A stretch of DNA of 64,000 nucleotides from a virus (taxonomy: Duplodnaviria > Caudoviricetes). Positions 1-64,000 of this stretch are shown here, piece after piece (the stretch's first letter is position 1; the number at the start of each line of letters is the position of its first letter). A program made the position numbers and the translations under genes. The DNA is taken from IMG/VR virus record IMGVR_UViG_3300037589_000163, positions 10,016 through 74,015 of that record; one strand, given 5' to 3'. The notes under the pieces are model-generated. The model saw only the letters and a list, made by a program, of their open reading frames with translations. It did not search any database and was not told the DNA's origin.

Positions 1-165
1 TTTCTGGTGGTTAAGGTGATCCCATATCCAGGCGCCGGCCGGAGTTCTTTTGAGGACACGGAACTCGTCGAAAGTGATCGTGACATGAGGAAGCTTTTCA
101 GGATCACTGCCGATGTGTGTTCGGTACCGATAGCGGTAATAGACCTCCTGCTTTTCAGGTTTCAT
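1..165 (-). CDS. Hypothetical early protein, truncated by the window edge (MKPEKQEVYYRY...VLKRTPAGAWIW)
   Basis: Translated by hand. The ATG at 165 overlaps the TGA of the 162..527 ORF (ATGA coupling) and the frame stays open to the edge. Confidence 0.6.
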   Translation of the reverse strand, partial: MKPEKQEVYYRYRYRTHIGSDPEKLPHVTITFDEFRVLKRTPAGAWIWDHLNHQK

Positions 166-527
166 TTTGCTATCCTCTCCACTGTGTAGGAGACGACCTT
201 CTGACCTGGTTTGTTGGTCTGGAACATGAAGACGGAGTTCAACCGGGCCCATATTTCAGCGTCTTTCTTCTCCAGGAAAGTTTTGCCGACGACGATCTTT
301 CTCTGGCTCGGGCGAACGTTCTTCATCAAGACGAAGAAGTGCTTCTGCTTGCGGTCCAGGGACTCACGGATCTTTTTGTGTTCGCGGCACCAGTTGGAGC
401 CCTCAAGCACCAGTCCGTGACAACGATCGTATTCATTATCACTGCGTGGAGACTGGACCACGGCATGACAAAGAGGACCGTTCTCTGGTTCAAAGAGACC
501 TCTTCTTGATCGATTTCTCTTGCCCAT
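162..527 (-). CDS. Hypothetical protein with a Cys/His-rich N-terminus (possible Zn-binding)
   Basis: 121-aa ORF in the - strand early cluster; contains CHAVV...RCHG...WCREH. Confidence 0.6.
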   Translation of the reverse strand: MGKRNRSRRGLFEPENGPLCHAVVQSPRSDNEYDRCHGLVLEGSNWCREHKKIRESLDRKQKHFFVLMKNVRPSQRKIVVGKTFLEKKDAEIWARLNSVFMFQTNKPGQKVVSYTVERIAK

Positions 528-672
528 AGCTTTTAGGCGCTCCTTCGCCGATTTGGTCGAAAAGTCGGATTTGGTATTTAGAAAGTTGGATTGGGAGTCG
601 AACTGAATTCTACTTTTTCACATTATAATAGAGATAATCTTTCAATATATTTTTAAGATAATGACTATTTGA

Positions 673-1071
673 TTATTTAGATTTGATGCCGAAAACAGGT
701 ATGTCGTTGAGCATAGCTCTTCTGGCCATGTCGTCGGTTCCACGGCCACCAGGAAAAGCAAAAACGAAGTTGGGTTTCCCGATGTCAATCATATGTTGAT
801 TGCGGTGGAAGCCGGCCAGTACATCAAACTTGGTCCCATCAAACCTGGTTCTGACGACAGCACCTGGCCGATCGATGTCGTACCAAAGAGCTGGGAAAGC
901 TTGTTCAGGGATACCACGACTATCGGCCCATTCTTTTGCGAGCAAATCAGCTCCGCGGGCACCGCCATGAATGATCGATGTGATCCCCAGTTTAACGACT
1001 GCGAGGTCCATGATTTCATGCAAGAGTTTGTGGTCTTTGAAATCGCGACCACCACAGACGAGAGCTCTCAT
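673..1071 (-). CDS. SLOG-superfamily protein (DUF2493/YspA-like)
   Basis: Motifs LVCGGRDF, IIHGGARGAD, AGFHRNQHM and FPGGRGTDDM are typical of phage SLOG proteins. Confidence 0.8.
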   Translation of the reverse strand: MRALVCGGRDFKDHKLLHEIMDLAVVKLGITSIIHGGARGADLLAKEWADSRGIPEQAFPALWYDIDRPGAVVRTRFDGTKFDVLAGFHRNQHMIDIGKPNFVFAFPGGRGTDDMARRAMLNDIPVFGIKSK

Positions 1072-1099
1072 TTTGGTCCCCAGACTATCGGTTGATATT

Positions 1100-1135
1100 A
1101 AAAAAAGGGGACATCTCCGTTCTGGAGACGTCCCC
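1100..1135 (-). terminator. Rho-independent terminator
   Basis: On the - strand: GGGGACGTCTCC-AGAAC-GGAGATGTCCCC followed by a T7 tract. Confidence 0.75.
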
Positions 1136-1455
1136 TAATGCTGGCGTAACCTGGCAGCAGCAGGAATCCCCTTCTCGTTGGGATCAGTACGCAAGTTCAA
1201 GTCTTTGAAGACCCGCTTTCAGCGAATGATTTGACCGCAATGCTCGTAGGAAGTTTTAATGAGCAAGGCGTGTCGGCATTTTGTGGATGCGTGACATGAG
1301 ATGTGGTCACTATATGTAAGCGTCGTTCATCTTATTAAAACAAGGTGTATCGCTAACGCATTGGGCTTGGCTCCAGTTTGGTTGACGCGATTGAGCGGGA
1401 ACATCCGACAAGGGGACCGAATCCTTGCCGGACACAGACTCTCTTTCGAGAGACG
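1136..1455 (-). ncRNA. Candidate structured non-coding RNA of unknown family
   Basis: About 320 nt with no convincing ORF, a chain of hairpins including a GAAA-loop stem on the - strand, and - strand terminators on both sides. Confidence 0.3.
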
Positions 1456-1485
1456 AAAAGGGGAACCTGGTTTCCCAGGTTCCCC
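1456..1485 (-). terminator. Rho-independent terminator after gp2/Drc
   Basis: On the - strand: GGGGAACCTGG-GAAA-CCAGGTTCCCC followed by TTTT. Confidence 0.75.
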
Positions 1486-1507
1486 ATGAGGTGTGGTGTG
1501 GTGCCGA

Positions 1508-1981
1508 TTACTCGGCGGCTTCAGGCACCTTCGGCAAAGCGAGCAGCTTGCTGAGGTCGGTGGAGAACTCGTTGGTCTCCGGATCGACGGCCAGCTCCTC
1601 GTTGACCCGGCGAATGCGGATCTTGAGGTTCAGCTCTTCTTCACGGCCGGGATCGAAGTTGGCGCCCATTTCCTGGAGTGCTTCCAGCAGCTGGTTCTGA
1701 GCGATCCGCTGCTTGACCCATTCTTCGTTCTGGCCGCGGACGTCGAGCTTGTCCATGGTGTCGACCGGAATGCCGAAAGGCAGCGAGATGAAGCGTGCGT
1801 TTTCGCCTTCACCGGCTTCGTAGCCGACGTTGATCCAGATCTTGGCCTTCGGCTTGTTGGTGGGATTGGCCAGGCCGGCGAAAGGGGTGCTCGAGTTGTT
1901 GCTGTTCGAGGTGGTGTTGTTTCCGAAATTGATAACGCCCATTGTGGTAGCTCCTTTGGTTGGGTGTTCTGGTAGTGTCAT
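1508..1981 (-). CDS. drc: N4 gp2/Drc-like ssDNA-binding RNAP2 cofactor
   Basis: KPKAKIWINVGYE...FISLPFGIPVDT...QNQLLEAL...IRIRRV matches the N4 gp2 pattern; lies directly downstream of a vRNAP promoter. The true start may be the second Met (MGVINF). Confidence 0.8.
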   Translation of the reverse strand: MTLPEHPTKGATTMGVINFGNNTTSNSNNSSTPFAGLANPTNKPKAKIWINVGYEAGEGENARFISLPFGIPVDTMDKLDVRGQNEEWVKQRIAQNQLLEALQEMGANFDPGREEELNLKIRIRRVNEELAVDPETNEFSTDLSKLLALPKVPEAAE

Positions 1982-1992
1982 GGGTATGCTCT

Positions 1993-2012
1993 TCCTGAAC
2001 GGGCGAAGCCCG
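1993..2012 (-). promoter_or_regulatory. Virion RNAP hairpin promoter (hairpin on the + template strand)
   Basis: TCC-TGAA-CGGGC-GAA-GCCCG has the same architecture as N4 early promoters (TCC-N4-5 bp stem-GNA loop). Confidence 0.85.
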
Positions 2013-2052
2013 AACCGAAAAAAGCAATTTGATTTGAGGTGGTTAGAGAGGG

Positions 2053-2448
2053 TTAAACCTCTTTAGGCTCAAACCAGTTGATCTCGCCGGTCTCGGCGAA
2101 ATGACGGAGCGTGCGAACGCTCATGTCCTTGGTGATGTGGCGGTTCTCCGGGGCTGTATATCCACCACGGAAAAGCTCCTGACGGATGGAACCGTCTTTG
2201 TCGTTGGTGCCGAAGAAATCAAGGGCATCATTGATAAGGTTGTTTTCGCCGTTCCAGCACTGACCGTTGTTCATGAGGACTTTCGGACGGCCTTGTTGTT
2301 CCCATGCGGCCCAACCCGCGATACATGAAGGTGTACCACAGGCATGAGCGACACGGATTATGCTGAATTTCCTTTCAGGCTGCTTCTCGATGAGATCGGC
2401 CAGCTTCAGGACGTTCTCCTTGTTGCAGGTTCGGGTATTGTTTTTCAT
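2053..2448 (-). CDS. Hypothetical early protein
   Basis: 131-aa ORF; contains CGTPSCIAGWA, a motif seen in phage hypotheticals. Confidence 0.7.
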   Translation of the reverse strand: MKNNTRTCNKENVLKLADLIEKQPERKFSIIRVAHACGTPSCIAGWAAWEQQGRPKVLMNNGQCWNGENNLINDALDFFGTNDKDGSIRQELFRGGYTAPENRHITKDMSVRTLRHFAETGEINWFEPKEV

Positions 2449-2451
2449 GGT

Positions 2452-2577
2452 TCAGCATCCTTCCTGACAGACAAGATCAACGTGATCCTGGCGGTACGAG
2501 TAGATTGTGATGAGCGACATCCCGAGCAACAGGATGAGCGCAGCAGCGAGGATGTTCTCGGCTGTTTTAGTGGACAT
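2452..2577 (-). CDS. Small membrane protein (41 aa, MSTKTAEN...)
   Basis: Internal Met of the listed 79-aa ORF; one hydrophobic helix; abuts its neighbours. Confidence 0.5.
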   Translation of the reverse strand: MSTKTAENILAAALILLLGMSLITIYSYRQDHVDLVCQEGC

Positions 2578-2695
2578 TCTGGGCTCCCTGGATGTGGATG
2601 ATGCCGTTCTCCTGCCAGTTGTGGGACAGGAGTGCAGCGGCAAAGATAGCGCTGACCAGCAGCGCTGTTGTGAGTTGGATGGCACGCTCAAGCAT
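2567..2695 (-). CDS. Small membrane protein (42 aa, MLERAIQ...)
   Basis: Internal Met of the listed 110-aa ORF; one hydrophobic helix; overlaps neighbouring starts and stops. Confidence 0.5.
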   Translation of the reverse strand: MLERAIQLTTALLVSAIFAAALLSHNWQENGIIHIQGAQNVH

Positions 2696-2939
2696 GGTCG
2701 AATGCCTTGCTGATATCCCGGATGACGTCGTCGATTTCGAACTGGTCGAAGTCTTCGTCGATCGGGGAAATGAACTGGGATTTGGTATCCGGAACGAGCG
2801 TGAGATTGGTCTTTCTCGAGCTGGTCTTGCTCTCTTTGAAGGAGAGCATATCGTAGGTCTGGCGAACGGATTTCGTGGACATGATTGACTCCAAGACATG
2901 GAGTATCGCTACCAGAACAGACGTCCGGTTGATCTCCAT
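2688..2939 (-). CDS. Hypothetical early protein
   Basis: 83-aa ORF with an acidic C-terminus, in the early cluster. Confidence 0.55.
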   Translation of the reverse strand: MEINRTSVLVAILHVLESIMSTKSVRQTYDMLSFKESKTSSRKTNLTLVPDTKSQFISPIDEDFDQFEIDDVIRDISKAFDHA

Positions 2940-2983
2940 TATGTTGTGGGGATTATTGGGATTATCTGATCTGGATTAGTAGA

Positions 2984-3205
2984 TCAGATGAGGTCTTCCA
3001 TACCTCGAGAGAGGCGATGGTCTAAGGGAACGAGCTCGTACCAGGTACCGCTGTCGTCGATGACACCGCAGCTGAAGCCATTCATCCAGTCACAGAACTG
3101 TTGAGCTTTTTCGAGTTCATCTTCAGGAACATAACCAAGCACAAGACGATCAGCGATGTGATCTCTGTTCATGTTGTCCTTGCCGATGATTTTCATTGCA
3201 GGCAT
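2984..3205 (-). CDS. Hypothetical early protein
   Basis: 73-aa ORF with an upstream AAGGA-type RBS. Confidence 0.65.
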   Translation of the reverse strand: MPAMKIIGKDNMNRDHIADRLVLGYVPEDELEKAQQFCDWMNGFSCGVIDDSGTWYELVPLDHRLSRGMEDLI

Positions 3206-3298
3206 GGGTTTGATCCTTGTGGTGATTATCTAGATAATTTGAATATACTATCTAGAAAATAGGGTGATCCCGGTCCGAAGACCGAGATCTGGTTGGTG

Positions 3299-3634
3299 TT
3301 AGGACTGTGTTTCGGCGAAGAGGGACTGGTAGTCAGTGACCAGTTCGTTGAACTTTGAAGCACGATCAGGCTGAGACTGGTATTCCCGACGGTATTCTTC
3401 GTGGATGCGCTCCTGATTGCGAGCTGCTTCCATGATGAGGTTGTCACGCCATGTGTGGTCTTCGACCTTGTGAGCGATGATCTGGTTGTTCTTGGCACGC
3501 TGTACGAAGCGGTCGAGCATGTCGACGGATGATGCTGCTGTGTCGATGATCTTGGCTGCTGATTCAGCTGTGGACTGGACAGTGCCGAGGAGTGCGACGA
3601 TGGTGTTGGATGTGGTGGATGTGACGTTTGCCAT
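3299..3634 (-). CDS. First gene downstream of the P1-like promoter (N4 gp1-like position)
   Basis: 111-aa helical ORF with a strong AGGAG RBS, 50 nt downstream of the hairpin promoter. Confidence 0.75.
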   Translation of the reverse strand: MANVTSTTSNTIVALLGTVQSTAESAAKIIDTAASSVDMLDRFVQRAKNNQIIAHKVEDHTWRDNLIMEAARNQERIHEEYRREYQSQPDRASKFNELVTDYQSLFAETQS

Positions 3635-3683
3635 TTTGGTTTTCTCCTGTTGAGAGGTGAGTGATGATCATGTGATCAGGCGA

Positions 3684-3704
3684 TCCAGAAAGGGCGTAAG
3701 CCCT
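3684..3704 (-). promoter_or_regulatory. Virion RNAP hairpin promoter, tetraloop variant
   Basis: TCC-AGAA-AGGGC-GTAA-GCCCT has the same spacing as the promoter at 1993-2012 but a 4-nt loop. Confidence 0.65.
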
Positions 3705-4274
3705 GTGTGACTGGGACAACAGGAAGTGAGGCGAGTGCTGAGCTGTGAAGAGGTGGGGTAGGGTGTGAAAGAGATGTGAGAAGACACCGGGGGGGGGTAT
3801 TTTCTTTTATCGAGATGCCCCGGTGTGAATAGTACCGAGCAGAACTATTATGAGATTACCCACACCCGAAAAAATCTGATAATATTATCTCTATAATGTT
3901 CTCTTAAAAATATATAATAATTATATATATAATGATTATCAAAACATTGTGTATTATTATCTATAAATATTATCTTTAATAATGAGGTTTTGTCTCCCCC
4001 TTAATGGTATGGGAGTTTGCCCCTGTAAACGACAATATCTCCCCCGCTTCTCTTTCTCTAGTATTTGAGAGGAGAAGGGTAGGCCTGGGGGGCAAAACAG
4101 ATAGGGATGGGGGGAAGCTACTCCACAGGGAGGGATCTTGTCTATCCCCGTCGGATCCTTTTGAAGGCCCGAAACTCTTGTCTATCTCCAGCGAAGCCCA
4201 AAAGCCCAGGGAAAGCCTGGGTTGTTGGAGAGATAGGGGCCAGAAAAAAATATCAGGAATTGCTCAGGAAAAAC
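3705..4274. other. Probable genome-terminus / collapsed terminal-repeat region
   Basis: Non-coding stretch where the early (-) and late (+) gene blocks diverge; contains a G9 tract (3789-3797), a very AT-rich block (~3860-3985) and a hairpin-rich block. The position is inferred from N4 genome organisation. Confidence 0.5.
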
Positions 4275-4520
4275 TCAGTGGAGGGTGGGTGAAACCATCT
4301 TGGGGAGCTCGATTGTGAAATATCCCTTCTCAGGGTTGCCACAGCAGACATAGGTAATCTCCTCTGTCTCGAGATCCTCGATCTCATCTCCGAACCGGTC
4401 ATAGGCCTCAATGATGGGAAGCATGGTGCCGTCGGTCATGACGACCTGCTCGGTGTTCAGATCGATGCCGAGGAATTCAAAAGGGAGGGGTTCGCTCTTG
4501 TCACCCGGGCCCCCGTTCAT
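4275..4520 (-). CDS. Hypothetical acidic protein
   Basis: Listed as 4275..4535; the ATG at 4520 has the better RBS context. Confidence 0.55.
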   Translation of the reverse strand: MNGGPGDKSEPLPFEFLGIDLNTEQVVMTDGTMLPIIEAYDRFGDEIEDLETEEITYVCCGNPEKGYFTIELPKMVSPTLH

Positions 4521-4672
4521 TCCTGGTTCCCCCACAGGGAGAGCTCAACGGCACTTAGATAATGCTTGATAATGGTGCTTGAAAATCTCACTTGATTATT
4601 CCTTCTAATGGTGATCTAAAACCTAAGTCCGATTTTTAGAAAATCGAAATCACATTAGCAAGGAAAATCATC

Positions 4673-4918
4673 ATGAATTTTGCAGATGCAGTGAACAGCC
4701 TCCACGACGGGAAGACCGTCGCCAGGAAAGGCTGGAACGGGAAAGGCATGTGGCTGGTCAAGGCTGACCGTGGAACTTTCGAGATTGACGGCAAGGTCGG
4801 CGGAAACCTGATCCCCTTCATCGTCATGAAGACCGCCGACAACAAGTTCGTTCCCTGGCTCGCTTCCCAGAGCGACGTCCTGTCGAATGACTGGGAAATC
4901 GTTGGGGAGGACTCCTGA
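4673..4918 (+). CDS. tad2: DUF2829 / Tad2-like protein (Thoeris anti-defence sponge family)
   Basis: MNFADAV...GKTVARKGWNGKGMWL...VPWLASQSDVLSNDWEIV is the DUF2829 signature; AAGGA RBS upstream. Confidence 0.85.
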   Translation: MNFADAVNSLHDGKTVARKGWNGKGMWLVKADRGTFEIDGKVGGNLIPFIVMKTADNKFVPWLASQSDVLSNDWEIVGEDS

Positions 4919-5586
4919 TGGCCGTCCGCGTATTTGAAGAAGACCTGATCGCTCATGCGAAAGCCAGGAATGCCGTCCGAGTTACCCTCCAGGATGTCGA
5001 GAACTCGATCGCCCACGAACGCTACTTCACCGCAGCCGAAGGTGCCTATGGCCGTGCAATCACGTCGAACGAATACCGTAAGCAGATCCCGGCGGCCCTC
5101 AACTACCTGACCTTCTGTGTCCTGGTGATGAAGAACGGTTTCACGGTGACAGGTGAATCAGCCTGTGCCGATCCTCGCAGCTTCGACCATAACATCGGCC
5201 AGGAGATTGCCCGCAAGAACGCGATCGGCAAGATCTGGATGCTGCTCGGTTTCCAGCTCCGCACCAAAATGTTCGATGAAGAGCAGCGTCTCGAGCAGAT
5301 GGCCTTCCAGCCTTCCGGCGACATGGTCACCTATGTCGGCACGAAAGTCGTCAATGCGCGGCCGATGAATCGTCAGGCCTACAATGACCTGCGTGGGTGG
5401 AAGCTTCCGGACGATGAAGACGGATCCGACGAGGGTTACCTGGTCGAATACACCGACCGCAAGGAAGTCCCTCCTCTTGTGCAGGGGTTCAAGGGATACA
5501 TCTCCTGGTCTCCGAAAGAGGTCTTCGAGAACGCCTATGAACCGGTGGCCGGCGAGAGGAACGTTTATCAGGAGAGCCTCCTGTGA
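4918..5586 (+). CDS. Fusion: N4 gp49/Sf6 gp66-family domain (probably Acb4-like) plus C-terminal YxGTK...GYLVEY...SWSPKxVF domain
   Basis: N-terminal half has LTFCVLVMKNGFTVTGESACADPRSFDHNIGQEIARKNAIGKIW. C-terminal half has YVGTKVVNARPM...DEGYLVEY...YISWSPKEVFENAY. Start overlaps the stop of the previous gene (TGATG). Confidence 0.8.
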   Translation: MAVRVFEEDLIAHAKARNAVRVTLQDVENSIAHERYFTAAEGAYGRAITSNEYRKQIPAALNYLTFCVLVMKNGFTVTGESACADPRSFDHNIGQEIARKNAIGKIWMLLGFQLRTKMFDEEQRLEQMAFQPSGDMVTYVGTKVVNARPMNRQAYNDLRGWKLPDDEDGSDEGYLVEYTDRKEVPPLVQGFKGYISWSPKEVFENAYEPVAGERNVYQESLL

Positions 5587-5909
5587 GCTTCCTCATTTTC
5601 CTCTTCGTGTTCGCCGTTCTGACCTTCTTCCAGAATGCAGTCTTCACCGCGGTATCCCGATCCAGGAACTCCGGCGATGTCTTCTACCACTGGAAATGGT
5701 CGCTGCTGTCGAACAGCATCTGGTTCATCGCCCAGATCTTCATCATGAAAATGATCTGGGACGCGATCAATGACAGTTCCTACTGGAAGATCGCGGCCGC
5801 CGGCTGGGTGTACGTCATCACCACATCGAGCGGATCGGCGTGGATGATGTCCAGGATGCTGAAGAGCGAGCAGGGGAAGAGGCGGGTCGGGGCTGGTTTG
5901 CAGCCTTGA
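5583..5909 (+). CDS. Small multi-pass membrane protein (3-4 TM)
   Basis: GTG start overlaps the upstream TGA; hydrophobic helices; contains FQN..FT.VSRSRNSG and a basic GKRRVG tail. Confidence 0.75.
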   Translation: MSFLIFLFVFAVLTFFQNAVFTAVSRSRNSGDVFYHWKWSLLSNSIWFIAQIFIMKMIWDAINDSSYWKIAAAGWVYVITTSSGSAWMMSRMLKSEQGKRRVGAGLQP

Positions 5910-6090
5910 ATCACTCGGTACACCGGGCCGGGCAGCCCAGGAAGGAATAGGCGCCCGGCCCGTAGTCCCTCAGCGGTGGAAACCCACAAAACACCGCGAG
6001 GAAAGATAATAGAAAATTGATTTTTACAAATCATCTCGTAATATTATGAGATAATGAATATCATAAAAATGATCTGAGGCAATAGAGAAT

Positions 6091-6915
6091 ATGAGTACTC
6101 CGTCCCTTTTTAATACCCCACCCCTTTTTAAGGATAATTCGGAGGTCTCCCAGGCGCCGGAGGCGCCACAGCATGTGGAGGAGCCGCAGGCGCCGGCTGT
6201 CGAGAAGAACCCGGCAATGACCCCCACGATCGGACTGATCACCGAGAATGATCTCAAGAGCGCTCTGCCAGCCACCCTGAGATCCTCCGTCAGCCAGTCC
6301 CTGGTCGACAAGGTCAACAGGATCTCAAGTGACCCGATCGCAGCGGAGAACATCCGCAATAATTTCGTCAGCTACACATCGGTGATGAAGGAAGGCCGCT
6401 TCAAGATCGAGGATTACCTCAATGCGGTGGCTTACGTTTCCTACAAGCTGATGGGGTACAACAACGAGGAATCTTACGCGAAGACCTTTCCGCAGCGTTA
6501 CGCGGACCTGCTCGCGAAGAACACCTCCAAGAAGGACATCTCGGCCTATGTGTCGGCGTATCACCGCGGCAAGCTGGTGAACCTGATCATGGAACAGTCC
6601 CTGGTTCCCTCCTGGGTCCTAAATCAGGATCTCTTTCAGAAAGCGCTCAACGTGCAGGCCGAACTGATGGCGACGGCCACCAGTGAGAAGGTGCGTACCG
6701 ATGCCGCCAACTCGATCCTTACCCACCTCAAGAAGCCTGAAAAGGACTTCCAGCTGAACATCAACACGGAAGATTCCTCCGGCATGCGGGAGATGCGGGA
6801 CACTCTTTCCCAGCTGGCGGCCCAACAGAGGCAGATGATCGAACAGGGTCAGATGAAAACGATCGATGTCGCGGCAGCTCGTCTCGTCAACAAAAAGGAA
6901 GACGACGATGTCTGA
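6091..6915 (+). CDS. N4 gp69-like protein (putative terminase small subunit)
   Basis: 274 aa directly upstream of TerL; YLNAVAYVSYKLMG and SEKVRTDAANSIL patterns. Confidence 0.75.
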   Translation: MSTPSLFNTPPLFKDNSEVSQAPEAPQHVEEPQAPAVEKNPAMTPTIGLITENDLKSALPATLRSSVSQSLVDKVNRISSDPIAAENIRNNFVSYTSVMKEGRFKIEDYLNAVAYVSYKLMGYNNEESYAKTFPQRYADLLAKNTSKKDISAYVSAYHRGKLVNLIMEQSLVPSWVLNQDLFQKALNVQAELMATATSEKVRTDAANSILTHLKKPEKDFQLNINTEDSSGMREMRDTLSQLAAQQRQMIEQGQMKTIDVAAARLVNKKEDDDV

Positions 6916-8542
6916 GGCGCTCGAAACGATCCTGGCCAGCGGCCGCAACATCATCCGGAAAGAGCTGGATGAATGGCTCGACGAGGTTGATTACCAGACA
7001 CTCAATGACAACAGCTACATCCCTTCGGAATTCTCCCTGGTCTTCATGAACTTCATCAAGCTGGTGAATGGAGAAGAAGGAGAAAGCCACAAGACACCGC
7101 CGGTCCACCTCAAGATGCTCGACAAGCTCTCGAGCTCGACTTCAGAGAATGTGGTCAATTTGTGTTTCCGTGGTGCAGCGAAGACCACAATTTTCGCCGA
7201 GTACCTGTTCCTGTTCATTGCTCTCTACGGGTATCTCCCCAACTTCGGGAAGATTACCGGCGCCATCTACGTGTCCGACTCCATGGAGAACGGCGTGAAA
7301 TCGATGCGGAAGAACATCGAATTCCGTTATGAAAACTCCGACTTCTTGAAAGAATGGATCCCTTACGCAAAGTTCACGGACAACTATATCGAGTTCGTCA
7401 ATCGTGACGGTCACCGGTTCGGTATCAAGATGTTCGGTGCTCAAACCGGTATCCGCGGTACCAAGATTTTTGGTAAGCGGCCGGTGCTCGCGGTACTCGA
7501 TGACTTGCTCGACGATGATGACGCCAAGTCGCCGGCAGCCCTGAAGTCGATCAACGACACGATCTACAAGGGCATCAATCACGCCTTGGACCCAACAAGG
7601 CGAAAGATCATCTTCAATGGCACGCCCTTTTCAAAAGACGACCCAATGGTGGAAGCCGTTGAATCGGGAGCCTGGGACGTCAATGTGTGGCCGGTCTGTG
7701 AAAGATTCCCGTGCTCCAGGGAAGAGTTCTGCGGTGCCTGGGAGGATCGATTCAACTTCGATTACATCCTGAAGCAATACGAAGACGCCGTGCTCAACGG
7801 GAAGGTCGAGGCCTTCATGCAGGAGTTGATGCTGCGGATCTCCTCCGAGGAAGAGCGTCTGGTCCAGGATGCGGAGATCAAGGAATACTCCCGGGCCCAA
7901 CTTCTCAACAATACAGGCTCGTTCAACTTCTACATCACAACGGACTTTGCCACCTCGGACAAACAGTCTGCCGACTATTCAGTCATCTCGGTGTGGGCTT
8001 TGAACTCGAACGGGGATTGGTTCTGGGTCGATGGTGAATGCGAACGCATGACCATGGACAAGTCGATCAATCATCTCTTCCGTCTGGTTCAGAAATACCG
8101 GCCGCAATCCGTCGGCGTGGAAGTGTCGGCTCAGCAGAAGGCATTCATCAAGTGGCTTCAGGGAGAGATGATGCATCGGAACATCTGGTTCAATTTTGCA
8201 TCGTCGGAGAAGTCGGGTGAGCCTGGTATTCGTCCAGTGGTCAACAAATTGACCCGCTTCAACCTGGTTGTGCCCCTGTTCAAGGCCGGCAAGATGTTTT
8301 TCCCCCAGGAAATGAAAGCCAGCAAGATCATGGGTCTGTTCTACGGCCAGCTGCGATTGGCAACCCGTAACGGCTTGAAAGGCAAAGACGACTGCATCGA
8401 TACGATCTCGATGCTGATGTACCTCAATGCCTGGAGACCAAGCGAAAAAGCCCCAAAAATGATTGGACACAACGGCGGTCCGGAATGGGATGAAGACGAA
8501 GAAGTCGAGCAGGTATCTGCTTTGTCCTCTTACATTGTTTGA
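6908..8542 (+). CDS. terL: Terminase large subunit (N4 gp68-like)
   Basis: CFRGAAKTT (Walker A), LAVLDDL (Walker B), TDFATS..ADYS and KDDCIDTISML nuclease motifs. Start reassigned to MSEALE at 6908. Confidence 0.93.
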   Translation: MSEALETILASGRNIIRKELDEWLDEVDYQTLNDNSYIPSEFSLVFMNFIKLVNGEEGESHKTPPVHLKMLDKLSSSTSENVVNLCFRGAAKTTIFAEYLFLFIALYGYLPNFGKITGAIYVSDSMENGVKSMRKNIEFRYENSDFLKEWIPYAKFTDNYIEFVNRDGHRFGIKMFGAQTGIRGTKIFGKRPVLAVLDDLLDDDDAKSPAALKSINDTIYKGINHALDPTRRKIIFNGTPFSKDDPMVEAVESGAWDVNVWPVCERFPCSREEFCGAWEDRFNFDYILKQYEDAVLNGKVEAFMQELMLRISSEEERLVQDAEIKEYSRAQLLNNTGSFNFYITTDFATSDKQSADYSVISVWALNSNGDWFWVDGECERMTMDKSINHLFRLVQKYRPQSVGVEVSAQQKAFIKWLQGEMMHRNIWFNFASSEKSGEPGIRPVVNKLTRFNLVVPLFKAGKMFFPQEMKASKIMGLFYGQLRLATRNGLKGKDDCIDTISMLMYLNAWRPSEKAPKMIGHNGGPEWDEDEEVEQVSALSSYIV

Positions 8543-8683
8543 TTACTGAAAATGTGATGCACATTTTCTGGCTATTATCCAGAAAATAATCGTATATAAT
8601 GGCCTGAGATTTTTGGATCACTCGTGCAATTAATCACGAGGACGCCCCATCAGCTCTACAATCCGAACATATAAGGACAGCAA

Positions 8684-9391
8684 ATGCAGATCAAAGAGCT
8701 GCTCAAGAACCTTGCTTTGGCTGAGCTTTCGAACCTTTCGATCAGTGAAGGCGAGAATGCGACGATCAAGGAAAAGTCGCATGAAGGCCTCCTGTTGCAT
8801 ATCAACGAAGGCCTCCTGCGTCTCTACACAAGGTTTGTCCTGTCCGAGAAATCCCTGGTGATCGAGCAACTGGCTCACATCACCAAGTACCCTCTACGCA
8901 AAGGTTACTCGGAATGCTCTGGTTCGGACATCGACTACAAGTTCATCAAGGACATGCCTGGTGAGCCCTTTCAAGAAGACGTCATCAAGATCCTCTCGGT
9001 CTATGACAGCTCGGGCCACAAGCGACCACTGAACGACGTCGAAGACGTGGAATCCCTTTTCACGCCCCAACCCGACGTTCTTCAGATCCCATCCCCGATC
9101 CAGGGCCAGGCCCTTGGGGTTGTTTACCAGGCTCGGCATGCCCCCATCACCAAGGCAGACGAAGGTTACCTCGATCGAGAAGTCGAGATTCCTTTCGCAC
9201 TCGAAGGTGCCCTTCAGTCCTACGTGGCCTCGAAAGTGTTCAGCAACATGAACGGCCCGGAGAACAAGGCAACAAGTCAGGGTTACCTGACGGATTACGA
9301 GCGCATCTGCGTGGAGATGGAAGACAAGGACATTATCAACAAAAGTCATCAGACAAGCCATTCAAAGCTTGAAGAACGAGGTTTCGTATAA
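8684..9391 (+). CDS. Virion structural/adaptor protein (N4 gp67-like)
   Basis: 235 aa in the syntenic position after TerL; INEGLLRLYTRF pattern. Confidence 0.75.
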   Translation: MQIKELLKNLALAELSNLSISEGENATIKEKSHEGLLLHINEGLLRLYTRFVLSEKSLVIEQLAHITKYPLRKGYSECSGSDIDYKFIKDMPGEPFQEDVIKILSVYDSSGHKRPLNDVEDVESLFTPQPDVLQIPSPIQGQALGVVYQARHAPITKADEGYLDREVEIPFALEGALQSYVASKVFSNMNGPENKATSQGYLTDYERICVEMEDKDIINKSHQTSHSKLEERGFV

Positions 9392-11148
9392 TGCATAGCC
9401 CTTTTGATCCGCGCGGAAGCCACACTGTCATCGTCGATCGGATGATCGGTCAGGCATATCCGACCGTTCGTCTTGTCGCCGAAAACATGGAATACGTGAA
9501 GCACCTGTCCCATTACATGGAACAGCTTTACGACATCCATGGCAAACTCGGCGATCTTCAGAATTTCACCACGAATTACCAGGTGGTCCAAGATCTCCTG
9601 GCCGACATGACCGTTTTCAATGCTCTTTATGCCGACCTGTCGAACATCAATCTTGCTGCGACGAACATGGATGACATCATCCACATCAACGCCAACATCG
9701 CCAATTTGCTGGCCGCCGAACAGAGCATCTCGGATTCGATCGATACCGTGAACGGCTTTATCACCGCCTTTGGTGATCTCAGCACCGCGATCAGTCAGGC
9801 AGAAGCGGCCGCCACTGCTTCTGCTGGATCGGCAAGCAGCGCCTCCGATGATGCCGGCCTCGCCAAGGACTGGGCGAACAAGACCTACAATGTGCCTGTT
9901 CTCCTGGGGGAATATTCGGCCAAACACTATGCGACCGTTGCAGGGCAGAATTCCTCTATGGCTGCTCTCTGGGCCGACGAGGCAGAAGATGTCGAAGTTC
10001 AGACGGGCAAATACTCTGCCAAGCATTGGGCTCAGAAAGCGCTCGATGCAGTTCAGATCAACAACATCTCTCTCATGCATTTCGCCGGCGACGGTACGTC
10101 GGATCCACTGGAGTTGGCTTTTGCTCCTGGTTCCGTGAACAACATCGAAGTCAACATTCGCGGCCTGGGAACACAGCCCCGCGGCATCTTTACTCTCGAT
10201 GGAACCAATCTGCATCCGCCGGCCGGTACCGTGTGGCCGCTTTATGATGATGTCGAATCAGCCGGCCTTGGTTGGAACATCGAAGTCATCTACGCCAATG
10301 CAATCGAGATCGGTGCTCCGGCAGACGGCACTGTTACCAGCCCCAAGGTCGCTGCCAATGCGATCAACGCTTCGAAGATCGATGCTTCGGACAAGGCAGC
10401 AATCGTCAACAAACTCGAGCTCAATGACCCGAGCTATTTCACCGGTTTCAAGTTGGTTGTCGGTCCGGTCGACCTCAACAACGACATCACCATTTACCCT
10501 GGCACTTGCGCCAGTGATGACGCCACACCGGCCTTGATCTCGCTCAAGACGCCACTGACCAAGCGTGTGGACGCTTCCTGGGTCGCCGGCAATGAACAGG
10601 GTGGTCTGGACACAGGCAGCCTGACGCCGAGCGTGACTTATCACCTCTGGGTCATCCGCAATCCGACCACGGAAGTGGTTGACGTCATCTTCTCCTTGTC
10701 CCCGACGGCGCCAACTTTGCCGACCGGTTTCACACAGAAACAATATCTGTGGCCTGTCATTCGTGGAAGCACCGGTTGGTGGAAATTCACCCACCAGGGT
10801 AACTACTTCGCGATGGTCGACACTTACTACGTGGGTGCAGCGGTATCGACGACCGCTGCGCTTGTCACGGCCCCAGGAGTACCGACAGGGCGAAACATGC
10901 TCGTGGATCTGGGTGTTGGTGTTTTTGATAATGGAGTCAACCTGGTGGCTCTCGTCAGTTCACCTCTTGCTGGCGACTACGTTCCGGCAACCGGGACTTA
11001 CGCCACGGCCATCACTTCGGGAAGTTCCCGGTGGGATTATACGACGGCAAAAGTGCTCACCAATTCCTCGGCACAGTTTCGCCTGAGAGGAAATGCGGCA
11101 ATTTCCAACTTCTCGGCCTTCACCATCGGCTACGCTTTCAATCGTTGA
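9391..11148 (+). CDS. Tail fibre / receptor-binding protein
   Basis: N4-like anchoring N-terminus (DRMIGQAYPTVR), an Ala/Ser-rich coil, a duplicated YSAKH(Y/W)A repeat and beta-rich C-terminal modules. Confidence 0.8.
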   Translation: MHSPFDPRGSHTVIVDRMIGQAYPTVRLVAENMEYVKHLSHYMEQLYDIHGKLGDLQNFTTNYQVVQDLLADMTVFNALYADLSNINLAATNMDDIIHINANIANLLAAEQSISDSIDTVNGFITAFGDLSTAISQAEAAATASAGSASSASDDAGLAKDWANKTYNVPVLLGEYSAKHYATVAGQNSSMAALWADEAEDVEVQTGKYSAKHWAQKALDAVQINNISLMHFAGDGTSDPLELAFAPGSVNNIEVNIRGLGTQPRGIFTLDGTNLHPPAGTVWPLYDDVESAGLGWNIEVIYANAIEIGAPADGTVTSPKVAANAINASKIDASDKAAIVNKLELNDPSYFTGFKLVVGPVDLNNDITIYPGTCASDDATPALISLKTPLTKRVDASWVAGNEQGGLDTGSLTPSVTYHLWVIRNPTTEVVDVIFSLSPTAPTLPTGFTQKQYLWPVIRGSTGWWKFTHQGNYFAMVDTYYVGAAVSTTAALVTAPGVPTGRNMLVDLGVGVFDNGVNLVALVSSPLAGDYVPATGTYATAITSGSSRWDYTTAKVLTNSSAQFRLRGNAAISNFSAFTIGYAFNR

Positions 11149-11169
11149 TTTCATTAAGGAATTGTTTTC

Positions 11170-11739
11170 ATGAGTGGTTTTTGGCAGATCATCAACGAGG
11201 GAATTGATCCCTCGACACCTGTCGCCGATTTGCCGGGTAATCTCCCGGCAAGTCGAGTAACCGGGCATAAGAGGGGTGCTGTTTTCCTTCCCAGGACAAC
11301 GACCTATCCTCTGACCCATGTTCCGGTCGAGTTCCCGCAGTTTCGGAAAAAGATCTTCACTCCGGACGCCGGCCTGATCATGTGTACCTTCCAGATCGAC
11401 ACCCAACACAACGGGGTGAATGGTCATGCGGTGCAGGTCGAAGGCAATTTCATGGTGCGATCCGCGCCTTCGGAACCTGAGTTGAACAGTGCCACTTTTG
11501 TGGACCTTCCGAATACCTATGACGAAGGCATCATCCGCGATGTGACGCATCACTATTACACCATTCACACGCCGCGTTATCCCCACGAAGTGCTCCCGAA
11601 CACCTGGCACGAGTTCACTCTCAAGCTCGGCGCCAAGTCGACTGTGTCCGGCACACTCAACGGTCTTGCTTCTGTTCAGAGCAACGGCGGTACGCAACTC
11701 ATGCTCCTGGAATACGAACCAGGCGCCTACTTGCTCTAA
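11170..11739 (+). CDS. Putative tail/receptor-binding accessory protein, paralog A
   Basis: Beta-rich 189 aa; shares motifs with 11752..12330. Confidence 0.65.
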   Translation: MSGFWQIINEGIDPSTPVADLPGNLPASRVTGHKRGAVFLPRTTTYPLTHVPVEFPQFRKKIFTPDAGLIMCTFQIDTQHNGVNGHAVQVEGNFMVRSAPSEPELNSATFVDLPNTYDEGIIRDVTHHYYTIHTPRYPHEVLPNTWHEFTLKLGAKSTVSGTLNGLASVQSNGGTQLMLLEYEPGAYLL

Positions 11740-11751
11740 GGGGGCCTCAAT

Positions 11752-12330
11752 ATGCGTTACTGGAGAGAAGGCGAATATTTTGACATCGACGAGCTGGCCG
11801 ATCTGCCGGGTGAATTTCCTGTCAACCGGATCCTCGATCAGAAGAAAAAAATCGTCTTTGTCAACGTGGATAATGATCTGTTCTGGGACGAACTGGAGAT
11901 CAGTTATTTCCGACAGAAAATGTTCATCCCCGAAGATGGATTGGTTTATTTCACTTACAAGATGGGGGTACGTCACCGCGGTATCGATTCCGGTCCCACT
12001 TATGGGATCGAGTATCCGATCGGTCTTGGTTCCCGTCCGATGTACCGATCTGCTGCAACAGAAGCAGCCCTGTCTCCGCTGAGTTTCATTTACTATGACA
12101 ATGGTTTGTCCGCCGGCCAGATCATGGATTACACCCACAGAAAATACACCATGGGTGCTGTCAGAGTTCCGATGAATGTGACGGCGAACACCTGGTACGA
12201 ATTCTCCATGAGTGGAGGATCTCACACCAACGCCGGCAGCCGGGACGGTGCGGATGGGTCCGCAGAGATCAACCCGGACAACATCAATTACCTGCTCGTC
12301 GAATACGAAGCAGGCAAATTCCTTACCTGA
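11752..12330 (+). CDS. Putative tail/receptor-binding accessory protein, paralog B
   Basis: Beta-rich 192 aa; NTWYEF and LLVEYEAGKF echo NTWHEF and LLEYEPGAY of paralog A. Confidence 0.65.
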   Translation: MRYWREGEYFDIDELADLPGEFPVNRILDQKKKIVFVNVDNDLFWDELEISYFRQKMFIPEDGLVYFTYKMGVRHRGIDSGPTYGIEYPIGLGSRPMYRSAATEAALSPLSFIYYDNGLSAGQIMDYTHRKYTMGAVRVPMNVTANTWYEFSMSGGSHTNAGSRDGADGSAEINPDNINYLLVEYEAGKFLT

Positions 12331-12343
12331 AACGGAGCCCGTG

Positions 12344-12745
12344 ATGACATACATCCCAGCTGAGCATTTTCGCAGCACCGACTTTGATCGCAGCAGCTAC
12401 CCCGTAAGAGATTGCGGTAGCCTCAAGCAGAAGTTCTCGCTCAACATCTTTCCAGGTTCCCTGGAGTTTGTCGGTGTTGTCGATGTGCAAAGCCCAAAAC
12501 AGGCAATCATCGTGCAGAACGACGGCTATGAGGATCTTGCGATCCATGACGTCATCGTCGTCGGCCCCTTCCAGTTGATTGGTGAAAAGCCAACAACAAT
12601 CCTGGCCGGCAACACGATCTCGATCGAAGTGGCTTTCACAGCGAAAGTGGTAGGAGCAATGAGCGGAGGAATCTTCATCCAGGCGCCATTGGCGGTGGGA
12701 GAATGCTTCGTCCAGATCAACGGCACTGGAAGTGCTGCACCCTGA
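12344..12745 (+). CDS. Ig-like (ASH/Hydin-type) domain protein
   Basis: IIVQNDGYEDLAI...TTILAGNTISIEVAFTAKVVG.MSG...VQINGTG; start reassigned to MTYIPA after a GGAG RBS. Confidence 0.65.
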   Translation: MTYIPAEHFRSTDFDRSSYPVRDCGSLKQKFSLNIFPGSLEFVGVVDVQSPKQAIIVQNDGYEDLAIHDVIVVGPFQLIGEKPTTILAGNTISIEVAFTAKVVGAMSGGIFIQAPLAVGECFVQINGTGSAAP

Positions 12746-12762
12746 GAGACACAATGATTATG

Positions 12763-12790
12763 AAAAAAGCCCCTGTTCAGGGGCTTTTTT
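12763..12790. terminator. Bidirectional-type intrinsic terminator
   Basis: AAAAAAGCCCCTG-TT-CAGGGGCTTTTTT. Confidence 0.8.
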
Positions 12791-12901
12791 ATTTGCTCCA
12801 TTATGAGAACGTTTCCCCAAATATTATAATTGATAATGTCAAACCATTATGCGATGTGGTATGAAGATAATCGCATCAATCATTTTGAGAGAAATCACAC
12901 T

Positions 12902-13804
12902 ATGGTCAAAAAGATTACGGCATACATCGGCGGCATCGAAGGATTCGTGGGCAAATGGTACCTCGATCCGGTCCACATCCCGACCATGGGATTTGGCTTC
13001 ACCTGGCAGTCGAAGATCTTCCGCGAATGGTGGTTGGCGAAGCACGGCCGCAAGTTCAAGCGCGGTGACACGATTTCGAAAGCCGATGCGCTCATCGTTC
13101 TTCAGCGGATGATCGATCTGGAATATGGCCCCCCTGTCCAGAAAGCTTTTGCCGGCCGGCCTGAACACGTCCGTGATGCAGGCACATCCATGATTCTCAA
13201 CTGCGGTGCCGGCGCCTTGAAGTGGCGTTGGGCCCAGGCAATCATGCGTGGCGATATCAAGGAAGGTTGTCGCTTGTGGCGAACAACCGCAACCACGGCC
13301 CGGGGCAAGAAGCTTCCTGGACTGGTTCGTCGTCGCCGCGAAGAAGCGACCATTGCCGAGATGAACATCTACCCTTCCTGGATGGGCTACGCTCCTCCGA
13401 AGGAAGTGAAGAACCATGTTGCGGTCGAAGACATCACCCAGGCACAAACCTGGCTCCAGAATCTCGACTACTACCATGGTCAGCTTGACGGGATCGTCGG
13501 GAAGAAAACCATCAGTGCCACGAAGCGTTTCCAGGCCGACCATGGAACGCTGAGGGTCGACGGCATCATCGGTACAGCAACCCTCTCCGCTCTTCAGCGT
13601 GCGAACGACTTCAAGACCAAGAGCAAAACGAGCGCAGCAGGCGGAACGGCTGCGGCCGGAGGTGGCGCAGCCACCGACTGGTCGTGGGCAAGTGACGTCC
13701 TGCTCTGGGGCGGTCTGGCAGTCGCCGTGATCGGTCTGGGCTACCTGGCTTACCGTTACCGGGATGAAGTCAAAGTCTCCCTCAAAAAATTCAAGGCCAG
13801 CTGA
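12902..13804 (+). CDS. Endolysin: GH24 lysozyme + peptidoglycan-binding domain + C-terminal TM helix
   Basis: IEG...YLDPVHIPTMGFG catalytic E-D-T pattern; GKKLPGLVRRRREEA; DGIVGKKT...VDGIIGTAT repeats; hydrophobic LLWGGLAVAVIGLGYLAY. Start reassigned from 12830. Confidence 0.88.
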   Translation: MVKKITAYIGGIEGFVGKWYLDPVHIPTMGFGFTWQSKIFREWWLAKHGRKFKRGDTISKADALIVLQRMIDLEYGPPVQKAFAGRPEHVRDAGTSMILNCGAGALKWRWAQAIMRGDIKEGCRLWRTTATTARGKKLPGLVRRRREEATIAEMNIYPSWMGYAPPKEVKNHVAVEDITQAQTWLQNLDYYHGQLDGIVGKKTISATKRFQADHGTLRVDGIIGTATLSALQRANDFKTKSKTSAAGGTAAAGGGAATDWSWASDVLLWGGLAVAVIGLGYLAYRYRDEVKVSLKKFKAS

Positions 13805-13805
13805 G

Positions 13806-14039
13806 ATGTGGAACAAAGTACGCAACTTTTTCATGGACTCGGAAGTTATCTTCTATGCGCGGGTACAGGCCCTGATCGGGATACTCGCAGCAGGGATAAC
13901 CTTCCTGGATCCCGCTCTGGTGGCACCAATACTGCCACCGGAATATCTCCCCTGGTTCCTGCTGGCAAACGGCCTGGCGACAGAAATTCTCCGTCGTTTG
14001 CGGACCAAGAAAAGCGAGTTCCCTGAAGAAGGGAACTGA
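13806..14039 (+). CDS. Holin/antiholin-like membrane protein (2 TM)
   Basis: MWNKVRNFF start 1 nt after the endolysin stop; two hydrophobic segments and a basic tail. Confidence 0.6.
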   Translation: MWNKVRNFFMDSEVIFYARVQALIGILAAGITFLDPALVAPILPPEYLPWFLLANGLATEILRRLRTKKSEFPEEGN

Positions 14040-14107
14040 CTTCAAAAACAATCAATTGATCATGTGGTGCTCTCCAATTCCAGCAGCCACTCCACTGAAT
14101 AAAAGGC

Positions 14108-14437
14108 GTGGCTGGTATGCACGATAATGACGAATGGACATTGTATTTTGCCATCGCTTTGGCGCTGGTAATTCGAATGCTTTCCTCACCTTTTGAAGGG
14201 CTGAGGCAGAGCATCGTTCTGGTATTCACCTCACTGGGCTGCACGATCATTTTCACTGCTCCGACAGCAGAGATCATCGGCGTCCAGGATCAAATATCCG
14301 TGGTCAGTGCATTGGCCGCCCTCATCACAATCACGGCCATGGGCCTTGTGAAGTGGCTCATCGCATTTGTGGACAATCTGCCGACCGATCCCCGGGCAAT
14401 CATCCAATTGGTAAAGCAATGGAGGAACGGCAAATGA
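14108..14437 (+). CDS. Holin-like membrane protein (3 TM)
   Basis: Three hydrophobic helices; located in the lysis cassette. Confidence 0.6.
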   Translation: MAGMHDNDEWTLYFAIALALVIRMLSSPFEGLRQSIVLVFTSLGCTIIFTAPTAEIIGVQDQISVVSALAALITITAMGLVKWLIAFVDNLPTDPRAIIQLVKQWRNGK

Positions 14438-14601
14438 TCCGCGCACTGACACTGAAAGAAAAGACTTGGTGGAGAGGGATCATTCTCGGTTGGGTGATCC
14501 TTCTCGGCTACGCCAATTTCACGAAGTCGGAACACAACACGAATTTCACCGACGGATTTCAGAGCAATGTCTCGTCCGAAACAAAGCCCGCGGGTGAGTG
14601 A
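14434..14601 (+). CDS. Small single-TM protein (55 aa)
   Basis: ATGA coupling to the previous gene; GGAGG RBS. Confidence 0.55.
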   Translation: MIRALTLKEKTWWRGIILGWVILLGYANFTKSEHNTNFTDGFQSNVSSETKPAGE

Positions 14602-15853
14602 GCAGATGTCGGATTACATGAGTAATGACCCATCATTCATCGAAAAGGTGAGTGAACTCTCACGATCGATGATCAAGAACGACGGAACACCCAACCTGAC
14701 CGAAATAGCCTCGAGCTTGGGGGGTCACCGCCGCACTGTAAAAAGAGCGCTCGACAAGCTCCAGGATTTCGATCCTTCCATTCTGGAAGCAGCTGCTGCT
14801 GGCGGGATCGAGGATCCCAAGAACTTGTCTCACTTCTGGAAACTGGTGAAAGACAAGGACGGAAACGGTTATTCGCTGTTCGTGAAGAACCCTTCCACCG
14901 GCCGGGAAACTTCGGTCTGGGACATGGTGCGAGATGCGGTATCTCAAGAACCGATCAAGAAAATCACCCTGCCAAAAAGACCGCCGGCACTTATCAAAGG
15001 AAGGAAGGAAAGTCTGTTGGTCATTGACCTGGCAGACGTGCATTTTCTGAAGCTCTCAGTGAAGACCCAAACTGGTTACGAGTACAATCGGGAAGTGGCT
15101 CATCACAGGGTGGTGGAAGGAACCAAGGCTCTTCTTGCAAAGTCAGCGCTACAGGGGATCAACAGGGTCCTGTTCGTCATGGGTAACGACATTCTTCATG
15201 TCGACAACACCCGATCGACAACGACAAACGGTACCTACCAGGATGTCGATGGAACGATCTACCAGGGATTTCGTGACGCCTCCCTGGCTCTTGAAGAAGC
15301 GATCAGCGAAGCCAGCATGTATGCTGATGTGGACCTTATCCACTGCATGTCCAACCACGACAAAGTCATAGGATGGGCCCTTACCCAGTCCGTGGCCGGC
15401 AGGCTTCGCAACAATCGCCGGATCAGAGCAACACCCTACAACATCTCCGAAGCTCACCGGAAATATTACCGGTTCGAGTCCAATCTGATGGGTTTCACCC
15501 ACGGCGATGGCGCCAAGGAAGAAAAGCTTGTCGGGCTCCTCTTAAAGGAGGCTCGAGAGCACATTTCCGACTGTCCCAATCTCTATTGGTACCTTCACCA
15601 CGAGCACCACAAAAAGAAAAAAGTACACGGTGAAGTGACCTACATGCGGGAGAAAGACCACACAAGCATGACCGCAATGGTCAGTGGAAATCCTAACATC
15701 AAGGGAGAGTCGATCAACATCGAATACGTGCGGTCACCTTCCGATCCAGATGGTTGGCATGACCAGTTTGGTTTCGTCAACAAACAGGCCGTGGAGTGCT
15801 TCATTCATCACCCCTGGCAGGGACAAACGGCCCGATTTACGGAGTGGTTCTGA
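14567..15853 (+). CDS. Calcineurin-like metallophosphoesterase with an N-terminal HTH
   Basis: ADVH, MGNDILHVD, MSNHD, FTHGD and LHHEHH metal-binding motifs; N-terminal LTEIASSLGGHRRTVKRAL HTH. Exact start uncertain. Confidence 0.8.
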   Translation: MSRPKQSPRVSEQMSDYMSNDPSFIEKVSELSRSMIKNDGTPNLTEIASSLGGHRRTVKRALDKLQDFDPSILEAAAAGGIEDPKNLSHFWKLVKDKDGNGYSLFVKNPSTGRETSVWDMVRDAVSQEPIKKITLPKRPPALIKGRKESLLVIDLADVHFLKLSVKTQTGYEYNREVAHHRVVEGTKALLAKSALQGINRVLFVMGNDILHVDNTRSTTTNGTYQDVDGTIYQGFRDASLALEEAISEASMYADVDLIHCMSNHDKVIGWALTQSVAGRLRNNRRIRATPYNISEAHRKYYRFESNLMGFTHGDGAKEEKLVGLLLKEAREHISDCPNLYWYLHHEHHKKKKVHGEVTYMREKDHTSMTAMVSGNPNIKGESINIEYVRSPSDPDGWHDQFGFVNKQAVECFIHHPWQGQTARFTEWF

Positions 15854-16155
15854 TGAGCTTTTTTTCGATTATCAATTTCATCACTGACAACTGGACAATC
15901 GTTCTGGCGATGCTTGTCGTCGCCGCGGCATCCCTTGTGGTGTCTCATTTCTTCGGCCGCAAAATGTCCCTTGGAGCCTTGGTTCCAGGGGTGCTCTGGA
16001 TTTTCTACATAATCGGCGGTAAAAATGCGCGTGACAATTATAAGAAAAAGCGCAAAGATATTGAAGAAAAAAGGAATGAGGCTTATGACAAAATCGATTC
16101 ACGTAATACCGATCGTGATGATGTTCTTGACCGGCTGCGTAAGCGGCGGTTTTGA
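15853..16155 (+). CDS. i-spanin (Rz-like)
   Basis: N-terminal TM segments followed by a charged coiled region; overlaps a lipoprotein gene in another frame. Confidence 0.65.
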   Translation: MSFFSIINFITDNWTIVLAMLVVAAASLVVSHFFGRKMSLGALVPGVLWIFYIIGGKNARDNYKKKRKDIEEKRNEAYDKIDSRNTDRDDVLDRLRKRRF

Positions 16156-16312
16156 CTGCCCCGAGCCGACAGAAATTTCAGAAGAAGACCAGGCCAAGGC
16201 GGAGAAAGAGCTCCAAGCCATTCCTCCTGGTTCCAGCGAAGCACTGATGAAGGTTCTCGCAGCTTCCCTTGACGACCGGGACAAGATCAGAGCCTGCCGC
16301 CAGATTCGATAA
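16085..16312 (+). CDS. o-spanin (Rz1-like lipoprotein)
   Basis: Signal peptide with lipobox FLTGC; overlaps the i-spanin 3' end. Confidence 0.7.
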   Translation: MTKSIHVIPIVMMFLTGCVSGGFDCPEPTEISEEDQAKAEKELQAIPPGSSEALMKVLAASLDDRDKIRACRQIR

Positions 16313-16338
16313 TTTTTCATTTCGAAAGCGATTTAAAA

Positions 16339-18579
16339 ATGGATGTCAAAGAAGTTAGCGGAGAAACTCCGATCAATGCGGCACATGCACCTGCTTTGGT
16401 GGAGTGGGAAAATCCGCCAAACGTTCAGGTTCTCCAGGGAGATCTGGAAGCATCCAAACCGGCACATGACACTTTCGTCAACAATGTCCGACGCTGGAAT
16501 GATCTGACCCAGGTCACAGGCAAGGCCCGGCCCAAGAAGGTCAAGGGACGTTCAGCTGCTCAGCCCAAGCTCATTCGCCGGCAGGCAGAATGGCGCTATT
16601 CGGCACTGACCGAACCCTTCAACTCGACTGAGAAGATGTTCCAGGTCGATCCGACGACCTTTGAGGACGGCAATGCTGCTCGTCAGAATGATCGGGTGCT
16701 CAACTGGCAGTTCCGGTCGAAGATCAACAGGGTCAAGTTCATTGACGATTACGTTCGCTCTTGCGTGGACGAAGGAACTGTCATCGTTCGGACAGGCTGG
16801 AAGCGCACCACCGTCAAGGTGAAAGAGACGGTTCCGGTCTGGGATTACATGACTCCTTCAAACCAGGAAGATGTCGCTGTCTTGCAAGGAGCGATCGAGC
16901 TGAAGGAGCAGAACCCCCGGGAATACAACGAGACGGTCGGCGACGATGTGAAAGCAGCCGTGGACTTCTACGAGGAGAGCGGCACACCGAGTGTAGCCGT
17001 ACAGAACGGAGTCCAGGAAGTTGAAGCCGAGAAGGTGCTTGAGAACAAACCGACACTGGATCTGATCAATGTCGAGAACTTCTTCTTTGATCCTTCCTGC
17101 GGCGGCGATCTCGAGAAAGCCGGCTTCATCATCGTATCGTTCGAGACGTCCCAGGCAGAGCTCAAGAAAGAGCCGAAACGATACAAGAACCTGGAATACG
17201 TGAACTGGGAAGGCGCTTCGACGACTCTCCATGCAGATCACGCACCCCAGTCGACGGACAACAACTTCAACTTCAAGGACGCTCTCCGCAAGCGGGTGGT
17301 GGCCTATGAATATTGGGGTCTGTACGACATCCACAAGACCGGCGAACTGGTGCCGATCGTAGCTACTTGGATCGAAGGTGTCCTGGTTCGTATGGAGGAA
17401 AATCCCTTCCCCGACGGGAAGCCTCCTTTCGTTGTGGCAACCTACATGCCGATCAAAAGGCAGGTCATGGGTGAGCCCGATGCGGAACTTCTGGAAGACA
17501 ACCAGAAGATCCTTGGTGCTGTTACCCGCGGTATGATCGATCTCCTAGGTCGTTCGGCCAACGGCCAGCAGGGTTTCGCCAAGGGAATGCTCGATACGTT
17601 GAACAGGCGTCGTTACGAAGAAGGCGCCGACTACGAGTTCAATCCGAACATGCCTCCGAGCCAGGGCGTGCTTGAGCACAAGTATCCGGATATCCCTCAG
17701 TCGGCGATGTTGATGCTTCAGCTCCAGAACCAGGAAGCTGAAGCGCTGACTGGTGTGAAGGCGTTCTCTGGTGGCCTTTCCGGGGACGCTTACGGTGAAG
17801 TGGCTGCCGGCATCAAGGGAATCCTGGATGCGGCCGCAAAGAGGGAAATGGCAATCCTTCGTCGTCTTGCTGCTGGTCTGGTCAATATCGGCAAGAAGTT
17901 CATCGCCATGAACGCCGAGTTCCTCTCCGAAGAGGAAACCGTGCGTGTGACGAATGAAGAATTCATCATCATCAAACGTGAAGAGCTGCACAGCGAAGCC
18001 GGCGAGTTTGACATGAAAGTCGACATCTCGACAGCCGAGATCGACAACAACAAGGCCCAGGATCTGGGCTTCCTGCTTCAGACCACCGGCAACACCATGG
18101 ATTTTGGTGTGACCAAGTTGATCCTTTTGCAGATCGCTCGTCTCAAGCGGATGCCGGAACTTGCCAAGCTGATCGAAGAATATGAGCCCCAACCCGATCC
18201 TCTGAATGAGGAGTTGAAAAAGCTTCAGATCGAACATGAGCGGTTGGAAATTGAAAAGCTCAAATCGGAAATCAAGTTGAACCACGCTCGGGCCCTGAAA
18301 GAAGAGACAGTCGCTGAAGCAACCGTTCTTGACACCGTGGAGCAAGAGACCGGGACAAAGCACGCTCGAGATCTCGAAAAGCAGACCGCTCAGTCGACCG
18401 GGAACCAGAACCTGGAAGTCACGAAGTCGCTGCTCAAGTCGAAGAAGCCGGAGGAAAGCAATCCTGACATCGCTGCGGCTGTCGGCTTCAACGAGTTCTC
18501 CAAGCGTGAGAGGGACCCTCTCCGGGGAATTAACGAAGTAATCGATCCTGCATTATCAGGAAATACCGAAACTTTTTAA
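16339..18579 (+). CDS. Portal protein (N4 gp59-like)
   Basis: 746 aa; PKLIRRQAEWRYSALTEPF and ENPFPDGKPPFVV patterns; syntenic position. Confidence 0.92.
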   Translation: MDVKEVSGETPINAAHAPALVEWENPPNVQVLQGDLEASKPAHDTFVNNVRRWNDLTQVTGKARPKKVKGRSAAQPKLIRRQAEWRYSALTEPFNSTEKMFQVDPTTFEDGNAARQNDRVLNWQFRSKINRVKFIDDYVRSCVDEGTVIVRTGWKRTTVKVKETVPVWDYMTPSNQEDVAVLQGAIELKEQNPREYNETVGDDVKAAVDFYEESGTPSVAVQNGVQEVEAEKVLENKPTLDLINVENFFFDPSCGGDLEKAGFIIVSFETSQAELKKEPKRYKNLEYVNWEGASTTLHADHAPQSTDNNFNFKDALRKRVVAYEYWGLYDIHKTGELVPIVATWIEGVLVRMEENPFPDGKPPFVVATYMPIKRQVMGEPDAELLEDNQKILGAVTRGMIDLLGRSANGQQGFAKGMLDTLNRRRYEEGADYEFNPNMPPSQGVLEHKYPDIPQSAMLMLQLQNQEAEALTGVKAFSGGLSGDAYGEVAAGIKGILDAAAKREMAILRRLAAGLVNIGKKFIAMNAEFLSEEETVRVTNEEFIIIKREELHSEAGEFDMKVDISTAEIDNNKAQDLGFLLQTTGNTMDFGVTKLILLQIARLKRMPELAKLIEEYEPQPDPLNEELKKLQIEHERLEIEKLKSEIKLNHARALKEETVAEATVLDTVEQETGTKHARDLEKQTAQSTGNQNLEVTKSLLKSKKPEESNPDIAAAVGFNEFSKRERDPLRGINEVIDPALSGNTETF

Positions 18580-18658
18580 TTCGTTCTTGACCGAAGATAA
18601 TCAGTTAATATAAACAAGAAAATGTAATACCAAAAACCTCATAACCAAGGATACCAAA

Positions 18659-19012
18659 ATGTCTGAAATTCAGTCCTTTGAACGAGATATTCGGGATGCC
18701 AAGGAACTCATCGAAGTTCGCAAGGCCGCCCTCCGTCTTGAGCAGAACCAGGACTTCCGTCGCCTTTTCATCAACGGCTACTTCTCGACCGAAGCGGCCC
18801 GCATGGTTCAACTCTCCAGCGATCCGGCTCTGACCGAACAGCAGCGTGCTGACGCTCTCGATATGGCCAAGGCCACCGGCCACACGAAGCGTTACCTTTC
18901 GATGTGTGTCCAGATGGGTGCAGCAGCGGAACGCGAACTTCCCTCCATGGAAATCGCCCTCGACGAAGCCCGCGCCGCCGAAACCGAAGAAGCTGAAGGC
19001 GAGGAAGACTGA
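18659..19012 (+). CDS. N4 gp58-like protein
   Basis: LEQNQDFRRLFINGYF pattern; lies between portal and gp57. Confidence 0.75.
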   Translation: MSEIQSFERDIRDAKELIEVRKAALRLEQNQDFRRLFINGYFSTEAARMVQLSSDPALTEQQRADALDMAKATGHTKRYLSMCVQMGAAAERELPSMEIALDEARAAETEEAEGEED

Positions 19013-19014
19013 TC

Positions 19015-20358
19015 ATGAAACGACCCGCTTCAGCAGCCACCAACCAGGATGAATCTTACCTGGGGATGTCCGACGACGATTTCGTACAGATCAATGGTCC
19101 TGCTGTTGAAGCGGGTACGGAAGATGTGACGACGGAAGATGAACAAGTGGAAAAGCCCGGTGAAAGCCCGGGCTCTTCTGCGACAGAAGAAGACAAGGTC
19201 CTCGAAAACAAGGATCAGGGGGGTCATGAAGATCCTGGTTCCTCGGGAGAAGACCGTGTCGAAAGCACCTCGGATGAAGGTGCTCGTGACGAGAAGACCG
19301 AAAAAGAAACGGCTCAAGCGGCCGAATCCTGGACAGAGTACCAGGACGATCCGGATCTCTCGGAAGAAGACAATGCCGTGGCAAAAGCCGAGCATGAAAA
19401 GACCCGGCCAGCTCAGACCGAGAAGAAGGTTGAAGGAGATCCCCAGGCCAAGTCCGGCGATCCCAAGGAACCTGGTTCCACAGAAAAAACCCCCGACAAG
19501 AAAGTTGATCTGGAGGACTTCTACGCTCAGGTCATGAAGCCGTTCAAAGCGAACGGCCGGACCATTGAACTGAAGACTCCGGAAGAAGTCATTCGTCTGA
19601 TGCAGATGGGTGCCGGCTTCGGCCGCAAGATCCAGGACCTCCAGCCGCACCTGAAAACGGTGCGTATGCTCGAAAAGAATGACCTGCTCGATCCGGAAAG
19701 GTTGTCGTTTCTGATCGACATTAATAACAAAAATCCGGAGGCCATTAAAAAGTTAATCAAGGATTCGGGTATTGACCCCCTTGATTTTAATAATGAAGAT
19801 AATGTAGATTACCTTCCAACCAACCACGCTGTCAGTGACAGAGAGATGGTTTTCCAGGAAGCACTGTCGGACATCCAAAGTCGCGACGGTGGTCAGGAGA
19901 CCCTCAAGATCGTCAACCAGACGTGGGACGCCCAGAGCAAATCTGCAATCTGGGATCAGCCGGAAATTCTCCGCGTCATCCAGGAACAGCGCGAAAATGG
20001 TGTTTATGACCAGATCGTCGCTGAAGTGGACCGTCAAAAGATACTCGGTACCATCCCCCATACGACTCCTTTCCTCCAAGCCTACAAGAAGGCAGGGGAT
20101 CATCTGCAAGCCAACAACGGTTTCAAAGCCGCGCCTGCACAGGAACAACAGATCCAGGAACAGTCGGGTGATAACCCGCAGCCACAAGTGATCGCTTCCA
20201 AAGCAGCAGCGCCGAAATCGAAAGTGGCGAACAGCGACAAGGCCGCAGCAGCCTCACCGACGAAGTCGGACGGTTCTGTAAAGAGCGGCGGTTCCAAGGT
20301 CAACCCGCTTTCCATGGCGGATGACGAGTTTCTCAAAACATTTGAAGGCCGGCTCTGA
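19015..20358 (+). CDS. N4 gp57-like protein (probable scaffold; often annotated tape measure)
   Basis: Acidic disordered N-terminus, FKANGRTIEL...LMQMGA core, and MADDEFLK C-terminus directly before the MCP. Confidence 0.8.
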   Translation: MKRPASAATNQDESYLGMSDDDFVQINGPAVEAGTEDVTTEDEQVEKPGESPGSSATEEDKVLENKDQGGHEDPGSSGEDRVESTSDEGARDEKTEKETAQAAESWTEYQDDPDLSEEDNAVAKAEHEKTRPAQTEKKVEGDPQAKSGDPKEPGSTEKTPDKKVDLEDFYAQVMKPFKANGRTIELKTPEEVIRLMQMGAGFGRKIQDLQPHLKTVRMLEKNDLLDPERLSFLIDINNKNPEAIKKLIKDSGIDPLDFNNEDNVDYLPTNHAVSDREMVFQEALSDIQSRDGGQETLKIVNQTWDAQSKSAIWDQPEILRVIQEQRENGVYDQIVAEVDRQKILGTIPHTTPFLQAYKKAGDHLQANNGFKAAPAQEQQIQEQSGDNPQPQVIASKAAAPKSKVANSDKAAAASPTKSDGSVKSGGSKVNPLSMADDEFLKTFEGRL

Positions 20359-20392
20359 GATTTTTGATGGTGCCGGTTAAGAGGAATTTTCA

Positions 20393-21592
20393 ATGCTGAA
20401 TTACAATGCACCAACCAGCACAAATGCCGGCACCGCCTCGGACATCGACGGCACCGGTTCGGGCCAGATGAACACCTTCTTCTGGCTTAAGAAGGCAATC
20501 ATCGAAGCTCGGAAAGAGCAGTATTTCATGCCGCTCGCATCGGCCGTCAACATGCCGAAGCACTACGGCAAGACCATCAAGGTCTTCGAATACATTCCAC
20601 TGCTCGACGAACGCAACGTCAACGACATGGGCCTCAACGCTTCCGGTGCGACGATCGCCGACGGCAATCTCTATGGCTCCTCGAAAGACATCGGCACCAT
20701 CACCTCCAAGCTTCCGGTCCTGACCGAGAACGGCGGACGTGTGAACCGTGTGGGCTTTACCCGTATCTCCCGAGAAGGCTCGATCACCAAGTTCGGTTTC
20801 TTCACCGAATTCACCCAGGAAAGCATGGACTTCGATTCCGATGACATGCTGATGGATCACCTGAGCCGCGAACTCATGAATGGCGCCGTACAGCTGACCG
20901 AAGCAGTTCTTCAGAAGGATCTGCTCTCCTCGGCCGGTGTCATTCTCTACGCTGGTGCAGCCACCTCCAATGCCACCATCATCGGTGAAGGCGCCACCCC
21001 GTCCGTGGTTTCCTACGCCAACCTGATGCGGCTCGATCAGGTACTGACCGACAACCGCACGCCGAAGCACACCAAGGTGATCACGGGCTCCCGCCTGATC
21101 GACACCAAGACGCTTCCGGCGGCCCGTGTGATGTTCGTTGGTTCCGAACTGGTTCCTCTGCTCAAGGGCATGAAGGACCTCTTCGACAATCAGGCGTTCA
21201 TTGCAGTCCAGCACTACGGCGATGCCGGCACCATCCTGAACGGTGAAATCGGTACGATCGATGCCTTCCGCATTGTTCAGGTTCCGGAAATGCTGCACTG
21301 GGCCGGCGTCGGTGATGACGAGACCACCAACCCTGGCTACCGGGCTACCGGCGGCAAGTACGACGTCTTCCCGATGCTTGTGCTTGGCGACGACTCCTGG
21401 ACCACGATCGGTTTCCAGACGGATGGCAAGAGCCTGAAGTTCAGTGTCATGACCAAGATGCCCGGCAAGGAAACTGCCGACCGGAATGACCCTTACGGCG
21501 AAACCGGCTTCAGCTCGATCAAGTGGTACTACGGCCTCCTGGTCAAGCGTCCCGAACGCATCGGTCTGATCAAGACCGTCGCCCCGGTCTAA
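20393..21592 (+). CDS. Major capsid protein (N4 gp56-like)
   Basis: 399 aa; [23 protein letters not shown] and [16 protein letters not shown] patterns. Confidence 0.95.
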
Positions 21593-21614
21593 TCCGAACG
21601 GGATACGCAAACTG

Positions 21615-21644
21615 AAGGGGGAGAGTAACTTCTCCCCCTTTTTT
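21615..21644 (+). terminator. Intrinsic terminator after the MCP gene
   Basis: AAGGGGGAGA-GTAACT-TCTCCCCCTT followed by TTTT. Confidence 0.85.
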
Positions 21645-21676
21645 GGATAACCAAACCATTTCCAAAGGAAATCCTC

Positions 21677-22462
21677 ATGAACAGCGCAGAATCATCCGAA
21701 GGACTTTTCGACGACGTTCTCAAGAACAAGGAAGTCGAAGAGAACCAGGCAGAGACACAGGAGGTCACATTGCCGGAAACTGAAGAAAACAAACAGAACG
21801 ACGACACCGAGAACAAGGCTTCCGAGCTCGAGATCCTGAAGAACAGGGCTCGTATGATGAACATCACGTTCTCGAACAACATCGGCGTCGACGCACTTCG
21901 TTCCAAGATCAAGGCCAAGATGGGCGAAGAAGACGAAGATCCGACCGAAGACGAAGACGATGAGAGCGACAACGACGAAGCTGCCACCGGCGAAACGGCT
22001 GAACAGTCCGCCCCTGAACAGGGCGCTGCCAGCGTAACCGAGAAGAACACCGTCACTCAGGCGCCGGCCCCTGTTGTCGCCGAAAAGCCGATGACGCTGC
22101 GGCAGAAGATGATCAAGGAACAGATGCGTCTGGTCCGTGTTCGGATCACCAACCTGAACCCGAACAAGAAGGATCTCAGCGGCGAGATCTTTACCTTTGC
22201 CAACGAGATCATCGGCGCCGTCAAGAAGTTCGTCCCCTACGGCGAAGCGACTGAGAACGGCTATCACATTCCCTACTGCATCTATCAGCAGCTGAAGGAA
22301 CGTGAGTTCGTCAACATCAAGACCCGCAAGACCTCGAAGGGTCAGGTCGTCGTTGAAACGGGTATGGCCCGTGAATTCGCTCTCGAGGTGATGCCTCAGC
22401 TGACCGAAGTCGAACTGGCCCGTCTTGCTGCTTCCCAGTCGGCCGCTGAAGGCATGGATTAA
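21677..22462 (+). CDS. N4 gp55-like protein
   Basis: LVRVRITNLNPNKKDLSGEIFT and YHIPYCIY patterns. Confidence 0.8.
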   Translation: MNSAESSEGLFDDVLKNKEVEENQAETQEVTLPETEENKQNDDTENKASELEILKNRARMMNITFSNNIGVDALRSKIKAKMGEEDEDPTEDEDDESDNDEAATGETAEQSAPEQGAASVTEKNTVTQAPAPVVAEKPMTLRQKMIKEQMRLVRVRITNLNPNKKDLSGEIFTFANEIIGAVKKFVPYGEATENGYHIPYCIYQQLKEREFVNIKTRKTSKGQVVVETGMAREFALEVMPQLTEVELARLAASQSAAEGMD

Positions 22463-22492
22463 CAGATAATCGAGTTCTGATTATCTGTTAAT
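22458..22492. repeat. Perfect 14-bp inverted repeat with 7-nt spacer, built on the AGATAAT motif
   Basis: ATTAACAGATAATC-GAGTTCT-GATTATCTGTTAAT. Confidence 0.85.
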
Positions 22493-22512
22493 ATTTTAAA
22501 CGGAGAAACAAA

Positions 22513-23400
22513 ATGCCCGCCACCCCTTCCGGAGCCGACGTACTTGCGAACACGCTACTCAGTTCCCTGGTGGCGGGCAAAGACTTTTCGATCCCCGATA
22601 TCGATCTGTCAGACACCCTTTTCGATCAGCCAGCAGACACAGGCGATACCTACGGGACCATCAATCCGATCACCGTTGAGCAGCTGACCACCGGCCAGGT
22701 TGATGGCGACGGTGTGTTTGACAAGCTGATGGTGAGCCTGGTTGCTCATCTCAAGATCGAATACGAAGCAAGCCGCATTTCCGGTGCCGAATACACAAAA
22801 GCCTACATCGGTATGATCACCGCGGCATTGTCGACATCGACCCAATTCCTCCTGACCAAGGACAGCGCTTACTGGCAGTCTCTTCTGGTTCAGAAGCAGG
22901 CGCAGCAGGCAGAAGTTGAAGCAATCAAAGCTCGTGTCGAACTGGCCATGGCCAAGGTTCGTATGGCACAGGCTCAGTTTGAAGCTTCGACAGCAGAAGC
23001 CAACTACGCTCTGACCAAGCTCAAGCTCTCGACCGAAGACGTGACCTACGACAACATGGTCAAGCAAGGTGAAGGGCTCGATTTCACCAACGACAATATC
23101 CTGCCGAAACAGGCCACGCTCTTGTTCGAACAGACGGAAGTTCAGCGTTCCCAGACCCTGGATACGCGGACAGACGGCGCAACAGTCGCCGGCTCCGTCG
23201 GCAAGCAGAAAGACCTCTATTCGCAGCAGATCACGTCCTACCAGAGGGATGCCGAGACCAAGATGGTCAAGCTGCTTACGGACGTCTGGATCACCCAGAA
23301 GACGATCGATGAAGGTCTCCTGGCACCGAACCAGTTCACCAATGCAGAAATCGACATCGTTATGGCCAAGCTGCGATCGAACCTGGCTCTGACCACGTAA
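22513..23400 (+). CDS. Virion structural protein (N4 gp54-like)
   Basis: GDGVFDKLM...ISGAEYTKAYI and GSVGKQKDLYSQQITSYQRDAE patterns. Confidence 0.8.
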   Translation: MPATPSGADVLANTLLSSLVAGKDFSIPDIDLSDTLFDQPADTGDTYGTINPITVEQLTTGQVDGDGVFDKLMVSLVAHLKIEYEASRISGAEYTKAYIGMITAALSTSTQFLLTKDSAYWQSLLVQKQAQQAEVEAIKARVELAMAKVRMAQAQFEASTAEANYALTKLKLSTEDVTYDNMVKQGEGLDFTNDNILPKQATLLFEQTEVQRSQTLDTRTDGATVAGSVGKQKDLYSQQITSYQRDAETKMVKLLTDVWITQKTIDEGLLAPNQFTNAEIDIVMAKLRSNLALTT

Positions 23401-23409
23401 GGGTTTGAC

Positions 23410-25869
23410 ATGGCAACCAAAGTCTATGTCGACTCGGTTGTTTACAACCTTGCCGGAGAAGAAGCGAACCGCCCGGACTTTTTGAAAAGCCTGGTGGTTC
23501 GCAACGTTTTGTCCGGAAGCGACGACAGCATGGCCGAGACGCTTCAGAACGGGTATTTCAACGGGCCCGGTATCGATCTGCGGCGCTTCTACAATTGGGC
23601 CAAGAACCCCGCAAATTACAACCAGGTCGGGCTCCCGAGCGGCAAGCTCGAGATCCATGGTTCGATCGACAGCTCTTCGGTTGCTGCACAGATCCCGCAT
23701 GGCGTGGACGAGGAGATCTGGGTCCAGGTCTCAAAAGTTGGCTATGCGGACATCCTGTATTGGGCCGAGCAATGGGTGCTCGAGAATTACCCGGAAGAAG
23801 CCGGCACAGCCTGGACCGTTGATCACACCGTCACCGCGGGAACGATGACAATCACTCTCGAGGACACGAGCACGCACTCTGTCCCCGTGATTGGTTTCAA
23901 TGAAAATGGTCGATACGTTTACAGTTACTATGTGATTGTGAAGCCTGGAGAAGAGGGGACTCTCTTTACCGGAGACACCACCGTGATCAGTGATCCGGTT
24001 GATTTCCCCGACACAACTGACTGGGATCTCTTGTCCACAGATGCCGGACCACCAGTCCATAGGATTTATGAAAAGAGAACCAGGGTCACCGATGAGCCAG
24101 GAAAATTCAAGGTGCTCATTGAAACGATGCATCAGTTCCAGGACGATGTGGCTGATGAGTATTCCTACCGCATCGATACCCAGACCAACGTTGAAAAAGA
24201 GTATGGGGAGACTCTTCTCTTCATCTATGAGATCGGCAGCGGCAACGCGGTCCTGGATGCCATTGTTTCCAACACGGTGGAATATGGCGAATTCTTCCCT
24301 TTCATTCCGATACGGTTGGAGAACGAGTTTCTCTCCACGAGCTATTTCCCTACGGCCTTCGCTCAGACGGCAAAGGCCTACAAGAAAGCGACTGGTCAGA
24401 AGATCTCGAAGCTGATCGCTGATCTTGAAGACAATGACAAGCTCGAAGACATCGATCATGCTTTCGTGACGTTTGGCGTGTCGTTGAACACGTTGGAATC
24501 TGCGAGCAAGAAATACCTGTTTCGTCTGTTCGAAATGCTCCAGTTGGCGCAAGTCGGCGGCCCGAGTGCGTATTCGACCTGGAAAACAATGTTGGCCGGC
24601 CAGCAGACGATCGCAGACGAATGGGTAGCCTGGAAGGAAAGACAGGATTCTCCGGCCAACGAAAGCGATGCCTATGAGGAAGAGCCGACAAGGCCGGGGT
24701 TTGACAGCCTGCCGACCAATCAGCTTTTGATTTCAGGGACAGGCGCTCTGAACTCAAGATATGACGTCCGGCTTGAATGGGTTTTCGTCGAAGACGGATC
24801 CGGAACAGGTCTAGGCAAGTCAGGCGCAAAGAAGGGAGATCTCTGGATCGAGTATCTGGGAGAGGACGATGTTGCCTCCCTGATCTATTCAGCGACCTCC
24901 AACAACTCGACCCCGCTGCCAGGTCAGATCGAGAAGATTCGGCTTTACTGGCAGAACGGGAACAGCACCTACAAATTCCTGGACATCGTTGGAGCCGTTC
25001 ACCGGAACTTTGTCTATGGCGACAACGAGATCAGGATCACGGCAAAAGAAGCCCTGGATGACACTGACGAGTCCGGTTTCATCGTGCCGCTGCATTACGA
25101 CACCTGGAGAGCACTCTCGCTCAAGGATGTGACCCAGATGGCCACAGCCTGCGTCTTTATCCAGTTCAACTGCTACAAGCTCGTGAAGTTGAAATGGTAT
25201 CAGACAGGTGTCTTCAAGATCCTGGCGGTGATTGCAGTTGCGATTGCCAGTGTGGTGTTCACCGGCGGCGCCGGCATCGGCATTCTTGGCACTCATTTGA
25301 GTGTAGGGAGTAGCCTAGGCTTTACCGGACTGAGTGCGGCGATCGTGGGATCTGTGGCTAATGCGTTGGCTGCCTTGGTTCTCATAACGGTCATTGAGCA
25401 GGTCACCAAGGACCTGGGTGTGTTGGGAAGCATTCTCTCGACGCTGTTGATGTTCGTCATCGGCCAGGTGGGGGCTGCTTTTCAGAACACGGGAACCCTG
25501 TCCTTCAACTGGGGTGATCTTCTGAAAGCCGACAACTTGATGAAGCTGACCAATGCAGTCGGCCAGGGGGTTTCTTCGTTCCTGAACGACGACACCATGA
25601 AGATCAATCGCGACTGGCTCGATTATTCCAAAAAGATGGAGATGGAAACCAAGAAAATTCAGCAAGCATATTTTGAAGAATTCGGTTATGGTGCAGGAGT
25701 AATCGATCCTTTTATGCTGGTTGACTCCTCGAATGGACCGATTGCCGAGAGCTCTGCCACTTTCCTCACCCGGACTTTGATGACCGGAAGTGAAATTGCC
25801 GATATGTCCCACGAGCTGCTCTATAATTTTCCTGAATATAGTTTAAAATTGCAAAACGCATTTTCTTGA
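23410..25869 (+). CDS. Virion/tail protein (N4 gp53-like)
   Basis: 819 aa; EFFPFIPIR pattern and a late hydrophobic segment after KLKWYQTGVFK; syntenic position. Confidence 0.78.
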   Translation: MATKVYVDSVVYNLAGEEANRPDFLKSLVVRNVLSGSDDSMAETLQNGYFNGPGIDLRRFYNWAKNPANYNQVGLPSGKLEIHGSIDSSSVAAQIPHGVDEEIWVQVSKVGYADILYWAEQWVLENYPEEAGTAWTVDHTVTAGTMTITLEDTSTHSVPVIGFNENGRYVYSYYVIVKPGEEGTLFTGDTTVISDPVDFPDTTDWDLLSTDAGPPVHRIYEKRTRVTDEPGKFKVLIETMHQFQDDVADEYSYRIDTQTNVEKEYGETLLFIYEIGSGNAVLDAIVSNTVEYGEFFPFIPIRLENEFLSTSYFPTAFAQTAKAYKKATGQKISKLIADLEDNDKLEDIDHAFVTFGVSLNTLESASKKYLFRLFEMLQLAQVGGPSAYSTWKTMLAGQQTIADEWVAWKERQDSPANESDAYEEEPTRPGFDSLPTNQLLISGTGALNSRYDVRLEWVFVEDGSGTGLGKSGAKKGDLWIEYLGEDDVASLIYSATSNNSTPLPGQIEKIRLYWQNGNSTYKFLDIVGAVHRNFVYGDNEIRITAKEALDDTDESGFIVPLHYDTWRALSLKDVTQMATACVFIQFNCYKLVKLKWYQTGVFKILAVIAVAIASVVFTGGAGIGILGTHLSVGSSLGFTGLSAAIVGSVANALAALVLITVIEQVTKDLGVLGSILSTLLMFVIGQVGAAFQNTGTLSFNWGDLLKADNLMKLTNAVGQGVSSFLNDDTMKINRDWLDYSKKMEMETKKIQQAYFEEFGYGAGVIDPFMLVDSSNGPIAESSATFLTRTLMTGSEIADMSHELLYNFPEYSLKLQNAFS

Positions 25870-25884
25870 TAATAGGGTGAGATA

Positions 25885-26409
25885 ATGAATTACGCACAGC
25901 AGATTGCTCGTTTCGGCTCTGGTTCGTCTCTCGACGGTACGAATGTCCAGATGACCCCAATGATGTTTGATGCAATGGGTGGAGCTGCTCAGGGTCCCGG
26001 TGCCGCGGCAAATCCGATTGCGACTTATGGCCAGGCTTCGCAGTCGAGCCCCACGTCGGTATGGCCGAGTGGGAATACGGGAAACAGCGGCATCATGACC
26101 GGCCAGATGTTCCCTCAAGCTCCTGGTTCCAGTTTTGGGGCGAAGACGGGCCTCGGCATGAACATGGATACCGGAAGGCTGATCATTGGCGGCCTTCAGA
26201 CGATCGGGAATCTCTGGCAGGCGTGGGAAGCCAACAAGCTGGCCAAGAAGCAGTTCAGCTTCCAGAAGGAGTTCGCCGAAAAGAACATGGCGAACCAGAT
26301 CAAGTCCTACAACACGACGCTGGAGGACCGCACACGTTCCCGCACTCACAGCGAAGGCGGCACACAGGCCGAAGCAGCAGCTTACATCGAAAAAAATCGC
26401 CTCGGCTGA
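25885..26409 (+). CDS. Small ejection/structural protein (N4 gp52-like)
   Basis: Gly-rich, Cys-free; NQIKSYNTTLEDR pattern. Confidence 0.75.
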   Translation: MNYAQQIARFGSGSSLDGTNVQMTPMMFDAMGGAAQGPGAAANPIATYGQASQSSPTSVWPSGNTGNSGIMTGQMFPQAPGSSFGAKTGLGMNMDTGRLIIGGLQTIGNLWQAWEANKLAKKQFSFQKEFAEKNMANQIKSYNTTLEDRTRSRTHSEGGTQAEAAAYIEKNRLG

Positions 26410-26454
26410 TCCGAAGAGCGAGCACTCGAACACTTGAGTAATTGAGGATTTGAA

Positions 26455-28482
26455 ATGGCACCTTTGACCTGGCGTGAAGTAGGAGCGCCGACATTTTCGG
26501 GAGTGGCAGAGTCGCAGAGGCTTGCCGCTGATCTGATCAACCGAAGCACAAGCGGTCTGGATACTGCTCTTGGAAATTTCCAGGAAGGGCGCCAGAAAAA
26601 GGCCGACAGTGCTTACCTGGCCGACATCTCCAAGTTCACTGATCCTGGTTCCCTGGACCAGGCTTTGCGGTCCGGTGTCGCCGGCAATGACGTTTCCGCA
26701 GATGCTCTGAAGTATGGTCTGGAACATCGCCGGCAGCTCCTCGGGGATCAGACGATCCAGATCAACAACGAACAATCCATGTGGAACAATAACCGGGTCC
26801 AGGAGAACGAAGCCGGACGGCCGGCAGCTCTCGCACGGGTGAACGAGATTCGATCCCTGGCCTCCCAGGGAACGCCTGAAGCCATGGCCCAGGCCAGGGA
26901 GTTGATGTCCCAAAGTTCCGACGTCTTTGCGGCCGCTGGTATGCGGTCCGAAGACATCATGAACATGGTGAACGGGAATATGTCGACGGCAACGGCCGGA
27001 CTGGCAACCAACGAAGCATTCCAGAAATGGGGTGACTACAACGTCAATCGCGGCAAGGGTCTCGAGGCAGACAAGCTTTTCGCCGATGTCATGCGGTCCG
27101 CTGCTACTCCCGAAGAAGGTGCTCAAATGATCCGGTCCAATCCGGATCTGGATCCAGACGTGGCAACGATTGCTCTTGCCAAGATTACCGGAGACCAGGG
27201 CAGCGCCTTGTTTGGTGGTGCGGTCGATCCGTCCAGGGTCATCATGGATGAACAGCTCCGCAACGGCAGGGGTGGTGGTGGTCGGATCATCTACGAGAAT
27301 GGAAACGCCACCAGAAATCGTCCGTTGTCGGATCAGCTTACAGGCGCAATTTCTCCAGTTCTCGATGAACTCGGGATCACGATGAAAGTCGTTTCCGGAG
27401 GGCAGGTGACGGAAGCCGAACGTCAGGCCGGCAAGGGTGGTCGTGTTGGTAGTGAGCGTCACGATGGTGGTCACGCAGGAGATGTTGATTTCTACCTTCC
27501 CGACGGTACCAAGCTGACGCCCAAGAACCCGTCCCATGTCCCAATTCTTCAGGAGATCGTTCGTCGTGGCCGGGCCCGTGGCATCACTGGTTGGGGGGAA
27601 GGCGAAGACTATATGGGCGACGGCCGGGTGCATCTTGGCTTCGGTTCGGAAGCAGCCTGGGGCAAAGGCGGGAAGTCGGCGAATGCTCCTCAGTGGCTCA
27701 AGGAAGCAATGGGTGCTCCCCTGGGTCAGGCACCAGCTGCGGGCCCGGGTCAGGAAGCCTCGAACGCAATCGATCGAGCTCTTCGGGTCACCGCGGACAA
27801 TGCAAGCCCGAGGGACAGTCAGAGCCTTCTCGATGCAACGAGCTTCCTCAACGAGCAGGCCCAGACCCAGATCGACCAGGGTGTCACCGATGAGATCTTC
27901 AATGATGCTCAGCCGGTCCTGGCCGAGTTGACTGATCGTCCAAACCGGAATGCGTTGAAGGCTGACATCGTCAACCGCCTTTATGGTGAAATTGGTGATT
28001 CCAACTTCTCCGTTGATGAATTGACCGACCAGCTCAACAGGGTGATGAGCGAGTTCAACTTGCCGGCCGACGTTGCCGCAACTCTGATGAAGAGTGCGGT
28101 ACAGCAGAACACCTGGGGTACTCGCTGGTTGTCCGGTGACCGCAGCTTCGACCAGAGCGAAGTCGGTCGTTATTTCCGGAAGTTCATCAATCCGGATGCG
28201 GAAGATGTCACTGGAAAGCTCCGGCCTACGATCGAGCAGTATCGGGCCTTGCGTGCGAAACGGAACAACACGGCATCGATCGAAAAGATGCGAGCCGACG
28301 TCGAACAGGCAAAGCAGGAATACTTCAAGGCCAAGGACCGGCAGAAAAACCGGCCTGACGTCGATGTCGAAGGTCCTCTTCTGCGTTACCAGGCTCTCCT
28401 GGGTCAGATGCAGAACACGATCGCAAAGATCGATGGGGACCCTCTGATGACACCAAACACCGGTTCCCTGACGGACCAGTGA
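26455..28482 (+). CDS. Ejection protein (N4 gp51-like) with an internal M15-type peptidase domain
   Basis: Cys-free 675 aa before the vRNAP gene; contains SERHDGGHAGDVD and GRVHLGF. Confidence 0.75.
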   Translation: MAPLTWREVGAPTFSGVAESQRLAADLINRSTSGLDTALGNFQEGRQKKADSAYLADISKFTDPGSLDQALRSGVAGNDVSADALKYGLEHRRQLLGDQTIQINNEQSMWNNNRVQENEAGRPAALARVNEIRSLASQGTPEAMAQARELMSQSSDVFAAAGMRSEDIMNMVNGNMSTATAGLATNEAFQKWGDYNVNRGKGLEADKLFADVMRSAATPEEGAQMIRSNPDLDPDVATIALAKITGDQGSALFGGAVDPSRVIMDEQLRNGRGGGGRIIYENGNATRNRPLSDQLTGAISPVLDELGITMKVVSGGQVTEAERQAGKGGRVGSERHDGGHAGDVDFYLPDGTKLTPKNPSHVPILQEIVRRGRARGITGWGEGEDYMGDGRVHLGFGSEAAWGKGGKSANAPQWLKEAMGAPLGQAPAAGPGQEASNAIDRALRVTADNASPRDSQSLLDATSFLNEQAQTQIDQGVTDEIFNDAQPVLAELTDRPNRNALKADIVNRLYGEIGDSNFSVDELTDQLNRVMSEFNLPADVAATLMKSAVQQNTWGTRWLSGDRSFDQSEVGRYFRKFINPDAEDVTGKLRPTIEQYRALRAKRNNTASIEKMRADVEQAKQEYFKAKDRQKNRPDVDVEGPLLRYQALLGQMQNTIAKIDGDPLMTPNTGSLTDQ

Positions 28483-28537
28483 TAATTAGATAATCAAAAC
28501 ACCATTTTCTCTATGGTGTTATATCGATTTTCGAATA

Positions 28538-28569
28538 AGATGGGGGCTGAAAAGCTCCCCTCTTTTTTT
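28538..28569 (+). terminator. Intrinsic terminator upstream of the vRNAP gene
   Basis: GGGGGCT-GAAA-AGCTCCCC followed by a T-tract. Confidence 0.65.
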
Positions 28570-28587
28570 AGATAATCGGAAAAGATA

Positions 28588-31500
28588 ATGGTTGATAAAG
28601 TCAATCCGGCACTCTCGGCAAAAGGTCCTCGAGTGGCAAGCCAGCCGGAAACGGTTTCTGAAGCGCAAAAACTCCTTCAAGACATCGCCCAGATCAACCA
28701 GGCCACATCTGACCCGAATGCCATGGCGGCAATGAATATCTCCCGTGAACGGGGGAACTCCCTGACAGGCGACAACGCCGTCATCCAGGATTATTCGACC
28801 CTGACACCCGTACAGTTTCAGAACCGCTACGGTATGGATGCCTATGACCAGATGGTGGCCGCCGGTATCGGAGCAGCTCATGCCAGAGACCTGGCCGGTA
28901 GCAGCCGTGATCTCGGACAGATTGCCAGAGATTCGGCGCTTGATGTCGCCAACGGTGCGTTGGGCGGTATCGGGGGTCTCAATGACTTTCTGATCCGTGG
29001 TACGGTCGCTGGCCCGATCGGGGACAGGCTTCTCCAGAAAAACGCGGAAAACGTCCAGGGTGGTCGGGAATTCATCGACTCTTTCAAGACGACGCCGACG
29101 AAGCGGCTCGACTATGTCGACAGCATTCGGACCGAGTTGGATCGGATCGATAATGAAAAGCTGACCAAACAGGATGCCAGCGACGACCAAGGCATTGTCG
29201 ACTCTTTCCGCACATACGGGAAGTCCATCCTTCGGGATGCAGGGGCCGGCGTGGAAAGGTATGCTGAAGATCCTTCCCGTCTTGGTTCCGATGTCGGGGA
29301 AGGTGTTGGTTCGCTGCTTCTTGGTGGTGCCGCTTCCAAAGCTCTTTCGGTCGGTGCTTCTGGAGTGGTCAGAGCCACAGCTCCCACCTCGGCAACTTCC
29401 AGGTTCGGCGCAGAGGCCGTTGATGCCGCAATTCAGCGTGCTGCTTTCCCGTTGTCGATTGGCGCCATGGAAGGCGGTGGAGCATCGACCCAGGCAATTC
29501 TGGAAGTCATGGAAATGCCGGAAGAGGCTCTTCTCGAACAGCCGGCTTATCAGGAAATGCTCAGCGAAGGTTTGTCGCCGGCAGATGCACGTAGCCGGCT
29601 GGCTGCTCGCTCCGGTGCCATTGCTGCATCGATCGCCGCACCAGTCGCAGCTGCAACTTCGAAGCTCGTCTCTCGCTTTGAGCAGGCACCTTTCTCGGGT
29701 GGTTCCGGAAGTGTGGTCGGCAACAGTGCAAGAGAGTTTGTCGAAGAAGGTATCCAGTCCGGTGCAGGAGAGCTCGCCGGGAACATCGGTTTGAAGTTCT
29801 CAGGAGCTGACCAGGACGCAAGTCTCGTTGAGGGAGTTGGTTCCGCATCGGTGCAGGGTGCAATTGCAGGAGCAGGCACGGCCGGAGCAATTCAAGGCCC
29901 GAGCGCTGTTCTGCGGAATGCTGCAAAAGCAGCAGGATCCACTTTCAAATTTGCCGGCGACACTGTCAAGAAGCGTGGCGAAAAGATCCTTGCCAACATT
30001 TCCAAGGAGTCGGCCGTCTCCGAAGAGAGCCTGGCTCCGGCACTGGAAGCAGCAACGACCCAGGCTACGTCCGTGGGAGAGGGTCTTCGCAAGCTGGCCA
30101 CAGAGAACAGCACAAACGACGCCTCGGTCGAAGATTACATCTCCCGGGTGGAACGGGCCGTGCAGACAGACGAACAGGATCTGTACCTCATTCCTGACAG
30201 CATGGGCCCTGTTCTGACGCAGATCCAGCAGGAAACTGGCCGAGTACCCAACCGCTTCGAAACGCTGACCGTGGCAGCAGCCACAGCCAACAACGAAGCT
30301 CTGAGCCAGGAAGAAAGGGTTGCCGCGGCAACTTTCCTTCTCAAGCACATCGAGAACAACAAAAAGCTGTTCACCGAGGATTTCCCCGAATTCCTGGACA
30401 ATGTTCCCCATGATCGCCCGGAGTTCCAGGCATTCGAGGGATACGCCGGGATCCTTTCGACAATCGAACAGGTACCTGCAATTCAGCAGGCCATCGGTTG
30501 GGCTCGACAGGAAATGCAAGCGCCGGAAAGCGATGTCTCGAAAGTCGATCTGAATTCGGATGATGGACGGAAGATTGTTGAGAGAACAGTCGAACTTGCG
30601 ACAGTTGCTCCCCAGGCCATCAACCTGAAGGCAGCAGAAGACATTCTCTTCCAGGCCGACGAGGGCACGCTGAACCTTTCCCCGGAGCGTCGTCGCATTC
30701 TCCGTGGCGCCACGTCCTTGATCAACGCTGCTCGAGCTTACGCTGCACAGGTCAGGGTGATGGAACCAGGTGTTCTGGAAGAACAGTCGGAAGACCTCCA
30801 GCAAGAGCTTGATGAAACCCGTGATCGTGACGAGATGATGGAATTCATCGGCAGGCAGATCGAAAAGGACGGTGGTCCGAAGGCTCACCAGACTTCGCTG
30901 AGAGATCATGTTGCAGGCATCTCCCTTGCAGCGAGCCAGGGAGACATGAAGACCGCACGTCGCAAAGCGCAACGGCTCGTGATGTTCGCCATGTCGCATG
31001 CCAACAAGGTCAGCGCCTTGAGCCAGTCTATCCGAAACGGTGACGGCAAGAACGTGCCTTACAAAGCGTTGGCGGCTTCAGACGAATTCTACACCAACAA
31101 GAAAGGTGTCGGTGTTCGCATCGGCAATCCTGGTTCCGAACGCTTTGCGCGCAAGGTTCAGGCAGAAGCAATGGCAATCGCTCAGTTGGCGAATGACATC
31201 AGCAACCAGTATCCCGAATTTGGTCTGCGCCAGGTCGAAGTTTCGGACCTTGGCTTGCAGAATGTTGAAGTCGGACAGAGGGAGCCCGCTCCCGCCGAAC
31301 AGACAGAACTTCCCCAGGCTACCACAGCCGAGCAGGTTCAGGTTCGTCAGGAGGAGCTCCCTCTTCCGCGTTCTCAGCCTGCCCAGGAGCCTTCGCAAGC
31401 AACATCGGAGGAGACGTCCGTTGATGCGAGCTCGACCGTGGCGGCTGAGAAAGTGGTTTCGGAAACAGTGGATGAAGCCACCGCCGGCCCAGAAGATACA

Positions 31501-34500
31501 GGGAGCGGGCCGGCAGCGGCTTCGACCTCGACAGAATTGCAGGGGGGGTACTACCCTGCCGAGGTAACCGATCAGAGTTCTGACCGGGTTTCGGAATTGC
31601 TTGATGGTGTGTCTGAGGACGTTGATTACCGTCCTACGACTGCTGAGGAATATCCGGATCTCGTGGCACCGAATGGGAACAACTGGTTCCACAAGTCGTT
31701 CCGTAGCCCGGAAAACCTGAAGTCTCGTGTGGTCTGGTTGACCAACCCGATCAAGGATTTCAAGAGGATCCTGAGCAAGTCGAGTGAACTGGTTTCCTTC
31801 ATGGGGAACCCGGATCTTCGGTATGATGTGAATGGTCAGGATGCTGCGGGTTTCCGCAAGCTCCTCTCCCTGGCCGATCCTGCGTTGGAAGCGATCGAGA
31901 ATCGTTTGAAGGCCCGTCTCAAGAAGGACGGGCTTCTCGAAAAGATCGGCCAGGGGTTGGAAGTCAACCGGTTCCGGGATCTCCGTGTTCTGAACCTGAT
32001 GCGCCAAGATGGCACGGGTTACAACACTCAGCTCGTGGAGACGGCAGTCATTGCTGGTCTCGACTGGGCTATCAACATGAGTTCCCGGGCTGCCCGGATG
32101 ACTGTCAGTGAAGTTGCTTCCATCATGGGAGTCGATGAGGCTGATGCGGCTCCCTATGTGGAGGAGTTCAACCGCGGCATGTCGATGGACATTGCCAAGC
32201 GTTCCCTGGCCGATCGAATCGTCCAGTTCTGGGGCGTTGAACCCGAAAAAAGTGCTCGTGATGGCCTGACCAAGGGGATTCCCGAGGCCATGGCTGCTGA
32301 AGTGCTGCATGGCCTGGAGGCTGCCGGCCTGCTTGAACTCGGTATTGAAAAGAAGGATGGCGAAGACAAGCGTCTCGCTTTCCCACACCTGACCGAGAAG
32401 AAATTCAACCGCGTGCTGTTCGATACCCGGACGGAAGAAATGGAAGGATTGATCCGCAGCCTGGATGGCAAGCATGACTTGCTTGCCGACATGGTTCTGG
32501 TGAACCGTGAAGTTGAAGATTTCAGCATCGGTGAACCGGTGACAGACATCGATCAGCGTCAGCTTCGCAACCCGATGGTCGCTCTTTCCAACCAGCAGAA
32601 AAAGACCCTGGAGCACGTCCAGAGCACGCCGTATTTCCCGAACCAGGTTGTCTATGATTTCTATCAGACGCTTGGTGAAGAAGCCTATGTGACGATGATG
32701 AGTGGTCACCCCTACCAGAAGGGTGACCTGGAAAAGACCCACGTCGAAATGGGTTTGAACAGGATCCATTGGGAGTCCATCAAGGGACGTCAGCGTGGTT
32801 TGGTCAGTGATTTCCGTAATGTAACCAAGCAGATGACGGCTGTTCGTAGGAAGGGAGAAAACGTCCCGACCTACTACAAGCACCACATCAACAAGCTTGG
32901 TCGTACCCAGATGGCTGGCCTCAGCAATCCGCAGACTTCGAAGCTCGCTCGTGAGATCTTTATGCCGACACGCTCGGAGCTGGACTTGTCTGAGAATGCT
33001 CCGGATATGGACAAATTCCTGATGACCGTCGGTCAGGGCATAGGCCTGAAAACCGAAAAAGAAACTCGAGCCGACATCGTGATCAAGGTCATGGAAAAGA
33101 CCATGACGGAAGGTGGAGAATTCTACCAGACAGTCCAGAACCTCAAGTCCTGGCTCCAGCAGCGTGAGAATGACCAGGGACAGGATATTGACCTGGGAGT
33201 GTTCGAGGATCTCCGTTCGCACGGTCTTTCGGATCATGGCCTGCACTCGCTCATAGCGGTTGCCCGCTACGAGCTCGCCTCCGAAACCGGGGGCGATCTG
33301 AGCAAGTTCGAGGTGTTCAACTATCTCGAGGCTGACGGCAAGACCAATGGTCCGATCAACGCCCTGATGACGCTGGCCGCCGGCAAGATCACTCCTGCCT
33401 GGCTCAACGCTGTAGGCAAGGGTGGTGCTTTCTTTGGTCGGTTGAACAAGACACTCAACAGCCACGAAGACAAGGTTGACCTCTACGAAGAGAGCTCGAC
33501 CGAAACCCAGGTTCAGATTGTGGAACTCAACGCAGCACTGGCTGAAAGTGACGAGAGTTCACATGAACTGTTTATTCGGTTCAAAAGGTTCCTATCGGCT
33601 CTGGAAGCCAATGTCGAAATCGACAGCAACGGTGAGATCACCATCAAGCGTGGTCTGACCAAGAACCCGTTGACCATCACCATTTATGGATCAGGCGCCA
33701 AGGGTATCGCCGGCAAGGTCACAGACGAGATTGTGAATGCAATCTACGAGAACCTTTCCAAGTCGATCCAGGATGGAAAGCATGCTGGTGAGTTGATCTA
33801 CGGTGACGGCAAGGGATCTGACTTCATGTCGGATCTGGTTGAGTTGACCTCGAAAGTCGTTCTTCGCAGCAAGGACAGCGAAGAATATTTCGTCATGGGT
33901 GAGACCAAGGAAATTGGCGGTTCCAGCCAGAATTTCACGTTCAACAGGGAACAGTACAGCAACCTTCGTCAGAACGTTTTGACGTTCCTGGTCAATCCGA
34001 TGCGGTTGGCGATCGATAAGAAAGTCACTGGTCATGTTGGCCGGACGACTTCGGCTGTCCAGCAGGCAACCCAGATCCAGTCGATCTTCCTAAAGGGAAT
34101 GACGATCGATAAGGTGACCCGTCGTCTTGCTGAAATGAAGAACGACCCGGACAAGTTCTCCTACCGGGAAGGTGAGTTCCTGAACCGTAACGAGCAGCAG
34201 GATATTCAAGATAATCTCAAGCGATTTTCTCCAATAATCGACACCGGCACTCAGGCCTACATGATGTCGGGTGGAGAACGGAGTGACCTGTTTGAGAAGA
34301 CCGTCGTGGATATCGACGGCAAGCCGGTTGAAGTGACAATGCCGGAAACGTTCTCGAGGTCCTTGTCCGGTGATATGAAGACGCCAGCCTATTTCTATGG
34401 GCCCACGCTCGCTGGTGTTCGTGCCATTCCGACCCTGGTCGTTGGATCCGGTGATGGACAGATGATGCTCAACTTCCTCTCCGGAAACCCGGAAGCGGCT

Positions 34501-37500
34501 CGTCGTGTGCTGCATGTGTTCGATGGTCTGAACATGCCGGCTGATGCGATCGACGATTATTCGCGTCTCGTCAACCAGGCTGTTTTCCAGACCTGGACTT
34601 CAGACAAGAACCCGGTCCGGGCCGCCTATGAAAGTTTCAAGGCGTTCGTCGAAGCTTCCCCGATTGAAGAGCTTTTCCCTGGCGATCAAATGAATGATCA
34701 GCAGAAGCAGGCTCTCCTGGAGTTGAGTCAGGTGGCCCTGGATCGCTTTGAAGTGGCTGAAGGCGATATCATCGACACCGAAACGGTCAGTCAGCTTCTG
34801 AACCTGACACTCGATAGGCTCGAGAGACTGGCCAACGAGACGGATGCACGTCGCCAGGTTTACGCTGAATTCGATTTGTCGGTCGACCAGATGGCTTCGG
34901 GTGAAAGCCCGTTCGTGAATGAAGGTTCGATCAAGCTGGAAGAAAACACCAGCATCGAAGACATCGCCTATGAAATGCAGGCGCGTTACGAAGAGATCCT
35001 GACCAACCAGACGAAGCCAAAGACCGAGAAAACCAGTGTCTCCGGTGTGGAATCTCCCAACCAGAAACTGGAGGAGTTCATCCAGTCCGTGGCAAACACG
35101 AACGAGAACGGTGCTCTTGTCCTGGATCCGGATCAGTTGTCGGCAATGCCTGACAAGATCCTGAATTCCTCGCAGAAGCAGGTTTTGTCTGCCGCGGTGA
35201 AATCCCTGGCCGGCGCCGGTTATAGATTGGTCTTTGGAACACCAAGCGTGCTCGATGCCTGGGAACAGGCCAACAACGCTGACCGGTTCCTTCCTGGTTC
35301 CAACAATGGTTACGGCAAGATCGATCCGATTTCGAAGGTAGTCCTGGTCTCGAATACCTCGGGTGAGACCTTGGTTCACGAGCTCGTTCATGCCGCGACT
35401 TTCATGAAGGTCAAGGCAGCGTTCGAAGATCCCAAGGCAATCCCCAAGGAAGACCTGGAAGCTGTGGCCCGTATTGAAGGCCTCATGGCCGAGTGGTTGG
35501 CCCAGGATTTCAGTGAATTTGACGAAGCAGCACAGGATGCCCGCCGGCAGGCTGTGGCGACAGTCGAAGGATACCATCGCCGCGGACAGACTGCTCAGGC
35601 GGTCAATGAGTTCATGGCCTGGGTTTTGGGTAACCAGAACCTCAGCCGTGCTGCTCTCTTGACGAAGGTCAAGAACCCGCTTGCGAAGATCGCTCGTAAT
35701 GCCCTGGCAGCCTTGAAAAAGCTGGTCTTCGGTACCGACAAAGTTGATCCGGTGCATGATGATCTGATGTCAAACTTGCGCTTCAACACCCAAGTTCTCA
35801 TGGCTACACCGACGCCGATCGAATTGCTGCGCCAGGATTACAACGACATGGCGCTCTACCAGTCGGCAACATTTGGCAACGACCAGCGGATTTCCGAACT
35901 GAGAGATCTGTTTGGTCGCAAGATCATTGCCTGGGTCAAGGGTAGCGGAACAGACGTCATCAACCGTTTGCAGAGCTCCGGCCGGGCAGTCGAAGCGCTG
36001 GATGCCTACAAGGCAGGCTTCAACACAGCCAGGGCTTTCGGATACCACTTTGACGGTCTCGGAAATATGCAGGCCAATTCGACCTTTGCTTCCATTCAGG
36101 CAGCGCTGATGACCGAAATGGATTTGAATTCCAATTCGCTGTCCAGGATTGAAGAGCTCTACAATCACGTCATGGGACAGTTGTCGCCGAGTTCCTTCCA
36201 GGAAAAGCCGGATCAGAACGACCCGAACGATCTTTACCAGGCCCAGGGAAAGTTCAACGTGTTGTCTGGTATCTACATCAATGAGACCGACAAACTCGGC
36301 CGGTCTTCCCTGATGTCGTCTTTCCTGGCCCTCGCCATGGTCGATGACGGTTTCCGCAAGATCCTTGCTGGGATGAACAAGCCTGAAAACGAACAGAGCC
36401 AGGACCGCACTCTTGACGGTCTGCTCGAGAACGCAGCAAATGCTGGTCTCGATCGTCTGTCCCTGTATCTGGCAGGAGAGAAGAAGCAGGACAAGTCAGT
36501 GCAAGAAGCACTCGACAGCCTGACCATTGCGATGATCGAAAATGTCGGTGATCAGCGTGCATTCGTTGAACAGCAGACAGAGACTTTCTTCGAACAGGTC
36601 GAGGAAAAAGTCGCCAATTCGATCCAGGAGACCAGTGCCAGGGTTGCAGAGAAGTCGGCCGATGTTGCGAGGAACTCGAACAGCCGAACCGTCAAGGCCG
36701 GCGCCACGATCGTCAATGTCTTTTCGACGATGATCAATGAGCAGAAGTCGAGTGACGCAATGCTTGGTATGGTCAGCTGGCTCAACCAGAAAGAAGGTAT
36801 GGAACTGATCCGGGACACTGTCGGCAACTTCATTGGCCGAACCCGGGAGAATGCCGGCGTCTTCGATATGATCTCGAAGGTCCGGGCCCAGGTTCAGCAG
36901 GTTCGTCAGAACTTCCGTGAGGATCTTCCGGTCAAGCTTTCGAAGGAGTTCTCCAGGCCGCCGACTGCAAAGCAGTGGACTGCGATGTATAACGCCCTCG
37001 GACGATCGGATATTGCTTCCCTGGTTCGTTCCTATGGTGTCGGTAAAACTGTCGATCTCGTTGCGGATACGTCAAAGATCGATGCTGAAGTGCAGAAGCT
37101 GGAGAGACAGATCCAAGCAGACAATGCCAGCCGCTTCCCGAAGATCAAAGAGAAGTCCTTGCAGCTTGCCAAGTTCATGATGACCGGCGAGCACGGTCCT
37201 CAGCTGCTTCGTAATGCCGAAGCAATCGCTCGTCTCCTGGGAGAGCGTGGCCTTGCCTTGCGTACCGCGCCTTCGCAAGAGCTCGTTGAATCGATCGACA
37301 AGCTGGTGACGCTGTATGCTCTCCAGGGGCTCGATGACAACAGTCGGGCAGACGTGACAACCTTGCTTGGAAACACGAAGGACAGGTCCGGAGTTGAGTT
37401 TGTCACCAGTTATCTGGTTGGTCAGCGCAATGATGAGCTGGCCAAGGTAGGAAGCAACAAGACTGCATCTTTTAACCACTACAAAGGACACATCCCATCG

Positions 37501-39228
37501 GAAGTCCAGCAGGGTGGTTCATTGAGGATTGCTTCCGAAACAAGCCACGCAGAAATGGTAAGCAGGGGATATACCCGTGTGGCATCGTATGATGGATCTT
37601 CGGCCGATCGGACCCGCGGCAAACGAGCCTACTACTTTGCTCCGGTGTCGAGCCAGGCACCCTTCAGCCAGGGTGTCATGCAGACCGTTCACCAAACGGT
37701 GTCCGGTATTGATCCGGAAACAGGTTTCACGATCGGAGAAGTGATGGGTGGTCGCATCGAGAATATCGATGTGGTGAAAATCATTGCTCGTCAGGTTGGA
37801 AACCAGAAGACAACCAACGAAAATCTTCTCCCTGTTTTTGGAGATAATGGGGAGATCGTGGCTTTCGAAAGGGGTGCTGATGTTTCGAAGCTCCAGGGGC
37901 TGAACCGCAGCACGGATCTGTCGCAGATGATTGGTGTTTGGCGTGGTCGTCAGGCGGAAGAGCTTCTTGCAACGGAAGTGAACAAGCAGCTCGTCGACGC
38001 CCTGAAAGACACCTGGGAAGAAGGCCGCAAGGCCGGTCGGAAAGATGAGTTCGTGAACATCGCTGCTCTTGGTTCAAAGAAGAGCGATGACCGCATCCTT
38101 TCGGAAGCAGCTCGTCTCATTCCGAACCAGACCAGGGATTACATCAAGGAAGTCTTCGGTGGCGATCAGTTCATGGTTCGCAGGGACATGCTGCTTGACA
38201 CATTCGGAGCCCGCCAGGCTTCGGTGGGTGATCTGTTTACCGGTAAGACCCGGTGGAACCAGAAGGTCGTCAATGAGTTCGAGAAGGTCGCTGTAGGCAT
38301 TTTCGGAAAGCATGCCTATGTCGGAGCTGTCTCGGCCGAGAAGAACATCCAGGAGCTTGTCTCGAACGCCAAGACCATGATTGTGGTCAAGTCCGGTATC
38401 GTGCCGGCAGCGAACATGATCTCGAACCTGTTTCAGTTGCTCAACCGCGGTGTTCCGCTTCGCCATATCCTGGCCGGCGTTCCTGCAAAGACGGTGGAGA
38501 TCAACTCCTATATCAAGAACAGGCACAGGGAGATCGGTATCGAAGCCGATCTACGTGCAGCAATGGGTCGTCGTGACCTGGTTCAGATAAGGCGCCTGGA
38601 GAACCAGTTGAAAGGAATCCAGGACGGTTATCGTCGGATGAGCATCTGGCCGTTGATTGAAGCGGGTGAGTTTTCCGCAATTTCAAATGGACAGGTGACT
38701 GCCGAAGATCTGGCCGTGGCCGATGGCAAGTGGACTGATTGGATCGAGAACAAGATCAACACACTGCCTGGCGGTTTCCGTACAGCTGCACGATATGGGT
38801 TAATCACCCGGGACACTGCCTTGTTCCAGGGTCTGGCCAAAGCGGTTCAGTACGGAGATTTCGTGGCAAAGGCAGTGCTCTACGACGACATGACGCGCCG
38901 CAAAAAAGCCAAGAAAGAAGACGCTATCGCCACGGTGAACGAGGCTTTCGTCAACTACAACAAGTTGGCCGGCCGGGATCGTCAATACCTGGAAAGCGTT
39001 GGGCTCCTGTGGTTCTGGAACTACAAGATCCGGATCATGAAGGAAGCAGTTCACATGCTCCGACACAATCCTCTGAGGTCCCTGTTGATGACAGGGGTAC
39101 CGGTGGGAACTCCCGTAGGAGACAACATCGTCTCTGTCATCCTGGAAGATCGACTTGGATGGTCGATAGGACCTGGAATGGGGTGGAACAGTGTGAGCCT
39201 CAACCCCTGGATCAACCTTACACGTTGA
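28588..39228 (+). CDS. Virion-encapsidated single-subunit RNA polymerase (N4 gp50-like)
   Basis: 3546 aa with no Cys seen; NKLGR, EADGKTNGP (motif A), RGLTKNPLTITIYGSG (motif B) and LHVFDG (motif C). Confidence 0.97.
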   Translation: MVDKVNPALSAKGPRVASQPETVSEAQKLLQDIAQINQATSDPNAMAAMNISRERGNSLTGDNAVIQDYSTLTPVQFQNRYGMDAYDQMVAAGIGAAHARDLAGSSRDLGQIARDSALDVANGALGGIGGLNDFLIRGTVAGPIGDRLLQKNAENVQGGREFIDSFKTTPTKRLDYVDSIRTELDRIDNEKLTKQDASDDQGIVDSFRTYGKSILRDAGAGVERYAEDPSRLGSDVGEGVGSLLLGGAASKALSVGASGVVRATAPTSATSRFGAEAVDAAIQRAAFPLSIGAMEGGGASTQAILEVMEMPEEALLEQPAYQEMLSEGLSPADARSRLAARSGAIAASIAAPVAAATSKLVSRFEQAPFSGGSGSVVGNSAREFVEEGIQSGAGELAGNIGLKFSGADQDASLVEGVGSASVQGAIAGAGTAGAIQGPSAVLRNAAKAAGSTFKFAGDTVKKRGEKILANISKESAVSEESLAPALEAATTQATSVGEGLRKLATENSTNDASVEDYISRVERAVQTDEQDLYLIPDSMGPVLTQIQQETGRVPNRFETLTVAAATANNEALSQEERVAAATFLLKHIENNKKLFTEDFPEFLDNVPHDRPEFQAFEGYAGILSTIEQVPAIQQAIGWARQEMQAPESDVSKVDLNSDDGRKIVERTVELATVAPQAINLKAAEDILFQADEGTLNLSPERRRILRGATSLINAARAYAAQVRVMEPGVLEEQSEDLQQELDETRDRDEMMEFIGRQIEKDGGPKAHQTSLRDHVAGISLAASQGDMKTARRKAQRLVMFAMSHANKVSALSQSIRNGDGKNVPYKALAASDEFYTNKKGVGVRIGNPGSERFARKVQAEAMAIAQLANDISNQYPEFGLRQVEVSDLGLQNVEVGQREPAPAEQTELPQATTAEQVQVRQEELPLPRSQPAQEPSQATSEETSVDASSTVAAEKVVSETVDEATAGPEDTGSGPAAASTSTELQGGYYPAEVTDQSSDRVSELLDGVSEDVDYRPTTAEEYPDLVAPNGNNWFHKSFRSPENLKSRVVWLTNPIKDFKRILSKSSELVSFMGNPDLRYDVNGQDAAGFRKLLSLADPALEAIENRLKARLKKDGLLEKIGQGLEVNRFRDLRVLNLMRQDGTGYNTQLVETAVIAGLDWAINMSSRAARMTVSEVASIMGVDEADAAPYVEEFNRGMSMDIAKRSLADRIVQFWGVEPEKSARDGLTKGIPEAMAAEVLHGLEAAGLLELGIEKKDGEDKRLAFPHLTEKKFNRVLFDTRTEEMEGLIRSLDGKHDLLADMVLVNREVEDFSIGEPVTDIDQRQLRNPMVALSNQQKKTLEHVQSTPYFPNQVVYDFYQTLGEEAYVTMMSGHPYQKGDLEKTHVEMGLNRIHWESIKGRQRGLVSDFRNVTKQMTAVRRKGENVPTYYKHHINKLGRTQMAGLSNPQTSKLAREIFMPTRSELDLSENAPDMDKFLMTVGQGIGLKTEKETRADIVIKVMEKTMTEGGEFYQTVQNLKSWLQQRENDQGQDIDLGVFEDLRSHGLSDHGLHSLIAVARYELASETGGDLSKFEVFNYLEADGKTNGPINALMTLAAGKITPAWLNAVGKGGAFFGRLNKTLNSHEDKVDLYEESSTETQVQIVELNAALAESDESSHELFIRFKRFLSALEANVEIDSNGEITIKRGLTKNPLTITIYGSGAKGIAGKVTDEIVNAIYENLSKSIQDGKHAGELIYGDGKGSDFMSDLVELTSKVVLRSKDSEEYFVMGETKEIGGSSQNFTFNREQYSNLRQNVLTFLVNPMRLAIDKKVTGHVGRTTSAVQQATQIQSIFLKGMTIDKVTRRLAEMKNDPDKFSYREGEFLNRNEQQDIQDNLKRFSPIIDTGTQAYMMSGGERSDLFEKTVVDIDGKPVEVTMPETFSRSLSGDMKTPAYFYGPTLAGVRAIPTLVVGSGDGQMMLNFLSGNPEAARRVLHVFDGLNMPADAIDDYSRLVNQAVFQTWTSDKNPVRAAYESFKAFVEASPIEELFPGDQMNDQQKQALLELSQVALDRFEVAEGDIIDTETVSQLLNLTLDRLERLANETDARRQVYAEFDLSVDQMASGESPFVNEGSIKLEENTSIEDIAYEMQARYEEILTNQTKPKTEKTSVSGVESPNQKLEEFIQSVANTNENGALVLDPDQLSAMPDKILNSSQKQVLSAAVKSLAGAGYRLVFGTPSVLDAWEQANNADRFLPGSNNGYGKIDPISKVVLVSNTSGETLVHELVHAATFMKVKAAFEDPKAIPKEDLEAVARIEGLMAEWLAQDFSEFDEAAQDARRQAVATVEGYHRRGQTAQAVNEFMAWVLGNQNLSRAALLTKVKNPLAKIARNALAALKKLVFGTDKVDPVHDDLMSNLRFNTQVLMATPTPIELLRQDYNDMALYQSATFGNDQRISELRDLFGRKIIAWVKGSGTDVINRLQSSGRAVEALDAYKAGFNTARAFGYHFDGLGNMQANSTFASIQAALMTEMDLNSNSLSRIEELYNHVMGQLSPSSFQEKPDQNDPNDLYQAQGKFNVLSGIYINETDKLGRSSLMSSFLALAMVDDGFRKILAGMNKPENEQSQDRTLDGLLENAANAGLDRLSLYLAGEKKQDKSVQEALDSLTIAMIENVGDQRAFVEQQTETFFEQVEEKVANSIQETSARVAEKSADVARNSNSRTVKAGATIVNVFSTMINEQKSSDAMLGMVSWLNQKEGMELIRDTVGNFIGRTRENAGVFDMISKVRAQVQQVRQNFREDLPVKLSKEFSRPPTAKQWTAMYNALGRSDIASLVRSYGVGKTVDLVADTSKIDAEVQKLERQIQADNASRFPKIKEKSLQLAKFMMTGEHGPQLLRNAEAIARLLGERGLALRTAPSQELVESIDKLVTLYALQGLDDNSRADVTTLLGNTKDRSGVEFVTSYLVGQRNDELAKVGSNKTASFNHYKGHIPSEVQQGGSLRIASETSHAEMVSRGYTRVASYDGSSADRTRGKRAYYFAPVSSQAPFSQGVMQTVHQTVSGIDPETGFTIGEVMGGRIENIDVVKIIARQVGNQKTTNENLLPVFGDNGEIVAFERGADVSKLQGLNRSTDLSQMIGVWRGRQAEELLATEVNKQLVDALKDTWEEGRKAGRKDEFVNIAALGSKKSDDRILSEAARLIPNQTRDYIKEVFGGDQFMVRRDMLLDTFGARQASVGDLFTGKTRWNQKVVNEFEKVAVGIFGKHAYVGAVSAEKNIQELVSNAKTMIVVKSGIVPAANMISNLFQLLNRGVPLRHILAGVPAKTVEINSYIKNRHREIGIEADLRAAMGRRDLVQIRRLENQLKGIQDGYRRMSIWPLIEAGEFSAISNGQVTAEDLAVADGKWTDWIENKINTLPGGFRTAARYGLITRDTALFQGLAKAVQYGDFVAKAVLYDDMTRRKKAKKEDAIATVNEAFVNYNKLAGRDRQYLESVGLLWFWNYKIRIMKEAVHMLRHNPLRSLLMTGVPVGTPVGDNIVSVILEDRLGWSIGPGMGWNSVSLNPWINLTR

Positions 39229-39252
39229 TCCAGGTTGAGGGCGCTGTTTCGA

Positions 39253-39609
39253 CTATTCAGGGAGCGGCGAAAACTTTGGCTTTGCCGCCTGCTTGGCTCT
39301 GATCTTTTCGACCTTGGTCCAGCATCGATCTAGCTCGATGTGACCGGCCTCAATCATGTCGATATCTCGAGCAAGGCAGAGAGCCGCGAGAGTGTTCATG
39401 ACGCCGCCGACCTCCTGCTTAATCTCGCCTTGGTCTCGCCCATAGACGTAATCGACCAACTGCAAGGCTTCCTCTTTCGTGCAGTCACACGCCTGAGCAA
39501 GCTCCAGAGCCTCCTCCAAAAAGCGGTGATTTCGTTCTGTCTCATCCCGAGCAATCACTATGCCGAAGCATGCGATTAGCCACCGATCAACGCGCTCTTG
39601 AAATTTCAT
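39253..39609 (-). CDS. MazG-like NTP pyrophosphohydrolase
   Basis: RFLEEALELAQ...KQEVGGV acidic helical pattern. Confidence 0.6.
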   Translation of the reverse strand: MKFQERVDRWLIACFGIVIARDETERNHRFLEEALELAQACDCTKEEALQLVDYVYGRDQGEIKQEVGGVMNTLAALCLARDIDMIEAGHIELDRCWTKVEKIRAKQAAKPKFSPLPE

Positions 39610-39833
39610 TTCAACCTCCTGATTAGTTGCGCCCGGATCAGATCCGGGCGCAGATAGATGCCGGGTTCTGTCGGGAATGGTGAATTGGGATCGCCGTAGT
39701 AGATCAGCCCTTCTGCGGCCATGTCGCGCCGGACCATAGGTCCGATCGGATCATTGTCGTCATCGAATGCCTCTACTGAAAGCGGCCGCTGGCCAGTGTT
39801 GTTGATGTAATCGACGTACTTTTGATGCTTCAC
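39606..39833 (-). CDS. Hypothetical protein
   Basis: 75-aa ORF coupled to the next gene by an ATGA overlap. Confidence 0.65.
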   Translation of the reverse strand: MKHQKYVDYINNTGQRPLSVEAFDDDNDPIGPMVRRDMAAEGLIYYGDPNSPFPTEPGIYLRPDLIRAQLIRRLK

Positions 39834-39858
39834 GTTAGCCTCCGGGCTAGTTGGGTTG

Positions 39859-40398
39859 TTACGGTGCGAGATCTTTGAATCGCGCTAAGAACCGCATTTC
39901 CGCCATTTCTGGTGACCAGAATTTGACCTTCACCGGTGCAGCTTCTAGCTCATAGGTGTAACGCCATTTGTGGTTGTTACCCATTACTTGTTGCTGCTCG
40001 GCTGCCAGCATCCGAATGTCCATTTCCTTGACTGCCGGCGACATCTTTGCCGGAAGACCAAAGCGATCCGCAATTGCTGCTTCGACACGATCCTCGACAG
40101 CCATGTAATCCGGCAACATCATCTTCAGCGGTTTCGGCATATCGCAGATGAAAGCTTCTGCGGCATCATGCATCAACGCCTGGAAGGCGAGATCAGCCGG
40201 CATACAGTCGCTCATGAGAACGCAATGCTCCGCAACCGAATAGAAGCGCTGGCACTGTCCACCGAAACGGCAGGTGTTCGACAATCCCTTGGCAATATCT
40301 CCAATGGAGAAATTGCTCTGATCGGGACGATCGTAATTGAAATAGACACCGCTCGAAAGCAGGATCGTCGGCCCATTGTTATGTGACATATCGTCCAT
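39859..40398 (-). CDS. HD-domain 5'-deoxynucleotidase-like protein (YfbR/YfdR type)
   Basis: YSVAEHC, ALMHDAAEAFICDMPKPLK and DIRMLAAE motifs. Confidence 0.85.
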   Translation of the reverse strand: MDDMSHNNGPTILLSSGVYFNYDRPDQSNFSIGDIAKGLSNTCRFGGQCQRFYSVAEHCVLMSDCMPADLAFQALMHDAAEAFICDMPKPLKMMLPDYMAVEDRVEAAIADRFGLPAKMSPAVKEMDIRMLAAEQQQVMGNNHKWRYTYELEAAPVKVKFWSPEMAEMRFLARFKDLAP

Positions 40399-40422
40399 TG
40401 TTGGCCTCCGGCCTTTTCTGAA

Positions 40423-40677
40423 TCAGGTTGAGTAATCGAGGACAAACAGTCGTTCGGCATCGATCGGAACTGCGAGTGTGCCTGTGAAGTCATCTCCGGC
40501 CATACCTGGACCTGATTGGTTCACCCACTCTGTTTGAACTCCGTCGAAGTCGCTTTCTTGCTCTTCAAATTTCGAGAAATCGAAATCCTCCCGACGCACC
40601 AAACGTGGGAAGTAAACGTGTCCATTGACGTTCATTTCATCGCATACTGCGGCGATGATGCTGATTGGGTCTTTCAT
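40423..40677 (-). CDS. Hypothetical acidic protein
   Basis: Start reassigned to MKDPIS; contains WVNQSGPGMAGDDFTG. Confidence 0.6.
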   Translation of the reverse strand: MKDPISIIAAVCDEMNVNGHVYFPRLVRREDFDFSKFEEQESDFDGVQTEWVNQSGPGMAGDDFTGTLAVPIDAERLFVLDYST

Positions 40678-40690
40678 GATCAGCTCCGGT

Positions 40691-40903
40691 TCAGTTGATC
40701 TGTTGAGGTGCAGCATCGCAACGGCCGACACAAAGCCAGACGTCGCCGTAATCCATGCTGGCAACGGCGATCGCACCAAGCATGAACCAGAATGCTGCTG
40801 TGCGAACGGAGGGCCAAGGATCAAATGAATTGGCTGTTTTTCTCAGCTCAGCAGCGATCACTTTTGGATCGCAGTTTGTCATCTCGGCTTTGTAATTAGC
40901 CAT
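40691..40903 (-). CDS. Small membrane protein
   Basis: 70 aa with one TM segment; GGAGG RBS. Confidence 0.6.
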   Translation of the reverse strand: MANYKAEMTNCDPKVIAAELRKTANSFDPWPSVRTAAFWFMLGAIAVASMDYGDVWLCVGRCDAAPQQIN

Positions 40904-40955
40904 GATTTGCCTTTCCTCCTGGATCAGGCCATAAACTGGCCTTCGTTTTCAGGAG

Positions 40956-41354
40956 ATGGTTGATATGAATCGTTTGTTGGTGTTTGTAGTTGTCGTCTTG
41001 TCAGGGTGCTCGACGACATCAGATCCAGCTCCTCAGTTTGTTCCAGAGCACGGTCAATATTATATGACCGGTGATCCCAGGTGCGTGACAAGAGCTGCCT
41101 CGAAAGAACAAGCTTTCATTGCATGCTACGACAACAAAGGAACCATGACTGAGAAGCGCCGTCCTCTGACAGAAACAGAGCTGGCTTTCTACATGAGCTC
41201 TCAATCCAGTCGAAATTACCAGGCTCCAATTGCCGGGCCGTCGCCAGTGATCAGTTATCCGACGATGCAAACCCCTGCGGTAGCGGCAATTGACCCCCTT
41301 GGAGGCAGAAGGATCAATTGCATTTCCACAGGGGTTCACACGAGTTGCCGGTGA
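40956..41354 (+). CDS. Lipoprotein of unknown function, counter-oriented
   Basis: Signal peptide with lipobox VLSGC; AGGAG RBS; two probable Cys pairs. Confidence 0.7.
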   Translation: MVDMNRLLVFVVVVLSGCSTTSDPAPQFVPEHGQYYMTGDPRCVTRAASKEQAFIACYDNKGTMTEKRRPLTETELAFYMSSQSSRNYQAPIAGPSPVISYPTMQTPAVAAIDPLGGRRINCISTGVHTSCR

Positions 41355-41380
41355 CGTGTGATCGACGTCAACGGCCTCTA

Positions 41381-41412
41381 ACACCCCTCCTAGACGAGGA
41401 TGAAAGGGGTGT
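41381..41412. terminator. Hairpin between the convergent lipoprotein and dUTPase genes
   Basis: ACACCCCT...AGGGGTGT inverted repeat. Confidence 0.45.
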
Positions 41413-41418
41413 ATCTGC

Positions 41419-41892
41419 TTAACGGCCGGTCGAGCCGAAGCCGCCTTCACCGCGGATTGACGGATTGAGATCCTGGACCACAAGGAATTGAGCCTGAAAA
41501 ACAGGAGCCAGGATCATCTGAGCAATGCGGTCGCCTCTTTTCAGCCTGATCGGGAAGTTGTGAATGTTGTGGAGCATGACATGGACTTCCCCACGGTAGT
41601 CGCTGTCGATCGTTGCCGGGGCATTCGGCATGATAAGTCCTTTTTTGCCTATGCTCGAACGCACCCGAAGCTGAACCTCGAATCCTGGGGGGATCTCGAG
41701 AGCGAATCGACAAGGAATGGTGACTGTCTCGCCAGGGTGTATCTCCCAGTCTACCGGAAGAAAGATGTCAGCGCCGGCAGATCCACTCGTGGCGTAAACC
41801 GGAACCTGAACATCCAGGTTGAAAGGTTTGATTTTCATCAACATTTGTTGGCTTTCGGTTAAAGAGCCAGGTGGCCCTTTAAGAAGGGCCAC
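41419..41892 (-). CDS. dut: Trimeric dUTPase
   Basis: SAGADI, VRSSIG, TIDSDYRGE, RIAQM and RGEGGFGSTG motifs. Confidence 0.95.
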   Translation of the reverse strand: MALLKGPPGSLTESQQMLMKIKPFNLDVQVPVYATSGSAGADIFLPVDWEIHPGETVTIPCRFALEIPPGFEVQLRVRSSIGKKGLIMPNAPATIDSDYRGEVHVMLHNIHNFPIRLKRGDRIAQMILAPVFQAQFLVVQDLNPSIRGEGGFGSTGR

Positions 41893-42049
41893 CCAGATCT
41901 TTGTTGACCTTGATCATCACATAAGCTGCGAGGGCAACGCCGACGAAAATCATGAAGAGGATCAAGAAGGGCAGGATAGCGAGGATTGCCAGGATCACCA
42001 GGATGGCAAGCCCTGCTACTGCCAGGGCTTTTATCGCATCCATGACGGA

Positions 42050-42577
42050 TCAGGCCTTGGCGCCGGGACGTGTCAGGTTGGCGAACAGGGAAGTTGCCGG
42101 CTTGGCGTCATCCGATGCACTTGGATCCAGAGGAACAGAAGAAGATTCCTTGCTCGAAAAGATCTTCTGAGATTCGTTGGTTGCAGCAACCGGCTTGTCG
42201 TCTTCCTTCTTGGAAGGCTCATCGGCCTTGGTTTCAGCTTCCTGTTCAGGTTCAGGTTCCTTGGTGTCCTGTTCCTTTTCAGCCTTGGTGTCGGAAGTCT
42301 TTTCCTCCACCTCTTCGGACGGCTTTTCGTCCTCTTCGTTGACGTCGGCAACGTCGACTGCACGAGGAGTCCGACCACGCTTCTTGGGCTTGGGTCCACG
42401 CTTGGTCGTGTTTTCCTCGGGAGCACCGATACCGACGTAGACGACAACTTCGTCGCCGCTTGTGTCAAAGTCGAAGGAGAACTCCTGGCCGTCCTTGACG
42501 TTGATCTGGGAGAGAACCACGGTACGGATCGCGTCTTCGACCTCACTGTGGTTGAGAATGATTTGCATGTTCTTCAC
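42050..42577 (-). CDS. Hypothetical protein with a long acidic low-complexity tail (N4 gp47-like position)
   Basis: Folded N-terminus (MQIILNHSEVEDAI), E/K-rich middle and a SLFANL C-terminal motif. Confidence 0.7.
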   Translation of the reverse strand: MKNMQIILNHSEVEDAIRTVVLSQINVKDGQEFSFDFDTSGDEVVVYVGIGAPEENTTKRGPKPKKRGRTPRAVDVADVNEEDEKPSEEVEEKTSDTKAEKEQDTKEPEPEQEAETKADEPSKKEDDKPVAATNESQKIFSSKESSSVPLDPSASDDAKPATSLFANLTRPGAKA

Positions 42578-43131
42578 ACCTCGTTGAAAATTCGCATTAG
42601 ATTTTGGAACATGGGGGTTTTGACTCCCGAGTGGATGGCTGCGAGGGCATCCGCTATGTGTTCCGCCTGGTCCTGGACTTTCCCAGAATTGTTCCTGGGC
42701 AAATCGATGTCGGGGTAGAGATTGATGGCCTGGTCGATCATCATTCTCTTGGTGGCATTCCGGTCACTGGTGAATACCAACTTTGATTCAAGGGCGGTGA
42801 CTTCGATCAGAGGCACGCCCAAGGCACGGACAGCTCCCAGAACTCCAACACACATGCCGTAACTGGCCATGGCCCTTGCTGATTTGGATCCAACAGGAAC
42901 CTCAACAAATATGACTTTGGCTTTCTGGGATGCGGGAATAACCACTTCACCTAGCTGCTCAGCCAGATAAAGGTCTTTGGAGTTCTGTCGAACCTGCTTC
43001 CCTTCTGGATCCTTCGGCCGCACGACCGATGTGCGGAGGATGTCCAGAATTCCTGAAGACAGATCCAGGGAGCCCTCGACAAGACCCCAGTTTCTTAGGC
43101 TGGGGTCCATGCCGAGAACGTTGATCCGCAT
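42574..43131 (-). CDS. ruvC: RuvC-like Holliday junction resolvase (N4 gp46-like)
   Basis: VLGMDPSLRNWG, IFVEVP and EHIADALAA motifs. Confidence 0.88.
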   Translation of the reverse strand: MRINVLGMDPSLRNWGLVEGSLDLSSGILDILRTSVVRPKDPEGKQVRQNSKDLYLAEQLGEVVIPASQKAKVIFVEVPVGSKSARAMASYGMCVGVLGAVRALGVPLIEVTALESKLVFTSDRNATKRMMIDQAINLYPDIDLPRNNSGKVQDQAEHIADALAAIHSGVKTPMFQNLMRIFNEV

Positions 43132-43140
43132 CGGCGCCGA

Positions 43141-43896
43141 TCAGTTGTTGAAGAGCGAGCCGGTGGGCTTTGCCGAGTTTGCCTGCGGCGGGCTGCCGGG
43201 ACGGCCGCTCTTGCCCTGCTGTGCCGAAGAACCATCCTTGATCGAACGCTTGTCCCGGACTTTGCCGGAGTTGATTTCGACCCAGGCCGGGTAGAAGGCA
43301 GCGGTCTGGACGCCCTTCTTGGCTTCGGGGATGGTCAGGTTCGAGGGGTGGTGGAAAACCTTGTCGATGCAGTTTTCCTCGCGGGTGTCCGCGGTGTCCT
43401 CGTAGACGCCGGCCGAGTTCTTGGCCTGCTTGTTGACGAGCTGCTTCATGATACCGAGGCTGACCTGTTTGCCGAGCACTTCAACCAGCATCTTGACGGT
43501 CGTCGGAACTTCCTTCTTGGCCTCGAAATCGTAAATGTTGACCACCTTCTCTTCGGACGGCTGTTCAGACAGAGGCTTGCCGGTGGTCGCCAGGCAGATG
43601 TCGTCGATCGTGGTGAAGCCGGGGAGAGGAACCTTCTTCGACTTGTCGTTCTTGTCGAGATAGAAGTTCTGGTTCTGTCGGTTGGTGACCCAGATGGTCT
43701 CTCGGTATTCCTTGCCCTGTGCGTCCTTGGCGGTCACTGTGACGGACCGGGCCTGGGAATTGGCAGCGTCGCCGGCGTAGAAAGATGTGATGGTATAGAG
43801 ATCAATGCCGCTTTCGCGGACGGAGAAATTCCCTCCGAGACGATCTTCGGCCTCTTCAAGGCCATCGTTTGTCAGATTGCCAAACTCGTTGCTCAT
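43141..43896 (-). CDS. Single-stranded DNA-binding protein (N4 gp45-like)
   Basis: LEEAEDRLGG, YRETIWVTN and LPGFTTIDDICL patterns; C-terminal SLF. Confidence 0.85.
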   Translation of the reverse strand: MSNEFGNLTNDGLEEAEDRLGGNFSVRESGIDLYTITSFYAGDAANSQARSVTVTAKDAQGKEYRETIWVTNRQNQNFYLDKNDKSKKVPLPGFTTIDDICLATTGKPLSEQPSEEKVVNIYDFEAKKEVPTTVKMLVEVLGKQVSLGIMKQLVNKQAKNSAGVYEDTADTREENCIDKVFHHPSNLTIPEAKKGVQTAAFYPAWVEINSGKVRDKRSIKDGSSAQQGKSGRPGSPPQANSAKPTGSLFNN

Positions 43897-43948
43897 CTGT
43901 TTTTCCTTTTATGAGATGTGGTTGTGTTTGGGACGTCGAATGTCCTGA

Positions 43949-44680
43949 TCAGTTTCCGTAGAATTTGTTCAGGTGTTGCAGGAGCAACCAGCAATCGTTG
44001 TCCATGTAGGTCTGTTCCCGAGAGAACATTCCCATCGGAGAGCGAATCCGCTCCCCAACTGTCTCCTTGGTCAGGCGTGTCTGAAAGACGTGCTTGTAGC
44101 CGAGGTCCCGATCTTCTTCCGTGATGGTGAGGAGATCGGATTGGTATTTCTCGAGCTCGATGATGCTGACCTTTTTGGCCGACACCACGGTCGAGAAGTA
44201 AGCTTCGATGCCGTTGTTCTTGAGAGCTCCCTTGACGGGAACCACAGTCTGCATCTCGTGCTTGGCCTCGTTCAGTTCAGAGCGGGTATGGCCAAGAATG
44301 ATGGTCGGTTTGCCGAAGCGGACAACCTGGTCCTGCATGAGGTTCTTAAAGAACTGGAAATACTGGGACCAGGCGGTCTGTGTGTTGGTGGATCCAACAA
44401 CGTAGACGCTCTCGAACATCTCCATGAGGAAGGTGATTGTGTCGATGATGGAGCCATCCCAGTTTCCTGGATTTTCGATCGCTTCATCGAGTGCGTGGTA
44501 GATCGTGTAAGGATCGGTGATCTTGAGTGTCTTGAACTTGTTGGCGAAAGGTAGACGTTTGCCTGCTTCGCAGTTCAGATACATCCAGTTTTCCTGGTTC
44601 GGTATGTTCCGCAGACTGGCTGATTTACCAGACGCAGACTCGCCCGAAACAAGAACGAGCTGTTCGTTCATGGCTTCCAT
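43949..44680 (-). CDS. AAA/P-loop ATPase (N4 gp44-like, Sak4-type)
   Basis: GESASGKS Walker A, IIDTIT Walker B and RIRSPMGMF. Confidence 0.85.
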   Translation of the reverse strand: MEAMNEQLVLVSGESASGKSASLRNIPNQENWMYLNCEAGKRLPFANKFKTLKITDPYTIYHALDEAIENPGNWDGSIIDTITFLMEMFESVYVVGSTNTQTAWSQYFQFFKNLMQDQVVRFGKPTIILGHTRSELNEAKHEMQTVVPVKGALKNNGIEAYFSTVVSAKKVSIIELEKYQSDLLTITEEDRDLGYKHVFQTRLTKETVGERIRSPMGMFSREQTYMDNDCWLLLQHLNKFYGN

Positions 44681-44721
44681 GAGGTGTCCTCAAATTTTGG
44701 TTGGTGGGCAGGGGCCTGAGA

Positions 44722-46890
44722 TCAGGCCACCTGCTTATTGCTGCTGAAGCGCTTGGCGACTGTCACCATGATGGTGCTGTCGATTTCCTGCTTGCTCATG
44801 GGGTTCTGGAGCTTGGTGTTGAAAGCATGAACCTGAGCTTCAACGTTGGGGAGATCCCAGCCGGCGTCGACCAGTGTCAGGGCGTACCTGATCATCTGGT
44901 TATTCCGGTTTCCGAGAGAGATCTTCCCGGCAAACCAGCGCTCGAGATTGTCAAGAGACTGGAGAGCCTGGTGCTCAGCGAGATGAGTTTCATTTCGTGC
45001 TGTCTTCGGAATGAAGTTCAGCACGTCAAGGACTTCTCCATCCGTGTTGTAGAAGTACTCACCGCCGGAAAAAGATTCCGACTTCTTCTCGCGTTTGGAA
45101 TAGCTTTCATCCGTCTTGAACGGCAGCCAGGAGAAAATGTGGCTCATGAATTCGCTGTATTCAGTATTGTCGAGTTTGAGCCGGTAGTTGATTGGCAGCA
45201 TGACCCGAAACCGATCTCCGTGACCTTCCGTCTGATGACGTTTGGTCGTGTAGAGATGGTATTTGTAGTCGGCCATGAGATGACGGAACTGGTCGATCGA
45301 GATGCCTTCATCGACATCCAAGGCAATCATGTTGAAGCCAACAATGACGTTGTCTTCAGTCCGGTGCCCGTTTTGGAAGTGATGATTGCACCAGTGCATT
45401 CCATCTGCCTGGGTCAGGATGTGCAGCTTGTCGAAAGGAACTGACTCTGCGAGGTAATTGTAGGCCCAGTGGTTGGAGTAGGAGAGGGTGATCGCATCCA
45501 GATCCGTTTGCTGAAGAGTTTCGCCGCGGAACATCTCGATCCCGTCGACAAAATTCTTCTTGATGATCATGTGCCGCCGGTAACCCCAGGCGGTGGCCAG
45601 GGTCATCATCTCATTTCTGGCTGACTGACCAGATTTGTAGAACGGCAATGCTTCGACCAGGTCGGCATGAGTGACTTCATGATCAAGGCTGGTGATGTAT
45701 TTCGCCAGTTTGACGTAGGCCTTTTCACGATTGAGAATGGTCTGGAAAGCAGCGCCGGACTCCTCGACCAGCTTCATGGAAGCGTAGAGATGATCCAGGG
45801 TGATGGTGACCGACTGGTCGATGAAGGCAAAGGCGCCGGCAAGCTTCAGCGTCTTGAAGTAACGATGAGCCAGTTCGGACTTCTTGATTTCCTCGTGGTC
45901 CGACATTGTGTCAGACAGCCGCTCGCAGTGGAGCCGGTAGTCGAGAAGAGCAATTGCCACTTCTTCCGGAACATCCATTTTCCAACCAAAGACGGCCGGA
46001 TCTGCGAGTTGGTAAAAATGCCTCGACCACTTGTCGACAATGGCATTGTGGGCCGGCTGCGTCAGACGCTTGTAGGCCTCTTCACCAGTCATGTTGTCCA
46101 GGGCCCGGCTGTGAGCGCCGTAACCGAAGATGCAGCGACGAGCGTAGCCTGTTTCCAGGAAAGAGTAGAACTGGTCTTCCGTCTGGCTCCCATCCAGGAG
46201 TTTCGAAGGCGTACCGAACAGAAGCATGTTGGTCGGTGTCTTGCCGTCGATGTCTTCGCCACGCTGATTGTCTGGCGTGTTCTTCACAAGCTTGATCTTG
46301 ACCGATCCTTGGTCATAGAGCTCCAGGAAAAGGGTAAGAACGTCTGTCACGCCAAGAAGGTTGGAACCAATCTCGTCGATCTGGAGGTTGATGCTGCCGG
46401 CGTTGGCCATGAGAAGCTTCTGACGAAGCTGCTTGACGGCCGGCGGTGTTCCGGAATCGAAAGTGAAAGGGAAGGCGCCGGCGCTGCGGAATTCCTTCTG
46501 GATCTTGTCGAACTCTTCTTGCGGATCCAGACCAGATTTGACGGAACGAAGATTTGCCTCTTTCCAGAGGCTGTCTTCCGCCAGGACGGGGAAAGTTTCC
46601 GTCATGAAGCGATCCTTGAAATCCTTCATGAATTCGTTCTCGACGATCGAGACGGAGTAACCCTTGCCGTAACCGGAAGTGGCCAGAGCCAGAGCATAGA
46701 TGTTGACCGGGATTTCACCGCGGTCCTGGGTGATCATCGAAGCCCGCATGGAGGAAGCCATCTTGCCGATGAAGTAGGCCACCTCAGCGCGGAAAAATCC
46801 ACGATCCATGTTCTGGGTCTTGTTGCAGAGAACGTCGACGATTTCCTCGATAACCGGGTGGTGGTCAACGACGGAGAGGTCAGGCAACAT
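44722..46890 (-). CDS. DNA primase (N4 gp43-like)
   Basis: ATSGYGKG, IDEIGSNL, ALDVDEG, YTTKRH and GNRNNQMIRYA motifs. Confidence 0.85.
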   Translation of the reverse strand: MLPDLSVVDHHPVIEEIVDVLCNKTQNMDRGFFRAEVAYFIGKMASSMRASMITQDRGEIPVNIYALALATSGYGKGYSVSIVENEFMKDFKDRFMTETFPVLAEDSLWKEANLRSVKSGLDPQEEFDKIQKEFRSAGAFPFTFDSGTPPAVKQLRQKLLMANAGSINLQIDEIGSNLLGVTDVLTLFLELYDQGSVKIKLVKNTPDNQRGEDIDGKTPTNMLLFGTPSKLLDGSQTEDQFYSFLETGYARRCIFGYGAHSRALDNMTGEEAYKRLTQPAHNAIVDKWSRHFYQLADPAVFGWKMDVPEEVAIALLDYRLHCERLSDTMSDHEEIKKSELAHRYFKTLKLAGAFAFIDQSVTITLDHLYASMKLVEESGAAFQTILNREKAYVKLAKYITSLDHEVTHADLVEALPFYKSGQSARNEMMTLATAWGYRRHMIIKKNFVDGIEMFRGETLQQTDLDAITLSYSNHWAYNYLAESVPFDKLHILTQADGMHWCNHHFQNGHRTEDNVIVGFNMIALDVDEGISIDQFRHLMADYKYHLYTTKRHQTEGHGDRFRVMLPINYRLKLDNTEYSEFMSHIFSWLPFKTDESYSKREKKSESFSGGEYFYNTDGEVLDVLNFIPKTARNETHLAEHQALQSLDNLERWFAGKISLGNRNNQMIRYALTLVDAGWDLPNVEAQVHAFNTKLQNPMSKQEIDSTIMVTVAKRFSSNKQVA

Positions 46891-47854
46891 AGTAGAAATC
46901 CTTCTGCTTGCAGATGGTGAAAGCCGGGCAGTATTCGCAGGCCTTCACCTCACCCGGCTTTTCGATCACGACGCCCTTGCCACCCTTCTCAGCGAGATGG
47001 GCTTCGGCGGCTGCCTTGTCGTTGTCGAAATTCCGAGTGGCCCGGCCATCTGTCTTGTCCGGGTTGGAAAAGTATTTGTAGACGGGCTGGCTGCGCCAAA
47101 GCTCTTTGTCGGTACAGAAAGGAATCTCTTCGTCAGGGGAGTTCCAGTACCGATCGAGTTCGGAAAGCTTGGCGCTGATGAACTTCTCGGTCTCTTCCAG
47201 GGAAGGAAGGTCGACCGGATATTCGATTGCCTTGGTCTGCGGATAGTTCGCGTCACCCTTGGCTCGACCCTTCTGCCAGTCCGTGAAGATGAACTGGATG
47301 AAGATTTTATCATCAGTGACGAGCTCGGGATTGAGCCAGCGATAGATGCCGCCCTGCTTGGCGTAATCGTCGTCCTTGCGGCCCAGGAGGTATGCATAGA
47401 CCGATGTGGATTTGGCGTCGAAAAGACGACCCTGAAGGATCATGTCGAACTTGCCGCCGATCTTGTAGCCATCGATCTCACGAATGGCACGCTGTTCCAT
47501 CCAGACAGGAATGAGAGATGGATTGGCGGCCATCTGTTCCGGCGTCGGATTGACAACGATGTTCTCGTAGACGGCCGGCGGATAACCGAGTTTCTTCATC
47601 GCAACCTGGCCACTGTCACGCCAGGCTTTCTCGATGGAATCGTGAATGGCCGTTCCCATACGAGATGCAAGAAAGGTCGAGATATCGATCTCGATGTCGG
47701 ATTTCTTGACACGCTTGGAAAGAACAAGCTGGCGAGTGCTCTTGAGAAGGCTGGTCGCCGAGATGTAGCGCGGATCGTCGATGTAGTCGTATTCGTCGTG
47801 AAGAAGCCAGACTGCAAGGGGCAGACTGATCCCATGGATGTTGGTCAGTTTCAT
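46880..47854 (-). CDS. PD-(D/E)XK nuclease (N4 gp42-like)
   Basis: ISATSLLK, GTAIHDSIE, GGKFD...FDAKST and CEYCPAFTIC motifs. Start reassigned to MKLTN. Confidence 0.82.
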   Translation of the reverse strand: MKLTNIHGISLPLAVWLLHDEYDYIDDPRYISATSLLKSTRQLVLSKRVKKSDIEIDISTFLASRMGTAIHDSIEKAWRDSGQVAMKKLGYPPAVYENIVVNPTPEQMAANPSLIPVWMEQRAIREIDGYKIGGKFDMILQGRLFDAKSTSVYAYLLGRKDDDYAKQGGIYRWLNPELVTDDKIFIQFIFTDWQKGRAKGDANYPQTKAIEYPVDLPSLEETEKFISAKLSELDRYWNSPDEEIPFCTDKELWRSQPVYKYFSNPDKTDGRATRNFDNDKAAAEAHLAEKGGKGVVIEKPGEVKACEYCPAFTICKQKDFYYVA

Positions 47855-47897
47855 AAGAGCCTCGAATATGTGCGTTGATTCCGAAGAAAAGAAATCT

Positions 47898-47919
47898 GAG
47901 GGCACTAAATAGTGCCCTC
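47898..47919 (-). terminator. Hairpin upstream of the gp42-like gene
   Basis: GAGGGCACT-AAAT-AGTGCCCTC with an A-rich + strand flank, i.e. a T-rich tail on the - strand. Confidence 0.5.
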
Positions 47920-47958
47920 GATTATCAACGATAAAGAAAAAGAAAATGAAAGATAATA

Positions 47959-48378
47959 TTAACTTTCGATTTTCTTCGTCTCCCGTTCTCTTTGTTTCTC
48001 ACGCAATCTGGTCACCCAGGCTTCCGCTTCATGCAGAAGATCTGCTTCAACAGGAGAGAAGGGACGATTGTCGATGAGGGTTCCGTGCGCTTGAGCGTCG
48101 ATAAGAATGACGCAGCAAGCCATGACGGCTCCCAGGTTCTTGACCTCGGTGTCGCGGGTAATTTCTTCCCCGACTTTCCAGAGCTCAATGTGTCGCCTGG
48201 CTGCCTCGACGTAGGTCATGGCTTCAACTGGATTTTCACGCCAATTGTGCGGACCGTATTTCAAGGCACCGTCATAAAGCGCTTCCATCATGGCAAGGAC
48301 GGCGGAGAGGGGGACGTAGCTTAAAGAAGGCTTCTTGTCCCCAAAGGCCTGCTTTGGATTTGCAGGAGCCTGGTTCAT
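47959..48378 (-). CDS. DUF5664 / dATP-dGTP diphosphohydrolase-like protein
   Basis: NPKQAFGDKKP.LSYVP...GALKYGPHNWR...YVEAARRH...NLGAVMACCVIL. The real start is MNQAPA at 48378, coupled by ATGA to the upstream gene. Confidence 0.85.
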   Translation of the reverse strand: MNQAPANPKQAFGDKKPSLSYVPLSAVLAMMEALYDGALKYGPHNWRENPVEAMTYVEAARRHIELWKVGEEITRDTEVKNLGAVMACCVILIDAQAHGTLIDNRPFSPVEADLLHEAEAWVTRLREKQRERETKKIES

Positions 48379-48671
48379 GACAGAGGCTTTTCGGTTTTCT
48401 GCTCGAAGCCAGCGTTGAAGCGTTCGGTTGTCATCCGGCCGAGATTGGAGATGTTCAGAATGAAACAGTCCACGATTTCGCCGCCGGGGATCTGCTCGAT
48501 CTCGGTCGAATAGCGATGCAGAGCACCACGTTGAGAGCGTTCGATGTCTTGGCGGGCGAAGACCTTCTCGTCGGTCATGATCATCACGTTCAGGGGAATC
48601 TCGAACTGAGCATCCGGTGTCTTGATGACGACCTGAGCCGAGATAAGCCAGTGGTATTTTGGAACGGACAT
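48375..48671 (-). CDS. Hypothetical protein (N4 gp40-like position)
   Basis: KYHWLISAQV...CFILNISNLGRMT.E.F pattern; AGGAG-like RBS. Confidence 0.7.
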   Translation of the reverse strand: MSVPKYHWLISAQVVIKTPDAQFEIPLNVMIMTDEKVFARQDIERSQRGALHRYSTEIEQIPGGEIVDCFILNISNLGRMTTERFNAGFEQKTEKPLS

Positions 48672-48907
48672 GGTTTTGATTAACTCCAGTGATTTTGGGC
48701 AAAATGCATCCTAGCCCGGCTTCATAATGAAAACCAGCCAAAAAGATAAGCCCAATCTGATATTTTAAGAAAACCGAGAACGATTTCTGACCTGGGCCAG
48801 TTCTACATATTCACGGTGATTTGAGAAGAAGGGACATGGTCCCGGGGCCCACAGATAATTGTGGCGCCGGAAAGAAAATCCTCCCGGCGCCATCTATCTG
48901 GTTGTTA

Positions 48908-51598
48908 TCAGGCGTAAAGTTTGAGGACGTGTTTCTCAAAGACTTCCCGGATTTCCTCCTGGGAAGCGTGGTTTGGGAGGACAGCTTCCTTGCTCCAGTT
49001 GGGGTAGAAGATCGAGAACTCGCCCCCTAATTTCACCTCGTCATGCCAGATGTCAGGATGATCCTGCCACTGGCACGCCTTCACCACATGAGTGTTGGCG
49101 TAGTGGACGACGTTGATGTCATCCCGAGCGAGGTAATATTGGGCATCGTGAATCTGAGCTGAAGGCTTGATCTTGTGACGCATGTCTGTCGATCGAACCT
49201 TATTCATAAACTCAGAGCCTGCCCTGGAGTTCAGGAGGCACCAGGATTGCCCGAGAGCATTGCCGGCGGTTCTACCCTCCGCTTCTGCCTGGAAAGGCGT
49301 CTTGGAGGTCCCAAGGACAACCTGGTGCAGCATCGGCGTCCGAACACGCAGCCCAAAGGCAACAGTGACATAACCGACTTTGCAGGCTTCATTGAGCTTC
49401 TGAGCGACCCAATCATCCGACACTTTATAAAGGGTGTGGTAATTGGTTTCGATCTTCTGGGCTTTCTCGATGTCCCAACCCAGTTGTTGCATGATCCCGA
49501 TGTATGTTCCCCCGTAAGTGAGGAGGAACGTCGGGGTCTTGGAATCCTGGCGAAAGCTGGAGTATTTGTTCCCTTTCTCGGAAAGCTGATTGACGCTTTC
49601 AACTGAATCGGGATCGATGTCCGGCATTTCTTCGCCAAAATAGGCCACTGCCCGGAGAGAGTGGCCGTCATAGCCGTCGGTGTAGACCTTCAGCTTGTTT
49701 GGATCCTTTGTCGTCAAAGCCGATATGCGATCTTCGAGAGAAGCAAAGTCGATGCCGCAGAAGAACCAGCCAGGAGGTGCCACGAAGCAGCTCTTGATGA
49801 GCTTTCCGAGGCTGAGCTGACCCTTGCTGATGTAGGGACCGAGGACGTCTTCAAATCTCTCTATGAGAGCTTTTGACAACATCATGAAGACGTTGGCCGG
49901 CAGATTCTGAAGGTTGACGTTACTCGACGACAAGCGCCCGGAGACAGTGCCTCCCAGGTTAAAGAAACCGAAGAGCCAATGCCATCCATCCGGACCGAGA
50001 CGTGCATTCATGAAGTGCGGCATGAAGTTGGTCATGATGGTCTCGACGGCCGAATAATCAATCAGGGCTTCGAGAAGCTTTTTGACCTCTGGATCATTCG
50101 TGTGGTTGACCAGTTTTTTCAGGGTCTTGCCGCCGGTTGCCGGCTGTTTGGTGTCGGTCCGGTCTATAACCGGCAAGCCCAGCACGTCATATAGAAGTTG
50201 CTGAAGCTGCGGGCCGCTGTTGGGGTTGAATGATATTTCCTTCTGGATCGTATCATTTTCCTTGGCGGCTGCGGCCATCTCCTGGATCGTCATCCGCTTC
50301 TTGACCCACTCCGAATTCTTCTGGTTCGTGTAGGCTTCGAGACGCATGTATTCGAACTGCTCCATGATAGGTAGAGCGAGCATCCGGTTGATGGCATCGT
50401 TACGGATACCTTCGAGAGCCGTGTTGACCTTCCGGACTTGTTCGATGTCCATCGGCATGCCGGTAAGCTGCATCTGGATGATGTCTCTGGTCGCATCCTT
50501 GAACAAGCCTTCGTAGAGCTCGAGCTGTTCATCCTTGATCAAGGTCTGCCAGTGCTTTTTACGCACATAGTGTGTGCAAAGGCAGTCGATCAGGTTGTAG
50601 GTGAGAAGATCCGGAAGAGGGATCTTGGTGATGTCCTTGATTTCTTCCTGAGCATAATCGCCGGCGTATTCTTGGGCCTGGTTTTTCAGGCTGAGCTTGT
50701 TGCCGGCGCAGGAATTGGTTGCCAGGTAAGAGATGAGCTGGGTGCAGTCCCAGTTTCTCAACATGATTTCCAGCCCACGAAGGAGACCTTCGTTGTCGAG
50801 GAGATCCTTCATGAAAAGTTGGTAGATCAGGACTGTGACATCGTAAGCAATACGATGATAAAGGGCCTTTCTCTTGAATCTCATGAAGAAATTGCGAAGG
50901 AGCTCCCGGCAAGCATCGGAATGCTCCTGATCTCCCAGGATATCAACCGGTATGGCAATACCCTCGGTCTCAGACCAAGCAAAGCCTATGGTACCAATTC
51001 CAGCATCATAATGCTTGAGTGAGAATGCTTCGATGTCGATCGCGATATCGCAATCCATTTCCAGGATGCGCTCGAGCCAGGCAGCGATATCTTCAATGTC
51101 CGTGGGATACTCCTCGAACTTGATGATGCCTGTCCCTGGGTCCGTATAGGTGTCGTGGAGCCACTCTTTCAAGGCACCAACACCAGCCGCGATCTTCTGA
51201 TTCACCTTCTCCGGATCGTAAAAGATTGTCCGGTAGTTGGGAACATAGGCGACCTTCCAGGGCCCGAAAGTGGTGTCCAGGATGTAGCCGATGGTGGCGT
51301 CGATTTTACCGACTTTTGTCAGGGTCTTGTAGTAATCGCCGTCGGCAACGAGAAGGAATTCAACGTTGAGTTCCTTCAAAGTCGGAGCAAGCTCATCATT
51401 GATGTAAGCTTTCTGCTCCGAGGCCGGCGTCTTCTTTTTGCCAGGCGCTCGGTGCAGATCGATGATGATCACATCTTCCGGATCGATACCATAAGGCTCG
51501 AGATAAGCCCTCTGGATCTCATTCTTGCGAATTTCGTTCACAAGGATGCAGATCTTGTAGCTGGATTTTTCAGGCGTGCTGAAAGTCAGATATCGCAT
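48908..51598 (-). CDS. Family A DNA polymerase (N4 gp39-like)
   Basis: IDIEAFSL (Exo I), TVSGRLSS, DFASLEDR (motif A), RQDSKTPTFLLTYG (motif B) and QIHDA (motif C). Confidence 0.96.
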   Translation of the reverse strand: MRYLTFSTPEKSSYKICILVNEIRKNEIQRAYLEPYGIDPEDVIIIDLHRAPGKKKTPASEQKAYINDELAPTLKELNVEFLLVADGDYYKTLTKVGKIDATIGYILDTTFGPWKVAYVPNYRTIFYDPEKVNQKIAAGVGALKEWLHDTYTDPGTGIIKFEEYPTDIEDIAAWLERILEMDCDIAIDIEAFSLKHYDAGIGTIGFAWSETEGIAIPVDILGDQEHSDACRELLRNFFMRFKRKALYHRIAYDVTVLIYQLFMKDLLDNEGLLRGLEIMLRNWDCTQLISYLATNSCAGNKLSLKNQAQEYAGDYAQEEIKDITKIPLPDLLTYNLIDCLCTHYVRKKHWQTLIKDEQLELYEGLFKDATRDIIQMQLTGMPMDIEQVRKVNTALEGIRNDAINRMLALPIMEQFEYMRLEAYTNQKNSEWVKKRMTIQEMAAAAKENDTIQKEISFNPNSGPQLQQLLYDVLGLPVIDRTDTKQPATGGKTLKKLVNHTNDPEVKKLLEALIDYSAVETIMTNFMPHFMNARLGPDGWHWLFGFFNLGGTVSGRLSSSNVNLQNLPANVFMMLSKALIERFEDVLGPYISKGQLSLGKLIKSCFVAPPGWFFCGIDFASLEDRISALTTKDPNKLKVYTDGYDGHSLRAVAYFGEEMPDIDPDSVESVNQLSEKGNKYSSFRQDSKTPTFLLTYGGTYIGIMQQLGWDIEKAQKIETNYHTLYKVSDDWVAQKLNEACKVGYVTVAFGLRVRTPMLHQVVLGTSKTPFQAEAEGRTAGNALGQSWCLLNSRAGSEFMNKVRSTDMRHKIKPSAQIHDAQYYLARDDINVVHYANTHVVKACQWQDHPDIWHDEVKLGGEFSIFYPNWSKEAVLPNHASQEEIREVFEKHVLKLYA

Positions 51599-51612
51599 TA
51601 CGTATTCCTGTC

Positions 51613-52122
51613 TCAGTGAATAAGACGAGAAGCGACATAGTAGTCGATTTTCTCTCGTATTCTCTGGTAAGCGGCCATGTCATCAGAACCCTCTATCAGG
51701 GTCCAAGCTTCGGGCATGGTCCTTTCGAGACCGCCGAAGTGTTCCTTTGGTAGAAGATCGTGAAGACAGTTTGGCAGAGCATCAAAAGCTTCTTGCTTAT
51801 TGTCGCACCCCCGGAGGACCAGGTAAATACCTTGTTTGATGCGGTCCATTTCTCCATCAAGCTCTTGTTCTTCTTTCTCGAGCTTGACAACTTCAGGGCG
51901 AAGTTCATCGTTCACAGGCTTGTAATTGCCCATGGATCGCTGTCGCATATCGAGGTTGGAGTAAATCCACCCACAATGACGGAAACCGTCAGGGCTGCCT
52001 CCAAGTTCGGTGTTCTTTCGAACCAGATCCTGCTTGCGCTGTTTGATATATTTGAGCTCAGCATCTTTCAGGTTCTGAACAATGAACTTGATCAATTCGT
52101 AAGCAAAGAATGTGTCTTTCAT
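51613..52122 (-). CDS. Hypothetical protein (N4 gp38-like)
   Basis: 169 aa between helicase and polymerase; DALPNCL pattern. Confidence 0.7.
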   Translation of the reverse strand: MKDTFFAYELIKFIVQNLKDAELKYIKQRKQDLVRKNTELGGSPDGFRHCGWIYSNLDMRQRSMGNYKPVNDELRPEVVKLEKEEQELDGEMDRIKQGIYLVLRGCDNKQEAFDALPNCLHDLLPKEHFGGLERTMPEAWTLIEGSDDMAAYQRIREKIDYYVASRLIH

Positions 52123-52139
52123 TTTATTGCTCTTTCTGA

Positions 52140-53462
52140 TCAGGGGGCGATCAGGCCACCATATTTTTCAGCGAGATCGCCCCAGAGATAGACCCGAGTC
52201 TTGGCACGGGAGAAGGCCACATAAAGCAGCCTGGATACCTGGTCCGGGAAGTTACAGGAACTGATGTTGGTGAGGTCGACAAAGACAGTGTCGTATGTCG
52301 AACCCTGGGACTTGTGAACGGTGGCGGCATCACGAGGACGCAGATCAGCCACATTGTTCTTCAGGAAAAAAGACTTTTCCCAGTTCTTTTCGCGCTTGTA
52401 GTAGCGCATCAGGTCCGAATAATGGTCCCGATTGGTTGGAACAGGTAGTTTCCAGACGTTTCCCAGAGAATCCTTGATAGAAAGCATGTCGACGTCCAGG
52501 TGAACGCCATGGTCGTCGTCTATCAGCAACTTGTCTGGGCCGTGGTTCTGAAGAACCTCAACATCGGTTTCCACGGCCAACACGCCCCCCTTGGAATGAA
52601 AGGCGTTGCCGGCAACGAGATACTCTCCCGACTGAAAGTTGGAAGGGAGATTTCTGATTGCACGGACGTGTTCGTTGAAATCGTGGACCCGTTTGTTGGT
52701 GTAAGCCAGGATACGAGCAGAATGCGTCTGTTGAGAAAAGTGCTGGCCGATCTCGAATTGCATTTCCGAATCGCCGAGCAAGTCGATGCTGCCTGGAACC
52801 AGCTGAATCGGTTCGAAGACCTTGGTTTCGACGGTCTTGCGCAGCTGATCGCAGATTTTCATGAGAGCAGGTTGACCGGCGTTTCGGACCGGCTCATGAA
52901 GCTCCACCATAGGACTGTTGTGCTTGTAGATAGGAGACAGATCCTCATGTACAGGTGAAAGCTGGTGACGGTCCCCAACATAGACGATCTTGCACTTCAT
53001 GGTCGACGCATGGATCTCTTTCCAGAGACCCGTGTCGATCAGAGAGGCTTCGTCGACGAAGATGATTTGTCCCGAATGAACCTTCCATTGCCGGTTGCGT
53101 GTGATCTTCGTCTTACCCGATGAATAATCATCGAAAAGCTTCAGATTGAGATGGGAATGTGTGGTGCCGGCGGGGCGCTTAACGCTCTGGGTCAACACCT
53201 CTGCCGCCTTGTTGGTTGTTGCAGTCATGACAACTTCGGTGAAAACAGGCTCTTCGCCCAGAAGAGCACACATTTCATGATACCGCGGGAGAGTGGCATC
53301 AATGATGTAGCTCATCAGATATGTCTTGCCGACGCCGGCCGGTCCGGAAATGATGAACTCCTTCTTGTCTGAAAAAAGGAAGTTCATGAAGGCGTCAGCG
53401 GCTGCTTCTTGGCCCTGGTTCAGGTTGTAGCTCAGGGGGGCTGGCTTTGTGATGGCGTTCAT
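52140..53462 (-). CDS. SF1B (Dda/RecD-like) DNA helicase (N4 gp37-like)
   Basis: GPAGVGKT, TATTNKAA, VDEAS, VGDRHQL and TVHKSQGSTY motifs. Confidence 0.93.
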   Translation of the reverse strand: MNAITKPAPLSYNLNQGQEAAADAFMNFLFSDKKEFIISGPAGVGKTYLMSYIIDATLPRYHEMCALLGEEPVFTEVVMTATTNKAAEVLTQSVKRPAGTTHSHLNLKLFDDYSSGKTKITRNRQWKVHSGQIIFVDEASLIDTGLWKEIHASTMKCKIVYVGDRHQLSPVHEDLSPIYKHNSPMVELHEPVRNAGQPALMKICDQLRKTVETKVFEPIQLVPGSIDLLGDSEMQFEIGQHFSQQTHSARILAYTNKRVHDFNEHVRAIRNLPSNFQSGEYLVAGNAFHSKGGVLAVETDVEVLQNHGPDKLLIDDDHGVHLDVDMLSIKDSLGNVWKLPVPTNRDHYSDLMRYYKREKNWEKSFFLKNNVADLRPRDAATVHKSQGSTYDTVFVDLTNISSCNFPDQVSRLLYVAFSRAKTRVYLWGDLAEKYGGLIAP

Positions 53463-53496
53463 AAGACACTCTTTGTTGATTATGCATCAGGCATAG

Positions 53497-53525
53497 AAAA
53501 ACCCCGGTTTGTGGCCGGGGTTTTT
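53497..53525. terminator. Bidirectional-type intrinsic terminator
   Basis: AAAAACCCCGG-TTTGTGG-CCGGGGTTTTT. Confidence 0.8.
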
Positions 53526-53550
53526 CAGTCGCGCCTGGAATGTTGAAGGT

Positions 53551-54042
53551 TCAGGTTTCCTGTTCCTGTTCATCGATCAGGAACTTGTCTCGTTTCTTGC
53601 CACGGATCCAGGCTGGCTCTTTGCCTCGCCCTGACCATGTGGCGCCGGTATCAGGATCCCGGTACTTGATCTTTGCCTTGACGCCTTTTCTGCGTGGCTT
53701 GATGCCTCCGAGAGCTTCGAAGAGGTCTTCGAGGGGGACGTTGAAGCGGTTCACCACATCAACGATCTGTTTGATAACCTGGCGTCGCTCAGCAGCTTCT
53801 TTTTCCTGGATCTTGCGAGCCAGTTCTTCCTGCTGCTGACGCAACTCCTCGACGCTCATCTCTTCATTCTCAGAGCCGAAAGTGACGGTCTCTTTTGCGG
53901 CCATGCCCCCATCCTTTTCTTCTTCAGAGGAAGCCTCGTGCCCGCCATCGGTCGTATCGACCTCATCAGCACGCGGATCTCCATCGAAGGACAGGCGTTT
54001 GGTGAGCTGGACAGAGCCCTCACCATTTGCATGTTCACTCAT
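53551..54042 (-). CDS. hns: H-NS-family nucleoid protein with an acidic N-terminal extension
   Basis: Coiled oligomerisation region followed by KYRDPDTGATWSGRGKEPAW; AGGAG RBS before Met1. Confidence 0.88.
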   Translation of the reverse strand: MSEHANGEGSVQLTKRLSFDGDPRADEVDTTDGGHEASSEEEKDGGMAAKETVTFGSENEEMSVEELRQQQEELARKIQEKEAAERRQVIKQIVDVVNRFNVPLEDLFEALGGIKPRRKGVKAKIKYRDPDTGATWSGRGKEPAWIRGKKRDKFLIDEQEQET

Positions 54043-54207
54043 GGATTACTCCTGTTGGGTTTTAGCGGGTTACGGACGTCCCACACTAACGTAGGTTTTA
54101 TTTTGGATCACCTGTTTATCTTGGTGATTCCCGACAATCGAACGGTTGATTATTTTCTTTATTTTGTCAACCTATTATTAGATAATCGGTTAATAATCGC
54201 TATATAA

Positions 54208-54522
54208 TCAAGGCTGCTTGGTGGGGGTATTTCTTTCCATGTAAGCCTTGAGTATGAGCGATCTCACATAGTCCTTCACGGAGTGGCCTGGATGCAACTG
54301 GCTCAACAACCATTCCTGCTGGTCCTGTGTGAGTCCGTTGAAAATGTCTTCCATGAAGGCACGCCGTGTGTCCGCGGGTTGAACACCCAGTGAACGTAGG
54401 CGATAGGTGATGGTTGTGTGGTGGACACCGAGAGTTTGGGCGATCGTAGTCAAGGACAATCCAACGCTATTGAGCGCCACTATCCTGGCATCATCCGCTT
54501 TACGCTTGTAGCCGGTTGTCAT
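54208..54522 (-). CDS. HTH DNA-binding protein (conserved in N4-likes)
   Basis: LNSVGLSLTTIAQTLGVHHTTITYRL...ADTRRAFMEDI. Confidence 0.8.
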   Translation of the reverse strand: MTTGYKRKADDARIVALNSVGLSLTTIAQTLGVHHTTITYRLRSLGVQPADTRRAFMEDIFNGLTQDQQEWLLSQLHPGHSVKDYVRSLILKAYMERNTPTKQP

Positions 54523-54650
54523 TGCTGGTTCCCGTAAATTGATTAACAGTTAATGCATATCCGACTTTTTTATATTATTGCAAGGATTAATTAGATAATT
54601 CCAGAAGTTAATCTGAAAATACCAAGGGGGTAGTTCATCCTAGTACCCGA

Positions 54651-54689
54651 AAAAACGAATCCCCGCTCACCTCGTCAGATGAGCGGGGA
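54651..54689 (-). terminator. Intrinsic terminator after rIIB
   Basis: TCCCCGCTCA...TGAGCGGGGA stem with an A-tract on the + strand. Confidence 0.65.
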
Positions 54690-54708
54690 CAAATCCTGTG
54701 ATGGAGTT

Positions 54709-56283
54709 TCAGGATGCTGGGGTCTTAGTGCCGTATTTGTCGATCCAGCGACCAACTGTACGCCGTGAGATCCCGGTCTTTCTGGCAATCTCACTCTGAC
54801 TTGTCCCTTTGGCGTGCGAATCAAGGACACGCTTTTGGTCCTTTGTCAACACGTCGCCCGCAATTTTCTTTGCGGACTTGGCCTTGGTGTTGGCCTTTGG
54901 CGCCGGCTTTTTGGCAGCCTTGGCCGAAGCAGCCTTTTCTTCACGGACCCTCTTGTTGATCTCCTTGGGAGGAATTTTTTCTCCCCTTTCGACCTCTTCA
55001 AGAGATTCCGCTTTCCTGTCGTCGGTGGGCTTGGTTTCCTGGCCACCCTTGCCAGAGGGCTCGTTCGAAAGAGACCGGATGACAAGGCCTTCGCCCATGG
55101 ATCCAGTGATCAGCACTTCCTCCTTCGGGGGAAGATGATGCCCGGAAATAGCCTTTCCAAGAATGGCCTTAGCGTTCAGGTTGGACATCATTGGCTTGTT
55201 GGCCTTCAACGCTGTGTAAGCGTCGTCGGGCAAGTGAAAGATCACATGATACTGGGACACCCGCATTTTTGACGGGGTATAGAGCGGAACTGCAACGATG
55301 TCCTCTGGCGCAACCTTGACCAGGAAAGCGTCGGTCGCTGTGAATCCAGAGAGGTAGCCCCGTCGGGCGATATGCAGGCCCGTCGAACACTGGGTTCTCC
55401 TGTCCGGATCGATCAGCTTTTCGTCCATTTTGACGACTGAGCCAACTTTCTGTATGACCTTGCCTGAATGCGGATCCTTAAAGGTACCCGGTTTGTCGGA
55501 GACCTTGTTGAGAACCTTGTAGGCAATGATCGTACCGTCTTCCGCAAGCGGAAGATCTGCTTCCTTGAGAAACTCCATCAACTCGACAATCGAATGAGCC
55601 TTCTCCTTCATGACAGATGCGGCGCGTTTGAGAAACGCTACGACTGCCTGTGTGGAGTTGTGCTTCAGCGAGTGGACGATGTAGGGGCGAAGCTTGTCGA
55701 CGTCAGGGATGAGAACGCCGTCGACGAGTGCGAGGATGAGATCTTCGTTTTCGTTGATGATCTCGCTTTCAGCGTCGGTGATCGGGGAAAGAGGAGTGAT
55801 CGTCGTCTCCTCCGATACTTCTCCCGATTCAGATGTGACCTGGCTCTTGACCGCCATGTTGACGGACTGGGAGTTGGTCTTCCCTTCGAGCCAAGGACGA
55901 GCATATTCCTTGGCCTCTTCAAGAAGACCGGAAACATCCTCCTTGGAGGCCGTCGAAGAAAACTCGACGTTGATCGTGATGACCGTATCCGGAGACGCGG
56001 TCGGGTTTTTGAGGTGGGCCAGGGTTTGTCGCTTAGTCTTGAAGAACCGAACGATACCATTCACCTGGTTCTGGAAGTCGGCGTACACGCTGAAATTGGT
56101 CAACGAGATGACAGCGACTTCACCGCGGGATGTGATCGGAATGATCTCATCCATGAGGGCTTGAAGGCGGTAATCCCCCTGGGAGACGGTGAGAGTTTCA
56201 CCGTCTTCCTTGTAGAGAATGACCTTCTTGGTGTCTGCAACAGCAGCCACTACCCTCAGTTTTTCTGAGGAAGAGTTTTCCAT
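54709..56283 (-). CDS. rIIB: rIIB-like protein with a C-terminal HTH
   Basis: LPLAEDGTIIAYK, CSTGLH and VKVAPEDIVAVP motifs; follows rIIA. Confidence 0.88.
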   Translation of the reverse strand: MENSSSEKLRVVAAVADTKKVILYKEDGETLTVSQGDYRLQALMDEIIPITSRGEVAVISLTNFSVYADFQNQVNGIVRFFKTKRQTLAHLKNPTASPDTVITINVEFSSTASKEDVSGLLEEAKEYARPWLEGKTNSQSVNMAVKSQVTSESGEVSEETTITPLSPITDAESEIINENEDLILALVDGVLIPDVDKLRPYIVHSLKHNSTQAVVAFLKRAASVMKEKAHSIVELMEFLKEADLPLAEDGTIIAYKVLNKVSDKPGTFKDPHSGKVIQKVGSVVKMDEKLIDPDRRTQCSTGLHIARRGYLSGFTATDAFLVKVAPEDIVAVPLYTPSKMRVSQYHVIFHLPDDAYTALKANKPMMSNLNAKAILGKAISGHHLPPKEEVLITGSMGEGLVIRSLSNEPSGKGGQETKPTDDRKAESLEEVERGEKIPPKEINKRVREEKAASAKAAKKPAPKANTKAKSAKKIAGDVLTKDQKRVLDSHAKGTSQSEIARKTGISRRTVGRWIDKYGTKTPAS

Positions 56284-56291
56284 AGGAATCC

Positions 56292-58757
56292 TTATGAGTG
56301 TTTGAGTACCTTGACCAGGATGCCCTCGACAAGCTTAAAGTCTTTCTCATCGAGCGTGCTAGAGTTCAGGTACACATCAAAATGTACCAGGCTCAGTAAG
56401 TCAAGAGGATTGAAGCCATTCCTGGAAGATGTAATGGCACGTAGTTTCTTTGATTGGTCGTTTCTTACTCCTTCTGTCTTATTGATCATTTCAGAATGCT
56501 TGGTATTGAGCTCCCTGCCAAAAGAGTAATTAGAATTGTGGCGGATTAGTTCCGCGCCAATTCTGGCGATGTGCCAATCCTCTTTGGTGAGTTTCTTGGG
56601 TAGCTTGAGAAGCGAAACGATCTTGTCGGAACGACGAGCGATCCTGATGATCGAAGCCCAGGTATCGTTCCTGCTGTACTCGGCTGTGTAGATTGCCTGG
56701 GCTAGACGAGCGATTTCATTTCTGGAAATCATGGCGTCGAGAACAAGCTCGATCACATGAAGTTCAGCATCCTGAACACCTTCCCGGATGAATTTCTCTT
56801 TCTGTGTCGCTGAACGACAAATGCCGGTTTCTTCGCCGATCAAGGCAACGACATCAGACTGAGCCATGATGAGGTGTTTGAAGACCCTTTCGTTGTTCAC
56901 ATCGTGAAGAGAGAGAACGAACCTGAAGTCCGTTATACGATGTGGTTCGTCCATCATGTGTTTCTGAAGATCCAGATGACGTCGAGCACTGAAGACGCCT
57001 CCTTCATTCAGAACAGAAAGCTTGATCAACCCTTCCGGTTTGGGTTTGGAAGGTGCCAGGGTCACCGGCTTTTTCGTCTTCACCTCTTCAGCACAAACAT
57101 CGATGATACTGAAGCCAATCTTCTCAAGGGCTTTGACTACCTCCTCTTTTTCTCCTTTCTTGCGAGAGACAAAGTAAACAGGATAATGAGAGTCACTTGG
57201 AAGAATTGAAGAGGATGTATTGGTTGCCGTGTTGATGATGTTGTTGCGGCTATAAGCCACAACGATTTTGTGTTGAAGTAGAGAAGTAATTCTCTCTTCA
57301 ACAGAAGAGTATTTCATAGCGCTTCGAAAAGCGCTAACCTTCATGAAAGCCTCGTTAGAAGTGATGTTTCTGTTAGGGTTTCGAATGACCAGGCTTTCTT
57401 GAGAAAGGCCGATCTTGTTAAAATCCTTCAACATATTCTTCAGGTAGATAGAAACGATTTTGTCTTCGTAACGCCGACACTTGTTCTTTTCACTGGACGT
57501 GAAAAGACGGTAAAATTGCCTGAAGACGTGCGGCCTGTTGATGCCGGCTCTGGTTACTTCCTTCCATTGCCGAGTAGCATAGCTCTGATAGTAGACGCCG
57601 CCTCTCACCTTCATGTGGGTTGTCAGAAGTACAAGCTGTTCGACGGTCGAGATGTGCTCCAGGGTTTCGGCTTTTGAAGAGAATCCAGAGAGTCTTCCAA
57701 AATACCGAGGAGCGTACTCTACCAAAAGAGTGTTCACATCTTTATTTTGTACAGCGGCTTCGATAGCTTCATCTTCGATTTCACGAAGAATGACCGAAAA
57801 TTGATTTTCGGTCATAGAAGCTTTTTTGAGAAAGTCTGTGAGAAGTTTCTTGATGCAGTTGTTGGTCGGTTCGTTAACCGAGATTGCTTCTCGGCTTGGA
57901 GCCACTGACATCGATCCTGCCGGCGCTTCAAGAAGACACTTCCAATAGTGGTTGTGTGAGTAACGAGGTGAAAGTCCTGCAAGCAAGTTGCTGGCTTCTT
58001 TGTATTCCTCTGCGTAATCATCATGAGAGAGTACAGGGTAGACGACACTGCCGTAACGAACGTAGATGTTGTCAGTGGTGGTCTGGGTTTCCTTGAAGAG
58101 GAACAGACCCTCTGTTTCCTCCTTCAGAGGCCACTTCTTGAGAATTCTGCCGTTCAGTTCAACGTTCATGCTCCCACGGAGCACGATCTTCTTGACGAGA
58201 GACAGCATCTCCCTGAAAAGGGATTCCGTGGAAAGAGGGACCTTGACCTCAACGCCGCTTTCGGTGGTGGGGACCTGGACCATCACACGATAGTCAGGTT
58301 CGCCGTCGGTTTCCGAAGATCCGCGGGAAATGGCGAAGACCGTCTTTTTTGCTTCATTGAAGGTCGAGACGGTGAAGTGGTCCGAGATCGAAAATGGGGC
58401 TTTGCTGCCCAGACCGAATCCACCAGTCTGTTTCTCGTCTTCAGCCTTGGTTGAGCCGCCGTAAACGCAATAGGTGTTCGGGACATCTTTTGCAGGAATA
58501 CCCTTACCATAATCACGAACCATGAAGGAGTCTTCGGTGAGGGTCACCTTGATAGGGGTGTCCTTGCAGCCGGCGGCAATGTGAGCATCCCAGGCATTGC
58601 AGAGGATTTCGCGAACGACAGCTTCAGGCTTGCGGGTGTAGAGCGTGCTCGAGAGTACGGTGTAGAACTCAGCAGTCTGAGCAATACGGAATCGGCCTAC
58701 GTCCTTGCCGCCAACGATCGCGTGTGTGTCGAAATCGGTGTTGTGACTTACCTGCAT
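56292..58757 (-). CDS. rIIA: rIIA-like protein (N-terminal GHKL/HATPase)
   Basis: LSSTLY...VVREILCNAWDAH, VRDYGKGI and GGFGLGSKAPF motifs. Confidence 0.9.
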   Translation of the reverse strand: MQVSHNTDFDTHAIVGGKDVGRFRIAQTAEFYTVLSSTLYTRKPEAVVREILCNAWDAHIAAGCKDTPIKVTLTEDSFMVRDYGKGIPAKDVPNTYCVYGGSTKAEDEKQTGGFGLGSKAPFSISDHFTVSTFNEAKKTVFAISRGSSETDGEPDYRVMVQVPTTESGVEVKVPLSTESLFREMLSLVKKIVLRGSMNVELNGRILKKWPLKEETEGLFLFKETQTTTDNIYVRYGSVVYPVLSHDDYAEEYKEASNLLAGLSPRYSHNHYWKCLLEAPAGSMSVAPSREAISVNEPTNNCIKKLLTDFLKKASMTENQFSVILREIEDEAIEAAVQNKDVNTLLVEYAPRYFGRLSGFSSKAETLEHISTVEQLVLLTTHMKVRGGVYYQSYATRQWKEVTRAGINRPHVFRQFYRLFTSSEKNKCRRYEDKIVSIYLKNMLKDFNKIGLSQESLVIRNPNRNITSNEAFMKVSAFRSAMKYSSVEERITSLLQHKIVVAYSRNNIINTATNTSSSILPSDSHYPVYFVSRKKGEKEEVVKALEKIGFSIIDVCAEEVKTKKPVTLAPSKPKPEGLIKLSVLNEGGVFSARRHLDLQKHMMDEPHRITDFRFVLSLHDVNNERVFKHLIMAQSDVVALIGEETGICRSATQKEKFIREGVQDAELHVIELVLDAMISRNEIARLAQAIYTAEYSRNDTWASIIRIARRSDKIVSLLKLPKKLTKEDWHIARIGAELIRHNSNYSFGRELNTKHSEMINKTEGVRNDQSKKLRAITSSRNGFNPLDLLSLVHFDVYLNSSTLDEKDFKLVEGILVKVLKHS

Positions 58758-58843
58758 GGGTGTCTCCTGGGTACAGAAAGGAATCCCCTGGCTCGCACCA
58801 AGGGTTGTTGAGTTGATTTGAAATGTGTTGGGGAGGACGGTGT

Positions 58844-59416
58844 TTATTCGTCCGGGTTGAAAGCGTTAGCTGCGATGTAGGCGCCTACACCCTCATTGGA
58901 GGAGAGCCAGGCGGCGAGAGCGCGCAGATCGCCCAGCCGCACTGATACGCGGGCGCTGTCCGTGTTGTTGGCCCACTTATCTGCCCTAGCCCTCAACGGC
59001 TCAATCACCTTGCGGGCTTCTGCAAGGGCGGCTTCGGCGGTGGCAATGCGCTCGTCATATGCCGCTCGATAGACTTCAAGCTGACTCGACCTGTTCTCAA
59101 GGCGGCTGACCTCCTTGATGCTTTTGCGGTCGCCTTTAATGTTGAAGCCGTTCCATGACATCCCGCAAACCTCAGATAGGTCGTCTAGGAACCCAAGCTT
59201 GGCGCGGCGTTCATCGTTCTGAGCTTCCGCCTCCTCCAGCCTTTCGGTCAGTTCCTTGACCTGATCGGCGGTGTAGAGGGGTTCATAGATGACCTGCCGC
59301 GAAAGAGCCTTTTCGATCCGCTTTTTCATTTGGTCTGCGGCCTGCGGGAAAGCTAGTTCTGCCCCCCAATTTTCGGCGCGAATAAGGAACGCCACCGGTT
59401 CCATCTTGTCAGTCAT
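58844..59416 (-). CDS. Hypothetical protein with coiled-coil segments
   Basis: 190-aa ORF with an AGGAG RBS. Confidence 0.65.
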   Translation of the reverse strand: MTDKMEPVAFLIRAENWGAELAFPQAADQMKKRIEKALSRQVIYEPLYTADQVKELTERLEEAEAQNDERRAKLGFLDDLSEVCGMSWNGFNIKGDRKSIKEVSRLENRSSQLEVYRAAYDERIATAEAALAEARKVIEPLRARADKWANNTDSARVSVRLGDLRALAAWLSSNEGVGAYIAANAFNPDE

Positions 59417-59446
59417 TGGGGGTCTCCTTATGTGGGTGAATTGTCT

Positions 59447-60349
59447 TCAGAGACATTCGTTGGGGAGCATCTTACGATACTGCCGAAAGCCCTCGAAGTT
59501 GCCGTGTTCTTCGGGCTGATCCCAGATCTCGTCGAGCGCCCACCAGGAATCAGCCTGAGCGACGTGTTCGGCCGGCGATGCGTGAAGAGGAGAGGCGCCG
59601 ATGAGCTTGTCATGCAGATCGATCGCACGCTCCAGGGTCATGTCAAAACCGTCGACCGTTTTGTAGGAAGTCGATGCACAGCAAGCGACGGATTTCTTGA
59701 TTGCCAGTTCCATCCAGTTCCCGTCTGTCTTGGTGATATCATCCCAGTCGTTGACAAACGGGGTGTGCCATTGACCAGGCTGAATAACCTGGATGTTGTC
59801 TTCCCGCTCGAGCTCTTTGCGGACCTCACGAGCCAGGATGGCAATGTGGGGTTCGGCATCGGGATGATCTCTGAGAGCTAGGAAGTTCGACCATTCGGTC
59901 GATGAAACGACGACGGTGATGTGGCTGAAGGGCTCCAGCAAACGGTTGACGATCTGCTTGTGGTAACCGGCGTCAGCGAATGCCTTCGCGGAATTCACAG
60001 CAGAAATACAGGCTTGAGCCCATGCATTTTCTCGATCGATAGTTCCTGTTGGCAACAGGGAATCGCGAACAGGTGAATTGCACTCCTCGTCAGCCTGCAT
60101 GCCCTTCTGATTCTTACCCCAGTGCAGAGGAGTGAAAGGGTCGTTCAGCACGTCCTGGATCAGTTTTTTGACCGGAATGGCCCTGGAGCTGCTTGCGTTC
60201 CTGGAGAACTGACGGTGGGTCATGAACTCCCCATGGATCGGCCGGGGATAACGAAGCAGCAAGGTTGAGAGAACCTTTTCAGGCCGGCTGGCGTTGCGGC
60301 TGCGGAGGATAGTCTGGGCAGAAATTGTGGTCATGAGGGTCTCTTTCAA
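59447..60349 (-). CDS. thyX: Flavin-dependent thymidylate synthase
   Basis: EFMTHRQFSRNASSSRAIP, HKQIVNRLLEPF and HASPAEH motifs. Confidence 0.9.
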   Translation of the reverse strand: MKETLMTTISAQTILRSRNASRPEKVLSTLLLRYPRPIHGEFMTHRQFSRNASSSRAIPVKKLIQDVLNDPFTPLHWGKNQKGMQADEECNSPVRDSLLPTGTIDRENAWAQACISAVNSAKAFADAGYHKQIVNRLLEPFSHITVVVSSTEWSNFLALRDHPDAEPHIAILAREVRKELEREDNIQVIQPGQWHTPFVNDWDDITKTDGNWMELAIKKSVACCASTSYKTVDGFDMTLERAIDLHDKLIGASPLHASPAEHVAQADSWWALDEIWDQPEEHGNFEGFRQYRKMLPNECL

Positions 60350-60567
60350 TACGCCAAGGCGTAGGCTGGCATGCCGTTACAGGATGGCCAGATTGACGAA
60401 GTGGGTTTGGATTTCAGCACACCTCTTCGGACCAAGCGATTGAGACGCCATTTCCAAAAAATGTAATCTGAAAGGGGTGAAAAGCACGCCACTCCATCAA
60501 TGCGTTGAAAGTACCTCGGAGGCACTTCACGGCTGAAATAGCGTAATGCTTCGTGATCGAAACTCAT
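60346..60567 (-). CDS. Small basic hypothetical protein (73 aa, MSFDHE...)
   Basis: Internal Met of the listed 138-aa ORF with a GGAGG RBS; stop overlaps the thyX start. Confidence 0.6.
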   Translation of the reverse strand: MSFDHEALRYFSREVPPRYFQRIDGVACFSPLSDYIFWKWRLNRLVRRGVLKSKPTSSIWPSCNGMPAYALAY

Positions 60568-60580
60568 GAGATCACCTCCT

Positions 60581-60820
60581 TCAGACGATTTCGATGATGT
60601 CTGAGTTGGGGTATTTGATCTGGAGCTGGACCGCTTTTTCGTAAGCGGTCTTGAAGTCGGGGATGTCCTCAACTTCTTCGATGGGATCATCTCCCTCGAA
60701 CCGAACCAGGACATCGTAGAAATCAGCTTCCTGGTGTGTTTCGGCCAAGGTGGTGTCGCCATTGGGGCAGTTCTTCATCGGGTAAATGCCGATTTCAGGA
60801 ATTTTCATGGGTATCCTCAA
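60581..60820 (-). CDS. Hypothetical protein
   Basis: 79-aa acidic ORF within the operon. Confidence 0.6.
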   Translation of the reverse strand: MRIPMKIPEIGIYPMKNCPNGDTTLAETHQEADFYDVLVRFEGDDPIEEVEDIPDFKTAYEKAVQLQIKYPNSDIIEIV

Positions 60821-61055
60821 TAGGTTCTAGAACCAGGCGGAACCCCAGCTCTTGAGCCAGGGCTTCCACGTTGGTGATTGAAGGATCGGTACGGCCGCTT
60901 TTCCAGTATTGGAGGCCCGTACTGGTCATGTTCAGGGAAACAGCAACATCGACTATGCGGCGTCGATCTTCCTTCATGATCCCGAACAGTTTTTTGACGA
61001 CGGTCGAGGCCGTTTTTGGTGTTGTCCGTTGAGTCTGAAAGATGGGAGCGGCCAT
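60795..61055 (-). CDS. XRE-like HTH protein
   Basis: IVDVAVSLNMTSTGLQYWKSGRTDPSITNVEALAQELG. Confidence 0.8.
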   Translation of the reverse strand: MAAPIFQTQRTTPKTASTVVKKLFGIMKEDRRRIVDVAVSLNMTSTGLQYWKSGRTDPSITNVEALAQELGFRLVLEPIEDTHENS

Positions 61056-61060
61056 GCAAA

Positions 61061-61516
61061 TCAGACCGCTTCGCAGATCATCCGGACCCTGACACCAGCT
61101 TCTTGGAACATTTCCGCAGCTGCATCGAATTCTTGCATAGGCATGCGGGTCTGGTTCGGGCCGGCGATCACTTCAATGATACCGGCCTGGATGAGTGTCT
61201 TTGCACAAGAACTGCAAGGCATGTGGGTCACATAGACCTTGCAGTTCTTGGTGGAGATGCCTTCACGAGCCGCAAAAGCAATCAGGTTGGCCTCGGCGTG
61301 CGCCGCGAAGAGATACTTCTTCGGGCGTTCCCGTCGATCGGCAGAATCATTCACGCCGCGGGGTGGTCCGTTGAAGCCGGTCAATCGAACTTCCTGGTTC
61401 GGTCCGACCAGGACTGCTCCGACCTGGGTGCTGTCTTTCGACTTGATTGCGGCATGTTTGGCGAACCCGTAGAGATACTGATCCCAACGGGTTACCGAAT
61501 CTGTTGAATTTTTCAT
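61061..61516 (-). CDS. dCMP deaminase
   Basis: SKD.STQVGAV, TGFNG, HAEAN and PCSSC Zn-binding motifs. Confidence 0.93.
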   Translation of the reverse strand: MKNSTDSVTRWDQYLYGFAKHAAIKSKDSTQVGAVLVGPNQEVRLTGFNGPPRGVNDSADRRERPKKYLFAAHAEANLIAFAAREGISTKNCKVYVTHMPCSSCAKTLIQAGIIEVIAGPNQTRMPMQEFDAAAEMFQEAGVRVRMICEAV

Positions 61517-61540
61517 TATGTCACCTGTATTATCTAAATA

Positions 61541-61575
61541 ATCTTCAGGGGATTAATAAATAATCCCCTGAAGAT
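61541..61575. repeat. Perfect 15-bp inverted repeat (terminator or operator)
   Basis: ATCTTCAGGGGATTA-ATAAA-TAATCCCCTGAAGAT. Confidence 0.8.
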
Positions 61576-61583
61576 ATTAGATG

Positions 61584-62849
61584 TTAATCGCGAAGATGCG
61601 TGATGCGGCCTGTCTTGACCTTGGCGCTGGTGTTGTTGAGAGCAACCCAGATGATCGGAATCACCATGCCCCCGGGAAGGGGCTCCATTGGATTGCATTC
61701 AAGGTCGGAAAAGACGACGACAGCGGTGGGTCTCTGCTCGATGATAAACTCACGTACACATTCGAGGCAGGTTCCACCGCGACCGATGACATGGATCTCC
61801 TCGAAAGGATCATCTTTCTCGAACACGTCGACCTTGCGGATCCTCGTGTCGAATTGAGCCATCGTCATCTTTTCGGGCTTGTAGTAGTCCTTGACGTATT
61901 TGAACTCGGAGTGGAACCGGATGATGTCGCGATCGGTGATCGATCCTGACACATCCAGGAAATAGAGGATGTGATTCAGGCCAGTTTCGTCATCCTGGAT
62001 CGACGGCAGATAGACGTCTGAATACCGCCTGTTCGGTCGGGCCCAGCTGTAGTCCTCTCCACCCAGCTCCTCGAAGAAGTTCCGAAGGATGGTTTCCCAG
62101 GGAAGCTTGGGAGAGAGAAACTGCTTAAGGGTCTGTTCCACGGCCTCTGGAAGGTGCTCTCCGGCAATCCTGGCAGAGTTGGCGGCCGAGACCACTCGAG
62201 CAACAACTTCATGCTCGATCTGTGACGAATCTTCGTCGGCTTCATCTGGTTCGCTGACGTCACCGTCGAGATCAGAAGGAAGATCGTCGGTGTCATCTTC
62301 ATTGAGATCATCATCAACCAGATAACGAGCGGCCAGGGCGTCGTAAACGACTTCTGTGCCATCTCCGTCGAAAGCGTGGTCCATCCAAACATTCAGTCCG
62401 CCAAAGGAGTGCCCTTCGTCGTCGAGAAGATTGTTGATGACAACGTCGGCGGCCCAGTTCCAGATCTTGGGGTGCCTTTCTCCACGCCGAAGCATGTGGA
62501 GAAGGGCGACGTGCCAAAGTTCATGGAGGAGGACGGTGACCCTGACCTCAAAAGGTATACTCAAGAAGAAGTCAGGGTTCCACATGAGGCTGATGCCGTC
62601 AGTGGCCGCAGTTGGAATCTGCTCGTCCCAGACGAAGTTGAGCGAACACATCAGCGGAGCGAGAAATGCCGCATTGGTGCCGATGAAGACCTTTGCCTTG
62701 ACGCGATCAAGTTCGCGGTTGAGCGTTGCGTAATCCCGTTCAGGCGGCGTGTTGCTGGATGTCGTCATGGAGATACCTCGAGAGATCGACAAGGGCCTGG
62801 CGAAAGGCCGGATGAGAGCGGAGCTCCTTCTTCCGGAGCTTGAGGCCAC
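61584..62849 (-). CDS. Metallopeptidase-like + VWA domain protein (N4 gp25-like)
   Basis: TAATDG, LHELWH, WNWAADVVIN, DVSGS and GRGGT motifs. True start probably MTTSSN near 62768. Confidence 0.88.
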   Translation of the reverse strand: MASSSGRRSSALIRPFARPLSISRGISMTTSSNTPPERDYATLNRELDRVKAKVFIGTNAAFLAPLMCSLNFVWDEQIPTAATDGISLMWNPDFFLSIPFEVRVTVLLHELWHVALLHMLRRGERHPKIWNWAADVVINNLLDDEGHSFGGLNVWMDHAFDGDGTEVVYDALAARYLVDDDLNEDDTDDLPSDLDGDVSEPDEADEDSSQIEHEVVARVVSAANSARIAGEHLPEAVEQTLKQFLSPKLPWETILRNFFEELGGEDYSWARPNRRYSDVYLPSIQDDETGLNHILYFLDVSGSITDRDIIRFHSEFKYVKDYYKPEKMTMAQFDTRIRKVDVFEKDDPFEEIHVIGRGGTCLECVREFIIEQRPTAVVVFSDLECNPMEPLPGGMVIPIIWVALNNTSAKVKTGRITHLRD

Positions 62850-63798
62850 GGAAGAAAAGAACCTGAAATTCCATCGGCATCCGCTTGATGTAGGTCACGA
62901 CGTCGTCGAGATTCTTCTCGTCGCCGTGATCCATGAGATGCGTGACGGTGGCGTAGCGGGTGGCCGGATCGGCAGGCACCGGAATGCCTGAAGGATTGTT
63001 GACGATCTCGCGGATGCTCGGGAGGTTTTCATAGACCTTGACGAACTGGACGAAATCGGCCGCAACACCGGAAGTGATCGTGCCGGCGTACATGGCTGCC
63101 TTGGAAGCAGTGACTTCCTTGTCCTGGATCAGCTTGTTCATGAACTCCCAGGTGCGGGGGCAGCAAAAGGTGTGATCGTTGTGGTCGGGCCGAAAATCGT
63201 GGAGTTGTGTCGGCTTGTAGCTGAGATAAGCCACGATCCGAGAATCCCAGTTCCTGGCCAGCATCACATCTTCCTGGAACTGCTTGAAGTCCAGGCGCAG
63301 AACCAGGTGAATCACACGGCTCTGCATGGCCGTCGAGAGAGGATTGACGATCGCCCTGTCAGTGGCCAGGTTGCCGGCGCAGACGATAGCAACGTTGTTG
63401 TGAAGCCGATGTTGCCCAACCATACGATCGAGAACCAGCTTGTAAGCGGCAGCCTGGACTGACTTTGATGCCGAGTTGAACTCGTCCAGGAACAGAAGCC
63501 ATCCCTGCTTTCCTTCCGGCAAGTCAGTGTCTTCAACAGGAAAGACGTCGAAAGGGGAGAAAGTGGCTTTGCCGTTTTGAAAATTGGGAAGGCCGGAGAG
63601 ATCTTCCGGCGCCATTGTCGAAAGACGCATGTCGACCATCTTCAAGGAATAGTCGTTGCTGACTTCGTAGTTGATTGCGCTCTTCCCCATGCCGGGGGAG
63701 GACTGCATGAAAGGCACCAGACCGGCGGCAATGATTTCCGATACGTAATTTTTGGCTTCCCGCGGTGTGCAGGTGTAGGCAGTCATTCCCTCGGACAT
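62740..63798 (-). CDS. MoxR-type AAA+ ATPase (N4 gp24-like)
   Basis: SSPGMGKS, LFLDEFN, AGNLATD and CCPRTW motifs. Confidence 0.9.
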   Translation of the reverse strand: MSEGMTAYTCTPREAKNYVSEIIAAGLVPFMQSSPGMGKSAINYEVSNDYSLKMVDMRLSTMAPEDLSGLPNFQNGKATFSPFDVFPVEDTDLPEGKQGWLLFLDEFNSASKSVQAAAYKLVLDRMVGQHRLHNNVAIVCAGNLATDRAIVNPLSTAMQSRVIHLVLRLDFKQFQEDVMLARNWDSRIVAYLSYKPTQLHDFRPDHNDHTFCCPRTWEFMNKLIQDKEVTASKAAMYAGTITSGVAADFVQFVKVYENLPSIREIVNNPSGIPVPADPATRYATVTHLMDHGDEKNLDDVVTYIKRMPMEFQVLFFRGLKLRKKELRSHPAFRQALVDLSRYLHDDIQQHAA

Positions 63799-63810
63799 AT
63801 GGTTTTCCTT

Positions 63811-63999
63811 TCATGTCTCCTGATTGGGGGTAGTTATTGGTTGGATGATGAGCTCCAGGCCCATGACGGCCAGGGCAGCTTCCATGTTGAAAACGGTGGC
63901 GGCGGCTTTGCCTGTCTTCCACCCGTAAAACGTGTTGACGTGGATACCGGACCGATCGGAGATCTCAGATTGAGAGATCCCCGCTGTATCCAGATATTG
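63811..63999 (-). CDS. XRE-like HTH protein, 5' end outside the window
   Basis: Translated by hand: ...GISQSEISDRSGIHVNTFYGWKTG...NMEAALAVMGLELIIQPI. Confidence 0.7.
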   Translation of the reverse strand, partial: QYLDTAGISQSEISDRSGIHVNTFYGWKTGKAAATVFNMEAALAVMGLELIIQPITTPNQET

Positions 64000-64000
64000 G

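Follow-up and report, generated by a model that had tools for sequence, protein, structure and literature searches.

Does an operon of three overlapping phage genes form a single system that takes up several immune signals at once, with a membrane protein among its working parts? The question is raised by a cassette of three plus-strand ORFs (4673-4918, 4918-5586 and 5583-5909) in the 64-kb window, the whole stretch of DNA that was analyzed and to which all coordinates refer. A sequence-only reading had taken the cassette for a multi-specificity sponge system with a membrane component. Gene 1 (4673..4918, 81 aa) encodes a predicted short-form Tad2-family sponge, gene 2 (4918..5586, 222 aa) an Acb4-X fusion protein, in which X is an unnamed domain, and gene 3 (5583..5909, 108 aa, GTG start) a small, putatively inner-membrane protein. 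The ORFs and both of their overlaps are as that reading had given them: the TGA of gene 1 and the ATG of gene 2 share one base (TGATG) in CTCCTGATGGCC, and the GTG of gene 3 overlaps the TGA of gene 2 as GTGA in CTCCTGTGAGC. A Shine-Dalgarno-like word lies ahead of every start (AAGGAAA for gene 1, GGGGAGGA for gene 2 and CAGGAG for gene 3), and the GTG start of gene 3 agrees with the N-termini of its homologs.

The answer that we favor, with a probability of roughly 70%, is that the cassette is a sponge unit of an uncultivated N4-like (Schitoviridae-type) phage, made of three soluble modules in two genes, and that gene 3 is not one of its working parts. Family membership, folds, conservation of the Tad2 pocket, co-occurrence of the modules and the lack of co-occurrence of gene 3 are shown by the data, whereas we infer which ligands are bound, how the proteins oligomerize and what X does.

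The Acb4 domain of gene 2 and the N4 prototype

The N-terminal domain of gene 2 (residues 22-117; 4981..5268, plus strand) is an Acb4-family domain. It matches PF13876 with 105.2 bits (cut-off 27; E 2.6e-30) and passes the Pfam gathering threshold, in agreement with the earlier assignment of the gene 2 start to the N4 gp49/Sf6 gp66 family. The further identification of this family with Acb4 is correct, as PF13876 has been equated with the Acb4 family (Chang et al., bioRxiv 10.1101/2024.12.30.630793). In the AlphaFold2 model of gene 2 (pLDDT 93.8) a long helix joins two domains, the first of which has the dsRBD-like alpha-beta-beta-beta-alpha fold of solved Acb4. Its top structural match in the PDB is Acb4 of phage SPO1 (9e4w_A; Z 9.0, rmsd 2.5 A over 75 residues; next match Z 6.5), and chains of 9e4w fill ranks 1-10 of a Foldseek search. 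A profile built from 52 homologs also reaches 9e4w (E 2e-7), the only way in which sequence searches did so, as a single-sequence search of gene 2 against the PDB gave no match. Many of the 4,275 homologs of gene 2 share the two-domain Acb4-X layout. At the DNA level no close sequenced relative was found, and only the conserved Acb4 core was matched, at ~70% identity.

SPO1 Acb4 (PDB 9E4W) shares the PF13876 signature and the fold with gene 2, but the two are only ~17-20% identical, and the SPO1 protein consists of one 96-aa domain and lacks X. Ten residues of SPO1 Acb4 contact the ligand (K36, F48, E49, V56, Y57, F62, N63, I66, T70 and K81), of which three or four are kept in gene 2: F48, F62 and I66 of the base pocket are identical, and V56 is replaced by C. 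The backbone contact N63 is D in gene 2, and the guanine-specific or phosphate contacts are changed (K36 to Y, E49 to T, Y57 to A, T70 to I and K81 to M). Because only three to four of the ten contacts are kept, the ligand of the gene 2 domain cannot be named. Nor are these residues strictly family-defining, since all eight diverse Acb4 homologs in published tests bound 3'3'-cGAMP. Members of the family assemble as homotetrameric pinwheels. The gene 2 domain would sequester CBASS-type cyclic dinucleotides; its nearest characterized relative, Acb4 of phage N4, binds c-di-AMP at ~0.1 uM (111 nM by experiment) and triggers PanDA and Panoptes. Sequestin (PF21825) had no match at E <= 1 in the three cassette genes, and a search of the whole 74-kb genome with its profile found none.

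Escherichia phage N4 carries the same modules. In the EF056009 numbering, gp48 is PF13876 (Acb4) and gp49 consists of X followed by PF11195 (Tad2). Both phages are N4-like and divide the three modules between two genes that are start/stop-coupled, and the cassette is therefore read as a domain-shuffled version of the N4 prototype, the order being Acb4 / X-Tad2 in N4 and Tad2 / Acb4-X here. X is the best conserved of the three relative to N4, with 56% identity (gp49 residues 7-75) as against 41% for Tad2 and 33% for Acb4 (gp48). The N4 pair lies just before the vRNAP gene and has no adjoining gene 3 homolog, whereas the cassette is flanked by leftward early-like genes on one side and by the terminase module on the other; a sponge hot spot can occupy a site outside the published primase-vRNAP interval. 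Hot spots of Tad2, Acb4 and Sequestin are a known feature of N4-like phages. The same principle, with combined modules covering both Thoeris and CBASS, is found in the Acb4-Sequestin/Acb4-Tad2 fusions of Pseudomonas phage Ab09 (gp59) and Pasteurella phage Pm86; unlike these, the cassette has no Sequestin domain and keeps Tad2 as a gene of its own. It adds a further case of N4-like phages stacking sponge modules against several nucleotide-signaling defenses. The cassette belongs, in domain-shuffled form, to an anti-signaling kit that is already known, and its real lead is X.

Domain X

Domain X, a beta-rich module of ~80 aa, makes up the C-terminal part of gene 2 (approximately residues 135-213; 5320..5556, plus strand). 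It has neither a Pfam match nor a Pfam entry, for which reason the screen for fusions that uncovered Sequestin, being built on Pfam, was blind to it. In PHROGs it corresponds to phrog_9467 (E 4e-29) and to the N-terminal half of phrog_872. The family comprises 1,495 cluster representatives at 50% identity and is present in 127 sequenced phages, N4 included. About 25 residues are near-invariant, many of them aromatics and Arg/Lys/Asp/Glu; the motifs in gene 2 read GTK..A.PM.R..Y, EGYLVEY and GY.SWSPK.VF..AY.

The company that X keeps is almost exclusively that of sponges. Among 141 representatives its partners are Tad2 (42), Sequestin (40), Acb4 (30) and the Acb2/Tad1 hairpin (2), with no other recurrent partner. 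Of 82 loci, 81 have a sponge module fused or adjacent to X; the arrangements number at least 16, and the full set of X, Tad2 and Acb4 is present in ~38 of the 82. Close relatives of gene 2 include a three-domain form, Acb4-X-Sequestin. Taken together, the sponge families to which X is attached number at least five, unrelated to one another (Tad2, Acb4, Sequestin, Acb2/Tad1 and RyR-Tad); solo copies of X are encoded as well. The earlier proposal that the domain of unknown function in gene 2 is an anti-defense part stands insofar as gene neighborhoods tie it very strongly to sponges. X is an autonomous, very conserved module that is placed on or beside almost every sponge family.

Structure comparison gives little direction. 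The model of X is confident (pLDDT 90.2), and Foldseek against solved structures reached E 0.48 at best, insignificant Tad2 rows included. VIA-align gave Z <= 4.1, to CarD, Mfd, Tudor, SH3 and KOW-type barrels, which is too weak a basis for placing X in a fold family or for giving it a part in RNA-polymerase binding. A cryptic duplicate of Tad2, Sequestin or Acb4 was considered as well and rejected at HHalign probabilities of 0.2%, 0.5% and 0.1%, respectively.

A relative with a known structure comes from the N4-like Pectobacterium phage CB1, in which the 'RyR-Tad' protein gp68 carries an X-family N-terminal domain (residues 3-69, reached by the X profile at E 4e-10) fused to a sponge domain; BFVD likewise connects X with a phage RyR-domain protein. 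The partner in gp68 is an RyR-repeat gcADPR sponge, whereas in gene 2 it is Acb4. The N-terminal domain is a domain-swapped dimer in the RyR-Tad crystal structure and helps dimerization, and residues 1-86 of gp68 alone have no activity against type I Thoeris (bioRxiv 10.64898/2026.06.04.730250). The CB1 copy is divergent, with the loss of several near-invariant X residues such as the RGW motif and the final Tyr; the sole published test of an X-type domain has therefore been made on a divergent copy and against a single defense system.

These data could mean that X is a structural handle only, which dimerizes or stabilizes its partners for the assembly or cross-linking of sponge oligomers without itself binding a ligand or target. 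The RyR-Tad domain, dimeric and inactive alone, fits such a role, as does the lack of any match to a nucleotide-binding fold, the sole matches being generic SH3/Tudor-like barrels. We regard a pure handle as possible but somewhat unlikely, given that Tad2, Acb4 and Sequestin oligomerize unaided, which makes an added one look redundant, that X is conserved more than its sponge partners in the comparison with N4, and that so many near-invariant aromatic and charged residues would be unusual for a mere interface. We infer instead that X acts as a dimer, perhaps domain-swapped, with a binding function of its own, directed at a component of the host or at another signal. A more specific proposal, offered tentatively, is that X represents a new anti-defense family, being either a dimeric sponge for a further signal or a neutralizer of a protein component or of a guard system that senses sponges. 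Signals beyond those of Tad2 and Acb4 could include His-ADPR, N7-cADPR, cyclic tri-/oligo-adenylates and the cNMPs of Pycsar. Such a family, if real, would explain the attachment of X to so many unrelated sponges as well as its solo copies. Canonical X could turn out to represent a hitherto undescribed sponge family or to exemplify an accessory principle general to sponges.

Gene 3 and its coupling to the cassette

Hydropathy of the gene 3 product peaks in three stretches (residues 1-25, 40-60 and 68-90), suggesting about three membrane segments; the first loop is rich in R/K and the C-terminal tail is basic. It has a single PHROGs match, the function-unassigned family phrog_33664 (E 5e-20). 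Nothing significant was found in Pfam (DUF3413 at E 0.07) or NCBIfam (E 0.07), and the ESM Atlas returned viral hypothetical clusters only, plus a weak DUF5698 lead (score 0.83). The family counts at least 1,117 relatives and is marked by the invariant motif QN..FTAVSRSRNS.D..YH, with 25 invariant columns among 22 sequences; the predicted cytoplasmic loop and tail are strongly conserved.

By its size, segments and basic tail, gene 3 resembles class I holins in topology, and N4-like phages commonly carry small membrane proteins among their accessory genes (phage CB1 annotation). It could thus encode a holin-like lysis-timing or superinfection-exclusion protein that merely shares the sponge transcript. 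This is improbable: no lysis-gene neighbor was found in the window, an endolysin or spanin gene adjoins gene 3 homologs in none of the eight contexts sampled, which hold early/middle replication and nucleotide-metabolism genes instead, no holin family was matched in Pfam, PHROGs or NCBIfam, and the density of invariant columns is far above what is usual for holins.

Gene 3 as an additional anti-defense part, with all three genes forming one system, is the reading that its coupling invites. Its start codon overlaps the end of gene 2 (GTGA) and is served by a Shine-Dalgarno word of its own; the same start/stop coupling, to an Acb4-X-Sequestin gene, recurs in the closest relative, the Mesorhizobium N4-like element L003; and the loop and tail are strongly conserved in the family. 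Such a part might, for example, counter the effectors with which CBASS, Pycsar or Thoeris II disrupt membranes. The neighborhood survey makes this reading very improbable. Not one of the 80 viral loci of gene 2 relatives has a homolog of gene 3 closer than 3.5 kb, and a small membrane ORF of any kind directly follows the sponge locus in only five of 82. An annotated relative, RHph_X2_28B, keeps Acb4-X at the same genome position without gene 3. Seven of the eight sampled contexts of gene 3 homologs are unrelated to sponges, and the genes that precede them (RecA, dUTPase, PAPS-reductase-like, nucleoside deoxyribosyltransferase and glutaredoxin-like) are often start/stop-coupled to them too. The trio seldom recurs in other phages, an outcome that the sequence-only reading had itself named as counting against it, and its membrane component is not supported.

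On the reading that we favor, with two sponge genes and three soluble modules, gene 3 is not supported as a component; it would be an independent and widespread phage membrane-protein gene that happens to have become coupled to the cassette in this lineage and stands outside the sponge system. A functional tie confined to the lineage may exist, because gene 3 is coupled to gene 2 here and to its counterpart in L003. The result cautions against equating translational with functional coupling in phage accessory regions.

Gene 1 and the flanks of the cassette

Gene 1 is, by alignment, a short-form Tad2-family protein in which the predicted gcADPR pocket is conserved. Its DUF2829/Tad2 signature, already noticed in the sequence-only reading, passes the Pfam gathering threshold for PF11195 (88.6 bits, cut-off 25; E 4e-25; profile positions 1-73 of 73). 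Solved Tad2 proteins (MoTad2 9eib, 8v3e, HgmTad2 8kbi and SPO1 Tad2 8sme) are matched at E 1e-13 to 1e-10, the best PDB matches being the Thoeris sponges MoTad2 and 8v3e. Gene 1 keeps ~10 of the 12 gcADPR contacts described for HgmTad2 (bioRxiv 10.1101/2023.11.15.567273) when aligned to 8kbi. In HgmTad2 numbering, nine are identical (W21, N22, G23, M76, V84, W87, L88, S90 and D93) and T92 is S, while A78 is T and the water-mediated contact T82 is K; in gene 1 numbering, the residues at these contacts are W21-N22-G23, M52, V60, W62, L63, S65, S67 and D68. Tad2 sponges are homotetramers with pockets at the protomer interfaces, and gene 1 would sequester Thoeris gcADPR-type signals in such a conserved inter-protomer pocket. 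Binding of His-ADPR, cUMP or N7-cADPR, known from MoTad2 or Tad2_71, cannot be judged for gene 1 from its sequence.

Like the solved Tad2s (8SME, 8KBI and 9EIB), gene 1 has the PF11195 core, the GWNGKG loop and the pocket motif W-L-x-S-x-(S/T)-D; unlike them, it has the shortest insertion of all, ~15 residues as against 24 in SPO1 Tad2 and 39-41 in HgmTad2. The long-insertion subtype (HgmTad2/SptTad2), which also binds cyclic dinucleotides, carries R31/P32/D34/L36/F70/N85 on ~40 residues inserted after beta2, ahead of the next core strand. That insertion is missing from gene 1, with N85 of HgmTad2 aligned to a gap in the 8kbi alignment, and because the insertion is so short the HgmTad2-type cyclic-dinucleotide pocket is missing as well. 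Multi-specificity is therefore a property of the cassette and not of gene 1. The idea of a unit that sequesters several second messengers holds in this form: with a Tad2-family and an Acb4-family module, the cassette plausibly neutralizes both Thoeris-type and CBASS-type signals. That gene 1 is an AcrIIA7-like anti-CRISPR and no Thoeris sponge is scarcely credible, for although HgmTad2 is AcrIIA7, gene 1 hits the solved AcrIIA7 entries at E 1e-12 and X-Tad2 genes are named 'anti-CRISPR protein' in several phage records, the match covers the shared Tad2 core only, the 39-residue insertion of HgmTad2 is down to 15, the gcADPR pocket is kept and Thoeris sponges are the best matches.

The cassette is preceded by an AT-rich spacer (4536..4672, no strand assigned) with 35.8% GC, compared with 53.1% in the window and 56.8% in the operon. 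The low GC content had suggested a promoter-like stretch; since a sigma-70 consensus scan found no promoter in the spacer, that label describes base composition. Scans of 4200-6300 for sigma-70 promoters and intrinsic terminators gave a sole site, at 6110-6138, and Rfam and tRNA scans of the window gave no matches. The spacer contains a perfect hairpin (4630-4646; CGATTTT-TAG-AAAATCG, a 7-bp stem with a 3-nt loop) 27 nt 5' of the gene 1 start, in a region with z = -3.4 when folded as ssDNA. Perfect hairpins with stems of at least 6 bp and 3-nt loops number 38 in the genome and ~17 in shuffled sequences. An N4-type vRNAP early promoter was considered for the spacer hairpin and dropped, as comparable hairpins of the genome have no common consensus. 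Downstream, the cassette ends, as had been noticed, at two GC-rich hairpins (5924-5962 and 5968-6001, together 5924..6001, plus strand), which lack a U-tract and were not called by the terminator scan. They are very stable (MFE -46 kcal/mol, z = -4.3), with none of 200 shuffles as stable, and are separated from the terminase module by a spacer of 22.5% GC (6002-6090).

The cassette and its genomic setting

The cassette at 4673-5909 belongs to an already known type of sponge gene set. The sequence-only reading, which had proposed a three-gene operon sequestering several immune nucleotide signals with the help of a membrane component, was correct in its family assignments, while the membrane component is unsupported. 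The IMG/VR record comprises 74,015 bp with a completeness rating of 100% (the window covers bases 10016-74015), and a 3,546-aa ORF at 28588-39228 resembles the virion RNA polymerase (vRNAP) of N4-like phages. A DNA-level search found no close relative of this phage. Among annotated sequences the nearest are the rhizobial Schitoviridae RHph_X2_28B and RHph_X3_15, both Rhizobium phages, along with an N4-like element, equipped with N4 Gp1 and Gp2 domains, that lies in a Mesorhizobium chromosome.

The three plus-strand ORFs (gene 1, 4673-4918; gene 2, 4918-5586; gene 3, 5583-5909) were recovered exactly where the sequence-only reading had placed them, with the same TGATG and GTGA junctions, and a Shine-Dalgarno-like word precedes all three starts by 7-13 nt. 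The upstream spacer (4536-4672), previously described as AT-rich and promoter-like, is indeed AT-rich (35.8% GC versus 53.1% for the window) but lacks a sigma-70 consensus site. The hairpin pair reported 3′ of the cassette is present at 5924-5962 and 5968-6001 (-46 kcal/mol, z -4.3) and is followed by a spacer of 22.5% GC, beyond which the terminase module occupies 6091-8542. On prediction, the cassette looks like a separate transcription unit.

A perfect hairpin (CGATTTT-TAG-AAAATCG) at 4630-4646, 27 nt ahead of gene 1, has the 7-bp stem and 3-nt loop that typify early promoters of the N4 vRNAP type. Since no consensus is common to it and the 37 other such hairpins of the genome, its reading as a vRNAP promoter is unsupported. 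The gap separating the cassette from the minus-strand early-like genes includes a 640-bp stretch (3635-4274) devoid of credible ORFs and of tRNA or Rfam matches, a possible regulatory or origin region; the equivalent gap in RHph_X2_28B contains four tRNAs. The core of the stretch (3841-3990) has just 11-24% GC; words resembling TATTATCT recur in it, and ATATATAA-TAA-TTATATAT forms a perfect hairpin at 3910-3928.

The Tad2 and Acb4 modules

The DUF2829/Tad2 signature noted in gene 1 (81 aa) holds, as Pfam PF11195 (Tad2-like) matches it end to end (E 4e-25) and seven solved Tad2-type sequences match it at E 1e-13 to 2e-10. In the HMMER alignment to HgmTad2 (8kbi), W21-N22-G23 of gene 1 fall on W21-N22-G23, and M52, V60, W62, L63, S65, S67, and D68 on M76, V84, W87, L88, S90, T92, and D93. 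These HgmTad2 residues reportedly bind 1''-2' gcADPR, and this binding is lost in the W21A/N22A and S90A/T92A/D93A mutants (bioRxiv 10.1101/2023.11.15.567273). Residues 32-72 of HgmTad2 form a separate cyclic-dinucleotide pocket; the corresponding segment of gene 1 spans only ∼15 residues and is shorter even than that of SPO1 Tad2, a protein that fails to bind cyclic dinucleotides. The conserved contact residues and the shortened segment point to a short-form Tad2 for which gcADPR is, judged from its sequence, a very probable ligand. For some Tad2 homologs, His-ADPR, cUMP/cCMP, or N7-cADPR are additional ligands.

Residues 22-117 of gene 2 (222 aa) match PF13876 (E 2.6e-30), a family that the sequence-only reading had linked to Acb4; the link was right, as Chang et al. 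equate PF13876 with Acb4 (bioRxiv 10.1101/2024.12.30.630793). A structure model built from 52 homologs (pLDDT 93.8) has SPO1 Acb4 (9e4w) as its top structural match (Z 9.0, rmsd 2.5 Å over 75 residues; next match 6.5), and the homolog profile also matches 9e4w by sequence in an ungapped alignment (E 2e-7). The numbering offset is validated by the 9e4w chain, which has the expected amino acid at each of the ten published SPO1 Acb4 contacts. Among these contacts, gene 2 retains F48, F62, and I66, carries C for V56, and substitutes the guanine-reading K36 and E49 as well as the phosphate contacts Y57, T70, and K81. The N-terminal domain is an Acb4-family member; its nearest characterized relative, N4 gp48 (33% identity), binds c-di-AMP at 111 nM. 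In the Acb4 paper, 3'3'-cGAMP was bound by all eight homologs tested, and 3'3'-c-di-AMP in addition by those whose phages infect Gram-negative hosts.

Domain X and the shuffling of modules

The worthwhile lead of the cassette is domain X, the C-terminal module of gene 2 (residues ∼135-213), which matches no Pfam or NCBIfam family. In PHROGs it corresponds to phrog_9467 and to the N-terminal half of phrog_872, a family that has Tad2 as its C-terminal half. An exhaustive HMMER search yielded 1,495 cluster representatives (699 at E ≤ 1e-10), in which X is N-terminal, C-terminal, or makes up a whole protein of 76-100 aa. Folded alone, X gives a small, beta-rich model with two short helices (pLDDT 90.2) and no convincing solved relative (Foldseek E ≥ 0.48; VIA Z ≤ 4.1, to generic SH3/Tudor-like barrels). 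That X is a hidden copy of its partner domains was rejected at HHalign probabilities below 1%. Among 141 representatives, its recurrent Pfam partners are exclusively Tad2 (42), Sequestin PF21825 (40), Acb4 (30), and the Acb2/Tad1 hairpin (2).

A fifth partner family is RyR-Tad. The X profile matches residues 3-69 of Pectobacterium phage CB1 gp68 (E 4e-10), including the A.PMT, EGYLV.Y, and SWSP..VF motifs, and the X model is linked in BFVD to a Yersinia phage TG1 RyR-domain protein (E 1.5e-4, TM 0.67). CB1 gp68 is the published RyR-Tad; according to its description, the N-terminal domain has a fold without assigned function, is often a single ORF, forms a domain-swapped dimer in the crystal, and alone is inactive against type I Thoeris (bioRxiv 10.64898/2026.06.04.730250). 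Since several near-invariant X residues are missing from the CB1 copy, this inactivity is a poor guide to canonical X. That X also occurs by itself, fuses promiscuously with five sponge families, and is strongly conserved argues for an autonomous function. None of the seven sponge families in a 2026 review corresponds to X.

Pfam's own models confirm that N4 gp48 is Acb4 and gp49 is X-Tad2 (PF11195), of which the window cassette is a reshuffled version; identity to N4 is highest for X (56%), followed by Tad2 (41%) and Acb4 (33%). In the N4 locus (positions 2112-2965 of locus L085, from EF056009) the 'N4 Gp49' family PF13876 falls on gp48 in GenBank numbering, not gp49, and its name can therefore mislead as to which N4 protein is Acb4. 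Each module was scanned by profile in 80 viral loci, with the window and the Mesorhizobium element added to the counts. The arrangements (a slash separating genes) were X-Tad2/Acb4 (22 loci), X-Tad2 (16), Acb4-X-Sequestin (12), Acb4/X-Tad2 (7), Tad2/Acb4-X (5, the window and four others), Acb4-X (5), rarer orders (several), and X alone (1). The window phage's genome holds one copy each of Acb4, X, and Tad2.

The membrane gene and the known hot spot

Gene 3 encodes 108 aa; hydrophobic segments span residues ∼1-25, 40-60, and 68-90, the first loop is rich in Arg, and the tail is basic. It matches phrog_33664, of unknown function, and is part of a large phage membrane-protein family in its own right. 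This family counts at least 1,117 proteins, 105-115 aa long, and carries the invariant polar motif QN..FTAVSRSRNS.D..YH where its first hydrophobic segment ends. The proposed trio rarely recurs as a unit, which on the sequence-only reading's own terms counts against it: a gene 3 homolog lies within 3.5 kb at none of the 80 viral sponge loci, and a small membrane ORF of any kind directly downstream at only 5 of 82. The window layout is repeated only in the Mesorhizobium element (Acb4-X-Sequestin, an overlapping membrane gene, and the terminase module), whereas in RHph_X2_28B Acb4-X occupies the same position in the genome and the membrane gene is missing there. Of the other homologs sampled, seven in all, each lies behind a RecA, dUTPase-neighbor, PAPS-reductase-like, nucleoside deoxyribosyltransferase, glutaredoxin-like, or unknown gene, and most show the same start/stop coupling to it. 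Its rare co-occurrence with sponges and its varied neighbors mark gene 3 as an early or middle membrane-protein gene that is mobile independently of them.

In the window and five homolog loci (L004, L088, L089, L091, and L092), this family is usually start/stop-coupled to whatever precedes it, be it RecA, PAPS-reductase-like, nucleoside deoxyribosyltransferase, or unknown genes of ∼300 aa. Elsewhere in the sample, a sponge near this family is hinted at only in L092, a Methylosinus-associated phage contig, where a weak Acb2/Tad1-hairpin gene lies 2.3 kb upstream of the homolog (357-665).

The primase-vRNAP interval of N4-like phages is a known hot spot for Tad2, Tad3, Acb4, Sequestin, and RyR-Tad genes. 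The window cassette lies outside it, flanked by the leftward early-like genes on one side and the terminase on the other, a placement shared with the rhizobial relatives. In the window phage the interval (∼39.3-44.7 kb, before a primase-like PriCT_1 gene at 44722-46890) encodes a dUTPase, a YfbR-like nucleotidase, an AAA_24 protein, and three proteins that have no Pfam match (41019-41483, 42574-43131, and 43141-43896) and could be products of additional accessory or anti-defense genes. Perfect hairpins with 3-nt loops directly after the terminase large-subunit gene (8548-8568, 9-bp stem) and after the vRNAP gene (39628-39652, 11-bp stem) are likely transcript boundaries.

Follow-up and report, generated by a model that had tools for sequence, protein, structure and literature searches.

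A sponge operon near the terminase gene

The window analyzed here is a stretch of 64,000 nucleotides that corresponds to bases 10016-74015 of a complete 74,015-base virus record. Its terminase gene exhibits 71-73% DNA identity to N4-like phages of Pseudomonas, Achromobacter, Stenotrophomonas and Erwinia. Approximately 1 kb upstream of the gene encoding the terminase large subunit (6866-8542) is an operon of sponge genes (4673-5909). The first of these (4673-4918, + strand) encodes an 81-aa stand-alone Tad2-like sponge that matches PF11195/DUF2829 over the full model (Pfam E 4e-25). The second (4918-5586, +), identified from its open reading frame and translation and modeled with AlphaFold2, encodes a 222-aa protein (P0001) in which an Acb4 (anti-CBASS 4) sponge domain is fused to a further domain, referred to here as X. 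The third member of the operon (5583-5909, +) encodes a hydrophobic protein of 108 aa, related to phrog_33664 (E 4.7e-20), a family of unknown function. As read in the sequence, the stop codon of gene 1 and the start codon of gene 2 overlap as TGATG, while the gene 2 stop and the gene 3 start overlap as GTGA, with an AGGAG located 8 nt upstream of the gene 3 start; the three genes are therefore translationally coupled, in the order Tad2, Acb4-X, membrane protein. The stretch of ~950 bases that precedes the operon (window positions about 3720-4670) contains no tRNA and no ORF with a family match, and the 86-aa ORF on the minus strand at 4275-4535 found no match in Pfam or in PHROGs.

The position of this operon differs from that of its counterpart in phage N4, where gp48 and gp49 are found in the hot spot between the primase and virion RNA polymerase genes. 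In phage CB1, a gene similar to N4 gp48 (gp89) is also located near the terminase. N4-like phages may thus possess a second anti-signaling site in the vicinity of the terminase gene.

Within the 222-aa protein, residues 22-117 (4981-5268, +) form the Acb4 domain, which covers positions 1-81 of the 82-position PF13876 model with a score of 105.2 bits (E 2.6e-30) against a cut-off of 27. In the full-length AlphaFold2 model (pLDDT 93.3, pTM 0.78) a long helix, residues 91-126, precedes X; the end of this helix and a short linker make up the connector at residues 118-135 (5269-5322, +). Domain X occupies residues about 136-210 (5323-5547, +), as delimited by the family profile and in line with the models and with conservation. 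The C-terminal tail, residues 211-222 (5548-5583, +), is unconserved in the alignments and was modeled with low confidence, its last two blocks having pLDDT values of 60 and then 42.

PF13876 is the Acb4 family, whose founding member, SPO1 Acb4, assembles into a tetramer and sponges up 3'3'-cGAMP along with related dinucleotides (bioRxiv 10.1101/2024.12.30.630793; PMC13712596). A profile built from Acb4-X proteins matches the SPO1 Acb4 structure, 9E4W, with an E value of 8.4e-8, and the top Foldseek matches of the full-length model are 9E4W chains (probability 1.00, TM-score 0.66-0.75 by target length, E only 0.02), placing the N-terminal two-fifths of the window protein in this family by profile as well as by fold. 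The initial annotation had taken this part of the protein for a probable sponge, and it can now be assigned to Acb4. SPO1 Acb4 is a single-domain protein of 97 aa, whereas in the window protein the C-terminal helix runs on further, with X attached to it. By virtue of its family membership, the N-terminal domain should form a tetramer and sequester CBASS-type cyclic dinucleotides. As a whole, the protein is a standard member of the Acb4 sponge family to which an unusual additional module is attached.

Borders, conservation and database searches of domain X

The initial annotation had described the end of the protein (5305-5586, i.e., residues 130-222 and the stop codon) as a separate domain with strong motifs. 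All of these motifs are present, YVGTKVVNARPM at residues 139-150, RGWKLPDDEDGSDEGYLVEY at 159-178 and YISWSPKEVFENAY at 194-207; Pfam coverage is confined to residues 22-117, and the C-terminal domain folded alone by AlphaFold2 gave a pLDDT of 88 and a pTM of 0.75. In the full-length model, the order of elements in X is strand 1 (137-140), strand 2 (144-149), a helix (152-159), strand 3 (173-178), strand 4 (195-199) and a second helix (200-206). X is a separate, autonomous alpha/beta domain with a core of ~75 aa.

Conservation within X is extremely high. In an alignment of 120 diverse members (clusters at 50% identity), 30 columns are at least 85% conserved, and roughly half of these positions hold charged, polar or aromatic residues. 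In P0001 numbering, the near-invariant residues include K143, R152, Y155, N156, R159, W161, E167, D171, E177, Y178, Y194, S196, W197, S198 and Y207; no histidine is found among the positions conserved at 85% or more. The window's X scores 127.9 bits against the HMM of these 120 members and retains 29 of the 30 conserved positions, the sole change being a Leu in place of a loop Asn. On average the members carry a net charge of -3.9, which makes the domain acidic. The acidic loop D-E-N-G-x-D-E-G-Y-L-V-E was considered as an EF-hand-like metal site and rejected, as its canonical positions 6 and 8 do not fit and it has no flanking helices.

Searches of family and structure databases returned little for X. 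Pfam assigns nothing to residues 130-222 and NCBIfam has no model for the domain. The C-terminal part of the protein matches three PHROG families, all of unknown function, among them phrog_872, in which X is followed by Tad2/DUF2829; X corresponds to the N-terminal part of both phrog_872 and phrog_9467. Single-sequence and profile searches of the PDB sequences detected nothing for X, the only matches arising from those parts of the profiles that represent Tad2 or Acb4, and a Foldseek search of the PDB with X alone produced no match with an E value below 1. A chromodomain/chromoshadow/Tudor-like fold is not claimed for X, the best Z of 3.2 from VIA-align against 48,161 chains being below the noise level of that tool. 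A search of BFVD with X recovered uncharacterized homologues only. A solved relative of X was missed by the sequence, Foldseek and VIA searches because the structure of CB1 gp68, discussed below, is absent from the copy of the PDB that was searched.

Whether the domain had already been named was left open by the initial annotation. It is unnamed in Pfam, NCBIfam and the PHROG annotations, and it goes unmentioned in the published work on Acb4, sponge diversity, RyDEP and PanDA. Nor is X among the seven sponge families of an October 2026 review (PMC13712596) or the seven of a November 2026 review. X is therefore without a name, yet it has not gone wholly unnoticed, since it is described in the RyR Tad preprint.

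Distribution and fusion partners

An exhaustive HMMER search over 1.84 billion cluster representatives (50% identity) identified X in 1,494 clusters at E<=1e-3, of which 699 were retained at E<=1e-10, and tblastn located it in 127 complete phage records, including phage N4. The matches come from viral contigs and prophages. X occurs in N4-like, SU10-like, P22-like and other phages, and is conserved across phages of Proteobacteria, Bacteroidota and Clostridia. The homolog in phage N4 is gp49 (YP_950527), which like phrog_872 carries the same domain at about 55% identity. In gp49, X is N-terminal and its partner is Tad2, with the N4 Acb4 encoded by a separate gene, gp48, whereas in the window X is located C-terminal to Acb4. 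The same three domains are thus divided differently between the two genes, as Acb4 and X-Tad2 in N4 and as Tad2 and Acb4-X in the window phage.

Among the best 150 cluster representatives, the Pfam families that co-occur with X are Sequestin (PF21825) in 48, Tad2 (PF11195) in 42, Acb4 (PF13876) in 40, the Acb2/Tad1 hairpin (PF24729) in 2 and YceI in 1, with no others. A profile search limited to proteins of at least 185 aa yielded 1,363 more X proteins, and 117 of the best 120 of these carry at least one sponge family. These 120 include triple fusions of the types Acb4-X-Sequestin, Acb4-X-Tad2 and X-Sequestin-Tad2, as well as an X-Acb4-RyR protein. The initial annotation had mentioned a fusion of this domain to DUF2829, which is the architecture of N4 gp49 and phrog_872, and had supposed it to fuse with two sponge families; at least five are now evident (Tad2, Acb4, Sequestin, the Acb2/Tad1 hairpin and RyR Tad). 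The family HMM and list of fusion partners that it had proposed as a check have produced almost exclusively sponge families.

Several of the retrieved proteins contain additional sequence. The only non-sponge partner among the 150 representatives is a YceI-like domain (PF04264, E 7e-7) on one X protein; YceI is a lipid- and isoprenoid-binding fold. In P0328, a metagenomic protein of 299 aa, a WDGH domain (PF25311, E 3.6e-38) lies between X and Tad2 in a single polypeptide, and as part of a sponge fusion this domain is a candidate for a further module. P0307/P0314 (506 aa), P0323, P0341, P0326 and P0332 consist of X, one sponge domain and 150-330 residues to which Pfam assigns nothing; these stretches may carry additional modules. 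The X-Tad2 proteins P0289 and P0312 also contain AP2 and HNH_3 domains, both of homing-endonuclease types, either as read-through gene calls or as true fusions; this is a hint that such anti-defence genes are accompanied by homing endonucleases.

The position of X within these proteins is variable. Of the 382 retrieved X proteins, 276 have the domain at the N-terminus, 54 have it internally, 36 have it at the C-terminus and 16 consist of it alone, and no tandem X-X protein was found among them. Because it is found in any order, X behaves as a module and not as an extension of one partner. The stand-alone proteins are 73-100 aa in length and start and stop at the borders of the domain. They make up only about 4-6% of the retrieved proteins; in the ESM Atlas, X clusters of 77-93 aa have ~100 members each, 86-90% of them viral. 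On the SU10-like and N4-like phage contigs that carry stand-alone X genes, no recognizable sponge was found among the neighbors. The suggestion that a stand-alone X is one half of a split fusion, located beside a sponge gene, was accordingly rejected, as the neighboring genes have no sponge family matches. X associates almost exclusively with sponge domains.

The commonest partner, Sequestin, is itself a small module that occurs either by itself or in fusions with Tad2 and Acb4, and it acts as a sponge for 3'cADPR. It was discovered through a search for the Pfam families that occur in fusions with Tad2 or Acb4 (Tal et al., bioRxiv 10.1101/2025.07.12.664507). That search could not have detected X because its query took only Pfam-annotated partners, and X has no Pfam entry. 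The two modules are unrelated: Sequestin is an all-helical antiparallel dimer, is mostly stand-alone, and has a ligand and activity established by experiment, whereas X is alpha/beta, mostly fused, and only a candidate. Lockin, Acb5 and TadIV-1, which are likewise small phage proteins acting as oligomers on immune nucleotides, appear to differ from X by their descriptions. Lockin, compared here by description, has a beta-rich hexameric cog fold, and no Lockin chain was among the fold matches of X; it is also reported to be absent from the INPHARED complete phage genomes (Tal et al., bioRxiv 10.1101/2025.07.12.664507), whereas X is present in 127 such records. Acb5 depends on a conserved His, catalytic or binding, together with Trp and Arg and is found mainly in actinophages, and X, having no conserved His, does not correspond to it. 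The TadIV-1 protomer consists of two helices with a flexible N-terminal loop and is restricted to the Straboviridae, whereas X, with four predicted strands and two short predicted helices, occurs in other phage groups and does not appear to belong with it.

Possible functions of domain X

The nearest studied relative of X is RyR Tad, the product of gp68 of Pectobacterium phage vB_PatP_CB1. A search with the X profile recovers the N-terminal domain of gp68 at 27.0 bits (E 2.2e-7) over HMM positions 2-74, and BLASTP aligns X with gp68 at 33% identity (E 4e-5); gp68 residues 1-86 are homologous to X over the whole domain. The motifs Y..K..A.PM, EGYLV.Y and Y.SWSP..VF are shared. As with X, the gp68 N-domain is fused to a sponge and is encoded by an N4-like phage, its partner being a RyR domain; RyR domains are anti-Thoeris sponges or glycosidases (bioRxiv 10.64898/2026.06.04.730250; 10.64898/2026.05.28.727677). 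A preprint of June 2026 says of the N-domain that it is a fold of unknown function and that it often makes up an ORF by itself. The gp68 crystal structure reported there shows this domain dimerized by strand swapping, with a sheet of five strands and with gcADPR sitting in the RyR domain, and residues 1-86 alone exhibited no anti-Thoeris I activity (bioRxiv 10.64898/2026.06.04.730250). However, gp68 is a divergent relative: it lacks about ten of the near-invariant positions of X (R152, N156, R159, G160, W161, E177, the N-containing loop and others), and two loop deletions set it further apart from the X profile. Judged by its sequence, the gp68 N-domain may be a degenerate member that has kept only a structural role. 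That it was inactive against a single defence system is hardly informative about canonical X.

In the reading preferred here, to which we give a probability of about 0.4, X constitutes a module of the sponge type that is independent, forms a dimer and binds a ligand. The gene product would then be a two-module counter-defence protein consisting of an Acb4 sponge and X, in which X, as the second and independent module, would form a symmetric dimer by exchange of its first beta-strand. The near-invariant polar and aromatic residues of X would bind a small immune-signaling molecule other than 3'cADPR, and this extra ligand would widen the range of signals neutralized by the operon. We infer the dimer from the published crystal structure of a distant homologue, gp68, and the ligand binding and anti-defence role are similarly inferred. 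A more specific form of this proposal, which we put forward tentatively as a possibility, is that X is the prototype fold of an additional sponge family, a strand-swapped dimer that sequesters a signal missed by its usual partners; examples of such a signal are a cyclic oligoadenylate, a cyclic mononucleotide, N7-cADPR/His-ADPR, or one that has yet to be described. The initial annotation had labeled X a candidate for a new sponge family. The term candidate is a fair one, and the new family is a hypothesis.

Several observations argue for a sponge-type module. X keeps almost exclusively the company of sponges, in any order, and also exists in stand-alone form; as with sponges in general, the domain is under about 100 aa, is phage-encoded and is fused to other sponge families. 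The number of conserved positions, 30, exceeds what packing or a dimer interface usually needs. The same fusion logic led to Sequestin, which proved to be a sponge, and the Acb4-X gene is translationally coupled to a Tad2 gene. Other observations count against this reading. The gp68 relative, divergent as it is, is inactive against Thoeris I and its N-domain acts in dimerization; X is mostly fused, whereas Sequestin is mostly stand-alone; and stand-alone X, which was eligible by its size for a published structure-guided screen of short phage proteins, is not among the hits reported. The acidic character of X counts against it as well. The pockets of known sponges are positively charged. A net negative charge neither shows nor excludes a local basic pocket in X, in which K143, R152 and R159 are conserved.

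The main rival reading is that X is a structural accessory, a strand-swapped dimerization clamp with no ligand of its own that would link sponge protomers to one another and thereby boost the stability, cooperativity or effective affinity of the sponge to which it is fused. It draws on the same gp68 crystal, in which the homologous N-domain is a domain-swapped dimer containing no ligand and is inactive alone (bioRxiv 10.64898/2026.06.04.730250). Over 90% of the X domains retrieved have an oligomeric sponge as their fusion partner, and a two-fold module fits dimeric, tetrameric and hexameric partners alike (oligomeric states as given in PMC13712596). A mere dimerizing handle is nevertheless disfavored because Tad2, Acb4, Sequestin and Acb2 already oligomerize and work without X, because free X genes are found away from any recognizable sponge, and because about fifteen near-invariant charged, polar and aromatic residues are difficult to account for by dimerization alone. 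Many of those residues are missing from gp68, the only member that has been assayed. On this balance a purely structural role for X is considered somewhat less likely than ligand binding, but to be taken seriously.

A role directed against a protein is less probable again, and we regard it as doubtful. In this case X would be an anti-defence module acting on a host sensor, an effector, or a guard that detects sponges, such as Panoptes/PanDA, and its fusion to sponges would simply combine counter-defences in one polypeptide. Non-sponge inhibitors (Tad3-8, Bes1/2) do share phage loci with sponges, the acidity of X resembles that of many protein-directed or mimic inhibitors, and sponge-triggered guards restrict N4-like phages, which would provide a plausible selective pressure. 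However, the very high conservation of X across phages of Proteobacteria, Bacteroidota and Clostridia is more in keeping with a small molecule that is universal than with a host protein that evolves fast, and N4 and Bas69 are still restricted by PanDA through Acb4; as N4 carries an X-Tad2 protein, X is not obviously protective against this guard.

It is very improbable that X is an enzyme, small and oligomeric, acting on an immune signal by cleavage or modification in the manner of Acb5 or a glycosidase-type RyDEP: the invariant acidic cluster E167, D171 and E177, the conserved Arg, Lys, Ser and Tyr residues, and the precedent of very small oligomeric signal-cleaving proteins such as Acb5 are set against a domain with no conserved histidine and no recognizable catalytic motif, no enzyme fold relative in Foldseek searches of the PDB or in VIA-align searches of 48,161 chains, and a length of ~75 residues that is very small for an enzyme. 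The remaining probability falls to X being unrelated to defence.

Phage sponges are a fast-moving field, with seven families by October 2026 and RyR-domain proteins now being added, and with each new family so far, novel ligand chemistry or further bacterial guard systems have come to light. X is found in well over a thousand sequence clusters, including model phage N4 and phages of the BASEL collection, and has no database entry; its function is directly testable with standard assays in N4 and related model phages. If X is only a dimerizing clamp, one shared module would tune the assembly of unrelated sponges. If instead X binds a signal, it would be a common but so far missing element of the immune evasion of phages, one that could also serve to probe for the cognate defence, and should it prove to be the founding fold of a further sponge family, its ligand could be used to discover the matching bacterial defence.
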